Source of the DNA: a virus
Taxonomy: Duplodnaviria > Caudoviricetes
DNA: 48,221 bases
Virus record (IMG/VR): IMGVR_UViG_3300031519_007785
Coordinates: 1 to 48,221 of that record
Reading direction: 5' to 3' (one strand)
Part shown: positions 1 to 48,221 of the stretch, in pieces
How the letters are laid out: every line of letters begins with the position of its first letter
Position numbering within the stretch: position 1 is the stretch's first letter
The notes under the pieces: model-generated
The model's database searches: none
The model's input: the letters and a program-made list of their open reading frames with translations, nothing else
What the model was told of the DNA's origin: nothing
Translations under genes and position numbers: made by a program

Positions 1-580
1 TTATTCCTCCGCAGTGTTTTGATATGCATCTCTTCTTGCCTTTCAATTTATTTTCAATTCGTTTGGCTTCTTTGACATCGATGCCTAGTGAATCGTATGT
101 GAACCTGCGGGGTAGGTTACCCTTGACACCCAATCGTTTGGCCGCCTCACGCCTTGCTGATTTATCTTTATAGAGCACGTAATTAGATATCCTAGCACTG
201 CGTCCGGGCCACTTCTTGAATATCCTCTGCATGACCTCGTTCTGTTTGTGATGGGGGAAGTCTATGTCCACATCAGGAAGGTCGTCCCTGTAAGGGTTGA
301 GGAATCTTGCCACGGGTATGTCCCACTCCACTGGGTCCACATCTGTTATGCCCAGCAGGTAACAGACCAATGATGAACCAGCACTACCACGTGTCATGTG
401 CGGTATGTCTCGTGTCATTGCGATGATGTCACATATTTGTATGAAGTAGTCTACGAAACGTAGTTGAAGGATAATTTGAGTTTCCTCGGCTAGCCTGTGC
501 GTGTATTCTTCTGTGCCTGGACATTGCCTAATGAATCTATCGTATAGCCTTGTTATGTCGTTTAGTTCTTTGTTTTTCAT
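1..580 (-). CDS. dnaE: DNA polymerase III alpha (DnaE)-family polymerase lacking the N-terminal PHP domain; 5' part only, runs off the left window edge (not in the ORF track)
   Basis: Manual translation from ATG at 580: MKNKELNDITRLYDRF...YTHRLAEE...RFVDYF...TRGSAGSSLVCYLLGITDVDP...ARFLNPYRDDLPDVDIDFP...SKHCGGI. The RGS, YxLGIT, PDxDxDF and HxGG motifs are DnaE palm signatures. An in-frame TAA lies six codons upstream of the ATG. Confidence 0.9.
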   Translation of the reverse strand, partial: MKNKELNDITRLYDRFIRQCPGTEEYTHRLAEETQIILQLRFVDYFIQICDIIAMTRDIPHMTRGSAGSSLVCYLLGITDVDPVEWDIPVARFLNPYRDDLPDVDIDFPHHKQNEVMQRIFKKWPGRSARISNYVLYKDKSARREAAKRLGVKGNLPRRFTYDSLGIDVKEAKRIENKLKGKKRCISKHCGGI

Positions 581-629
581 GCCTATGTTTGCCTGTTATC
601 GCCTCTCGCATTAAAGCTCTGGACAGGAA

Positions 630-635
630 TATTTA
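630..635 (-). promoter_or_regulatory. TAAATA late-type promoter box upstream of dnaE (with a ~45-nt leader)
   Basis: Minus strand reads GATAAATATTCC in the nth-dnaE intergenic space. The same GATAAATAT context occurs upstream of ssb. Confidence 0.45.
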
Positions 636-654
636 TCTGCGTATATTATTTTGG

Positions 655-1329
655 TTATACTTTTTGGCGCAATTTACTTTTAGGGACCGTGATGTCTCTG
701 TGGTCACAGGCGGAACTGATAACACATTCCTCACACAACGGTGTTCGTGATTTACAAAACAGTTTGGCATGTGTGATCAGCCACATGTGGGCACCGTACT
801 TGTATTTGCCAGGTGTGGTATTGTTAACTGTGATCGACGCCTTACCCTCATCCAAACTATCTGCCCAACCCAATCTCCACAACATTCTGAACACGTGTGT
901 GTCTACTGCTATGTGAGGTTCACCGAACACGAATCTCATCACAATGTCGGAGCTCTTTCTGCCAACACCAGGCAAGGTCATTAGTTCCTTCTGTGTTTGG
1001 GGTACACGCCCGCTGAACTCTTGTAACAACATCTTACTGGTTGCTAGAATATTTTTTGACTTTGCATTGAACAGGCCCGCGGGTTTGATTGCTTCTATAA
1101 TTTCTTCCTGTGAAAGTTTAAGCATGTCCTCGGGTGTACTGGCCAATGAGAACAACTGCCTACATGCTATCGCTGTCCTCTTATCTTGAGATTGTGCGGA
1201 CAACATAACACCTATAAGACTAGTGTATGCTTTTGAATAAATTTTTGCTTTGGGTTTTTTATTTGTGTATTCAGGATAAAGAGAACTTAACTTCTCATAT
1301 ATGTAATCGATGTCATTACTGTTCTTCAT
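655..1329 (-). CDS. nth: Endonuclease III (HhH-GPD DNA glycosylase/AP lyase with 4Fe-4S cluster)
   Basis: LSAQSQD, HhH motif LPGVGRKS (catalytic Lys), AVDTHV (catalytic Asp) and the C-X6-C-X2-C-X5-C cluster CKSRTPLCEECVISSAC. Confidence 0.93.
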   Translation of the reverse strand: MKNSNDIDYIYEKLSSLYPEYTNKKPKAKIYSKAYTSLIGVMLSAQSQDKRTAIACRQLFSLASTPEDMLKLSQEEIIEAIKPAGLFNAKSKNILATSKMLLQEFSGRVPQTQKELMTLPGVGRKSSDIVMRFVFGEPHIAVDTHVFRMLWRLGWADSLDEGKASITVNNTTPGKYKYGAHMWLITHAKLFCKSRTPLCEECVISSACDHRDITVPKSKLRQKV

Positions 1330-2794
1330 CTGAGTGCAGTTCGTTTAGAAGTTGTCTCAGTTTGCCGCCTTCCACATTGGCTTTTACTTTACCTACTGTA
1401 TCTCCCTTACGTGGATCAGGCACTTCTGGTCTAGCATCACCTGGCGTGCCACCTCCCGCTGAAACTTTTGAAGTTTGTTTCAGTGAATCATATATTGTGC
1501 TTCGTTGTTTATCAAACTGTTTGTATTCTGGATCATCAGCCAAGTCTCTGATCCTCAGACTGTCAACGTCAAATTCCAAGTCTACTTTCTGCCCAACACC
1601 AGAACTTGATCTGGTCTTCATGAACTGTATCTGGTACCTTCCACGCTCCTTCATTGCCCTCGATGTGAATATACCTATCACGTTGTCAGCTGTCTGTATC
1701 TTGGACAGTCCACCTGATATGTGAGAGTGATCGAACTCTATCTCTTCAACACTCGCCCTGTTCAACTGTGATGCAGTTGCCAACACACAATGTTTCTCAA
1801 CAACCAAGTTCCTCAGTTCCTCAGATACGTACTTGTCTTTGATGAACAAGTCTGCTGGCGATATTCTTTTACTCTTTGGCATCATGAGATCCAAGTAGTC
1901 GATCAGTATGCAATCTATTTTTACTTTGTTTTTAAGTTCTAGTTCTTTGAGATATGTTCTTATATCTAATACGTTACTACCACTTGGCAAGTATTTGATC
2001 TGTAAGTTACCTGATTTCTTCTTCAACATTTTAACCTTCATCTCGACATTATCTATCTCCGGGAATACTTTTCTTGTTGGAATGTTAGTCATCATGGCAT
2101 CTAGTCTCATGGCAGTTAGAGCCTCGGACAATTCAAAAGAGATATAGCAAACGTTCAATCCGGCCAGTGACCAATTGACTGCAAGATTCTGCAAGAACAA
2201 ACTCTTACCTGCTCCCGATCCTCCTGCAAAGATGTTTAGTTCACCTCTGTTGAAACCACCAAACAGTTTCTTGTCTAGATTTTCCCAACCAGTGCTGATC
2301 TGTCCGTTGTTGTCCTTGAGTGCTTCAAGTCTTCCCTTGGGATCCTCAAAGTAGTCTGTACCTAAATCCCTTGTTAGTCCTACACTGACTGCTTCCTTGA
2401 CCATGTCCTCAACTGGACCGTAGTCCCCTTTCTCTAAAAGATCAGCAGATGAAAGAATTGCTTGTTCCAGTGCTTTGTGTCTAGAGAACGTTTCGAACTC
2501 GTCTAGCAACCAGTTGAAGTGTGCAGGATCTAGATCCTTTGCTGTTTTTAATTTTATATCGTGTTGTGCATTAACTATATCAACCTCCGGCATCACTTTG
2601 TACTCGTCCATGTAATCTTTGACGAACTTTGCTATGGGTTGTAATTTACGATCGAACGATCCAGGATTGAATATGTTCTGTGCCCTAGCAAATGATTCAG
2701 CATCTGCCAACAACATTTCTATATACAATTTCTGTACATCGAAAGAATAATCCTTAGCCTGGTGTTGTGGTTCGTTGTTATTGTAATCAGCCAT
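1316..2794 (-). CDS. gp41: Replicative DnaB-family helicase (T4 gp41-like)
   Basis: ISTGW..LD...GG, Walker A GGSGAGKS, ISFELSE, Walker B ILIDYLDLM, ASQLNR, KTRSS; directly downstream of primase. Confidence 0.92.
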   Translation of the reverse strand: MADYNNNEPQHQAKDYSFDVQKLYIEMLLADAESFARAQNIFNPGSFDRKLQPIAKFVKDYMDEYKVMPEVDIVNAQHDIKLKTAKDLDPAHFNWLLDEFETFSRHKALEQAILSSADLLEKGDYGPVEDMVKEAVSVGLTRDLGTDYFEDPKGRLEALKDNNGQISTGWENLDKKLFGGFNRGELNIFAGGSGAGKSLFLQNLAVNWSLAGLNVCYISFELSEALTAMRLDAMMTNIPTRKVFPEIDNVEMKVKMLKKKSGNLQIKYLPSGSNVLDIRTYLKELELKNKVKIDCILIDYLDLMMPKSKRISPADLFIKDKYVSEELRNLVVEKHCVLATASQLNRASVEEIEFDHSHISGGLSKIQTADNVIGIFTSRAMKERGRYQIQFMKTRSSSGVGQKVDLEFDVDSLRIRDLADDPEYKQFDKQRSTIYDSLKQTSKVSAGGGTPGDARPEVPDPRKGDTVGKVKANVEGGKLRQLLNELHSDEEQ

Positions 2795-3800
2795 ACATCT
2801 TTCTCTTCAAATCTATCTTAAGTTTACTTCGCTCTGTTGTCTTTAATATTGATTGTATAGTAAACAGTCTACCGTATTTTAACACAGCATCGGCTACATC
2901 GTCAACTCCATCTTCCCATTCTGGAAATGCAACACTCCAGCCAAATTCCATTGCTTGATTGATCAGTTTTTCTCCTGGAGCGTCTCTGTCCGGCACTACT
3001 ATAACTTGCCTGCCTAGACCGTCTATTAGCTCTCGCTGTGTATCATTTATCTCCGATCCAAGTATACTAACTCCAGAAACGGTAATTGCATCAAATGGTC
3101 CTTCTGTTACTAATACAAACTTTCTTGTCCAGTCTTGTGCATCCATGTTAAACACATACCCGGGCTGTACGTCTGTGTAGTATTTGACTTTGGTAGATTC
3201 TTCAAACATCCTTCCTGAGAAACCAACTATATCACCTCGCCAGTAAAACGGTATTAGTAATCTTTTATCTACGTCCCAACTTTTGTTTGGGGAATACATG
3301 AAGTCGTACCAGTCAGCGCCAATGCCACGTCCTTCTAAATATTTTAGTAAATTATCAACAGACTTTGTTTCATCATCTGATAATAAATTTTCTAACATCT
3401 TCTCTAACCAAACTTCTAGTTTTTTTGCACCGCTAGGTAATTCTCTTTTATTGAATGTCACAAACTTCTTCTTCTCATACTTTACATCACCTTCTTCTTC
3501 ACGCATGGCTTCTATGGCAAGTTTTCTTATAGTATCGTCTGGTATGCCTATGTACCCCATGAACTGTCTCATTTTGAATGTAAGTTTTCTACCAATAACA
3601 TACGATGCCTTGAAGCCACAGTTGAAACAGTGATAGCTCACGGTCCCATCGGCGCTGATCATTATGCCACCACGCTTCTTCTTGTCCGCTGACTCTCCGT
3701 TGTAGATACAACAGGGTGCGTTGAAACTTATCCAACCGCTTGGGGTTTTCTTTCTACCCGCAGGCAGACTAGTCAGAATTGTATTCTGTATCAAATTCAT
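2787..3800 (-). CDS. gp61: DNA primase (T4 gp61-like; zinc-binding domain plus TOPRIM)
   Basis: N-terminal zinc ligands (APCC...YHCFNCG), GR...KY, TOPRIM motifs VTEGPFDA and PDRDAPG, DDVAD. Confidence 0.88.
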   Translation of the reverse strand: MNLIQNTILTSLPAGRKKTPSGWISFNAPCCIYNGESADKKKRGGIMISADGTVSYHCFNCGFKASYVIGRKLTFKMRQFMGYIGIPDDTIRKLAIEAMREEEGDVKYEKKKFVTFNKRELPSGAKKLEVWLEKMLENLLSDDETKSVDNLLKYLEGRGIGADWYDFMYSPNKSWDVDKRLLIPFYWRGDIVGFSGRMFEESTKVKYYTDVQPGYVFNMDAQDWTRKFVLVTEGPFDAITVSGVSILGSEINDTQRELIDGLGRQVIVVPDRDAPGEKLINQAMEFGWSVAFPEWEDGVDDVADAVLKYGRLFTIQSILKTTERSKLKIDLKRKMYG

Positions 3801-3807
3801 TAACTAT

Positions 3808-3836
3808 ATTTTACTGTCTATATAGGATTTTGTCAA
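3808..3836 (-). promoter_or_regulatory. Sigma70-type promoter for primase; predicted leaderless transcript
   Basis: Minus strand: TTGACA-17 nt-TAAAAT, then 7 nt to the ATG at 3800; no SD. Confidence 0.7.
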
Positions 3837-4611
3837 TCACCCCAGTGTTGCTGGCGCTGTTGCCCCAACCAAATCTCACACTGTGGTAAACACCTGTGAA
3901 GTTGAAATTGGTAACTGTGGTTGAGTTAGTGAAAGAGTTAGCAGGTGATCCTGCATCTTCCATGGTAATGTCAAAGTAATCACTCTCACCAGGTGTAGCA
4001 CTCATTGTGCCCTGTACTCTCAATGCTCCTGTGAAGTTTTTTGTGTACACTGCAATAGTGTGTAATGCCTTGTTGTTGTTGATGCCTGGACGTGCATCTA
4101 TCGAACCAGATACATAAGCAAGTGGTCCGCCACTTGTGAAAGTTGATACGTTGGTACTTGCTACAAATTCGGGGTAAGCACCATCTATTAATTCTATTGT
4201 TCCAGCGGCCGCATATCCTGTGTCAGCGTATGTTATTTCTCTGCTTCCATCTGATTTAATTTCACGTACGGCATAACCGTAAAATCCAGCATCAAGGGGC
4301 AATAAATCGCCTTCGGTGATTGTTGTGCTGGCATCACCTGTAGTGCTAACCGTAGACCCATCATCTAATATTGTTAAGGTTTTGGTAATAACTGATTTCT
4401 TGCTTTCAGTATCGATAACATTTAATTCGTAGGTTTTTGCACTTATATCTTGGGCCTTCTGATCTTCGTTCTTAAACGTAAATGTTATGGGATTTGATAC
4501 CCCCCTATGAAGCGTTAATCGTCTATCGTACACTTTTGAGTTCCTTCCATGATAACCATTTATGAAGGCGATTACCAAGTTGTTTATTAAATACCGTTGT
4601 ACTGTTTGCAT
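3811..4611 (-). CDS. Hypothetical protein, probably virion-associated (beta-rich, Thr/Gly-rich)
   Basis: 266-aa ORF preceded by TAAATA-N6-ATG; composition resembles Ig-like/baseplate-associated phage proteins. Confidence 0.6.
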   Translation of the reverse strand: MQTVQRYLINNLVIAFINGYHGRNSKVYDRRLTLHRGVSNPITFTFKNEDQKAQDISAKTYELNVIDTESKKSVITKTLTILDDGSTVSTTGDASTTITEGDLLPLDAGFYGYAVREIKSDGSREITYADTGYAAAGTIELIDGAYPEFVASTNVSTFTSGGPLAYVSGSIDARPGINNNKALHTIAVYTKNFTGALRVQGTMSATPGESDYFDITMEDAGSPANSFTNSTTVTNFNFTGVYHSVRFGWGNSASNTGVIDKILYRQ

Positions 4612-4617
4612 AATACA

Positions 4618-4623
4618 TATTTA
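4618..4623 (-). promoter_or_regulatory. TAAATA late-type promoter, 6 nt before the ATG at 4611
   Basis: Minus strand TTAAATA-tgtatt-ATG; a full TATAAATA also lies at 4628-4635. Confidence 0.6.
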
Positions 4624-4643
4624 ACAGTATTTATAGATATAGA

Positions 4644-5018
4644 ATGAATGAAATTTTTAACACACTAAGGGACAAGTTCCCATTCTTGAGCCTGATCAGA
4701 AAGGGCGATTTGGAGTATGTGGGCATAGTGCAGAACGAAGATGTAAACGTAATTAGTTTTTATGACTATGGCAGGCTTATGATGCCACAGGATAAGATGA
4801 AGTTTCTTAAATGTGGCGAAACTTGGTGGCACGAATCTAATAGAAAATTACCAATAAACATATTCCTTAAAGGTGAATTTCGTTACTTTAGAACAACTTT
4901 GGTTACGCTCAACGCAAAAGATATAGAGATAGTGCATGGTCCAACTGTGAGATTATCTGATATATCTAAAAAACGTGTAAAGAGAAGAACTATACAATTA
5001 GTTAGACGTCCTACTTAA
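4644..5018 (+). CDS. Hypothetical protein (124 aa, basic C-terminus)
   Basis: Fills the gap between minus-strand genes, has normal protein composition and no competing ORF. Confidence 0.7.
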   Translation: MNEIFNTLRDKFPFLSLIRKGDLEYVGIVQNEDVNVISFYDYGRLMMPQDKMKFLKCGETWWHESNRKLPINIFLKGEFRYFRTTLVTLNAKDIEIVHGPTVRLSDISKKRVKRRTIQLVRRPT

Positions 5019-5158
5019 TCTTCAGACTTTTCAATATACTTCTTATAATATATAGTCAATGGATTGTCCGCTTGATAATGACACTCATGCGAAGGCATCT
5101 TGTATGTTTTCTTTTTACGTTTTTTGGAAAGTTTTTTCTTAAGTTTCTGATGGTGCAT
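5015..5158 (-). CDS. Small basic protein, 47 aa (below the ORF-track cutoff)
   Basis: MHHQKLKKKLSKKRKKKTYKMPSHECHYQADNPLTIYYKKYIEKSED*; preceded by TAAATA (5167-5172) 8 nt before the ATG; fills an otherwise empty gap. Confidence 0.5.
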   Translation of the reverse strand: MHHQKLKKKLSKKRKKKTYKMPSHECHYQADNPLTIYYKKYIEKSED

Positions 5159-5729
5159 CAAAACTATATTTAGCACTACTAATCAAATTCATCTGTACTA
5201 CTATAGCCTGTGCATATGCCACAGCATGTGACTTCTTGAAGAAGTATGATCCGTCTGTGGGTTTAGTCCATACATCTTTTGTTATATCTGTCCAGTCCTT
5301 GTACATCAGCTGTCTCTTGGCAGGACGTATGATAGCTAACACAGCCGCAAGTTGTTCTATAGTTCTAGGGTTCAGTTTGGATACTATATTAAAATGTCCG
5401 TTTAGGTGGAATAGATTTTCTACCGTCTTGGGATCCTTTAACATGTCCCAATCAGGCTCCTGTATCATTAGTTCAACAAGTTCCTGTTCTGATTTTACAG
5501 CCTTGTATATGTTTACGTTCAAGCAATCAATTTTGAAGTATCCTCTGTCCTCTGCTTCTTTGTAATCCAATGATGCATGTCCTGTGACTGGGTGTTCTGG
5601 TACAGCATGGAAGTACACTCCTGTCTTGTGTTTTTCAAACTTGCCTGCCTTGCTCATTGATGCAGGTGTGTGCTTGAATAGTTTAAGTGTGTTGTCTCTG
5701 TCAAAAAAATCTATGTCTACATCTGGCAT
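5139..5729 (-). CDS. Miniature DnaE (Pol III alpha)-like catalytic core, 196 aa
   Basis: Starts at MPDVDIDF, followed by KHKTGV, GYFKIDCL (third catalytic Asp), LFHL, LAIIRP and YFFKKSHAVAY, in DnaE palm/finger order. Confidence 0.85.
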   Translation of the reverse strand: MPDVDIDFFDRDNTLKLFKHTPASMSKAGKFEKHKTGVYFHAVPEHPVTGHASLDYKEAEDRGYFKIDCLNVNIYKAVKSEQELVELMIQEPDWDMLKDPKTVENLFHLNGHFNIVSKLNPRTIEQLAAVLAIIRPAKRQLMYKDWTDITKDVWTKPTDGSYFFKKSHAVAYAQAIVVQMNLISSAKYSFDAPSET

Positions 5730-5962
5730 TAGTGTACACTTCCTTTATCTGTTTCATTATGTTTGATAAAATTTTCTCTTGAACCTGGGTGTAAAACTTC
5801 CACTACTTCTAGCAACGCTTTATAACCTTCACTGTTCAACATTTCTGCATTCAACTTAGGCACAATAACTTTACCAATTGATCCGTCTTTCTTTATTGTC
5901 ACTGCACAATCTCCTTCTTCAAACTCTAAATTTTCTGCTATCTCTAAATTTATTTTAGACAA
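5729..5962 (-). CDS. Hypothetical protein (77 aa)
   Basis: Translationally coupled on both sides (TAATG overlap with the mini-DnaE start). Confidence 0.65.
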   Translation of the reverse strand: MSKINLEIAENLEFEEGDCAVTIKKDGSIGKVIVPKLNAEMLNSEGYKALLEVVEVLHPGSRENFIKHNETDKGSVH

Positions 5963-6638
5963 TCTTTGCCTCCCTTGCTGTGTCCTGTACTAGCATGTGG
6001 TCGGCTGGGTAGCTCTTCAACTTGCTTGGCCAGAAACTTGTATTAATAAATTTTTCTATCATTTGTAATTGTTCGTCGTTAAATGATTTTAGCATCCTTT
6101 TTCCTGCACTGCAACCTAACAGCAACCATGGACTTATCTTTCCCTGCTGTATATGTTGTACTGCTCGATTGGTATTAATCAGTCTGAAGTAATCAGGCCA
6201 TTGTGCATTCTGTTCTGTCGCCCAGTCCATCATCGTAGCTATGCTCCTTTGTAGTGCGGCTTCCACTGGTTCTGATTTTAGTGCTTCGATAAGATACATT
6301 TCGTATAGATCATCTCTAGCCCAATGATCAAGTTTCACCTTTGACTGTAACACATAATCTATATACTTGTCCGGGTACAATGGATTGATATGCATGATGA
6401 ATCTACCAAATTTTACAAATGCATTGTAGTAAGAACTCCCACAAAAGTCTTCATATGTTTTAGTTTTTGAAGTATGTTGATGTATCTGATAAAATCTCTG
6501 GAACACCATGAATGCATTCACTACCCATTTCTCATCTCTTTGTAGGTATCTTCTTTTAGGTTCGCACAGATGTACTTGTAGTGTACGTTCTTTTGCAAAC
6601 TCCTTGCCACAGTACGTGCATTTATTTGTCGATGCCAT
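5955..6638 (-). CDS. Hypothetical protein with N-terminal C2HC/C2H2-like zinc finger
   Basis: CTYCGKEFAKERTLQVHLC; lies in the replication operon and overlaps both neighbours. Confidence 0.7.
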   Translation of the reverse strand: MASTNKCTYCGKEFAKERTLQVHLCEPKRRYLQRDEKWVVNAFMVFQRFYQIHQHTSKTKTYEDFCGSSYYNAFVKFGRFIMHINPLYPDKYIDYVLQSKVKLDHWARDDLYEMYLIEALKSEPVEAALQRSIATMMDWATEQNAQWPDYFRLINTNRAVQHIQQGKISPWLLLGCSAGKRMLKSFNDEQLQMIEKFINTSFWPSKLKSYPADHMLVQDTAREAKIV

Positions 6639-7074
6639 GTGCCTCTATCAGTTCCTCTAGTTCTCTATCTGTTATTATCTTGTCTAGTGTTTCTAGATCT
6701 GCTTCTTTCCACGTGGGATATATCTGTTGTAATTTCTTAAGGCTCTTGTTAGGCACACGTTTCATTGGTTTGACCCATGGATGGAACTGTTGTTGTAACG
6801 ACCCACACATAGCGGTCAGTATCCAAAGTAATTTCTTGTGTTTGCCTAGTGTGAAGCAGTGTTTGTTGACACACTCATTCACCATCTCCACGTAATGTTC
6901 TACAAAGAATTGATCCTTTGAAGATGTGCTGGAAACATATCTCATCAGCATGTAGGGTGAGTACAAAGATTTCTCCTTGTCGTCTATCCTGTCGTAGTAG
7001 TCTTTGTTTCTGAAGTCAACGGCTTTCAACCCGTTTCTCAAATCAAAAAATTTTCTATTTTTTTCTGCTGGCAT
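6622..7074 (-). CDS. gp62: Probable clamp-loader small subunit (T4 gp62-like)
   Basis: YSPYMLMRYVSS...EMVN...KHKKLLW...FHPWVK resembles the gp62 pattern YxPxMxxRxxS...N...WxK; size and context fit. Confidence 0.55.
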   Translation of the reverse strand: MPAEKNRKFFDLRNGLKAVDFRNKDYYDRIDDKEKSLYSPYMLMRYVSSTSSKDQFFVEHYVEMVNECVNKHCFTLGKHKKLLWILTAMCGSLQQQFHPWVKPMKRVPNKSLKKLQQIYPTWKEADLETLDKIITDRELEELIEAHGIDK

Positions 7075-7288
7075 ATTTTAGTGCAAACATTGTGCATTCT
7101 TTTGCTGTTACAAATGTTAATTTTATTTTATTGTGTTTGTGTTGTAAACCTGAAAATTGGAATTTGTGTTTCTTGATGAAATCAAAAAAATCATGCATCC
7201 AACCTTCGTCCATCCACACAGCAATCTTGTCACTGGTTATCATGATTGGTGCGTCCAGTGTAATTGATTTCCTACCAGACGGAGCCAT
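7055..7288 (-). CDS. Hypothetical protein (~77 aa; start revised to ATG 7288)
   Basis: MAPSGRKSITLDAP...ECTMFALKYASRKK; the revised start gives only short overlaps with neighbours. Confidence 0.6.
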   Translation of the reverse strand: MAPSGRKSITLDAPIMITSDKIAVWMDEGWMHDFFDFIKKHKFQFSGLQHKHNKIKLTFVTAKECTMFALKYASRKK

Positions 7289-7775
7289 AGTCCACCTGTT
7301 CACACTGCCTTGATATGTCCTTGACAAAGTAGGCACACATGGGTTTTGGTCCATTGTTTAAAGGTACGGCCAACATCTGTCCTGACTTGATCTTTGGGAA
7401 ATACCATTTTACTTCTGTATAGATATCTACAACGTCAATTGGATAGAAATCTGGTTTTGGGCTGGACAATGGATTGAATGTGAATGCATCAAATCCCCTA
7501 TCGTTGAGGCTAGTTATTGGTAACACGTGCATCTCAGATTGTCCTGCTTCTCCTATCAACATCTTCCAATCTAACGGCATCTTAATTTTGTGATTTCCAA
7601 TTTCTAAGACAGCCGCCGGAGCATTGAAGCTCTCTAGGAATATCAACGGTATGTAGAAGAAATCTGGATTGGCGGGATCTGCATTATCGAGGACTGCAAA
7701 TCTCAGATCCTCATCTACCCATTCTGGGATCTTCTCTATGCTGTACGCACGGTCATCAAGTGTAAGGATTTTCAT
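7272..7775 (-). CDS. Hypothetical protein, possibly a degenerate stand-alone Hint (intein-like) fold
   Basis: 167 aa, predicted all-beta pattern; LEIGNHKIKMPLDWKML..LPITSLNDRG and IDVVDIYTEVKWYFPKI echo Hint blocks B and F. The CDS is confident, the fold is tentative. Confidence 0.6.
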   Translation of the reverse strand: MKILTLDDRAYSIEKIPEWVDEDLRFAVLDNADPANPDFFYIPLIFLESFNAPAAVLEIGNHKIKMPLDWKMLIGEAGQSEMHVLPITSLNDRGFDAFTFNPLSSPKPDFYPIDVVDIYTEVKWYFPKIKSGQMLAVPLNNGPKPMCAYFVKDISRQCEQVDYGSVW

Positions 7776-9219
7776 AATTTATCTTTTCTATATTATACGG
7801 GTAATTGGCCTCTTTGTAAAACTTTTTCCTTGCCCCCAGGTGTCTTTTTGCAAACTTGCAAGAACTGGTAATATCCCATATCTGTACATTATCTTTGTCT
7901 TCGGCTTTCCTGATGCCACGTCCTATGCTCTGTATTACACGAACAAACGACTTGCCAGGCTCTATGAGAACAAGATTGAAAATACGAGGAATGTTAATAC
8001 CAACACTGGCAACTCCATATGTGGCAATAATAATTTTATTTGTTGCAGTAGATACTTCATCATATTGTTCCTTTCTGTCTATGTTTTTTGTTGATCCAGA
8101 TACAAAAACTGAATCTTTTAGATGTTCCTGTAATATTTGTCCTGCTGATATTCGGTCAACGAGTACTAGTGTATTGCCTGATGACGAAACGTCTTTTATG
8201 GTATTCGCCACCCATTTCATTCTGACTTTGTCTGTCGTAAGCCATTTTAATTCTTCTGCATATGTTTTGAACTGTGGGTGATCCTGTGTTTGTAAAACAT
8301 TTACATGACAGTTTGCTAGTACACCTTTATCTTGCAGTTCGCTGGCTTGTATCCTATGGGACACATCGCCTATGCTACATTTTAATCCCATGAATTCATA
8401 ATCTGCTTTTGGCACAGTACCTGTTAGTCCCCAACGTATACCACAGTGTGCGAATGGTCCAGTCAGCAATCTTTTAAGAACATCAGCTTTTGCCATATGC
8501 ACCTCATCTATTATTACTGTGTTGATTCCTTTTATTGCTTCTGCAAATGCTTCCGAGTGTTCGTCTTTACTTTTCTTTTCTAACACGTTCAGTGACTGCC
8601 ATGTTGCTATTGTGTTAAACCTACCTAGCTCTTTTCTATCTCCGTAGTATACTCCTACATCGAGATTACAAGCAATAAAATCTTCTTCTGTTTGTGTCAC
8701 AAGACTCTTGTTCGGAACAATAGTTAGTGTTCTTCCATATGGCTCGACTAGTTGGCATAGTGCCGCTGTGATGATTGTCTTTCCTGCACCTGTGGCAATC
8801 TCTTGAATACTCTGAGGATGTTCTATAAATTTGTTTATTGTTTCAACTTGATAATCTCTTAACTCAATAGACTGTCCTGCCATTGGATGTGTGTCGGGCC
8901 ATTTTATGTGTGATAGATAATCTTTGTCTACTGCTTGGAATTCAAAGTTGTGTTGTTCTCTTTGATCAACAACATCTATGTATACACCACCCTCATCTAG
9001 TATGGGCAGTATTTGATCCACGAGATTTAAGTAAGTTGTGCCACCTAACCCAAAGAATGAAACTTTACCATCCCATCTGCCTAGTTTCACTGCTGGAAGA
9101 TGTCTAGCATATGGTATCTCATATTTGAATTTATTGGATAGCCTCTTCCTCCATTCCAGGGAAAGATTCTCAAACTTCACGTTCACTTCGTCTTTTATTA
9201 CTAATTTACAACTGCTCAT
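7756..9219 (-). CDS. uvsW: UvsW-like superfamily 2 DNA helicase
   Basis: WDGKV, Q motif LRDYQ, Walker A ATGAGKT, DEVH, GLTGT, GINIP, QSIGRGIR. Confidence 0.92.
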   Translation of the reverse strand: MSSCKLVIKDEVNVKFENLSLEWRKRLSNKFKYEIPYARHLPAVKLGRWDGKVSFFGLGGTTYLNLVDQILPILDEGGVYIDVVDQREQHNFEFQAVDKDYLSHIKWPDTHPMAGQSIELRDYQVETINKFIEHPQSIQEIATGAGKTIITAALCQLVEPYGRTLTIVPNKSLVTQTEEDFIACNLDVGVYYGDRKELGRFNTIATWQSLNVLEKKSKDEHSEAFAEAIKGINTVIIDEVHMAKADVLKRLLTGPFAHCGIRWGLTGTVPKADYEFMGLKCSIGDVSHRIQASELQDKGVLANCHVNVLQTQDHPQFKTYAEELKWLTTDKVRMKWVANTIKDVSSSGNTLVLVDRISAGQILQEHLKDSVFVSGSTKNIDRKEQYDEVSTATNKIIIATYGVASVGINIPRIFNLVLIEPGKSFVRVIQSIGRGIRKAEDKDNVQIWDITSSCKFAKRHLGARKKFYKEANYPYNIEKINYENPYT

Positions 9220-9220
9220 T

Positions 9221-10576
9221 TTAAAGTTTTACTATAATGTGATCATGCCAATCCCAACTACTCGGTTGGTGATCACTATAATACAACTTTTTTGGAAGAT
9301 TTTCAAGCATTCTTTTCAGATTGTCTGTGCCTGTAGCATAATAACCACCACCCAGTGCAACCAATGACGCTTTTGGTTTTATCTTGCTTTTAATCAATGC
9401 CCTTGGTATCCTGTTCCTAACAAATATTATTTTGGTATTATCACTTATCAGTTTGAACTGCTTACTCATTTGGTGTAGCTCGTACAAGTTCTCAAAGAAA
9501 TCTTGTGACGAATCGTTATTGATTAGTGTGGATCTTTGATCCTTGCTTTCGTTATAATCTTTTGCGTATACAGGTTCTTTCACATCGAACCCCCAAGAGC
9601 AGTCGTTCAGTATGTCAATGCCGTATGCCTTAAAAGCATTCAGCCATTCCCAAAAATCTCGTACATCATCCTGCATATGTATGTCGCCGCTGACTGGCAT
9701 CATTAATGGAAAGCAATTTAGTTCTAGCAATCCCTTTACTACATCTTTCTTGGAGAAGTTTTTAGAATCTATCCATAACTTGTGGTAATTGTTGTGTGCT
9801 ATCTTGTGTCCTATGGTTGTGTCTGCTTGTACATCAATATTATTAGAAGATATGGAGAAGTTCTTCAACGAGTCTACTTGTGTCAGTGCCGTTTTATCTT
9901 TTAAGTTCTCGCTCCAATATTCTTGTAATGATTCCGAAGCGTCACTCAACACAATCTCTCCACCTACTAATCTTGCAGTGGGTTTACGATGTCCTGTTAT
10001 TTCTTTCTTTATTTCTTCATAATCGTTCAGTAGATGGTCATCGCTGAATTTAAAGTTGTATCTCACTGCTATCAGGGTAAGATAGTATGCGGTGACATCA
10101 CTGTGTATGAAAGTCCACTTCTTGGCCTCGCCATCGTACTGGCTGTAACCTGCAGGCATGTCCCGTGCATCTTTCATGCATCTGATAAGTTGGATGACTT
10201 TCTTGTTGTATGGAAATCTCATCTCTATACGATCCACGTTGTCATCGTCTGTGTATTTCTCTATGCTCTTGTCAAAACTTATCACACGGAATTCTTCCTC
10301 GTACTCTGGTTTGTCTAACAACTTCTTTATGTCCATGCCATGTGCCTGAAACTTTGTGAGGTATCTTTTAAGTATCACGAGGGCTAATCTGCCTTGTTTT
10401 TCTGTCCATGGATATTGGCATTCTGCTAGAGATCTTACTGTTTCATAATCTTTTGGATGAGGCTTTATCTGGCTCTTTTGGGTCGATTGAGTGTCTGCCC
10501 AAAAATAATCATTATATGCTAGTATTTTAAGTGCTTCGTTAATTGTTTTTGGTAAATCTGTGTGCATATTGTCCAT
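9221..10576 (-). CDS. Hypothetical protein (~451 aa) with a putative HARP-like domain; start revised to ATG 10576
   Basis: IEMRFPYNKKVIQLIRCMK...YSQYDGEAKKWTF resembles the HARP FxY..(I/V)...YD...KxW pattern. The ORF-track extension to 10852 is antisense to the SprT gene. Confidence 0.65.
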   Translation of the reverse strand: MDNMHTDLPKTINEALKILAYNDYFWADTQSTQKSQIKPHPKDYETVRSLAECQYPWTEKQGRLALVILKRYLTKFQAHGMDIKKLLDKPEYEEEFRVISFDKSIEKYTDDDNVDRIEMRFPYNKKVIQLIRCMKDARDMPAGYSQYDGEAKKWTFIHSDVTAYYLTLIAVRYNFKFSDDHLLNDYEEIKKEITGHRKPTARLVGGEIVLSDASESLQEYWSENLKDKTALTQVDSLKNFSISSNNIDVQADTTIGHKIAHNNYHKLWIDSKNFSKKDVVKGLLELNCFPLMMPVSGDIHMQDDVRDFWEWLNAFKAYGIDILNDCSWGFDVKEPVYAKDYNESKDQRSTLINNDSSQDFFENLYELHQMSKQFKLISDNTKIIFVRNRIPRALIKSKIKPKASLVALGGGYYATGTDNLKRMLENLPKKLYYSDHQPSSWDWHDHIIVKL

Positions 10577-10598
10577 GTGTTTTAAGATAATTATTAAT

Positions 10599-10626
10599 AG
10601 TATAGCATAATTGGTAATACTGTCAA
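10599..10626 (-). promoter_or_regulatory. Sigma70-type promoter for the 10576-uvsW replication operon
   Basis: Minus strand TTGACA-16 nt-TATACT with an extended -10 TG. Confidence 0.6.
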
Positions 10627-10628
10627 CC

Positions 10629-11111
10629 ATGAAAAAAACTAGTAAAAAGACTGTCACAGTCAGGAAACAATTAAAAATTAAATTAGAAAATACTCTGACT
10701 AGACAAAAGAATGTTAGGAACTTCAAACCCACACACTCATTAATGGTAACTTGGTTCAAACAGTTGAACAAGGGATTATTTGGTAGTAAATTACCCGTAG
10801 TGCCGTTGTATCTAGTAAGGATGACAGGTGACTGGGGTAGATGTTGGGCCAATTGGGATAACAGGAAATGTAGGAAAGGAACATGCGATCAAAGTGTAAT
10901 TCCTTATGGTAAGACAGAAATTGACTTTGCTATTGAACTGCATACCACTTATCCAACGTTTAGAGATTTTATAGAAACATTGGCACACGAAATGGTACAC
11001 TTGTATCAGATGACGATCATACAAGATCCATACTCAAATCACAATGCTAACTTTTTTGCCTTCAGGAACAAGTTTAAAAGTGCTGGACTGTTTCTATCAA
11101 GAACCGGCTAA
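10629..11111 (+). CDS. SprT-like zinc metalloprotease
   Basis: F..LN..LF...LP, WGRC, TLAHEMVHLYQ (HExxH) and a downstream NHNANF third His; ATG at 10629. Confidence 0.8.
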   Translation: MKKTSKKTVTVRKQLKIKLENTLTRQKNVRNFKPTHSLMVTWFKQLNKGLFGSKLPVVPLYLVRMTGDWGRCWANWDNRKCRKGTCDQSVIPYGKTEIDFAIELHTTYPTFRDFIETLAHEMVHLYQMTIIQDPYSNHNANFFAFRNKFKSAGLFLSRTG

Positions 11112-11852
11112 TACAGTCTCTTCAAACTCTTTGTAACTTATAACCTTGCTGTTACCCAGGTCGGTTCCTGTCTGTAAGTGATTGAAGTAATCAGGTGGAT
11201 TATCATGCACCACTGTATAATTGACATAAGGTCTCATCTTCAACATGTCACGGAACTGTTTCAACCACCCATCAAAAATTGTATCAGCATGTCTTTCGCC
11301 GTAGCATTCTGTCTCTTGATAGATGTTGTTCAACTGATCTTTACCGTACTCTCTGAAGTCATACCCTATGAGATATATGTTCTTGTGGCCATGCACTCCT
11401 GCTGTCCAGAACGCTTGGTTGCCTGAGATCCAGTGTGGGTTGTTTGGAATAAGATGTATCATGCCTTTTGCATGTCTCCTGTTTACTTCCAGAGATGGAG
11501 CATAGTGTATGGTCTGACGTCCCACTTTGTCTAAACACATCTGTGCAGTCATTTTAGCATCAACACTGAAAATAAAGTCAGGCCAAAAATCTCTATACAA
11601 GGCATTACAACCGTATGTTTGGCCTGTTGCTTTCAACCTGTTAAGGTCAAGACCCTTACGTGAAGGTCCGTTACCTATGCAGTATGCATTTCCTCTCGGC
11701 ACTGCTTTAACTTTGTCTTCAAAAAATTCTTTTTCGTATACACGTTTACTATTACGAATAATTGTGTTTACAATTATTTCCTCTCCATCATACGGTTTCC
11801 ACTCTATTGGTTCTATTATATTTCTTTTGTTGACGTTGAATGTTTCTACCAT
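11097..11852 (-). CDS. DUF115/Maf-like (sialyltransferase-fold) glycosyltransferase-like protein
   Basis: CIGNGPSR, YGCNALYRD..PD....VD, ISG..A, IYLIGYD; the start at 11852 gives TAATG coupling. Confidence 0.7.
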   Translation of the reverse strand: MVETFNVNKRNIIEPIEWKPYDGEEIIVNTIIRNSKRVYEKEFFEDKVKAVPRGNAYCIGNGPSRKGLDLNRLKATGQTYGCNALYRDFWPDFIFSVDAKMTAQMCLDKVGRQTIHYAPSLEVNRRHAKGMIHLIPNNPHWISGNQAFWTAGVHGHKNIYLIGYDFREYGKDQLNNIYQETECYGERHADTIFDGWLKQFRDMLKMRPYVNYTVVHDNPPDYFNHLQTGTDLGNSKVISYKEFEETVLAGS

Positions 11853-12724
11853 TATAGATATTTTTCCTCTAGTCTTTTCTTTATTCTTCTCCATGGCAGA
11901 CCTTGTTCTATTTCTTCAGTCCACCATTCTGTGTATGACAGTTTGTTGGCCCACTTTTGTCTATGGGGCATATTGGGATTGTTGATGTTGTCAAATGATG
12001 TATTGCCAACCTCGTAACTTAGACTTGCCTCTGACACATACACTGGTATTCCATGCATGGCCGCAGTGATGGCAGGATTGCTGGAATAACTTACAAGTGC
12101 CCATGCCGACTTCAATCGTTCCGTAAGGTCTGTGTCGTCGTATGTGCTGGAATCTCTTTTAGGACCTACTATTTTTACGTTCTTATATTTTGTAGTATCT
12201 ATACTAACATGATTCCTTGGATGCGGTCTGATAACAATGGGTCTGTCTGTGTATTTTCTGATTTCATTTATCTGTTGGTCAAACCAGTTTGCCATGGGTG
12301 GATTGTTCCTCCACTGATGACTGCTTCCGTGTTGTCCACAAATTATAATGTTTTCGCCTGTCTGGTTCCATGGTTTTATATCAACGTTGAATTTTTTCCA
12401 ACGTTCTGCATCTACGATTTCATTGGCAAAATCAGCTTCTCTGTTGATTCCGTTTATTCCTATTTTCCATGTCTCATTTCTTTTTATGCCGCCGACTTCG
12501 ATGACAACGACAGGCTTGTTTTTTTTTCTGTATCGTTCCCAAATGTCCTTGTATTTCCGCATGCGACCTTGCCACAGTACACTCCAAATTACTGCCACAT
12601 CTGCATCGGGTACTTGCTTGTTTACGTACACTTCTTCTCCGGATGCACGTAAGGATTTAATAAATTTATCGAATACATCTTTTGAATTCAAAGGACCATG
12701 TTGCGGCCATATCTCTATTTTCAT
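11852..12724 (-). CDS. KpsC/KpsS-like (capsule synthesis) GT-B glycosyltransferase, paralog 1
   Basis: IEVGG, CGQ, IVIRPHP, SYSSNPAITAAMHGIPVYV, R..W...LSY..W...E...G. Confidence 0.7.
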   Translation of the reverse strand: MKIEIWPQHGPLNSKDVFDKFIKSLRASGEEVYVNKQVPDADVAVIWSVLWQGRMRKYKDIWERYRKKNKPVVVIEVGGIKRNETWKIGINGINREADFANEIVDAERWKKFNVDIKPWNQTGENIIICGQHGSSHQWRNNPPMANWFDQQINEIRKYTDRPIVIRPHPRNHVSIDTTKYKNVKIVGPKRDSSTYDDTDLTERLKSAWALVSYSSNPAITAAMHGIPVYVSEASLSYEVGNTSFDNINNPNMPHRQKWANKLSYTEWWTEEIEQGLPWRRIKKRLEEKYL

Positions 12725-13644
12725 TAGTTGCCTTGCTTTCCTTTTGCAACTTTACTCACTATGTCTTCTGCTTGTTTGGGATCAAACTTCACACCACCGA
12801 ACGGGTCATAGTTTTCCACGTTCTTCCAATATTCTTCATTTCGATTGCCACGCAGGTCGCTCTTACTACTTTTCCCTAGCACTTTCCTTTTACCCTTCAT
12901 GTGATCTACATAAGCACCCAGCACACTGTTTATGAAAATATGATGTCCTTTTGCTCCTGCGCCCTTACCTATGTCTACGCCATCGTTGGGTGCTATCCTT
13001 TTCACACATTGCCAGAACACATAGCTGTCGTGCCATTCTAGTTCTTTGAATATTGTGTCATTGACATAAAGGTCAGTCCAGTACTTCATGAAGTCGGTTA
13101 CCTTTGGGTGCCTCTTGTTGTAGCACACCCACCCACACTCCGGATACTTTTCTCCCCTGCCCAGGAAGTTCACAAGTTTATCCTTTGGCAACAGGCCTGT
13201 CACGAAGTCTGTGGTGATTTTTCTGAATGTGTATGTGTCAGCGTCCAGCCATAGTATGTAGTCTGCGTCTATGTTTTTAATTGCATGATCCACCGCAAAT
13301 GTTTTGTGAGAGAATCTCACTGCGTCCCACAAGTAAGAGCCCTTGCCTTTGTCGCTTTTGCCTGCGGTTGGATCTCTCCTCACACCACCTCGTATTTCTG
13401 TGACTTCACCGTTGGCGACAGGATCGTCTTTGTGTCGGTCCTTGAACTTTACAAGTTCTGTGTTTGCTTCTTCTATATTGATAAATTTAACTTTGCTGTG
13501 TTCAAAATCTGGTTTAGGCCCTTCATGATAGGCATAGAGAACTACATCATCGGGCCAAAATTTAACATGGCTCTCGATCATCCTCTTTGCGTATGTGGTC
13601 CACCTGTTTGGTGGGAATGTTGTTACGACTGCTAGACTGCTCAT
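12724..13644 (-). CDS. GT-A fold glycosyltransferase
   Basis: RFSHK..A, ILWLDADT (DxD), ECG, WHDSYVF, DHMKG. Confidence 0.75.
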   Translation of the reverse strand: MSSLAVVTTFPPNRWTTYAKRMIESHVKFWPDDVVLYAYHEGPKPDFEHSKVKFINIEEANTELVKFKDRHKDDPVANGEVTEIRGGVRRDPTAGKSDKGKGSYLWDAVRFSHKTFAVDHAIKNIDADYILWLDADTYTFRKITTDFVTGLLPKDKLVNFLGRGEKYPECGWVCYNKRHPKVTDFMKYWTDLYVNDTIFKELEWHDSYVFWQCVKRIAPNDGVDIGKGAGAKGHHIFINSVLGAYVDHMKGKRKVLGKSSKSDLRGNRNEEYWKNVENYDPFGGVKFDPKQAEDIVSKVAKGKQGN

Positions 13645-13646
13645 GA

Positions 13647-15380
13647 CTAATATTTAATCTTGTACATTTCCTTCCAACTTTTATATGCCCAGCTCGGTAC
13701 TAGACTTTTACCAATTTTTGCATTGAGTGTGACTGAATCAATTTGGTTGTCATCTCCCATTGCGGTCTCATAAAAATTATTTAGATCTTGATCCACTTTT
13801 GATTTCAACCAATGTCCGATCGGTACAGTCCACCCTGTCTTACTTTTATTTGTTATTTTATTTGGGAGTAATTTTTTATATGCTTTCTTGCTAAGGAGTT
13901 TTGTGTCTCGTTCTGCTCCTCCTATTTTGTACTTGGTGGGTATGTTTAAACAGTACTGCATGAAAAATTTTGATGCCAATGGAAATCTTCCTTCCATTCC
14001 GTATGCCATGCCGTACTTGTCATTCCTGCTGAAAAATTCTACTGGTACCTGTGTTACACAGTCCAATGCCATGTATGAAGCGGTAGGATCATTTTTATTC
14101 CATAATTCGTCTGAATAGCATTGTCCAAATTCTTTTAGTAATATATCATCGGGTAAAATATTTTTAGTCAATCTTCTAGGCCTTTTTATCCGATTCATCC
14201 AATGTCTTAACACATGTATCCATTTTTTCATTTTCACCCTTCCATGTAAGATGTGTTGGTACTTGGTATATCCACCGAGTATCTCATCTCCCATGTCTCC
14301 CGCCATCGTTACAATAATTCCGTTGTGGGCTAAAACTTTATTTGTGTGCAAGTACATGGCAGAGTTTGGAGTGTACACTGGTTGTTCGCCAAAGTACACA
14401 GAGTCATTCCACGATTCCATGAATATTTTTGGTGTAATTTCAACTTCTGCATGACAGAAGTCCTCCTGTTCTGCAAGGACCTTGGCCGCCACAGCGTCAC
14501 TGTTGAAGTCTTCTGTGTCTACGTCTAGCTCCGGAGCAGGACTAAATTTGTTTGTAAAGGTAAACACCTGGTCCTGGATCTTGCCCAGCTCGTAAGCAAC
14601 CACACTGGAATCTAGACCACCACTCAAAAACACTCCAATTTTCCTTTGTCCTATCGAGCAACGTTTTACTGCCTGGCCTAGTTGTTCTCGGAATTCATTA
14701 GGATTGAACTTTGTGTTGCTGTTTGGTTTGATGTATATTCTTTTTGTGTCTATAATTTTTTTATTTTTTACGTCCCACACTATTGTTTCTCCTGGCAGTA
14801 ATTTTTTTATGCCACTGAACAATGTATTTCTCAAAGGATTCAATCCTGCTCTACTTTGGAAACTTGCGGCCAGGTGATCTAGTTTCCTTGAACCAGGCAC
14901 TTTGTCCAACATGCCCTTCAATTCTGATCCGAACACAAGACCTTGATCTATTTGTGCATAGTATAGCGGTTTAATTCCTGCATGATCTCTGCTCAGGGTA
15001 ATTCTGTCTTTGTCTATTTCATAATAAGCAAACCCGTGCATTGAATCTATTTCATCTATGAATTTAAGACCAAATCTGTCCAATCCCCATGCAAGTAATT
15101 CTGTATCACACCCTGTGGTGTCTGTGAAGTCTTTGTATTTTTGTTTCAACTCGTAGTAATTGAATATTTCACCATTGTAAACCAACCTGTTTCCGTTAGG
15201 TGTTTTCCACGGCTGTTTAGATTTCTCCGGGTCAGCCATTATACTCAAAAGATTATGTCCTAGCGTGACACTGTCGCATGACCATGTACTGCTTCCGTCA
15301 GGCCCTCTGTGGGAACAGATATGCATGTATTCATTAATGAAATTCTCGTCATGGGCGGTTATACCGTATATGCCACACAT
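13647..15380 (-). CDS. asnB: Asparagine synthase (glutamine-hydrolysing)-family amidotransferase
   Basis: N-terminal MCGI (Ntn Cys), HRGPD, YNGEIFN, RDHAGIKPLYY, LSGGLDSS, GDE, EGRFP, K.G...P. Confidence 0.92.
   Translation of the reverse strand: MCGIYGITAHDENFINEYMHICSHRGPDGSSTWSCDSVTLGHNLLSIMADPEKSKQPWKTPNGNRLVYNGEIFNYYELKQKYKDFTDTTGCDTELLAWGLDRFGLKFIDEIDSMHGFAYYEIDKDRITLSRDHAGIKPLYYAQIDQGLVFGSELKGMLDKVPGSRKLDHLAASFQSRAGLNPLRNTLFSGIKKLLPGETIVWDVKNKKIIDTKRIYIKPNSNTKFNPNEFREQLGQAVKRCSIGQRKIGVFLSGGLDSSVVAYELGKIQDQVFTFTNKFSPAPELDVDTEDFNSDAVAAKVLAEQEDFCHAEVEITPKIFMESWNDSVYFGEQPVYTPNSAMYLHTNKVLAHNGIIVTMAGDMGDEILGGYTKYQHILHGRVKMKKWIHVLRHWMNRIKRPRRLTKNILPDDILLKEFGQCYSDELWNKNDPTASYMALDCVTQVPVEFFSRNDKYGMAYGMEGRFPLASKFFMQYCLNIPTKYKIGGAERDTKLLSKKAYKKLLPNKITNKSKTGWTVPIGHWLKSKVDQDLNNFYETAMGDDNQIDSVTLNAKIGKSLVPSWAYKSWKEMYKIKY
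13651..13656 (-). promoter_or_regulatory. TAAATA late-type promoter, 6 nt before the ATG at 13644
   Basis: Minus strand TTAAATA-ttagtc-ATG; no SD. Confidence 0.6.
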
Positions 15381-16363
15381 TACAGACCCAGTTTTGATTT
15401 GAACCTTTTGTAAACAGTGCTGTCTTTTATTTCTTTGATGCTCCAGAGTTTGTACCCAAGATCATGAACCCACTGAGTCCTGTCCGGGGTCTTTGGTGTC
15501 TCTATGTCGTTGAGATCTTTGTTGCAGACGTCCCAACACAGTGCTAGATCTGATGTGCAGAAAGTTGGTATTCCCCTTATGCAACTGTCCACACTGGCTG
15601 TGGAGTTATGTGTTACTACGGCGTGTGCGTTTGTGATTGCTTCCTGGAAATGGAACCTGTAGTATTTTTTCTCGTCACCTTTGAAATGTTTTTGAGTGTA
15701 TTGAATTTCAACATCATCGGGCAGTTCATTCTCACGTTCTAGTGTGTTGGATACATTATTAGGATGAGGACGTACAATAAATTTTCTATCTGTTGCAGGC
15801 CTTAGTTTTTCATAGACTCCGTTGAACCAATCTATAGGATCTAGTTCATTCATGCTCCAGTTGTCCTTTGGTTGCATGACGAATATGATTGGATCATCCT
15901 GATTGGATTTCCTCCATGGCTCATATTTCACATTGAATTTTTTGACCAACATGTCCCAACGATCTCCTGGACTGTTATCAGACAGGAAGTCGCCGTCGTT
16001 CATGGGTGTGTATAATGATACCCTAAAATGATGATCGGGAGAAGTTGACACATTGCCAAAACTACTTAATAAGCCTCCGTCAAATGTTATCAAAGGAATT
16101 TTCTTTGCTCTACAGTTGTCGGCCAGTTCCCTACGTCTGCCTTTTGTGTGGTGCATCTGCTTGTCTCCGCCATATCCAAACATTGCGGCCATGGGTGCAG
16201 TTGGGGTCATTTCACCTTCTACCGTTGGACCAGATCTGTTTTCGTTTACAATTATGGCTTCATCGCCCGCGGACTCTATCCCTTTTTTAAGATGGTAAAG
16301 AAGTTCATAACTGTTCCCACGTTTACGATCCTTTACCGTCCTACGGAATATTTCAACTTTCAT
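15380..16363 (-). CDS. KpsC/KpsS-like GT-B glycosyltransferase, paralog 2
   Basis: MQPKDNWS, FIVRPHP, VTHNSTASVDSCIRGIPTF, R.QW...LGY..W; ATG at 16363. Confidence 0.7.
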   Translation of the reverse strand: MKVEIFRRTVKDRKRGNSYELLYHLKKGIESAGDEAIIVNENRSGPTVEGEMTPTAPMAAMFGYGGDKQMHHTKGRRRELADNCRAKKIPLITFDGGLLSSFGNVSTSPDHHFRVSLYTPMNDGDFLSDNSPGDRWDMLVKKFNVKYEPWRKSNQDDPIIFVMQPKDNWSMNELDPIDWFNGVYEKLRPATDRKFIVRPHPNNVSNTLERENELPDDVEIQYTQKHFKGDEKKYYRFHFQEAITNAHAVVTHNSTASVDSCIRGIPTFCTSDLALCWDVCNKDLNDIETPKTPDRTQWVHDLGYKLWSIKEIKDSTVYKRFKSKLGL

Positions 16364-17141
16364 CAACGTCCTTCCTGATGAAGATCAGTTCCATCATTTT
16401 TTTATCTCTTTTCCTGTTTATGTAGATATTATACTGTGTTTGGTGCAAATTGTAAAGCTCTCTGACTTTATCAAATGCCTGCTCTATGGACGTGCCGACT
16501 GTTAATTCTATCTCGGTCACCCAAAATTTAACATCTAGGTTAGCAATTTCTTTACCAACTTCATACCACAGCCCTTCAACATCTGTTTTGAGTATGTCCA
16601 CACTGTCCCACTCAAACTCCTTCATTATTGTGGTTATATTTTTGCACTCCACGTCAACAGTTGGTAAATTGTTACCTAGGTTGACCAAGGAGTAACTGGC
16701 CGGCACTGGTAACTTATTCCAATTATCTTTGTGCCCTTCTGGTGGGTAAAAAGTGAAAGTTCCGTTTTTTGGTCCATAGGCTACAGGATAGAATTTAAGA
16801 CAGTTATCAATTATCCTTTGGCTTATTTTGGGACCTTTCCTAATACTTTCAAAATAATGTTTTCCACCACTACGTAGGATTCTTTTTATATAGAATTTCG
16901 TGGCAGGTGTTGGATCAAACATACGTACGTCAAGTCCTCGATTGTCTACGCATATCAGTTTCTCAAAATGGGCATCTGCCCCTATTCCAAAGCTCAACAC
17001 TCTTTTAGAATTCATGACATGGTATTCAGGCACGTGATAATTGCGATAAAGTTTGAAATTATGGGTTTTAAAAAGTTCTTCTTCGAATTTTCTAATTTGT
17101 CCTATTACTTCTGCGTCCTCCGGGTTGATACTATCAGCCAT
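16353..17141 (-). CDS. FkbM-like SAM-dependent methyltransferase
   Basis: VLSFGIGADAHFE, MFDPTP, VDILKTDVEG. Confidence 0.7.
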   Translation of the reverse strand: MADSINPEDAEVIGQIRKFEEELFKTHNFKLYRNYHVPEYHVMNSKRVLSFGIGADAHFEKLICVDNRGLDVRMFDPTPATKFYIKRILRSGGKHYFESIRKGPKISQRIIDNCLKFYPVAYGPKNGTFTFYPPEGHKDNWNKLPVPASYSLVNLGNNLPTVDVECKNITTIMKEFEWDSVDILKTDVEGLWYEVGKEIANLDVKFWVTEIELTVGTSIEQAFDKVRELYNLHQTQYNIYINRKRDKKMMELIFIRKDVDES

Positions 17142-17940
17142 TCAACATACTCCATGCTGTTCCGTCGGTCATTTCTTTCAGACTATAGTTGTTGTAGGCA
17201 AGGCTTGAAAACAGTGCAACTCTATCGCCGTACTGTGGGGTTTCAATCTTTGTGAAATCTGTTTCTGATATTGGGGCCGCCGCACTGTTATTGGGATCAC
17301 AGAATACAGGTACACCATTTGCCAGGCTGGCCACCATGGTGTTGGAGTTGTAGGTCACTGTTGCGTGATACTCGTGCCAGTCGATGTTGCCCTTGTGTAC
17401 TGTGGGCTTGTCCACTTTCACAGTGGCGCCAACATGATCAACGGCAATTGTTGGATTGTACGGTTTCTCTCTTATGTCTATTTGTCTGTCTGTGTTTTGT
17501 TTCAGTGTGTTGATTGTGTTGTCCAACCAATCTTTTGCATCAAAGAAGTTTGCTATTGCATTTGTTGGAGGCAACACTAGGATTTTTTTTCCTTTGTTCC
17601 ATGGTTTGATGTCTTGTTTGAAATGCTTCTCATATCTATCTGTTGGCCTTTTTTGTAATATGTTTTGACAGTGTTTGTTCTTGGTTATACGTAACCAGTG
17701 TGGACTGTCATGTGCATTTGTGAAATATCCATGATCCATAAAATAGAAATCTCTGTACTCCTTCTCACACCATTTGTACACCTCACCGGAACCCGCTAGT
17801 ATACCGTACATGGTCAAATTCTCTTCAGGTAATAATTTTAAATCTCTGAATTGATATACCTTACCCTTTCCAGACCCATTGACGAAAGCATCTACATAAC
17901 GCTGTGTCCTCGGTTTGGTTGTGTGTATTCCTGCTATCAT
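17134..17940 (-). CDS. KpsC/KpsS-like GT-B glycosyltransferase, paralog 3
   Basis: MDHGYF, ILVLPP, IREKP, VTYNSNTMVASLANGVPVF, R......LAY. Confidence 0.68.
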   Translation of the reverse strand: MIAGIHTTKPRTQRYVDAFVNGSGKGKVYQFRDLKLLPEENLTMYGILAGSGEVYKWCEKEYRDFYFMDHGYFTNAHDSPHWLRITKNKHCQNILQKRPTDRYEKHFKQDIKPWNKGKKILVLPPTNAIANFFDAKDWLDNTINTLKQNTDRQIDIREKPYNPTIAVDHVGATVKVDKPTVHKGNIDWHEYHATVTYNSNTMVASLANGVPVFCDPNNSAAAPISETDFTKIETPQYGDRVALFSSLAYNNYSLKEMTDGTAWSMLNG

Positions 17941-18680
17941 TTTTCGTTTACGGTGAACATGTGACTTCTACTTGCTCTACTGTATTCTGCTATTATGTTT
18001 ACACTGCGTCTATGCACACTTGCATTTGTTCTCGGAGTGACACCGTGTATTGCTTTGGTTGAGTTGTTTAGGAACATCACGAACGTGTTTGCTTTGTACG
18101 GAACTGTTTTAACAACACCGCCCAGGTTGTGTTCAAAAATTTGTCTTCCTTTCTTCATGTCCACATCCTGAACATTATCAATAGAATCATAGATCTGGAA
18201 TTCACCGCCTGTGCTTGTGTCTTCCTTGTGTGGCATGTACAATAGACCCGCATATATTTCTCTTGGGTTGTCTATGTGTGGCGACCTCGTTGTTGTCGTC
18301 ACAGGCTTGTGCATGACAGTCTGACAGTCTGTCCAAATGTGTGCAGACTTCTCTACCCAGCCCCTGGGACCTAGAGATGGATTATCATACTTGATATATT
18401 CTGAGAACACAGTCTTCACTTCGTTGTAGAAGTCCATCGACGTGTGATATTCTGTAAATTCCTTCCATAATTTGGAAACTTTTTCTGGTTTCAGCATCTC
18501 ATCTGCCTTAAGCCTATAACAGACTCCGTCGTCAAAAGGTTCTGTGTCAAGCAGTTGTTGTCTTGGCCATTCCTTCTCAAGTTGTTCGTATACGTTTGTT
18601 GGCAAAGCATTTTCTATCACTATATGAGGATAAGGCTCTTTGACTAGCAAAGGGTTGTTTTGTAGGACCGATAATGTCAT
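17937..18680 (-). CDS. 2OG-Fe(II) dioxygenase
   Basis: EPYPHIVIENALP, HxD (PHIDN), GGEF, N..VMF, distal His HGVTPR, RRS.N. Confidence 0.8.
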   Translation of the reverse strand: MTLSVLQNNPLLVKEPYPHIVIENALPTNVYEQLEKEWPRQQLLDTEPFDDGVCYRLKADEMLKPEKVSKLWKEFTEYHTSMDFYNEVKTVFSEYIKYDNPSLGPRGWVEKSAHIWTDCQTVMHKPVTTTTRSPHIDNPREIYAGLLYMPHKEDTSTGGEFQIYDSIDNVQDVDMKKGRQIFEHNLGGVVKTVPYKANTFVMFLNNSTKAIHGVTPRTNASVHRRSVNIIAEYSRASRSHMFTVNEK

Positions 18681-19765
18681 TCTAGGTGCTCCATTATTTC
18701 GGGTATATTAATTTTAAAATTTATCATGTCACTGAATCTTTTTACTCCTTCTAGCTTGGCTCCTTTTTCTCTAGGAATAGGAACAACATCGGCCAAGTAC
18801 AACCTATGTTCAAGATTCAAGTTATGTGACAGCAATGGATAAACTTTCTTGTGTATCATATTCTTGTCTTGTATTTCTATAACTTTAGTTCCGGGTTGAC
18901 ACCACAACAAGTTTGTTAGGCCTGCACCGTGTGCCGCCACGATGTGTGATGCTTCTGCAAACGTTTTCATTTGTTCTTTTATAGTCATGTTCTCCAATGC
19001 AACAGTCTCCCATCCTTTAAGTTTTAATAGGAGTTCATCTGAATTCAGAAGTTTTCTGGTCTTTGCACCGGGTCTTAGTACAACTATCTTCCTATGAGGC
19101 TTTACGCCTTTGAGGTCCTTCAAACCTTTGAAATGTCGTAGCCACGGAGCCAACGGCGGGACTATTACACCATCCCTCACATTACTCATGCTGGGTACTA
19201 TAAGGTGTTTGAATTGCCATGTTTCTCCCTTGGGCATCACTATAATTTTTATATCTGGAAAAAGTTCCTGACATACCTTTTCGAAATAAGGACTGTAATT
19301 TGCCAGCACGAAACAATATCTGGAGAAGTTAGTTGACCATCTTTTCTCAATCAATCTTAACTTGGATATTAAATCTATCCAGATGTGCCACGGATTACCT
19401 TTACTAGAGTCATCAACTGGTAGCCAGACATAGGTGTCAGTCTCATTGAAAGATTCTGTAACTGGCGGAAGTTTTAAATCCACAGTGTCGTCCCATTCGG
19501 TCCAGAGGTTGTGACTTTTATTTGGCTTATGTCTGCTCTTGTGTGTCAGTTTCCATACATGGTCTGTGATAAGTTTGTTTTCACTAGTCAGCAACAACGG
19601 GCAAGTGTGAACTTTACAATCATAGAACTCTGCCACAAATGTTGGTAAACTGGTAAACTTTGGATCAATACTGTCATGATAAGGTACAGTATAGTTGTAT
19701 TCTGGATCCACTGTTTCCCAACGGTCGAGGAAATACTTTATAGAGCTTATATTTTTGACTGACAT
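18677..19765 (-). CDS. Glycosyltransferase family 61 (DUF563)-like; start revised to ATG 19765
   Basis: NPWHIWID, R...R.LLN..E, LE.MT..EQ...F..A..IVAAHGAGLTNLLW...G..VIEI. Confidence 0.82.
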   Translation of the reverse strand: MSVKNISSIKYFLDRWETVDPEYNYTVPYHDSIDPKFTSLPTFVAEFYDCKVHTCPLLLTSENKLITDHVWKLTHKSRHKPNKSHNLWTEWDDTVDLKLPPVTESFNETDTYVWLPVDDSSKGNPWHIWIDLISKLRLIEKRWSTNFSRYCFVLANYSPYFEKVCQELFPDIKIIVMPKGETWQFKHLIVPSMSNVRDGVIVPPLAPWLRHFKGLKDLKGVKPHRKIVVLRPGAKTRKLLNSDELLLKLKGWETVALENMTIKEQMKTFAEASHIVAAHGAGLTNLLWCQPGTKVIEIQDKNMIHKKVYPLLSHNLNLEHRLYLADVVPIPREKGAKLEGVKRFSDMINFKINIPEIMEHLE

Positions 19766-19779
19766 TTTATTAATAATTA

Positions 19780-19788
19780 TGTTATAAT
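19780..19788 (+). promoter_or_regulatory. Extended -10 promoter (TGtTATAAT), 8 nt before the ATG at 19797
   Basis: Lies in the 31-bp divergent gap; no SD. Confidence 0.55.
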
Positions 19789-19796
19789 ACACTACT

Positions 19797-20459
19797 ATGA
19801 TATTATTCTCAAATGGTTGCAGTTTCCTAACGCCCAGACCCAAGGATGGGGTAGATACTTTTACCAGCAAGATAATTGCTGAGAAGTACAACATGGAACT
19901 TTCAAACATAGCAATGGGAGGTAGGGGTAACGTCAGGATAAGTTTTTCGTCAAAGGTATGGTTCGAACAGAACAAAGACAAGGATGTATTTGCTGTGATA
20001 GGATGGTCGAGTGCAGTTAGAAATGACTACATAACAGACGATGGATGGAAAAAAGGACGTATACCAGGTACGGATCTCACTTGGCGTACGTGGAAGACAT
20101 TAGATAATGTTAGTTTTATTCGCAGTAAAAAAGGGTGGGATATTGAAAATAATTTAGCAATGAATTTTTTGGAAAATGTGTTTGACCTACAAAATTATTT
20201 TGAACGTAAGCGAATACCTTATGTGATGTACAATTCTTTACCCAACGATTTTGGTAATGGCACAGCAGACTTTGAAGTTATTAGGAATGCAATAAACATG
20301 GATAGATTCTTCAGTCCAGCAGTTAGTCACTTTGAATTTGTTTCTGATAACAATTTAATCGTTAGTCCTAACGATCCACACCCTTCTGCAGAAGGGCACC
20401 AACAATGGGCAACACAACTTATGGAATTTATAGATGCTAACAATCTACGCACCATTTAA
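19797..20459 (+). CDS. SGNH/GDSL-fold protein (acyl esterase/transferase-like), copy 1
   Basis: NGCSFL (block I), NIAMGGRGN, IGWS...R, DPHPSAEGH (DxH). Confidence 0.75.
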   Translation: MILFSNGCSFLTPRPKDGVDTFTSKIIAEKYNMELSNIAMGGRGNVRISFSSKVWFEQNKDKDVFAVIGWSSAVRNDYITDDGWKKGRIPGTDLTWRTWKTLDNVSFIRSKKGWDIENNLAMNFLENVFDLQNYFERKRIPYVMYNSLPNDFGNGTADFEVIRNAINMDRFFSPAVSHFEFVSDNNLIVSPNDPHPSAEGHQQWATQLMEFIDANNLRTI

Positions 20460-21246
20460 CAATAAAAACAGCAAGGCCTGGGAAGTGTTCAACGGTGTTG
20501 AAAAATCGTGGCCAGATCAAATTACAAAACTTGACAATGCTGTCGAGACGGAGCCCGTGAGCAATGGCATGTTCTGGGGATTCGTCAACAACAACCTAGA
20601 AATGGTCAAGAAGTTGGAAGCACGTAACCACAACTACTGGTTTACTGACACCCCGTACTTTGGCAGATTCGACAACAACAATTTGAAACCTGATAATCAT
20701 TATTGGCGTGTTTGCAATAATGCAATACATGTTCCATACTTGAAAAACTGTAAGTCAGATAGATTTGAAAAGTTTGGCATTAAGATCAAAGCACCTGCAT
20801 TTGCGGGCAAGTACGTATTGGTTTGCCCAAGTTCAGATGGTGTCAATGATTACTTGGATCAACCAAACTGGACTAATGAAATAATAGAGCAGATTAAAAG
20901 ATACACAGACAGACCTATCAGACTTCGACACAAGCCCAGGGGCAGGGGTACGTCAGGACCTAGTGAGGCAAAGGTGCCGCTATCAGAGGATCTCAAAGAT
21001 GCATGGTGTGTGGTGACCAGTTGTTCTATATCGGCCGTGGAGGCCATGTGTGAGGGTGTGCCTGTGTTCTGTCATGCCAAGGGTTTTGCAACGGATGTGG
21101 CCAACACCGAACTTGCTGACATCGAGAATCCCTACTACGGCGGACCTGAACCGTGGCTGTACAGTCTTGCATACCAACAGTTCACACCCGAAGAACTTGG
21201 TAACGGTCGGGCAGTGGAAATACTAATGGATAAAGGACTGTTATGA
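20434..21246 (+). CDS. KpsC/KpsS-like GT-B glycosyltransferase, paralog 4
   Basis: DTPYF, VLVCPS, IRLRHKP, VTSCSISAVEAMCEGVPVF, WLYSLAYQQF..EE...G. Confidence 0.68.
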   Translation: MLTIYAPFNNKNSKAWEVFNGVEKSWPDQITKLDNAVETEPVSNGMFWGFVNNNLEMVKKLEARNHNYWFTDTPYFGRFDNNNLKPDNHYWRVCNNAIHVPYLKNCKSDRFEKFGIKIKAPAFAGKYVLVCPSSDGVNDYLDQPNWTNEIIEQIKRYTDRPIRLRHKPRGRGTSGPSEAKVPLSEDLKDAWCVVTSCSISAVEAMCEGVPVFCHAKGFATDVANTELADIENPYYGGPEPWLYSLAYQQFTPEELGNGRAVEILMDKGLL

Positions 21247-22022
21247 AAAAATTAATACACTTTGGTTGTTCTTTCGCTGTTGGAAACGCGGTGCCGTCAT
21301 ACGTGCCAGGCCTGTCATCCGGGGCCTATATCCATCGTTCAGCTGATAGAAGGGCACTACAAAAAAAATACAAGATAGAGATTAAACCACCTACCAATTG
21401 TGGAAAGATACTGGCAGAGAGGCTACAGAGAAATTATGTGATGGTTGCAGAAAATGGTGCCAGCAACGAACGATTTTATAGGATGATATTACAAACCGAT
21501 TTCAAGAAGTCATTTGCTTTGATAGGATTGACGAGTCATAACAGGCGTGAAGGACTCACAACATACAGAGAAAGTACATTTGGTAAGACGAACAGCCATT
21601 GGCACACATGGAAAATGGTGGGTCCTGGGGACGAGGCAGGGTACAAGGATGTTAAATTTGATCCATGGATGAACAAGGGTCAACGAGAGTATTACCCTGC
21701 GATAGAGCACGAGGGACAGATCAGGACTGCAATGCAAATAATATACATGCAAAATTATTTCAATGCGAATGGCATTCCTTATCTGATGTACAACGCCCTA
21801 TATAATGGATTTGATGATCCATTGACAGACGAGTGTAAAAAATTATTATCTAAAATAGATCAAACGAAATATTACAAATTGCAGGGTAGTTTCAATGAAA
21901 CACAACATGGATGGTGCCTAAATAAAAAAATGATAGTGTCAGAGCAAGACGAACATCCAAACATAGAAGGACAGACGGCATGGGCCGAACAGCTGATGCC
22001 AATGGTGAAAAAAATATTATGA
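21243..22022 (+). CDS. SGNH/GDSL-fold protein, copy 2
   Basis: FGCSFA, AENGASN, IGLT...R, DEHPNIEG...WA. Confidence 0.72.
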   Translation: MKKLIHFGCSFAVGNAVPSYVPGLSSGAYIHRSADRRALQKKYKIEIKPPTNCGKILAERLQRNYVMVAENGASNERFYRMILQTDFKKSFALIGLTSHNRREGLTTYRESTFGKTNSHWHTWKMVGPGDEAGYKDVKFDPWMNKGQREYYPAIEHEGQIRTAMQIIYMQNYFNANGIPYLMYNALYNGFDDPLTDECKKLLSKIDQTKYYKLQGSFNETQHGWCLNKKMIVSEQDEHPNIEGQTAWAEQLMPMVKKIL

Positions 22023-22645
22023 ACATAGAAAAAGTTAATGGATTCTGGGTGCCCAGCAATGACATCCACCTAGAGGACTGGAAAGCAGGCAAGCCTTTCA
22101 CGCAAAACAAATGCCTCCGACACTTTCAGGATCATTGCAAGAAACATAATAAAAAATTTAATCACATTTTGGACATTGGTGCATGGGTCGGAACATGGAG
22201 TATGGCTATGAATGAGTACTGTGGACGAGTAGTAGCCTTTGAACCGGAAAGTGTACATTATGAATGCCTTGTAAAAAATGTAGGCGAGGACATAGAGACG
22301 CACCAGCTCGCCGTTGGTGCTGAAGAAAAAATGATATCTCTGTCGCAAGATGACTTCACACAAAGTAAAAGAGTGCTAGGTGAAGGCACTATTCCCATGG
22401 TCACAATCGACAGCCTACAACTAGACGATGTAGACATGATCAAGATTGATGTTGAAGGTTATGAAATGGAAGTGCTTAAAGGTGCGGCGAAAACTTTAGA
22501 GAACGTGCAGTATCTAATGATAGAATTAAACAACAACACTAAAAAATATGGTAGCAGTAATATTGACGTAGAGAAACACATTAGCTCACTAGGCTTCAAA
22601 GTACTGATAGATAGTTGGCCTGACAAAGTTTTCTACCGCCCATAA
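22019..22645 (+). CDS. FkbM-family methyltransferase; start revised to ATG 22019
   Basis: LDIGAWVGTWS, AFEP, TIDSL, MIKIDVEGYEMEVLKGA; ATGA overlap with the upstream stop. Confidence 0.85.
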   Translation: MNIEKVNGFWVPSNDIHLEDWKAGKPFTQNKCLRHFQDHCKKHNKKFNHILDIGAWVGTWSMAMNEYCGRVVAFEPESVHYECLVKNVGEDIETHQLAVGAEEKMISLSQDDFTQSKRVLGEGTIPMVTIDSLQLDDVDMIKIDVEGYEMEVLKGAAKTLENVQYLMIELNNNTKKYGSSNIDVEKHISSLGFKVLIDSWPDKVFYRP

Positions 22646-22652
22646 CTTAAAT

Positions 22653-22658
22653 TAAATA
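22653..22658 (+). promoter_or_regulatory. TAAATA late-type promoter, 6 nt before the ATG at 22665
   Basis: TTAAATA-ctcaaa-ATG; no SD. Confidence 0.6.
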
Positions 22659-22664
22659 CTCAAA

Positions 22665-23669
22665 ATGAAGATTTTTATAACAGGTGTAGCAGGATTTTTA
22701 GGATCACACCTAGCAGATTTGATGCTATCAGAAGGTCATACCGTTGCTGGCAATGACAACATGATTGGTGGCTACACAGATAATGTTCCACAGAATGTGG
22801 AGTTCCATCAAGTGGACTGTTGCGATCTAGAGAACATGACCAGGGCCATGGAAGGTTGCGACATAGTGTATCACACTGCCGCCACTGCCTATGAGGGCTT
22901 GTCTGTGTTTTCTCCAGTACTTGTCACTAGAAATATATTTGAAGCGTCAGTGACAACAATTACAGCCGCGATAAGGAACAAGGTAAAACGTATTGTGTAC
23001 TGTTCAAGCATGGCAAGATACGGGCATCATGATGATATGCCATACAGAGAAGATTACGAGTGTCGTCCACAAGATCCATACGGTATCGCTAAGAAGGCAG
23101 GAGAAGATGTGTTAAGAAATTTATGTGAGACACACGGTGTAGAGTATGTTATCGCTGTCCCTCACAACATAGTTGGCCCGAGACAGAAGTATGATGATCC
23201 ATTCAGAAATGTTATGTCTATTATGTTGAACAGAATGTTGCAGGGCAAACAACCAATAATATACGGAGATGGGAAGCAACAGAGATGTTTTAGTTACATC
23301 GACGATTGTTTATATTGTCTGAACGCACTTGCATTCCAAGACAACGTAATTGGTGAGGTGATCAACATTGGTCCAGACGAAGAACCCATAACGATCAATC
23401 AGTTAGCAGAAGCATGTGCTAACGAAACAGGACTCAATTTAGATCCTATACACCACAAGGATAGACCCAAGGAGGTCAAACTAGCAGTGTGTTCGTCAGA
23501 CAAAGCAAGGGATTTATTAGGTTACAATACAGCAACAAACATGCGACAGTCAGTTAAGAAGACAGCAGAGTACATAAGAACACGAGGCACAAAAAAGTTT
23601 CAATACCATTTGCCTCTAGAGATTATTAACGACAAGACCCCAGATACTTGGAAGAATAAATTGATATGA
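22665..23669 (+). CDS. NAD-dependent NDP-sugar epimerase/dehydratase (extended SDR)
   Basis: ITGVAGFLGSH, SSMARYG, PQDPYGIAK (YxxxK), NIVGPRQ, GDGKQQRCFSYIDD. Confidence 0.92.
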   Translation: MKIFITGVAGFLGSHLADLMLSEGHTVAGNDNMIGGYTDNVPQNVEFHQVDCCDLENMTRAMEGCDIVYHTAATAYEGLSVFSPVLVTRNIFEASVTTITAAIRNKVKRIVYCSSMARYGHHDDMPYREDYECRPQDPYGIAKKAGEDVLRNLCETHGVEYVIAVPHNIVGPRQKYDDPFRNVMSIMLNRMLQGKQPIIYGDGKQQRCFSYIDDCLYCLNALAFQDNVIGEVINIGPDEEPITINQLAEACANETGLNLDPIHHKDRPKEVKLAVCSSDKARDLLGYNTATNMRQSVKKTAEYIRTRGTKKFQYHLPLEIINDKTPDTWKNKLI

Positions 23670-24376
23670 TTTCATTCTGTTGTCCGTCACGAGGTAGGCC
23701 AGAACTAGCAAAAAGATTAGTAGATACTGCAACTGAAACACAAAAACACAACACAGAATTTCTATTTTATCTCAATGATGATGATGAAAAACTCGAACAG
23801 TATAAAGATTTACTAGACGAAAAACATTATACGGTTGGTCCAAACCAATCTACATGTTACAGTTGGAACCTGCAGGCCAACAAAGCAAACAATGACATTG
23901 TCATGCTTATGGGCGATGATGTACAAGTCAAAACAAAACATTGGGATCAATTGATAGTGGATGAGATCAACAAGTATGATGATAAGATACTAATGGTTGT
24001 GCCCAGCGACGGCAGAGCAAAAGGCACTAAAAATTTAGGCAATGCCATTGGACTCTGGCCTGACAAACCACTGCCAGCGGCACATTTTGCAGTACACAAA
24101 AACTGGATTAATACATTAGGATATCTTGCCCCGGTATTTTTTTGGCATTGGCATGTGGATTCTTATACGCAAAAAGTGGCACGTAAACTTAACAGGTGTC
24201 TCTATCTCCCTAGTGTGGAATTTAAGGCAAAAAAGATCCTAGACGATAATGCTGGAAAGCAAATCAGGCAAAATTTAAATATTTCTGAAAGAGATAACTT
24301 TGTCTGGACAAAGGTAAGAGATAGGCATTTACAATCAGATGTAAAGGCTTTACGTAGTTTTATTGAATCGTCCTAG
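23666..24376 (+). CDS. GT2-like glycosyltransferase
   Basis: ISFCCPSRGRP, N...N......DIVMLMGDD, HWD, LGY......HWHVD. Confidence 0.7.
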   Translation: MISFCCPSRGRPELAKRLVDTATETQKHNTEFLFYLNDDDEKLEQYKDLLDEKHYTVGPNQSTCYSWNLQANKANNDIVMLMGDDVQVKTKHWDQLIVDEINKYDDKILMVVPSDGRAKGTKNLGNAIGLWPDKPLPAAHFAVHKNWINTLGYLAPVFFWHWHVDSYTQKVARKLNRCLYLPSVEFKAKKILDDNAGKQIRQNLNISERDNFVWTKVRDRHLQSDVKALRSFIESS

Positions 24377-24787
24377 TAGTTTGTTGTAGATTTCATTACT
24401 TAGACCCAATTGCACTAAAGGACTTCTGATATATTTCCTTTTGGTGTGTACAAATTTAATATCTTTTGATCTTGTTATCAAGAAAGTATTGGCTGTGTAT
24501 CTGATCTGTTTGCCTTTTAAATGAACATGGGCCACGGTACCGTCACTTCTTTCTTTGAAGAACCATAGGCATATTATATCTTTACTGAAATCTATATCTG
24601 AAAAATTTTCTTTAAGTTCTGCTTTCGTGTTATACTTTTCGCAAAACTTTTTCCAGTGTTGATGATCTAAATTGTTTTGATTCTCGTACAGACTATCATA
24701 CTTTAAACTATCTATTAGGTTGTCAGCACAAATATGCTCCACAGGTTGATCATGGTAATGATTTTTTTTAAGTTTATCCCAATTCAT
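24350..24787 (-). CDS. Hypothetical protein, possibly a degenerate 2OG-oxygenase-like fold; start revised to 24787
   Basis: DQPVEHICADNLI and YTANTFLI resemble the 17937-18680 oxygenase but the HxD is absent; TAATG coupling. Confidence 0.55.
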   Translation of the reverse strand: MNWDKLKKNHYHDQPVEHICADNLIDSLKYDSLYENQNNLDHQHWKKFCEKYNTKAELKENFSDIDFSKDIICLWFFKERSDGTVAHVHLKGKQIRYTANTFLITRSKDIKFVHTKRKYIRSPLVQLGLSNEIYNKLLGRFNKTT

Positions 24788-25461
24788 TATGCACTGAATA
24801 GGTTGATAAGTTCTTTCTTCCAATCATCTGCATACTCACAGTCTCGGTAACCGTCAAACCATGGTCCACCTTCTGTGTAGTGCAGTATCTTGGGTGTGCC
24901 GTCTTGGGATTCCTTGTACCAACCTACAAGCCAATTGTACTCTAGTGGTAAGGATCCTATTTCGTTATCTTCCAGCCAACTAAATCTGTGTAGGAACTTA
25001 GGCGACTCTTCGTTTAATAAGTCTGGGGTTAGTATTTTGTTCTTAGGGTGTTCACAGTTCCATAAAACCATGCTAGACCAATTTTTTCTTGGATATGTTG
25101 CCTGCACCTGTCCGTCCATCTTGGTTGTTTCTTTAGGCTTGTAATCGTGTTGTACAACAACAACTGCTTTAGACGGATCGCAGTATTTTACAAGTTCGTG
25201 ACTCGGTATCTTCCATAAAAAGTCGCAATCACAGAACACCGCCCATCCCTTAAAATCGTTCATGTAAGGTACGAAGAATCTAGTGAATGTGAATTCTGTT
25301 GATGCAAGTTTATCTACCGGTCTGGTGTACAGTCCTTGGTCTCTCATCTGTTTCTGTTTCAATGGTATTACCTCAGCAGAAGGGTCTCTTCTCTTAATAC
25401 TGTGTTCACAGACTTGGTATGCAATGTCTTCTCTGCTGTCGTGGCCTACGTAGATTTTCAT
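24787..25461 (-). CDS. GT-A glycosyltransferase (GT8-like, plant CDI-like); start revised to ATG 25461
   Basis: IYVGHDSRE, STEFTFTRF, FCDCDF (DxD), YPRKNWSS, LHRFSW, HYTEGGPW. Confidence 0.82.
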   Translation of the reverse strand: MKIYVGHDSREDIAYQVCEHSIKRRDPSAEVIPLKQKQMRDQGLYTRPVDKLASTEFTFTRFFVPYMNDFKGWAVFCDCDFLWKIPSHELVKYCDPSKAVVVVQHDYKPKETTKMDGQVQATYPRKNWSSMVLWNCEHPKNKILTPDLLNEESPKFLHRFSWLEDNEIGSLPLEYNWLVGWYKESQDGTPKILHYTEGGPWFDGYRDCEYADDWKKELINLFSA

Positions 25462-26087
25462 TTTCTTCCTGATACTATTTGGTGTATTTGCTTCCAATTA
25501 CTTACACGTGGAACTTCAGGATGATCGAAGTCTCGGTTGTATGGATGGTCAATTAATATAGGCTTTAAACCGTATTTGAGCCCCAGTACAGCGTTCTTAG
25601 GCTTGTCCTCGATCCAATATAGTCCAGTGTCGTGAAAGTCTGCCAATGCCGAATCTTTGTCTGCTCCCGTGCCTAGGATATGGTAATTTGTGAAGATATG
25701 ATGACCAAACAGTTCGCTTAATCTTTTCTTACGTAGCCCTTGTCCTGGTATGTCTGATGTTTGTGATGTTATGGGTATGAATGTCCATCCTTCTGCCGCA
25801 AGTAGTTTGACCCACGTCTGTGATTCTAACATTGGTCTTTGTGTGCCCATCCAGGCACTCCTGTTGAACTCTCTGATCTCTTGTCTAATTACATCTTTAC
25901 TCACACCATATCTATTGGCCATTTCGTAGTCATCGTACATGTCTGGTAACTGTTTGTATGGATAGTATCTTACGCCTTTATCATCAAAGTAAGATCGCAA
26001 TGACATCCATTTCATAAAATGGTGTTCCCATTCCAGCAACACACCGTCTACATCTGTGAGTATTACTCTGTTAGTGGATATCGGCAT
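25458..26087 (-). CDS. HAD-family phosphatase, 5'(3')-deoxyribonucleotidase-like
   Basis: LTDVDGVL (DxD), ITS, K, WIEDKPKN, HPYN, RV.NW. Confidence 0.8.
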   Translation of the reverse strand: MPISTNRVILTDVDGVLLEWEHHFMKWMSLRSYFDDKGVRYYPYKQLPDMYDDYEMANRYGVSKDVIRQEIREFNRSAWMGTQRPMLESQTWVKLLAAEGWTFIPITSQTSDIPGQGLRKKRLSELFGHHIFTNYHILGTGADKDSALADFHDTGLYWIEDKPKNAVLGLKYGLKPILIDHPYNRDFDHPEVPRVSNWKQIHQIVSGRK

Positions 26088-26532
26088 CTTCCATTCCTGC
26101 TACTCTCAGTTTAACAATGTTTGTTATCTGCCATTGTTTTTGATCTAAACCTTTGGTGATGCCTAACCATTGATTCCTTATCAATGCAAAGTCATTAATT
26201 ATTTTGTCCATGTCAACGACATCGTCTTCGCCGTCCACATACTTCTCTGCATCTCTGCTTGATAATGCTCTATTGTAATTTTCTAAATATTTTCTGAAAG
26301 TTTTTGATCTTAATCTTCTCAACTCTATGTTTAGATACTCTAGTATTGCTTCTAGTTGTTGTAGTTGACTGAATCTTTCTTCTACTATACCGGGTAGAGA
26401 CGCACTGGCTCTTTCGAGGTTACCAAATATTTTACACTGTTTTCTGGCTTCTAGGAATTCTTTATCAAAGTATGCTACGCAGTCTGGTATCTTATCTAGG
26501 TTTCTACTTACTTCGTTGTACCAGTTTATCAT
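26071..26532 (-). CDS. uvsY: Recombination mediator UvsY
   Basis: 153-aa helical protein with EKYVDGE and K.LD.K.WQI.N...LR, downstream of uvsX. Confidence 0.75.
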   Translation of the reverse strand: MINWYNEVSRNLDKIPDCVAYFDKEFLEARKQCKIFGNLERASASLPGIVEERFSQLQQLEAILEYLNIELRRLRSKTFRKYLENYNRALSSRDAEKYVDGEDDVVDMDKIINDFALIRNQWLGITKGLDQKQWQITNIVKLRVAGMEDADIH

Positions 26533-26768
26533 TCATCAGCATCGCCGTAGCCCACGTCTTCGGATTCTTCATCCTCGAACACGGTATTAACGGCTTCCTC
26601 TAGTTTTGGATCAAGCTCTGCGGATCCTTTGAGTACGTCATGTTCTACACCAATGTCCTCTAGACTCTTGAGTAAGTCAATGGCCATGTCCAATCTCTGT
26701 CGTTCAGGAACATAATGTATAATGGAGTTCCATAATCTTTCAATATCAGCGTGATCAAAGTCTATCAT
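26529..26768 (-). CDS. Small acidic hypothetical protein
   Basis: 79 aa, abuts the uvsX stop and overlaps the uvsY start (ATGA). Confidence 0.65.
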   Translation of the reverse strand: MIDFDHADIERLWNSIIHYVPERQRLDMAIDLLKSLEDIGVEHDVLKGSAELDPKLEEAVNTVFEDEESEDVGYGDADE

Positions 26769-27887
26769 TTATTTCTCTTCTTTAATTGTTTCTGTTTTTT
26801 TAGCTTTTGCTTTAGGCTTTACTTCAGCTTCAACAGGTACCTCTACAACTTCCTTATCAGCAAAGTTTGTATCCTCTTTGAAGTCTGCCATTAGCATATC
26901 TAATTTATCACCGATCCACTGTTTCCTAAAGTCAATATGTTCTTTACCTGCTTTATCAATGTATTTCAATCTGTTTCCGGTCTGTACTAGTACGCCTTTC
27001 TTTTCAAATAGGTCCACTAGTCCACTATATGGATTCATTCCTGTTTCGTATGGAATCTTAACCTGTACTGATTCAAAAGGTTTAGAGTATCTTGTTTTCA
27101 TGACTTTACAAGCGGCTCTTATACCTCTTACATCCGTAACCTTATTACCGTCTAGATCTTCTTTTAATTTCAGTTTCTTCATTGCGATAACAATTGAACT
27201 TGCATAGATAAAGCCTTGTCCACCTGATATCTTGTCATCTGGATCAAACATATCTTGTGATGCATAAGTGTGATTGGTTGCTATAAGCCCCACGTTCCAC
27301 GAACCAAACATGTTAACACAGTTTCTTACAAGTGCTGTTAATGCCTTGGGTTTTCTACCTAGGTCACCTTTCATGTCACCTGCTTCGAACTGATTAACGT
27401 CAGTTGGTGTAAGCATCATACCCAAACTGTCTATAACGAATAGTACTTTAGGTGCACCTTCTTTGTCCTCTGAGTGTGCTTCTTTGTAACCTTTCATGAA
27501 CTCTGAAATAGTTTTAGCTACATCATCGATCATGGATATGCTTAATTTTAAAAGTTTATCTTCAGATGTGTCCACTTTCAGTGCTTGTAACCATTTTTCA
27601 TCTAGTGCATTCTCTGTGTCGATCAGTATAACAAAGATGCCTTGATCCTGTGCATTCTTGATAATGTTTCCTGATGCTATGTAACTCTTACCTGCTCCAG
27701 ATTCACCTGCAAGTACTGTTACTTTTCCTAATGGAATTCCTTTGTTGAAATCACCAGTCATCAAATAGTTCAATGCATAATTTCCTGTGCTGATCCAATC
27801 TGTGGGATCGCTAAATCCAATACCTAAACCTTGTATTGATTTTGTAATACTCTTTCTAAACTTTGTTGCGTCAAATACTTTTGTCAT
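26769..27887 (-). CDS. uvsX: RecA-like recombinase UvsX; start revised to ATG 27887
   Basis: ISTG...LN, Walker A GESGAGKS, DTENA, VIDSLG, TNHTY, SGG.G..YASS, K.R; SD AAGGA upstream. Confidence 0.92.
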   Translation of the reverse strand: MTKVFDATKFRKSITKSIQGLGIGFSDPTDWISTGNYALNYLMTGDFNKGIPLGKVTVLAGESGAGKSYIASGNIIKNAQDQGIFVILIDTENALDEKWLQALKVDTSEDKLLKLSISMIDDVAKTISEFMKGYKEAHSEDKEGAPKVLFVIDSLGMMLTPTDVNQFEAGDMKGDLGRKPKALTALVRNCVNMFGSWNVGLIATNHTYASQDMFDPDDKISGGQGFIYASSIVIAMKKLKLKEDLDGNKVTDVRGIRAACKVMKTRYSKPFESVQVKIPYETGMNPYSGLVDLFEKKGVLVQTGNRLKYIDKAGKEHIDFRKQWIGDKLDMLMADFKEDTNFADKEVVEVPVEAEVKPKAKAKKTETIKEEK

Positions 27888-27909
27888 AATTTTGTCCTTT
27901 GTATATCCT

Positions 27910-27953
27910 ATATTAGCATACCTAGGCCCTAACGTCAATATCAGGGCCTTGGT
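27910..27953 (-). promoter_or_regulatory. Sigma70-type promoter for uvsX embedded in an inverted repeat
   Basis: Minus strand TTGACG-17 nt-TAATAT with extended TG; hairpin ACCaAGGCCCTGAT-attgac-GTTAGGGCCTaGGT at 27920-27953. Confidence 0.55.
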
Positions 27954-27964
27954 AAAATGTCAGA

Positions 27965-28960
27965 TTATTTTGCTTGTCTTGATCTAATAAGTTTCAAGAT
28001 GTCTTCTGCTCTCTTGGCACTATCACCCGCTGGAGCCGCCGTTGCTGGAGCCGCCTCAGGTTGTGATGCTGGTGCAGTTGCAGTCACTGGTGCACTTACT
28101 GGTGCCGCTTCAGTTACTGGTGTTGCCGCCGGAGCCGATGCAGTCGGTACATGTACCTGTGGTTTACCTTGGTAAGCCATCCCTGCAGGTCTGAAGTACT
28201 GTCCATACTGCTCAAGATCATAAGCCTCACCTTCTACAGATTTCGCAAATAGTTCTGCGATTACTTTAACTTCTGCTTCTGTTGGCTCTTTTGGTCTGAA
28301 GTCACCTAGGTTGTGTAAACCATGTGTTTCGATTGCGGCTCTCTCTGCCTCATCTAATGCACGTTCTCTTCTTGACCATTTTGATGTTGAGTAATCAGCA
28401 TAACCACCTTTAGTAGTTTTATTGATTCTAAAGTCAACACCTTTTACATAATCAGTAGGCATTTCTTCCATCTCTGGATCCATCAATGCTCCTCTAATGA
28501 TGTTAAAGATTTGAGGTCCAATAATAAATCTTCTAACTGGATTCTCAGGTGTTGAATCTTCTGCTAATGGATTCGTTGTAACAAAACCTTGGAAAATGTA
28601 ACTTTTCTTTTTCCAATATTTTCTGCCCATATCTTCCATGCTCTTGTCTTTGAACCATGGTCTAACTTCTGTTAGTACTGGACAAGTCTTGCCGTACATC
28701 TCCATACACGGTACTTGTACCTGCACTGGTCTAGAATCAGTCTGACCTTTAATACCTGCGAAAGGTAATTTGATCATGTTTCTTTCAGTCCAGAAAAATG
28801 TATTGTTTGTATCCTTATCGGGTAAGAATCTAACTACTGCTTCTGATCCTTCTGCTATATTCCAATGTGGATAGATGGCGTTGTCTCCGCCTGTGTTGGA
28901 AGTGGAGCGATTCACTTCTTGAGATTTTAACTTCGCTCTTATTTCAGCTAATGATGCCAT
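27965..28960 (-). CDS. gp32: Single-stranded DNA-binding protein (T4 gp32-like)
   Basis: AVVRFLP, C....G..CPV, G.DF...K..KGGYADY..SKW, Ala/Pro-rich tail; SD AAGGAGG; directly upstream of uvsX. Confidence 0.85.
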   Translation of the reverse strand: MASLAEIRAKLKSQEVNRSTSNTGGDNAIYPHWNIAEGSEAVVRFLPDKDTNNTFFWTERNMIKLPFAGIKGQTDSRPVQVQVPCMEMYGKTCPVLTEVRPWFKDKSMEDMGRKYWKKKSYIFQGFVTTNPLAEDSTPENPVRRFIIGPQIFNIIRGALMDPEMEEMPTDYVKGVDFRINKTTKGGYADYSTSKWSRRERALDEAERAAIETHGLHNLGDFRPKEPTEAEVKVIAELFAKSVEGEAYDLEQYGQYFRPAGMAYQGKPQVHVPTASAPAATPVTEAAPVSAPVTATAPASQPEAAPATAAPAGDSAKRAEDILKLIRSRQAK

Positions 28961-29092
28961 AATGTAAGCCTCCTTGTGTGCCTATGTTTGTTTTAGTTTG
29001 CCTAAGTGTATATTAGACATATAGTACTTAATATACAACTATATTTATCAGTTGTCTACTACTATTATTGGTAATGTGGTTCTAATGATATA

Positions 29093-29650
29093 TTAGTCAT
29101 TTTTAACCATTATGTAATCATGTCCAACTACATCCACTATTTCATAACCTAATTCTTTTAAATAATTTAAAGCCTCATCTTTTACACCTTTTTTCCAGAT
29201 TTCAGCTGAACCATTTTCTTCAACAGTAATTGTTGGATAATACTTTTTAATTGTGTTTTCAGCACCCTTTAGTACTTTTAATTCATGTCCTTCAACATCA
29301 ACTTTAATGTAATCTACATCTTCAAAATTGAAACTATCTAGAGTTTTTTGTTCGATAATTTTTCCTTTAATACCTTCTCTGTGTTTTGTTATGACACCAT
29401 TAAATGCCTTTACAAGTTTTCTGACGTCTCCTAATGCACAATTAAAATATTTTAAATTTTTAGGTTTGGTTTGAGGTTTGTTCCATTTCCCCGGTCTATA
29501 ATCAAATGATCTTACTTTTTGAAAATCCTTTGACATGGGAATACTAAAATGACCATCTCTACAACCAACATCAATGGAAGTTCTAAAATTTTTAATATAG
29601 GGTTTAGCTTTATTGTAAACCGCAAGGGCAAGTTTAAGATTTTCATACAT
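29093..29650 (-). CDS. FkbM-family methyltransferase (isolated, AT-rich)
   Basis: IDVGCRDG, ALGD, TLDSF, YIKVDVEGHELKVLKGA; TAAATA (29657-29662) 6 nt before the ATG. Confidence 0.82.
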   Translation of the reverse strand: MYENLKLALAVYNKAKPYIKNFRTSIDVGCRDGHFSIPMSKDFQKVRSFDYRPGKWNKPQTKPKNLKYFNCALGDVRKLVKAFNGVITKHREGIKGKIIEQKTLDSFNFEDVDYIKVDVEGHELKVLKGAENTIKKYYPTITVEENGSAEIWKKGVKDEALNYLKELGYEIVDVVGHDYIMVKND

Positions 29651-29686
29651 GTATGATATTTAAACTTACAAAGGTATTGTAGGAAC

Positions 29687-31621
29687 TTATGATATGTTAG
29701 CCAGCGTTTTTATTCTGTCTAGTTCTGTGTTGATCTCTTCTGCTTCTTCTTGGGCATCTGCAGATGGTTGTGCTTCTGCTTCCTCGTCTTCTTCTGAGAA
29801 AAATTCTTCAAGTTGTAGTCCTGCCATCTCAATGGCATCTTTTAGGGCGTATTCTTGGTCGCCTACTTTGAACTTGTCGCCTGCCTTCATGCCTGCCGCT
29901 TTTGCTTTTCTTACTGCGTTTGCAAATTCATTTCCTTCTGCCGCAACTGGCTCTTTTGTCATTAATTCTTTTTGACGACTCTTAATTGCTTCGATGCTTT
30001 CCGGGTCTTTAAGTTTTGGATTTTTCTCTAGGTCGGCTAGTGCATCTAATTTTTCTTGTCTGTCTTTTTCGTCTCTGGGTGCCGTCGCATATTCATTCAC
30101 TGTTTCATCAACCCATGACTCAAATGCTTCGGTTTCTTTTGCTTTACCTTTGATGTCTTTCTTAGGACTGAAATCTGCTGGATCCATTCTCACTTGATCT
30201 GTGTAACCTGGTTCAGACTGCATTTTCTTGTAGTCGTCAATGTATCTTTTAGCCAACTGCACTGCGATCTTTTTATTTTTGATGTAGTCTGGTGTAGCTT
30301 TGAATGTTGCTGAATTCTCTTGTTCCATCTCATCTGCAACTCTTGAAGCAAAGTTTGCCACCCTATCTTCCTCACCTGATTTAGTCAGAAGCCTACTTGC
30401 TATGTCTGATAGTATAGAACTTAACATTGTGTTCTTGTTTGTGAATTTTGTAACTCTTAACATCTTGTCCGCTGTGTCGTCTTTTCTTAACACTAATTTT
30501 TGAGCTGGATCATTCAAGAAACTCTGTACAACTGCACCGTGATCAACTGGTGCTTGTATAGGTGCGTCAATTGGCTCATCACCTGGATCTAATTCATTAA
30601 CTTGTGCCTCTTCATTGGGTGCTTCTAGTTCACTCATTATTTTGTTTATTATCGGTAGTGCATCTTCAACTCTGCTGTCTAGGTTAGTCATTGTGAACTT
30701 CTCTCTCATTTTGTTTACAGTTTCATCGTCTAATATTTGTTCTTCTGCTGTTTTGAAATCTTTACTTGCGTTTTCGTAGTGTTTTTGGTTTGAAAGGTTC
30801 TTCATGTAACCTCTTAGGTTTTCTAGTTTCAATTTGGTCTGTTCGATGATGTCGCCAGCACTATCATTTAACTGATCTTTGTTGGTAACGTATCTTGAGA
30901 ATGAATTTAATTTGGCTATGTCCTCTGATGTTGAAACAATGTGCTGTCCAAATTCATCATGCGGTCTTCCACCATTTGAAACGTGTCTCACCATGGCTCT
31001 CGCTCCTGCTAGGTGTGTCATTGGATATTTGAATCTCTCACCATCTTCGTTCTCGATGTATAGTGATTGTATCTGTCTTGATCTTGCACCTGGCACAGTC
31101 TCGTCAACTTTGCCTTTGTGTCTGATTATTAATTTTGTTTTTTCTAGGTTCTCGTATGAACGTTTTGCTGTTCCTGTTAGGCCTTCAGTAACGCCTGCTA
31201 ATTTTGTGATTCTTGCTAGTTCTTCTGACATTTCATCAGTATTTACCGTTTTGTTCGTATCTGCAAGATTTTCATAATCCTGCTTCGTTAGGTTATTTTT
31301 AGTGATATCTCTTACATCAAATCTTAGTTGATGCTCCACTGAGAAGTCTTTCAACTCCTTAAGGAAAGCGTACCATTCGTCCCTGCTATCTTCGTCGATC
31401 TTGCTTACTAGATCTCTGTTGTAGTACACCTTCATGTTCTCACCATCCGCTAAACTAATGCTTACAGAACCAAATGTGTCTGCGTCCTCTTGGAATTCAA
31501 ATTCAAAAAATACTGCACTATTTGGATCGGCTGTAGCGGCACCATTTTGATCTCCTAATCTGATGTTTGAGAACTTTGATCTTATCTTGTTGAATAAATC
31601 TTGCGAATTTTTAGGGTTCAT
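29687..31621 (-). CDS. Hypothetical acidic protein (644 aa), probable internal head/prohead-core protein
   Basis: TAAATA (31628-31633) 6 nt before the ATG; adjacent to terminase; repeated ELxRIxxLA motif and many (V/A)xE sites. Confidence 0.6.
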   Translation of the reverse strand: MNPKNSQDLFNKIRSKFSNIRLGDQNGAATADPNSAVFFEFEFQEDADTFGSVSISLADGENMKVYYNRDLVSKIDEDSRDEWYAFLKELKDFSVEHQLRFDVRDITKNNLTKQDYENLADTNKTVNTDEMSEELARITKLAGVTEGLTGTAKRSYENLEKTKLIIRHKGKVDETVPGARSRQIQSLYIENEDGERFKYPMTHLAGARAMVRHVSNGGRPHDEFGQHIVSTSEDIAKLNSFSRYVTNKDQLNDSAGDIIEQTKLKLENLRGYMKNLSNQKHYENASKDFKTAEEQILDDETVNKMREKFTMTNLDSRVEDALPIINKIMSELEAPNEEAQVNELDPGDEPIDAPIQAPVDHGAVVQSFLNDPAQKLVLRKDDTADKMLRVTKFTNKNTMLSSILSDIASRLLTKSGEEDRVANFASRVADEMEQENSATFKATPDYIKNKKIAVQLAKRYIDDYKKMQSEPGYTDQVRMDPADFSPKKDIKGKAKETEAFESWVDETVNEYATAPRDEKDRQEKLDALADLEKNPKLKDPESIEAIKSRQKELMTKEPVAAEGNEFANAVRKAKAAGMKAGDKFKVGDQEYALKDAIEMAGLQLEEFFSEEDEEAEAQPSADAQEEAEEINTELDRIKTLANIS

Positions 31622-31633
31622 ATAGTGTATTTA

Positions 31634-33226
31634 TTATCCTGTGAACGATCCAAATATAGGCATTGGTGCTAATTCCGATGTTCTATCCGTCCATTTTTCA
31701 AATATTTTAGGGTCAAAATCTGCCAATGTTTTTATCATACGTGTCATTAACAAACAAGCACTGACTAGATCGTCATGCTGACCTGGTTTTGCATTGTAGC
31801 TCATCCCTGATGCAACAAAGTCTTTCAGTTCCGATATTAACAGTTGGGAGTTGAGCTTCATTTTGTCATTCTCCACGAGCTCTTTAAATTTAGTACATGC
31901 ATCTATTTTGTGTTTAGCAGTGGTGTTGAACCCTCTTCTGAACTTACGTCTGTGTCCTTTTCTGATTGGTTCTGACAGGAACATGCCTGGTATGTTTTCC
32001 TCACCTATGTCCATTACCCTTAACAGTGCCGCTTCTCCTATTGAGTTGTTTTCCATTGAGTAGAATATTTGTGGACTTGCTGTTTGATCTTTTTCCATTA
32101 TTGCATCGTGAATATGTTTATTAATTTGTTGTAAAATTCTAACCTGATGATTCATTGGTGTTGTGTTGTGATGCCATTCTGCTACTTGTTCAAAACTAGG
32201 AAGTTCAAAAACTTGTATTGCGGCGTAGTCACCACCTGTTCCCATAGCAGGATCTAAACTTGTTAGATATGTGTTTCCGGGTGTGGGCCTTTTGAACCAA
32301 CGTACCTGTCCTGTTGTTTCTACAGGAGTAACACCTTCCATGTCTATTAGGTGTGTACTGCTGATCAGTGTTTCATCATAGATTAAGAATTCACATTCAT
32401 GTTCCCTTCTGAATCTTTCACTACCGATCCTGGCTTTCTCAGCATCTGCCCATACTTGATCCCTGTCCGGGTGTTCTGACCAGTGTGCCTTCATGGCATA
32501 GAATCCGTTAGTTCCTACTTCCTTGTCATTGCCGTACTCGTCAAATCTCTTGTTAGCTTCTTTCCAGATCAATGCAAACTGATCTTCATCCGAGTTGGGA
32601 GTCGAAGTAATCATACACTTACCACCTGTACTCAATGTAGGGGATAGTGATGTCCAAAACTCTTTGGCTTTCTCTGGTGGTTGCACGAATGCAAACTCAT
32701 CACAATATACTAGCGTAAGTGACATACCCCGTCCTGTGTTCTCAGTTGTTGTGGTTGCTGATATCTTTGAACCGTTGTCAAATTCTATACTGTTCCTGTT
32801 GTACTGTGTTACACCTGCTTTGATCCATGCTGGCAACATCTCATAAGCATAACGCACCCTTGACATAATGTCTGATGCACCTGCGTATTTGTGTGCCGCA
32901 ATTAGTATCTGTGAATCTGGTCTGAACATGGCATACCAAATAAGGAATCCTGAGGCACATGTGGTCTTGCCGGTCTGTCTAGGTAGCATGGCTATTGAGA
33001 ATCTGTGATCGTTATAACTTGCAATTAATCTCTCTTGGTAAGGAAATGGTACAAATGGTATAGAACCTTTGACAGGATGTTGTATCTTCATGAAAGTCTT
33101 CATAAAGAATAAAGGACCATCTTTTTGATCCATGCACTGCTCGAGCTGTTCTACCTGAGTTTTAGTGTATTTGTGTTTCTTGTGCGCCTTTTTAATTTGG
33201 TCGCTGTCTAGTGATACATACGCCAT
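31634..33226 (-). CDS. gp17: Terminase large subunit (T4 gp17-like)
   Basis: F...PYQ, Walker A PRQTGKTT, Walker B YCDEFAF, ITSTPN, nuclease motifs LDPAMG.GGDY and HDDLV; TAAATA (33234-33239) 7 nt before the ATG. Confidence 0.95.
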   Translation of the reverse strand: MAYVSLDSDQIKKAHKKHKYTKTQVEQLEQCMDQKDGPLFFMKTFMKIQHPVKGSIPFVPFPYQERLIASYNDHRFSIAMLPRQTGKTTCASGFLIWYAMFRPDSQILIAAHKYAGASDIMSRVRYAYEMLPAWIKAGVTQYNRNSIEFDNGSKISATTTTENTGRGMSLTLVYCDEFAFVQPPEKAKEFWTSLSPTLSTGGKCMITSTPNSDEDQFALIWKEANKRFDEYGNDKEVGTNGFYAMKAHWSEHPDRDQVWADAEKARIGSERFRREHECEFLIYDETLISSTHLIDMEGVTPVETTGQVRWFKRPTPGNTYLTSLDPAMGTGGDYAAIQVFELPSFEQVAEWHHNTTPMNHQVRILQQINKHIHDAIMEKDQTASPQIFYSMENNSIGEAALLRVMDIGEENIPGMFLSEPIRKGHRRKFRRGFNTTAKHKIDACTKFKELVENDKMKLNSQLLISELKDFVASGMSYNAKPGQHDDLVSACLLMTRMIKTLADFDPKIFEKWTDRTSELAPMPIFGSFTG

Positions 33227-33265
33227 GATGTAGTATTTAACGCTGTTTAGGTACTTGGAAAAGTA

Positions 33266-34162
33266 TTACTTTGCTTCTTTATCTTTGATAGCTTTCTTCA
33301 TTGGCTCGGTTTTGTTGCCATCTTTGTCCATGTCTAAGAAGTCAGGTTTCGGTGCTTCGTCCATCTTTGCTTTTTTATGGTATGCTTCTTTGAAACCTTC
33401 ATACTGTGATCTAAGACTGTTTGCCAAATCTTCTTCAGTTACAGTGTCTTCCACTGCCATGGCATTGTCACCATCTTGTGCTTTTGCGTATTGATTCTTT
33501 TTCCTGTTTAAACCACCTGACATGGTGTTAACCAATGTGTCTGTGTCTTGTACTTTTTCTTCTGGTTCGTTAGCGAATGTTTCTTCTGCTTGTTCTTCTT
33601 GTGGAGCAGTCATCATGTCTCTCATTCTGCCCATTTCCTGAGAACCCATAGAATCGTCACCGTCATGTCCACAACTGTGTCCTGGCATACCGTGTGCTGG
33701 GTTTTCGTCAGCTTCTGGTTCTTGTCCTGCTTCTGGTTCTTGGCTCATCATAGCTTGGTCGACTTGTTGAAGTCCTGCTAGTTTTAAAATTTGCATCATC
33801 ATAGATGCTTCTTGTGGAGAGTCAGTTGAAATCTGTACTGCTTCTTTTACAGTTTCTTTTTTCTCTTCTTTGCCTGCTTTTTTATCTTGATATGCTTTTA
33901 AGCCTGCTGGTATTTTGCCTTCTGTGGCTTCTTCGGTACCGTTTATACTGTCCCAGAATCCTGCTAAACTCTCACCGTGCTTTTTGATGAATTCTTCTTT
34001 AGACATTTTTTCTGCTTCGTCATGCAAGTAATCTTTCATGCCACCTTCTGCAACTTCTTGTTTAGGATTAGTTCTCTGAACATTGTCAACAGCATCTGCA
34101 ACTAACTCTGGTTTAGTCTCTGCAATTTCTCTTAATTTTTGTAATACGTCGATCATTTCCAT
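33266..34162 (-). CDS. Hypothetical acidic protein, probable prohead core/internal protein
   Basis: Low-complexity E/Q/D/K-rich sequence, QILKLAGL, C-terminal DFLDMDKDGNKTE (DxDxDG); SD AAGGA. Confidence 0.6.
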   Translation of the reverse strand: MEMIDVLQKLREIAETKPELVADAVDNVQRTNPKQEVAEGGMKDYLHDEAEKMSKEEFIKKHGESLAGFWDSINGTEEATEGKIPAGLKAYQDKKAGKEEKKETVKEAVQISTDSPQEASMMMQILKLAGLQQVDQAMMSQEPEAGQEPEADENPAHGMPGHSCGHDGDDSMGSQEMGRMRDMMTAPQEEQAEETFANEPEEKVQDTDTLVNTMSGGLNRKKNQYAKAQDGDNAMAVEDTVTEEDLANSLRSQYEGFKEAYHKKAKMDEAPKPDFLDMDKDGNKTEPMKKAIKDKEAK

Positions 34163-34174
34163 AACTTATTTCCT

Positions 34175-34798
34175 TTATTGTTTAAAACCTTGTAGTGTTG
34201 CTGGATGTGGATTTCCTTTGACTGGTCCTGGTCCGGTGTTTATTGGTGATTTGCTTGTTTTGTCTCCCTCATTCGGCATCATGTTTGCTTTTTCCTTAGG
34301 GGCGTCTTTGTTTTCTTGTCTATCTTTTAATAATTCTCTCATCAAACTCATGTTGTACTTGTCACCTGTAACTTCTTCTGAGTTTACTTTAGGTGCGTCC
34401 TTGTACTCGATGTCGTGCAGTTTGTTTGCATATTCTGATTTCTTTGCAACCTGCATGTCGTCTTGATATTCTTCTGTAGGTTCGCCTGGCTTTCTAACAA
34501 CCATGTGCGTTGATGGTATCCTTAATATGTCTGAAAGATATTCGTGCATTACTTTTTGCGATACTGGATAATTCGTTGTAACGTCAAAGATTGTCACTGA
34601 CTCATTGCTTAACATAGGAAAATCAAGTGGTAGTGTCATGATTGGTGTAGTCTTACCTGCTGACATACTGGCAAGATCAAATTTTTGTAGTGCTGTTTCT
34701 AACGCATTCTTGTCGATGTCTTTAGATGCACCAGCGATCTTTATTTTGTAGTCATACGACTTTGCTGATTCTGTTAGGTAGTCTTTAAATGTGCTCAT
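34175..34798 (-). CDS. Hypothetical protein with a T4-like capsid-targeting N-terminus; start revised to 34798
   Basis: MSTFKDYLTE-SAK resembles the T4 internal-protein CTS MKTYQEFIAE; TAAATA (34805-34810) 6 nt before the ATG. Confidence 0.6.
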   Translation of the reverse strand: MSTFKDYLTESAKSYDYKIKIAGASKDIDKNALETALQKFDLASMSAGKTTPIMTLPLDFPMLSNESVTIFDVTTNYPVSQKVMHEYLSDILRIPSTHMVVRKPGEPTEEYQDDMQVAKKSEYANKLHDIEYKDAPKVNSEEVTGDKYNMSLMRELLKDRQENKDAPKEKANMMPNEGDKTSKSPINTGPGPVKGNPHPATLQGFKQ

Positions 34799-34807
34799 AT
34801 GCAATAT

Positions 34808-35338
34808 TTAGTCTTTTTTAAGTAGTTTCTTCATTAATTCATTGCGATCAGATATGACGAAACCGTCGCTTTCTTCTATCGGACCACCGTCCTTATTGCC
34901 GTCCTTGTCCAGCTTCAACTTCTTGAGTTGTAGCTCTACCATCTTTAGCTTCTTGTCTATTTTGGAGCTTTTAGCATCTATGGCGTTCTTGAGGAAGTTA
35001 CTTGCGACCTCGAATATACGTCCTGAATAACGTGAGTCTACGTTCATGCCCAGGTCCATTAGATTCTTATAGCTCTCTTCTGCCTCTATGGCTAACTTGT
35101 CCATTTCTAGATCGGACATTTCTCCCAATCCTTTTACCTGTGGCAGTGATGCCGCGATCTTGTCAAACTCTGCATAGCTCTTTTGTAGATTTGCTTGTGT
35201 CTTTGGATCTAGGTTCTTGGTGCTAGGATTCCCTTGTCCAGCGTCCTTTAATTTCTTATCTTTTTCCTTTTTGTCTACCTCTTTGAATGCTTCTTTCACA
35301 TTTGGTAAATTGAGGATGTCTTCTAGTTTCTTTGTCAT
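34808..35338 (-). CDS. Probable terminase small subunit (gp16-like)
   Basis: 176-aa helical protein; RIFEVASNFLKNA....K...LQ.KK and C-terminal FVISDRNELMK.L resemble the gp16 R.YEV...L and FVGS..EL pattern. Confidence 0.5.
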   Translation of the reverse strand: MTKKLEDILNLPNVKEAFKEVDKKEKDKKLKDAGQGNPSTKNLDPKTQANLQKSYAEFDKIAASLPQVKGLGEMSDLEMDKLAIEAEESYKNLMDLGMNVDSRYSGRIFEVASNFLKNAIDAKSSKIDKKLKMVELQLKKLKLDKDGNKDGGPIEESDGFVISDRNELMKKLLKKD

Positions 35339-35346
35339 TGTTGTGT

Positions 35347-35787
35347 TTACTTACGTTTGCCATTATGGAACAACTGTTCTTCTGATACAACTCTAAACTT
35401 GATCCTTCTTTGTTTAGCGTAGGCATTTGCGGCCTCCCACTTAGCCATGTTTATCACGACCTGTTTCTTCTTGGCAATACTCTTGCCCGCGGCCTCCATT
35501 GTGGTCTGACTCATGGGTTTTACTTCTACCATCTCAGCGTGTTTCTTCCCTTCCTTGTCTTGGTAAACTATAAAGAAGTCTGGGACATAAATCGTGTGCT
35601 TGCCTGTGAAAGGATGTCTGTATGGTATCTTTATACTTTCACTAGCCCATTGGTAAACGTTAGGATGTTCGTCGCATAATCTCATAAAAGCATGTTCCCA
35701 ACTTGACCTGTATGTTGGTGTCTTGGTGCCCACATATTTGTCACCATTCTTGGGAGAGAATTTTCCTCTTGCGAATCTAGGTAGCAT
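35347..35787 (-). CDS. gp4: Head completion nuclease (T4 gp4-like, TnsA/PD-(D/E)xK fold)
   Basis: GKF.P.N..KY.G, YRSSWE, WASE...IPY, YVPDF, EVKP, N.AKWEAA. Confidence 0.88.
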   Translation of the reverse strand: MLPRFARGKFSPKNGDKYVGTKTPTYRSSWEHAFMRLCDEHPNVYQWASESIKIPYRHPFTGKHTIYVPDFFIVYQDKEGKKHAEMVEVKPMSQTTMEAAGKSIAKKKQVVINMAKWEAANAYAKQRRIKFRVVSEEQLFHNGKRK

Positions 35788-36164
35788 TAGTCTATGATGT
35801 TTCTTGATACCGTCTCTTTAGCGGTCAGCGTTTTCCTTACACCCAGCCTACTTGACTTGTACCTGTTGGCGTTTAAAATTATAGTGATCAACTCAGACAA
35901 AAGTGCCGGTGTGGCGTAGGTCAATTGATCCAGAATCTGTTGTGGTTTGATGTTATCGATCTTGGCCTGTGATAGTATCGCATAGGCAGTGGATTCTGCG
36001 GCTGTCCTTGTGAAGTTACGTTTAACAAAAAATGCTACAGTGCTGTCGTACTCACCTACGTTGAATTGGTATTCAGTTTGATAATCAGATGTGGTAAGTT
36101 TCTCGATAGTTTTATCAAGCTCGTCTTTCTGTTTGGGCGGTAAGTTTGTGTAAAATTCAGCCAT
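35787..36164 (-). CDS. Hypothetical protein (125 aa)
   Basis: TAATG coupling at both ends within the morphogenesis operon. Confidence 0.7.
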   Translation of the reverse strand: MAEFYTNLPPKQKDELDKTIEKLTTSDYQTEYQFNVGEYDSTVAFFVKRNFTRTAAESTAYAILSQAKIDNIKPQQILDQLTYATPALLSELITIILNANRYKSSRLGVRKTLTAKETVSRNIID

Positions 36165-37552
36165 TATAATGATGCTTTCTCTGTTGCGATGGCCACGTCT
36201 TGTGTTTGCCTATCAATTTTTATATATCCTTCTGTGACTAATTTTCTTATGTCAGTAATTGCCTTACTTGTGTAAACATTTTTTACGTTGTCAGCAGATC
36301 CTGTGTATTCAACATCTGATTCGGCAACAGTCAACGCTCTACGAGAACCTATGTCTTTGTAGTATATGCCAGCCGCGATCTCGTCTCTGACATTGCTGTC
36401 ATTGGACACAAGATTGAATGCCTCATCCGCCGTTAGATATGCGACAGTATCTTGTGTTGGATTTGTTATCACGGTGTTGTTGGATTGATTTTTGTTGTCT
36501 GCTGTGCCTCTTGCAGATGCCAGTATTACACCGGTCGCTATAGCGGCACCAACTGAAAACTGTGATACAGGATTGGTGATAGAGCCGGCCTGTTTACCAA
36601 CTTCTAGCACTCCGTCTTTTGCTATGCCTTTCAATTCTTCCTTGACATCACCCTTTTTAATTTTTTTAGCATTATTGTAGGTGTTTGATGCACTTAATAT
36701 TGCACCTAGTATATTCCCATTATTGACATTCCTAATAACAGATCCTATGCCATCGACCACGCCTCCTGGCCCAAAGATGCTATTGGTTCCCCCACCTAAC
36801 ACTGTCAACGGACTAGGAGAGTTGTCATAATTTATTGTGGCGAATCCCGGTACATTGTTTTTATTGACTATGCCTGACTTGTATATCACCGTCTCGTACA
36901 ATATCTGCATGGTGTTCTGTAGCACCCCAGTGCCGTCGGCTTGGTCCAGGTTGTCATGAGAGAACGATCCTATCACTGGATTTACCAATGTCATTGACGT
37001 GAACCTCTGTTTGTGTAACACGAAAATTTCTATGCCTTTTAGATAAGGTTTTCGTCTTTGTTTTGGAGTGTCTAGCCCAAATTTTGTTGTCTTTCTAGCA
37101 TCTCCGAACTCGTAGTAATCGTCTTTGGTGTTGGAGATTGTTAGATCACTATTCATGCCTATGGAATCTGCTATGTTGTACTCGTAGTATTTCTTCCAGA
37201 AAGCATTGACAGTGTCTGCGTGATCGTCATGAAATGTTATGTTAACTGGTTCATATGCGATCCTGGTTGCCGTGTACATCTTCTTGTTGTACTGCACTTT
37301 CTCTTCCATGCTCATGTCATACTTTGGTAGGTCGGCACTCTTGACCAACATGTTCAGTTCGTATCTCTCGCCGGAATTGAAACCGTTCTGGAACAATGTC
37401 TCGTCTGTGTTGAACACCACGTGAAACAGGAATTTCTGTTTTGGCATCAGTTTGTGATTGTTGTCTATGTACAATCTAGATGCGTGTTGGTAATCCTTCA
37501 TTCCGGGTAGACCGTCCTGGAAACCTTGTAGGAAGTTGTTAATGCTTGGCAT
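36164..37552 (-). CDS. Tail-tube-fold baseplate/tube junction protein (gp54/gp48-like); start revised to 37552
   Basis: KSADLP, QYN.K, YEPVNITFHDD......FW..Y tube-family motif; TATAAATA (37558-37565) 5 nt before the ATG. Confidence 0.65.
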   Translation of the reverse strand: MPSINNFLQGFQDGLPGMKDYQHASRLYIDNNHKLMPKQKFLFHVVFNTDETLFQNGFNSGERYELNMLVKSADLPKYDMSMEEKVQYNKKMYTATRIAYEPVNITFHDDHADTVNAFWKKYYEYNIADSIGMNSDLTISNTKDDYYEFGDARKTTKFGLDTPKQRRKPYLKGIEIFVLHKQRFTSMTLVNPVIGSFSHDNLDQADGTGVLQNTMQILYETVIYKSGIVNKNNVPGFATINYDNSPSPLTVLGGGTNSIFGPGGVVDGIGSVIRNVNNGNILGAILSASNTYNNAKKIKKGDVKEELKGIAKDGVLEVGKQAGSITNPVSQFSVGAAIATGVILASARGTADNKNQSNNTVITNPTQDTVAYLTADEAFNLVSNDSNVRDEIAAGIYYKDIGSRRALTVAESDVEYTGSADNVKNVYTSKAITDIRKLVTEGYIKIDRQTQDVAIATEKASL

Positions 37553-37570
37553 ACTCTTATTTATAGTCAC

Positions 37571-37599
37571 AAAAAAAGCGCCTATAAAGACGCTTTTTT
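37571..37599 (-). terminator. Intrinsic terminator after the tail tube gene (potentially bidirectional)
   Basis: Minus strand AAAAAAGCGTCT-TTAT-AGGCGCTTTTTTT. Confidence 0.85.
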
Positions 37600-37630
37600 G
37601 TACTTTATAATTGCTAACTTAAACTTGTTC

Positions 37631-38257
37631 TTACTGTCCACCACCAGTACTTAGAGTACCGATTGTTCTAGCTACTGCTGTTCCAATTCCTGTTCCTGTT
37701 GGAGTTTGGATTGCGTTGTCGTATCTTATTGACATTGTTATTGTAGCTGGATCTGAAGTTGCGTATGCTAGTGTGTTGTAGTTCACGTTTTCGATGTAAG
37801 CACCGTATAACTCAAATGTTTCTAAAACATTTGGTGTGCTCGCTCCGTTACCACCGTCTAACATTTCAATTCTACTTGTGAATTTGTAATCAATCCCTGA
37901 TGCCGCACTTGACTGTTCAAAGAAGTCAAACTGTTTCTGGATCTGCTCACCAACTAGTTTAGTAACTGAGTTGTTCACGTCATCTCTTAACGTTATTGTA
38001 ATTGGATCCCAAGTGTGTTTACCTGCAACATAAACTTTTGAGTTGTACACATCTAGTGTCACTGTGTCAAAAGTTAAGTTAGGTCTTGTGATATCAATAA
38101 CTTGTTTTGTAAGTTCTGATCTTGGTGTTGATACTCCAAAATTTTCCAGGATTGCTCTAAAACGATATTGTAGTTTTGGCATCAACAGACCTTGTGATGC
38201 TGAACTTTGATCGTTGCTTAAAGGTACTGTAAATTTTGATAATGTTGATATTGCCAT
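37631..38257 (-). CDS. gp19: Tail tube protein (gp19-like)
   Basis: YRFR, RP.L.F, Y.AGKHTWDPITITLRDD, I.MSIRYD; follows the sheath gene; SD AAGGAG. Confidence 0.85.
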   Translation of the reverse strand: MAISTLSKFTVPLSNDQSSASQGLLMPKLQYRFRAILENFGVSTPRSELTKQVIDITRPNLTFDTVTLDVYNSKVYVAGKHTWDPITITLRDDVNNSVTKLVGEQIQKQFDFFEQSSAASGIDYKFTSRIEMLDGGNGASTPNVLETFELYGAYIENVNYNTLAYATSDPATITMSIRYDNAIQTPTGTGIGTAVARTIGTLSTGGGQ

Positions 38258-38279
38258 ATATTCTCCTTTTTATCGAAAA

Positions 38280-41200
38280 TTAGTTTCCTAATTTTGCAAT
38301 TTCTCCTGTGTTTTTGATTCTCAACGGTATGTAAATAAATTCAACTGATTTGATTGGCTCAATTGCTATGTCTACATAAAGTTCATTTCTATCTATTCTA
38401 GTAGGCGTGTTGTTTGTGTCATCACAAACTACTAGGAAGTCAAACAACGCTCTCTGACCAACAAGTTCCAACATGAATGATTCGATCGCACCTTTGATCT
38501 CATTTCTTGTTAGCTCATCGTTTGGTTCAAATATGAAAGGCTTAGCAATGGCATCTAGTTGTGTTCTTAGATACACTGCTAATCTTGAAACGTTGATTCT
38601 GTCTAGTGCTGAACTTGATGCTGTTTTTGTCAAGTTACCAAAGTTAACAATTCCTGCTCCTGAAAAGAACGTGATCGGATTAACTTTTACTTCATGCATT
38701 GAATCTCTCACTGACTCCGTTACAGATATTGTTTCAAATTCTCCTGAACTTGCATCTATGTAACCAACTGACGTAGCGTTGTCAACAATACCTCTTCTAG
38801 TTCCTGCTGGTGCGAACCATGGGAAAGCTATATTATCATTGTTTGCTATTGTTCTCAACATCATGTGTGACGGTGGAACAACAATTGATTTACCTGTGTT
38901 GTCTGTTGTGAATCCAGATGGATAAAACACACCCAAGAAATCACTTGAACTTACTAAGCCATCTTCACCGTTGTCAAGTGCTACCGCTGAGTTGTTAGCC
39001 CAGTTTTGGATTGCAGTTGATGTACCCTCTAATCTCAATGGAGTGTCTCCAACTATAAATGATGTGTTATTTCTGTCTGTGTTCAAGTTGATCATGTTAC
39101 CAATCAACTCTGGATAACCAGGTGTTGCAATAACATTGTAACCTCTCTGATCTTCTCTTATCGCTTGGTTAGTGTCAATCTCTGATTTCAGTTGCTCAAC
39201 GATAACTTTTCTCTGTGCTTTTCTTCCGAAAGTTCCAGAACCGTCTGCGTTGTTGCTTGATTTAGTGACCCATCTGTCTGGGAAGTAACCACCAACAGCT
39301 TCGTTTGATGCTCTGATGTTACCTAGTCCTGCTGATCCGCTTCCTGGATACTGTGTAGTTGTAATGTAGTTGTTCTTGTATTCTTTAACATTGTAACCAC
39401 TTCTTCTTGTATTCCAAAGCAAGATGCCTTGTGGGAATAAAGATGGATCTGGAGCATCCGGGTCTAAGAAACCATCGCTCAACAAGTTTTTGATAGAACT
39501 GAATGCACCAGCACCATTAGTGTCTAGTGTGTCAGCTCTGTCTGCCGTAGTATGCAATCTAGCATCTGCGAAAACAATACCATCTTCTGTGGTTTGGTCT
39601 GTTTTGTCAACAAGTTCCCACGCCGCACCAGTTGTTGTTACTGCAACTTGGTTGGCAGTGTTAGTCGAACTCAACGTTGCCGCTGTGTTGTACTTGTAAA
39701 GTTTTGGGTAGTTCTCAAGATCACTTGTGTCAATCCACAAGTCGTTAGTAACAAGTGCAGTACCATCTGACTGTGTAGCCGGTGCCGTTGCACTGAACTG
39801 TGGACCATTTGGATCTGTTGTTGCGTATGCTGTTGCATATCCAACGAAAGTAGTTCCGTTGTGTGCCATTATGTCTGCTTCATCTATAGAAGTGTCATAC
39901 CATAGTGTGCCATCTGCTGGTTCACTTGTGGGCTCACTCATTGAAGCAGTGTAGCTTAATCTTTTGAAGTTTGAAGCCACAACAGCGTTGTTGGCTGATG
40001 AGTCTAATGATTCCCCAGTTGGAGCATCGTATAAATTATCAATCAATGTTGTGCTGTTTGCTGTGAATGATCCATAGCTGTGTGCAGTTGTATTACTGAT
40101 ACCTGCGTCTGCTAATGGAGTACCTGATGTGTCCACCATTCTGAACTCGCCGCCCAGTTTATGTTTGATCTGTATTGCACCTGTGAAATCACCTGAAGTG
40201 ATAACTGATGCTTCTAGGTTTGTGAAGTTTGCTGTTGAGAATGCAGTCACAAAGTCATCGGCATCACCTAGTGTAGAACCATCTCCAGAGATCATTGTAA
40301 CTGTTTTCGCAGTGTCCAATGCTTCCTGGTTCTTCAATGATTCCTGTACAGAGAATGTCTCGCCTGCAGTGAAGCTTGGGAAAGTAGTCTTAGATTGGAT
40401 AATCGTCTCTCCACCTTCGTATCTGAACAGTTGGAAGTCACCAACGTTATTCGTTGTGTCTGCTCCACCTAAATCATTTGCTGTCATGCTCTCTTCAGTT
40501 GTGTTGAACTGTGTATAAAGCGTTCCTACAGTTAATCCTGTTCCACCGTTCGCCGCATCTAAGTTGAAAATAGCTGAATGGTTAGTTGCAAACAATGACG
40601 ATGCCACTGTTGAGAAACTTGCACTCGCTGAGCTGTAAAGTTTTGCTATTATGTTTGCACCTGAATTTGCAGATGTTGTCTTGAACCAAACTGAACCGTT
40701 GGGTCTGTTTTCGTCTGCTGTTTTCCAAGTCGGTCTGTCCGTGTGTTTTGCTTGTAGAAACTGAGGTCCTTGGTATACACCAGTCGTGATTCCTAAACTT
40801 GCTAATAGGCCAGTGCTTTCGTTGAATCTGATAGATCCTGCTCCGCCTGTTGAGTCACCTGCAAATTGACCATTGTGGAATATCTCCAAGTTACCTGTAA
40901 CACTGTTTACACTTGCAGTCACGTTAGTAACATTTGAACCAATCGCTGACGCAACGTTAGTTAGTGATGTTCCTGATACTGTGATTTCTACATCGTTCAT
41001 TACCATTTTGTGTCCACTAGTTACTGTTGTTCCAGAAGCAACTGTTATGATCGGCAACGCCGCATGCCAGGCACTTGAACCCACGTGGTTCCATTCATTA
41101 CTTGCGTTCTTTTTGTATATCTTGTTAGTAACATGAGTTGTGTTAATTGCGTAGCTTCCAACATTTCCAATGTTTTGTTTTGGAGCACCTGTTGATGTGT

Positions 41201-41717
41201 TTCCTACCAGGTCAGAAACTGAAGTGATTAAGATTGGAGTTATTGCTGTGAAAACTTGATTAGTTTGTGACCACTCAAATAAACCATAACTGCTTGATGC
41301 AAGGTCAAACCAGTATGTTCCATCTGCAGGTCTTGCCGTTGGTGCCGAGGCACTTCCAACTAATTCTGCTGTGTCAACATTCGCTCTTAAGACAAAAGCT
41401 CTATTGGCTACACCCAAAAATGAGTATGCCGCTTGTAGTCCCCATTCGTTCAATTCATAACCGTGTAATGAATTTCCTGAAGCGTCTGTGTAAAATTTCG
41501 GATCTCCGAAAGTCTCTGTTAATTCTCTTTGAGACGAGATCAAGTAAGCTGTGTTGGCTCCTGCAGTTGTTGTTCCTGTCGCTGTGCCGTCGCCTGCTCC
41601 GTTGTTCTTGTCCTGTGATGATGCTACTATGAATAGTGGTGTTGTACCCGCATCTGATGGTACGTAGAAACTCTCGTTTATTACTGATACTTCTACTCCT
41701 GGTGATGTTAATGCCAT
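38280..41717 (-). CDS. gp18: Contractile tail sheath protein (gp18-like), 1145 aa
   Basis: N-terminal SPGV...., FG.P; C-terminal YP, PPS, WFAPAG.RRG, VNPI, DRINVSRL, FEPND..TR, VVCD..NNTP..ID; SD AAGGAG and TAAATA at 41757-41762. Confidence 0.93.
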   Translation of the reverse strand: MALTSPGVEVSVINESFYVPSDAGTTPLFIVASSQDKNNGAGDGTATGTTTAGANTAYLISSQRELTETFGDPKFYTDASGNSLHGYELNEWGLQAAYSFLGVANRAFVLRANVDTAELVGSASAPTARPADGTYWFDLASSSYGLFEWSQTNQVFTAITPILITSVSDLVGNTSTGAPKQNIGNVGSYAINTTHVTNKIYKKNASNEWNHVGSSAWHAALPIITVASGTTVTSGHKMVMNDVEITVSGTSLTNVASAIGSNVTNVTASVNSVTGNLEIFHNGQFAGDSTGGAGSIRFNESTGLLASLGITTGVYQGPQFLQAKHTDRPTWKTADENRPNGSVWFKTTSANSGANIIAKLYSSASASFSTVASSLFATNHSAIFNLDAANGGTGLTVGTLYTQFNTTEESMTANDLGGADTTNNVGDFQLFRYEGGETIIQSKTTFPSFTAGETFSVQESLKNQEALDTAKTVTMISGDGSTLGDADDFVTAFSTANFTNLEASVITSGDFTGAIQIKHKLGGEFRMVDTSGTPLADAGISNTTAHSYGSFTANSTTLIDNLYDAPTGESLDSSANNAVVASNFKRLSYTASMSEPTSEPADGTLWYDTSIDEADIMAHNGTTFVGYATAYATTDPNGPQFSATAPATQSDGTALVTNDLWIDTSDLENYPKLYKYNTAATLSSTNTANQVAVTTTGAAWELVDKTDQTTEDGIVFADARLHTTADRADTLDTNGAGAFSSIKNLLSDGFLDPDAPDPSLFPQGILLWNTRRSGYNVKEYKNNYITTTQYPGSGSAGLGNIRASNEAVGGYFPDRWVTKSSNNADGSGTFGRKAQRKVIVEQLKSEIDTNQAIREDQRGYNVIATPGYPELIGNMINLNTDRNNTSFIVGDTPLRLEGTSTAIQNWANNSAVALDNGEDGLVSSSDFLGVFYPSGFTTDNTGKSIVVPPSHMMLRTIANNDNIAFPWFAPAGTRRGIVDNATSVGYIDASSGEFETISVTESVRDSMHEVKVNPITFFSGAGIVNFGNLTKTASSSALDRINVSRLAVYLRTQLDAIAKPFIFEPNDELTRNEIKGAIESFMLELVGQRALFDFLVVCDDTNNTPTRIDRNELYVDIAIEPIKSVEFIYIPLRIKNTGEIAKLGN

Positions 41718-41833
41718 TTTTCGTATTCTCCTTGCAAGTTACGTATATACTAGAGTTATTTATTCAATCGTATGGTTTTTACGACATAATTTGCCGTTTT
41801 CGAGGTACCTATATAGGGAACGTAAATACACAC

Positions 41834-42193
41834 ATGCAATACGAAGATAGACCGTTGTGTAAGGAGTGTAAGTCCAAGCCCAGGGCCTATGCATATAAAC
41901 GTTATGGTAGGGTATATTGGCGTAGCCACTGTGATACCTGCATTCGTAAAAAGTCAGGAAAGAAAGTTGGCGGAGTTACAGTGTTGCAAAGATCAGGATA
42001 CAAGAAACACAAGAAATGTGAACTGTGTGGTTTCAGGGCACAGGACAAGGCACAACTAGATGTGTTCTTCGTGGATGGAAATCTGAGGAATACTTCTACT
42101 AATAATCTAAAAACTGTTTGCGCCAATTGCCAAAGGTTGCAAGGGGTCAGACGTCTTGGATGGCGTGTTGGTGATCTTGTTGCTGATGATTAG
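41834..42193 (+). CDS. Zinc-binding HNH-like protein with degenerate catalytic site; start revised to 41834
   Basis: CKEC..HCDTC and CELCG...LDVFFVDGN..N....NL.TVCANCQ; TAAATA (41823-41828) 5 nt before the ATG. Confidence 0.7.
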   Translation: MQYEDRPLCKECKSKPRAYAYKRYGRVYWRSHCDTCIRKKSGKKVGGVTVLQRSGYKKHKKCELCGFRAQDKAQLDVFFVDGNLRNTSTNNLKTVCANCQRLQGVRRLGWRVGDLVADD

Positions 42194-42760
42194 GCCGTCT
42201 ATTTTTGTGTGTAGTTCTTCCAACGTGCCGTCGTTTGAAATTAAGTGATCGTACTCTGATTTGGCCCAAGCATACTCAGATGAATGTACATTTTTAGGTA
42301 CAATGTTTCCTTCGATGTAGTCTGTAAACCAGTCAGGATCTTTTCCTCTTTTTACTAGTAAGATCGATCCACCCATTTCTCGTATTGTTTTTATCTCGTT
42401 CTCAAACCTTGTGTCTGCAATCACGGTAGGTTTCCCATTATATCTAGCCATACAACTATCTACCCATATTGCATCGTGCATACCTTGACGCATTACCTCC
42501 GTGCCAAAATATTGTAGCACCCAACGTGGTGTAACATCCTTGCCAAAGCGTTTGCTCCAGAATGCATCAGGTCGTTCTCTCCATGCTCTGCTCTCATCGG
42601 TCTTGCCTTCTAGCATTTCCCTATCCCAATTGAACATAGAACCAACTGCATCTTTTAAACTTTTTGCGAATGAATCTTTACGGAAACTGTGTTTCTGTAC
42701 GAGCCTATCTGCCACTGTTCCTTTACCAGAACCTATCAATCCTACTATGCCTATTAACAT
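42107..42760 (-). CDS. Deoxynucleoside monophosphate kinase (T4 gp1-like)
   Basis: GLIGSGKGT, SFA..LK, TPR.VLQ..GTE..R, IW, DTRFENE, H.SE, NDGT..EL. Confidence 0.88.
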   Translation of the reverse strand: MLIGIVGLIGSGKGTVADRLVQKHSFRKDSFAKSLKDAVGSMFNWDREMLEGKTDESRAWRERPDAFWSKRFGKDVTPRWVLQYFGTEVMRQGMHDAIWVDSCMARYNGKPTVIADTRFENEIKTIREMGGSILLVKRGKDPDWFTDYIEGNIVPKNVHSSEYAWAKSEYDHLISNDGTLEELHTKIDGLIISNKITNTPSKTSDPLQPLAIGANSF

Positions 42761-42766
42761 AGTCTT

Positions 42767-42795
42767 ATTATACTATCTTTTTAAACGTTTTTCAA
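42767..42795 (-). promoter_or_regulatory. Sigma70-type promoter for the dNMP kinase; predicted leaderless
   Basis: Minus strand TTGAAA-17 nt-TATAAT, 6 nt before the ATG at 42760. Confidence 0.65.
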
Positions 42796-42955
42796 TCTCT
42801 TTGATTGCCTCTTTGACAGAATTTAGAATTGTAATACGAAGGCTTTTCTTACGCTGTTTTAGTGCAAGTAGACTCATGTTTTCCAACTGTTGGACTAATG
42901 TTTCCAACTCATCTAGCGTGAGGTCAGAATAATTTTTGTAATTGGAATTCTTCAT
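42773..42955 (-). CDS. Small helical hypothetical protein (60 aa)
   Basis: Coiled-coil-like sequence; TAAATA (42964-42969) 8 nt before the ATG. Confidence 0.55.
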   Translation of the reverse strand: MKNSNYKNYSDLTLDELETLVQQLENMSLLALKQRKKSLRITILNSVKEAIKEIEKRLKR

Positions 42956-42987
42956 GGCACTGTTATTTAAATGGAGTTTGAGGTTAA

Positions 42988-43749
42988 TTAACCAATAACA
43001 AAACTGTGTGGTGTGCCACCTTCTTGGAAATTACCTATGTCGTTTTCTAGTCTTTCAATTTCCGCTTGTCCCTCGGCCTTCAAGGAATCGCCGTTAAGTG
43101 TTGTACCACCTTGTGGTCCTGCTATTGTGTTGAACTTGCCTCTCGCTTCACCTAACATAATTTTAGATACAGCAAGTGTGTAATCTCTGATCCAAGGTTT
43201 AGAATATATATCTTTGAACAGTGTTATGTCTGGTCTGAAGTTGTCTGTGTGCATGAGAACTGTTTCGTTGTCAGCTCTAGGCTTCTGTGTAATTGTTAAT
43301 TTTTTAGTTGCTACATCAAAATGGAACTGTATAAAACTTCCAAACATCTTACCTACCATTTCTTGGTACGATGCAAACATATAGTAAGTTGCTAATCCAC
43401 CAGTCGCACCTGCTCTCAATAGATAGGTGTTTGTATATGCCAGGTTGAATGGTTCAAATAGTGTACCGCCCTCTCCACCTTCTGATCTTGATCCGACCGT
43501 TCTTCTGTTCAAGTTCCTTACATTTATTATTTCATCTGGTAATATGTAGGTGTTCTGATCTTTCTTTAGTTCAAGGAAAGCATATGATTCTTCCACAGCG
43601 TTTGAAGATCTCTGTCTGAATTTGTTCACCGCTCTTTCCAGTGCCGTTTGATAGTGTTTTGGGTCTAATTCAACGTCAATCATCCCATCGCCGAGACTGT
43701 TTTTAACGTAATCGAAAATTTCCTGTTGTCCTGTTTGTAGTTCTGACAT
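42988..43749 (-). CDS. gp13: Neck protein (gp13-like); start revised to 43749
   Basis: LG..MIDVEL, WIRDY.LA..K..LGE.R.KF.....P.GG.TLNG......G..E; TATAAATA 5 nt before the ATG. Confidence 0.85.
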   Translation of the reverse strand: MSELQTGQQEIFDYVKNSLGDGMIDVELDPKHYQTALERAVNKFRQRSSNAVEESYAFLELKKDQNTYILPDEIINVRNLNRRTVGSRSEGGEGGTLFEPFNLAYTNTYLLRAGATGGLATYYMFASYQEMVGKMFGSFIQFHFDVATKKLTITQKPRADNETVLMHTDNFRPDITLFKDIYSKPWIRDYTLAVSKIMLGEARGKFNTIAGPQGGTTLNGDSLKAEGQAEIERLENDIGNFQEGGTPHSFVIG

Positions 43750-43792
43750 ACTCATATTTATAGCCTTTGCCTGTGCAATAAATATGTATGAT

Positions 43793-44962
43793 ATGCCAAG
43801 ATTATCTATTTTTAAGCCTGAAAAGGGCAATGACTACAAGTTCTTCGATCGTAACATTAAAGAGATGTTTGTCGTGGGTGGTACCGATCTACACCTACAC
43901 AAATACCTAGGACCTTATGATCAGGGAGATACACAAAAGGACGGAGAAGCTTCTCCTAGTCAACCTAACTATGCAGGTAGTGAAGTAAACGAGACAACAA
44001 TTCAGGATCTGTTGTTTTTAGAAAACAGAGATAGAAAATACTCATCTGATGTATACACTGTAAGGGGAATATACAATGTACAAGATGCAGACTTTAATTT
44101 ATCGCAGTTTGGAATGTTCTTACAGAATGACACTTTGTTTTTGACTGTGCATCTGAATGACATAGTCGAACGTATTGGCAGGAAGCCCATGTCAGGCGAT
44201 GTCTTGGAATTCCCTCACATGAAAGAAGATTATTCATTAGATGAAAGTATACCAATAGCACTGAAAAGATACTATGTGGTGGAAGATGTAAACAGGGCCG
44301 CAGAAGGATTTTCAGCAACATGGTGGCCACATCTTTTAAGATTAAAATTGAAAACTTTAGTTGACTCTCAAGAGTTCAGAGATGTCGTAGGCGACGCAAC
44401 GACAGAAGGTTCTGTTGCAAGTTACATGTCAACATACAATAGAGAAAAAACAATTAACGATCAGGTTGTTGCACAAGCAGAAGCGGATTCACCAAAGGCC
44501 GGATTCAATTACAAACAATATTATGTTGCACCTATCGATGAAAGAGGAAACATTAGAACAGAGAATGTTAACACAGAATCACAAAGAGCTAGTAGTGATG
44601 CCACAGTAAATGCAACAATAGATACACCAGCAAGTTCACACTACGGTTTCTACCTAGACGGCGACGGTGTAGCACCAAACGGAAACCCAGCAGGTTTTGG
44701 AATATCTTTTCCAACGTCGGGTATAGACAACGGTGACTACTTCTTGAGAACTGATTTCTTACCAAATAGGTTATTCCGTTATAACGGAACCAGGTGGGTC
44801 AAGATAGAGGATTCAGTTAGAATAACTACAACAAACAACGATTCGAGAGCAAACTACAAAACAAGTTTTGTCAACAATGCAACGTCTGATACCATAAACG
44901 GATTGACGACAAAACAAAGACAATCACTTACAGATGCTCTTAAACCAAAGGCTGACAATTAA
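43793..44962 (+). CDS. gp14: Neck/head-closure protein (gp14-like) with C-terminal extension; start revised to 43793
   Basis: DLLFLE, LSQFGMF, P..GD.LEFP; sits between gp13 and gp15; TAAATA (43779-43784) 8 nt before the ATG. Confidence 0.7.
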   Translation: MPRLSIFKPEKGNDYKFFDRNIKEMFVVGGTDLHLHKYLGPYDQGDTQKDGEASPSQPNYAGSEVNETTIQDLLFLENRDRKYSSDVYTVRGIYNVQDADFNLSQFGMFLQNDTLFLTVHLNDIVERIGRKPMSGDVLEFPHMKEDYSLDESIPIALKRYYVVEDVNRAAEGFSATWWPHLLRLKLKTLVDSQEFRDVVGDATTEGSVASYMSTYNREKTINDQVVAQAEADSPKAGFNYKQYYVAPIDERGNIRTENVNTESQRASSDATVNATIDTPASSHYGFYLDGDGVAPNGNPAGFGISFPTSGIDNGDYFLRTDFLPNRLFRYNGTRWVKIEDSVRITTTNNDSRANYKTSFVNNATSDTINGLTTKQRQSLTDALKPKADN

Positions 44963-44964
44963 GA

Positions 44965-46404
44965 ATGTTACATTTTTACGAAGGACAGGTTAGGAAATTT
45001 CTTACTCAATTCATTAGGATTTTGAGTAACTTTTCTGTGGAAACAGGCAAAGGCAATGACGGCCAGATTAATCTCAGAGCTGTGCCTGTGGTATACGGAG
45101 ATCCAACTAGACAGGTAGCGAACATTATTAGGAACAACAGTGAAAATGCTTTGAACTATGCACCTAAGATTGCCTGTTATGTGAGAGAATTAAACTATGA
45201 TAGGGAAAGAATGCAGAATCCTTATCACATCGAAAAACAACATCTAAGAGAAAGAGATGTTGACAGTGACGGAAACTACACTAACCAACTGGGTGCTGGA
45301 TATACGATTGAAAAAGTTATGCCCTCGCCCTTCAGATTAGAAGTCACGGCAGACATTTTTTCTTCAAACACTGATCAAAAATTACAAATACTAGAACAAA
45401 TACTGTACCTTTTCAATCCTGATTTTGAAATACAAAAATCAGACAACTACATTGACTGGACCAGTTTGAGTTATGTTGAATTACAGAACATAAGTTTCAG
45501 TAGCAGAACTATCCCGGTTGGGGCAGATACTGAGATAGATGTTGCATCCATGACATTTTCAATGCCTATATGGCTGTCACCGCCAGTTAAAGTGAAAAAA
45601 CTAGGTGTAGTGCAGAAGATTATAATGAGCATATACGACGATGATGGTGGCATAGCGAAAGGATTGATTGACGGAGAACTTTCTTCAAGAAGTTTCATCA
45701 CACCAAACAATTTTGGATTGTTAGTCACAGGAAATCAATTGAGATTATTAGGATCTACTGGAGTAAGTGTAACATCTGGTAGTGATGGATTCCATACAGG
45801 AGCCAAAGATCCTGGATTAGCTGATCCGTTTGAAACATTTGGCCCACCACTTAATTGGAAAATACTTTTGGACCAGTATGGTAAAGTAACCAATGGTACT
45901 TCACAGATCAGGTTAACACAACCTAATGGGAATGAAATAATTGGTACCATTGCAAACACAACTTTAGATGATACAATCTTGTTATACACCATAGACGGAG
46001 ACACAATTCCGTCAAACACGCTGACTGCCGTGAAGAAAATTATAAACCCTGCAACATTTGATCCAGGAACTCCCGTTAACGGTGATAGATATCTTGTGAT
46101 AAATGATGTTGGCGACAGCACAGCATCGTTCCAGAGTAGCACTTGGGGTACACTCGTAGCAAAAGTTGGCGACATAATAGAATACAACAGTAGCACAGCA
46201 AAATGGAACATTGCCTTTGACGCCTCTGATCCTGATTCAACACAGCACTATGTTACCAATCTAAACACTGGTATTCAGTACAGATGGGATGGTACTGAAT
46301 GGAAAAAATCATACGAAGGTGTGTACAAACAAGGTAATTGGAGCATAGTATTGGACGGTGGATATTCCGGATACGATGCAGGTACAGACGCAACCACCCC
46401 TTGA
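44965..46404 (+). CDS. gp15: Tail terminator/sheath stabilizer (gp15-like) with C-terminal extension
   Basis: HFY..Q.R....QF...SN, VP..YG, P.P..L......LQILEQIL..FNP, F....WL.PP. Confidence 0.82.
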   Translation: MLHFYEGQVRKFLTQFIRILSNFSVETGKGNDGQINLRAVPVVYGDPTRQVANIIRNNSENALNYAPKIACYVRELNYDRERMQNPYHIEKQHLRERDVDSDGNYTNQLGAGYTIEKVMPSPFRLEVTADIFSSNTDQKLQILEQILYLFNPDFEIQKSDNYIDWTSLSYVELQNISFSSRTIPVGADTEIDVASMTFSMPIWLSPPVKVKKLGVVQKIIMSIYDDDGGIAKGLIDGELSSRSFITPNNFGLLVTGNQLRLLGSTGVSVTSGSDGFHTGAKDPGLADPFETFGPPLNWKILLDQYGKVTNGTSQIRLTQPNGNEIIGTIANTTLDDTILLYTIDGDTIPSNTLTAVKKIINPATFDPGTPVNGDRYLVINDVGDSTASFQSSTWGTLVAKVGDIIEYNSSTAKWNIAFDASDPDSTQHYVTNLNTGIQYRWDGTEWKKSYEGVYKQGNWSIVLDGGYSGYDAGTDATTP

Positions 46405-46429
46405 TAATTTATAAAATAACTGTTATAAT
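46401..46429 (+). promoter_or_regulatory. Sigma70-type promoter for the Nudix gene; predicted leaderless
   Basis: TTGATA-17 nt-TATAAT with extended TG, 5 nt before the ATG at 46435. Confidence 0.7.
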
Positions 46430-46434
46430 AAAGC

Positions 46435-46863
46435 ATGAAAGATAACATAATCTGTTCTGGTGCATTGTTCTACTCAACAAGTACAAAGCGATTCCTGTTC
46501 CTACAGAGAACTGACAGGAAGACTGCCGGTACATGGGGTTTGGTCGGCGGGAAGTCAAAATATCTAGAAAGTGCTTTCGAGGGACTGAAACGTGAGATAC
46601 AGGAAGAGGTGGGCGACACACCCAAGTTCAAGAAAGTCATCCCATTGGAGATGTTCACATCAAATGATCAGAAGTTCTTCTTCCACACATACGTCATTGC
46701 GATCGATGGGGAATTTTTACCTAGCCTTAACGGAGAACACTCGGGTTACTGTTGGACTGCTTTTGAATGTTGGCCCAAGAACTTGCACATGGGTCTCAAG
46801 AACACATTGAACAACAAAGCCATCAAAGGCAAGTTACAGACTATACTCGATCTCATAACCTAA
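46435..46863 (+). CDS. Nudix hydrolase
   Basis: Complete Nudix box GKSKYLESAFEGLKREIQEEVG (GX5EX7REUXEEXG), preceded by GTWGLVG. Confidence 0.9.
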   Translation: MKDNIICSGALFYSTSTKRFLFLQRTDRKTAGTWGLVGGKSKYLESAFEGLKREIQEEVGDTPKFKKVIPLEMFTSNDQKFFFHTYVIAIDGEFLPSLNGEHSGYCWTAFECWPKNLHMGLKNTLNNKAIKGKLQTILDLIT

Positions 46864-46896
46864 AAAAAAAGGCCCTATATTTCTACAAGGCCTTTT
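46862..46896. terminator. Bidirectional intrinsic terminator between the convergent Nudix and fibre genes
   Basis: Minus strand AGGCCTTGTA-GAAA-TATAGGGCCT followed by a T run; the plus strand also ends in TTTT. Confidence 0.85.
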
Positions 46897-46923
46897 GATT
46901 CTACTAAAAAGTATGAATATTTA

Positions 46924-48221
46924 TTAGTTGTTTGTCCTCACTGCACAATTTACCAATTTAATTCCTGCGTCAGTTGAGCTCTCTAGTGCTCTACCTATAA
47001 CGTTGAAAGGTGAAATTGATTCGCCAGTTGCGGCCGCTCTCGCACAACCCTTTGTTGATGATGAAACTAGTCTTTGACCTTTAGTTACAGCACCTGTAAC
47101 TCTAACTGGTGTTCTACCTGTCATAGCTACGTATGGGTGTGATTCATTGTTACCTGCCGCGGCGTTCATGGCATATGCTGGTTGATCAGATATAACACCA
47201 AAAACTTGATCAGATAAATCTGATGTTGTTTCTGTGATCTCTGCGTCACCGCCAACCATTACTACTGCACCTGCTGTCATTGGAGCGTCTGCTTCGAAAC
47301 GCTCGGCAACGTCCGCATACTGAGCCGAAGTTGCTACGGCGTGTACCACGTTGGCTCTAATGTCAACTAGGTCTGCTGTACCTGTTGGTCCTTCAGTTCC
47401 ACCCTCTGCTCTTCTGAAAGCAGTAAAGGCACCACCCGCGTTACCATGGATAGTTGTTCCGTCATCTGCAAATGCTTCATCCCATGCCCAAAGTAATGGC
47501 ATTTCTGTTGCAGTTGACCCTTCACCTCTGTTGATCTGTAATCCTGAAACTGTAGGCATACCCGATGCCGCTGATACGTTTCTGTTTACTTCGATCACGT
47601 TGTCCTCAACCGATAGCGTTGTTGTGTTGATTATTGTCTCTGTTCCGTCTACAGTCAAGTTACCCGCAACCCTTAAGTTGTTTGTGACTACTGTTTCACC
47701 CACTGCTGTTATAGTGGCCGTTCCTGAGGACGAAATCAATAAGTTAGTTCCATTACCCTCAATCTTCTCTCCATCGTCACCAAACGTTAAACCAACGTTT
47801 GCTGGAATATTAACGTCAGTTGTCGCTGTAAGGTTGATGTCCGCACCTGAATTTACTGTCAAGTCTGTACCATTTGATTCGATCTTCTCGTTGGCATCAG
47901 TGAAATGTAAACCAACGTTAGTTGGGATAACAATGTCTGTGGTTGCCGTCAAGTTAAGCAAGTTACTAGAAGAGATAGTTAAGTCTGTACCGTTACCTTC
48001 AATCTTCTCACCTGCATCACCAAAAACTATTCCTCTGTCATTGGCCATGTGTACATCTGAAGCAGTAGCTAAATTGATTTTACCACCTGATGTGATCGTT
48101 AAGTCTGTGTTATCTGTTTCAATGTTCTCACCACCATCACCAAGACGTAGACCAACGTTAACTGGAATGTTAACATCCAAACCTGCCGCCAATGTTATGT
48201 CAGCACCTGATGTGATTGTAA
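46924..48221 (-). CDS. Tail fibre/virion structural protein, 3' part (open to the right edge), with 40-aa repeats and a C-terminal chaperone/autocleavage-like domain
   Basis: Frame is open to the window end (TITSGADITLAAGL...); GNLTVDG, VEDNVI; C-terminal YADVAERFEAD...GVIS..PA..MN...VAMTGR.PV.V.G...KG..LVSS...IGRALE. Confidence 0.75.
   Translation of the reverse strand, partial: TITSGADITLAAGLDVNIPVNVGLRLGDGGENIETDNTDLTITSGGKINLATASDVHMANDRGIVFGDAGEKIEGNGTDLTISSSNLLNLTATTDIVIPTNVGLHFTDANEKIESNGTDLTVNSGADINLTATTDVNIPANVGLTFGDDGEKIEGNGTNLLISSSGTATITAVGETVVTNNLRVAGNLTVDGTETIINTTTLSVEDNVIEVNRNVSAASGMPTVSGLQINRGEGSTATEMPLLWAWDEAFADDGTTIHGNAGGAFTAFRRAEGGTEGPTGTADLVDIRANVVHAVATSAQYADVAERFEADAPMTAGAVVMVGGDAEITETTSDLSDQVFGVISDQPAYAMNAAAGNNESHPYVAMTGRTPVRVTGAVTKGQRLVSSSTKGCARAAATGESISPFNVIGRALESSTDAGIKLVNCAVRTNN
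47698..48177 (-). repeat. Four tandem 40-codon (120 bp) degenerate repeats in the fibre gene
   Basis: Consensus DVxIPxNVGLxFGDxGEKIExNGTDLTIxSxxxINLTATT; part of a further copy runs to the window edge. Confidence 0.85.

Follow-up and report, generated by a model that had tools for sequence, protein, structure and literature searches.

The split minimal DNA polymerase III alpha of group 2.2 jumbo phages, described from sequence by Iyer et al. 2021 (PMC7824862, section 13), is the closest known system to the gene examined here. Bacterial enzymes such as E. coli Pol III alpha and G. kaustophilus PolC are built around a one-chain PHP-Pol3-(HhH)2 core (as given in the accessible part of PMC3919608) that the 196-aa phage protein lacks; it shares with them the triad D401/D403/D555, K553, R639-P640, Y754/F756/H760 and the fold, at about one sixth of their length and with the RGS motif on a separate gene. 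The intein-split DnaE of cyanobacteria is likewise encoded as dnaE on two distant genes (same source), but the phage halves total only about 370 aa, are broken inside the palm and are not the cell's main replicase. A precedent for an intein-free two-gene polymerase in a jumbo phage is offered by the split family B polymerase of PhiKZ: according to the accessible portion of PMC13648687, its DNAP-N and DNAP-C join in a stable 1:1 complex that takes a third protein for processivity. The PhiKZ enzyme differs in its family B fold and in being a chimallivirus (group 1) replicase, and it is unrelated to the C-family enzyme.

Here, we analysed a window of 48,221 nucleotides, a linear virus record estimated to be 13% complete, whose features are collected in Table 1. 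We regard it as nearly certain that its 196-aa gene belongs to the split minimal Pol III alpha family of group 2.2 jumbo phages. It resembles the C-terminal unit described in section 13 of Iyer et al. in family, size, motifs and gene order, and its relatives have the distant N-half and the family B polymerase (PolB). It departs from the known members in coming from an uncultured, largely marine clade, 42-58% identical to the nearest complete genomes, and in that its own N-half is unseen. The original prediction had singled the gene out as a candidate for an uncharacterised system, a description that at the sequence level Iyer et al. had already overtaken; the accessible text of Yutin et al. 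2024 and of PMC11242549 holds no treatment of the split mini-DnaE family, and no measured activity or bench study of it was found in the literature. New here are five natural fusions of the two halves, the placing of the split at a seam of the palm and a residue map onto E. coli alpha. The fused forms and the change at R390 described below are not mentioned in the accessible text of Iyer et al. The family is conserved across a large and abundant group of phages that also encode PolB, and would show how small a part of DnaE suffices for catalysis.

Table 1. Features of the window (coordinates in the window; residue numbers of the 196-aa protein unless E. coli alpha is named)
Feature	Coordinates	Strand	Basis
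C-terminal unit of a split minimal Pol III alpha, 196 aa (phrog_11778)	5139..5729	-	profile match and structure
D3-x-D5-x-D7, of which D3 and D5 match D401 and D403, catalytic residues of E. coli alpha	5709..5723	-	alignment, conservation
Beta-hairpin predicted at 21-39, containing H34; probably what remains of the minor-groove thumb strands	5613..5669	-	model
K66-I-D68, equivalent to K553 (primer phosphate) and the third catalytic aspartate D555	5526..5534	-	alignment
R135-P136-x-K138; R135-P136 align to R639-P640 (templating-nucleotide contact), K138 family-specific	5316..5327	-	alignment
Nucleotide pocket helix Y162...H168...Y172 (Y754 stacking, F756, H760 steric gate)	5214..5246	-	alignment
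5' part of a PHP-less accessory DnaE of 563 aa that carries an RGS and a DxD of its own	2..580	-	match to L042
DnaB-like helicase (1316-2794) and primase (2787-3800), downstream; conserved replication context	1316..3800	-	domain match
124-aa convergent gene (phrog_11637)	4644..5018	+	profile match
77-aa upstream ORF; variable, without RGS; stop overlaps polymerase ATG	5729..5962	-	ORF reading
227-aa protein with N-terminal C2H2-like zinc finger (phrog_11058); candidate partner only	5955..6638	-	profile match
150-aa (phrog_11758), 99-aa and 167-aa (phrog_11279) ORFs of the same gene run	6622..7775	-	profile match
UvsW-like SF2 helicase, upstream in the run	7756..9219	-	profile match

Identity of the 196-aa gene

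The gene is an ATG-initiated open reading frame of 196 codons on the minus strand, and the plus-strand reading of the same interval is packed with stops; its start and the stop of the 77-aa ORF overlap by one base. Every motif previously reported for the protein is in place, namely MPDVDIDF at the start, KHKTGV at 33-38, GYFKIDCL at 63-70, LAIIRP at 131-136 and YFFKKSHAVAY at 162-172. The family profile phrog_11778 matches residues 3-187 at E 1.4e-65, and 5,018 of 5,044 candidate proteins (107-343 aa) match at E<=1e-3. A profile search returned 596 clusters at 50% identity, 154 of them at E<=1e-30. Matches were found in 96 GenBank phage records (95 covering at least 80% of the query), and Atu_ph07, Paride/PA5oct, XacN1, SCTP-2, PBECO4/121Q and GAP32 are among the matches listed, with protein identities of 54% to Atu_ph07 and 38% to GAP32. 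An identical protein is listed on a contig of 315,968 bases.

Active-site map onto E. coli alpha

The structure model of the protein is confident (pLDDT 89). In a wide structural search, the top seven of 48,161 solved chains were all PolC/DnaE polymerases, with Z from 10.0 down to 6.0 and an rmsd of 3.5-4.5 A across 192-195 aligned residues; unrelated rows followed at Z<=4.7. Foldseek returned nothing for the model at E<=0.001, its first 11 rows nonetheless being Pol III/PolC, and a single-sequence search of solved structures gave no match. Profile alignments to solved DnaE are weak but collinear, at E 0.0045-0.11 with a best E of 0.0045, and add the pairs Y162=Y754, F164=F756 and H168=H760 with E. 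coli alpha, while K165 stands at the position of N757. From its place in the motif, H34 is likely the equivalent of H511.

These assignments are accompanied by strong conservation. Among the 106 representatives of at least 170 aa within the 150 best, K66 is kept in 106, D68 in 105, D3, D5 and R135 in 102 each, H34 in 101 and H168 in 98. Five representatives without the triad look by eye like fragments or frameshifts, and in three full-length ones the steric-gate position of H168 is Q or S. According to the accessible part of a cryo-EM preprint on E. coli Pol III (bioRxiv 10.64898/2026.06.29.735100), the aligned residues bind metal, touch primer and template, stack on the base and exclude ribose, and the minor groove is gripped by two strands of the thumb that include H511; the available text of PMC8485763 names H760 as the steric gate.

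The model spans only residues 401-814 of E. coli alpha, with large deletions, and the PHP domain, helical thumb, most of the index finger, HhH, OB, tail and proofreading parts are absent. The claimed absence of PHP, RGS, HhH and OB from the protein is borne out. The original prediction had also described the thumb as largely deleted, which is right for the helical thumb and wrong for beta-hairpin 21-39 with its KH motif, retained in the model.

None of the triphosphate-binding arginines of DnaE/PolC (R390, R396, R709 and R710) is retained. R709 and R710 are deleted together with K714 and K715 along with the missing parts, R396 falls in the gap of the split, and the position of R390 is acidic in 49 of 49 sequences, a count partly built in by the search pattern; in an independent set, it is acidic in 28 of 30 by pattern and, by eye, in the remaining two. 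With R390 turned acidic and the other arginines lost, the enzyme may catalyse slowly or in an altered way, given that R390A alone costs E. coli alpha 27-fold (bioRxiv 10.64898/2026.06.29.735100, accessible part). The near-invariant family lysines K138 and K165 may replace these arginines.

The distant RGS half and its natural fusions

In each of Atu_ph07, Paride and GAP32, phrog_11127 finds a single gene of 170-180 aa that ends soon after GRGS and adjoins a GroES-like gene and a clamp loader, at a distance of 182 kb, 43 kb and 33 kb, respectively, from the C-half. Five further isolates chosen by their C-half have one N-half each (5/5). Conversely, IMG/VR records chosen by the N-half carry the C-half in 16 of 32 cases overall and in 11 of 11 of those at least 90% complete. 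A family B polymerase is encoded in 12/12 and 5/5 of the relatives' genomes. In profile alignment, the N-half corresponds to E. coli alpha 322-392, with its invariant R-G-S at R362-G363-S364, and since the C-half starts at 399-401, the two halves abut in E. coli alpha. They do so without spare sequence, and scans of Pfam, PHROGs and NCBIfam revealed no intein family. In the cryo-EM preprint, palm residues 271-393 stay static on DNA binding and the aspartate-bearing remainder is mobile, from which we infer that the phage split coincides with the seam between the rigid and mobile parts of the palm.

The N-half of this phage itself was sought at several scales. A six-frame scan of the window for [GT]RGS yielded only the gene at the window's left end and one stop-ridden frame; no neighbour carries RGS, including the upstream ORF for which this had been predicted. 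Among 42 close-relative contigs (all <=17% complete), the N-half was found in none, the six hits being the 563-aa DnaE, and it was likewise not found in five larger contigs, two of them C-half contigs 79% and 56% complete. A metagenome scan gave no contig above 44 kb among the best 80 listed. With the contig only 13% complete, we infer, rather than see, an RGS half of about 175 aa encoded elsewhere in the genome of this phage.

Further support for pairing, albeit indirect, comes from natural fusions. P0172 is a protein of 375 aa in which a profile search places the C-half at 189-371, preceded by the N-half (probability 99.8%), and it aligns unbroken across E. coli alpha 319-417. Five such proteins of 375-376 aa (P0172, P0286, P0287, P0301 and P0302) have the halves in DnaE order and fall into three 90% clusters; the two further fusion clusters are 81% and 78% identical. 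A single misassembly is unlikely because each of the five comes from a different contig, the longest 33 kb. A C-half tree of 36 rows groups the three fused rows together (100/99) and joins them to seven stand-alone halves (100/98). Monophyly of these seven stand-alone halves with four further stand-alone rows, without the fusions, was rejected (p-AU 3.6e-5), for a group named after an earlier tree had been seen and with midpoint rooting only. The fused forms likely represent secondary re-fusion. The proposal of a naturally split, intein-free minimal polymerase is supported by the distant RGS half of relatives and by the fusions.

No fusion was found in viral contigs. The true fusions came from the profile search; a search with the window protein did not recover them, and its sole result, P0121, was rejected as a longer form, being an apparent chimera. 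In the ESM Atlas, P0172 matches clusters of 355-378 aa labelled Bacillota (score 0.93-0.94), in which 58-88% of members carry DNA_pol3_alpha and in which finger domains also occur; these are possibly compact DnaE forms and possibly fragments.

Gene context and proposed mechanism

The polymerase half ends a gene run ordered as uvsW-like helicase, 167-, 99-, 150-, 227- and 77-aa ORFs; beyond it lie the convergent 124-aa gene, a 266-aa virion protein, the primase and the DnaB-like helicase. This gene order is common to all three isolates examined (Atu_ph07, Paride and GAP32). The 124-aa gene adjoins the polymerase half in 16/16 distant loci, 57/58 others and 3/3 isolates, and the 227-aa neighbour is conserved in 15 of 16 distant loci. 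Searches for solved relatives of these two proteins gave nothing beyond a zinc finger. Domain and family scans lent no support to the gp62-like label once given to the 150-aa neighbour. The 124-aa protein has many invariant W, R and K residues, and a C2H2-like zinc finger at the start of the 227-aa protein is unusual for a phage core gene.

The explanation that we consider probable is that the C-half pairs non-covalently with the RGS half of about 175 residues to give a low-processivity, template-directed DNA polymerase that assists PolB. In this scheme, the N-half would contribute the rigid palm base and the R-G-S triphosphate loop, and the C-half the metal ligands, the primer contacts (K66 and H34), the template contacts (R135-P136) and the base and sugar pocket (Y162 and H168). 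Binding of the halves would rebuild one active site able to read a primer-template and select dNTPs. In the absence of PHP, helical thumb, HhH, OB and proofreading, the enzyme would make short tracts only, because the parts that grip the duplex and the clamp are gone. Its most likely role would be to extend primase-made primers, or to fill gaps in recombination-dependent replication, and then to hand over to PolB, as gene context and the missing domains suggest.

A more specific version is tentative at best. It envisages a two-polymerase fork of jumbo phages, in which a C-family enzyme of about 370 residues, split at the palm seam and with two lysines in place of the arginines, would extend primers before PolB takes over. 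If true, no working C-family polymerase would be smaller, and the 375-aa fusions would already provide it as a single chain. The single-chain fusions and the residue map make the question of polymerase versus transferase testable with one small protein.

Alternative functions and the accessory DnaE

A repair function seems to us unlikely. Here, the two-half enzyme would be a damage-tolerant or error-prone polymerase for lesion bypass, or for mending gaps or double-strand breaks left by host nucleases. The missing proofreading domain, the loss of R390/R396/R709/R710, the UvsW-like helicase upstream and the naming of repair as one option in section 13 of Iyer et al. all fit this picture. However, the gene is present in a single copy in every complete group member tested, its fixed place among primase, helicase and (for the N-half) clamp-loader genes fits core replication, and the selection pocket of Y754/H760 is retained.

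We consider it quite unlikely that the pair is a repurposed nucleotidyltransferase active in de novo priming, terminal transfer, protein nucleotidylation or nucleotide signalling. Conserved equivalents of R639-P640, K553, H511, Y754 and H760 speak against it, as does the primase gene already beside the polymerase half, even though the catalytic fold is Pol-beta-like (PMC7824862, section 13), most duplex-gripping domains are absent and the triphosphate contacts are rewired. The stand-alone form of this idea, raised in the original prediction, is disfavoured because the half has no GS motif and retains the residues that contact template and primer.

Very unlikely, in our view, is a 196-aa protein that works without the RGS half, either alone or together with the 563-aa DnaE or with neighbours from its operon. 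It does have all three aspartates and a confident predicted fold on its own, the 227- and 124-aa neighbours are tightly linked and the phage's N-half is unseen; yet it has no R-G-S loop, R362A abolishes E. coli alpha activity (bioRxiv 10.64898/2026.06.29.735100, accessible part), and the N-half co-occurs with the C-half and is naturally fused to it. The 563-aa DnaE was also ruled out as the missing half, being an accessory insertion in a variable block with a self-contained triad and RGS; of 12 near-complete relatives, none has it at full length (two weak matches proved to be N-halves).

The second DnaE had been placed about 4.5 kb away, and the measured gap is 4,559 bp, with PDxDxDF found twice in a six-frame scan of the window. 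Its ORF is cut by the contig end and, across 193 aa, shares 99% identity with an uninterrupted gene of 563 aa (L042:16019-17710), which has palm and finger domains, no PHP, and its own RGS, DxD, KxD and RRxxxKK stretch. The gene occurs in 9 of 80 close loci and in 5 of the 22 loci that extend 1.5 kb or more past the helicase; its best GenBank match is a 484-kb uncultured phage (38.5% over 98%). The accessory DnaE would therefore be a third polymerase that some of these phages likely have besides PolB and the split mini-polymerase. Directly upstream of it, at 655-1329 (-), lies an Endonuclease III-like glycosylase with a 4Fe-4S motif, seen in 15 of 80 close loci, and the two may form a repair cassette.

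Conservation of the gene and further observations

The 196-aa gene is intact, and purifying selection on it is strong. In comparisons with 80 close relatives, pN has a median of 0.067 and pS of 0.65; dN/dS has a median of 0.045 and a maximum of 0.099 over 72 of the 80 pairs (seven saturated and one near-identical pair dropped), the pairs being mutually non-independent. To read the gene as the decayed remnant of a full-length dnaE, or as an artefact of assembly, is almost certainly wrong: an internal stop in 1 of 149 distinct homologous genes (L267) is set against thousands of homologs of the same length, this low dN/dS, internal deletions common to all relatives and the presence of the gene in cultured phages. 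The expectation that it is not decayed therefore held, with homologs likewise short and aspartates kept across the family.

The interrupted gene, L267:3001-3549, is a distant homolog with an in-frame TAA at codon 76, which is either a sequencing error or a rare broken copy. A nested gene was sought in 78 close and 71 distant homologs and is not conserved, all five other frames being stop-rich. One RNA run contained 5% of the words, and contigs carry no information on transcription. Elsewhere in the window, positions 11097-25497 hold a long block of ORFs that resemble, mostly by reading of their translations, glycosyltransferases, methyltransferases and an epimerase, and that include an asparagine-synthase-like amidotransferase recognised by a Pfam match.
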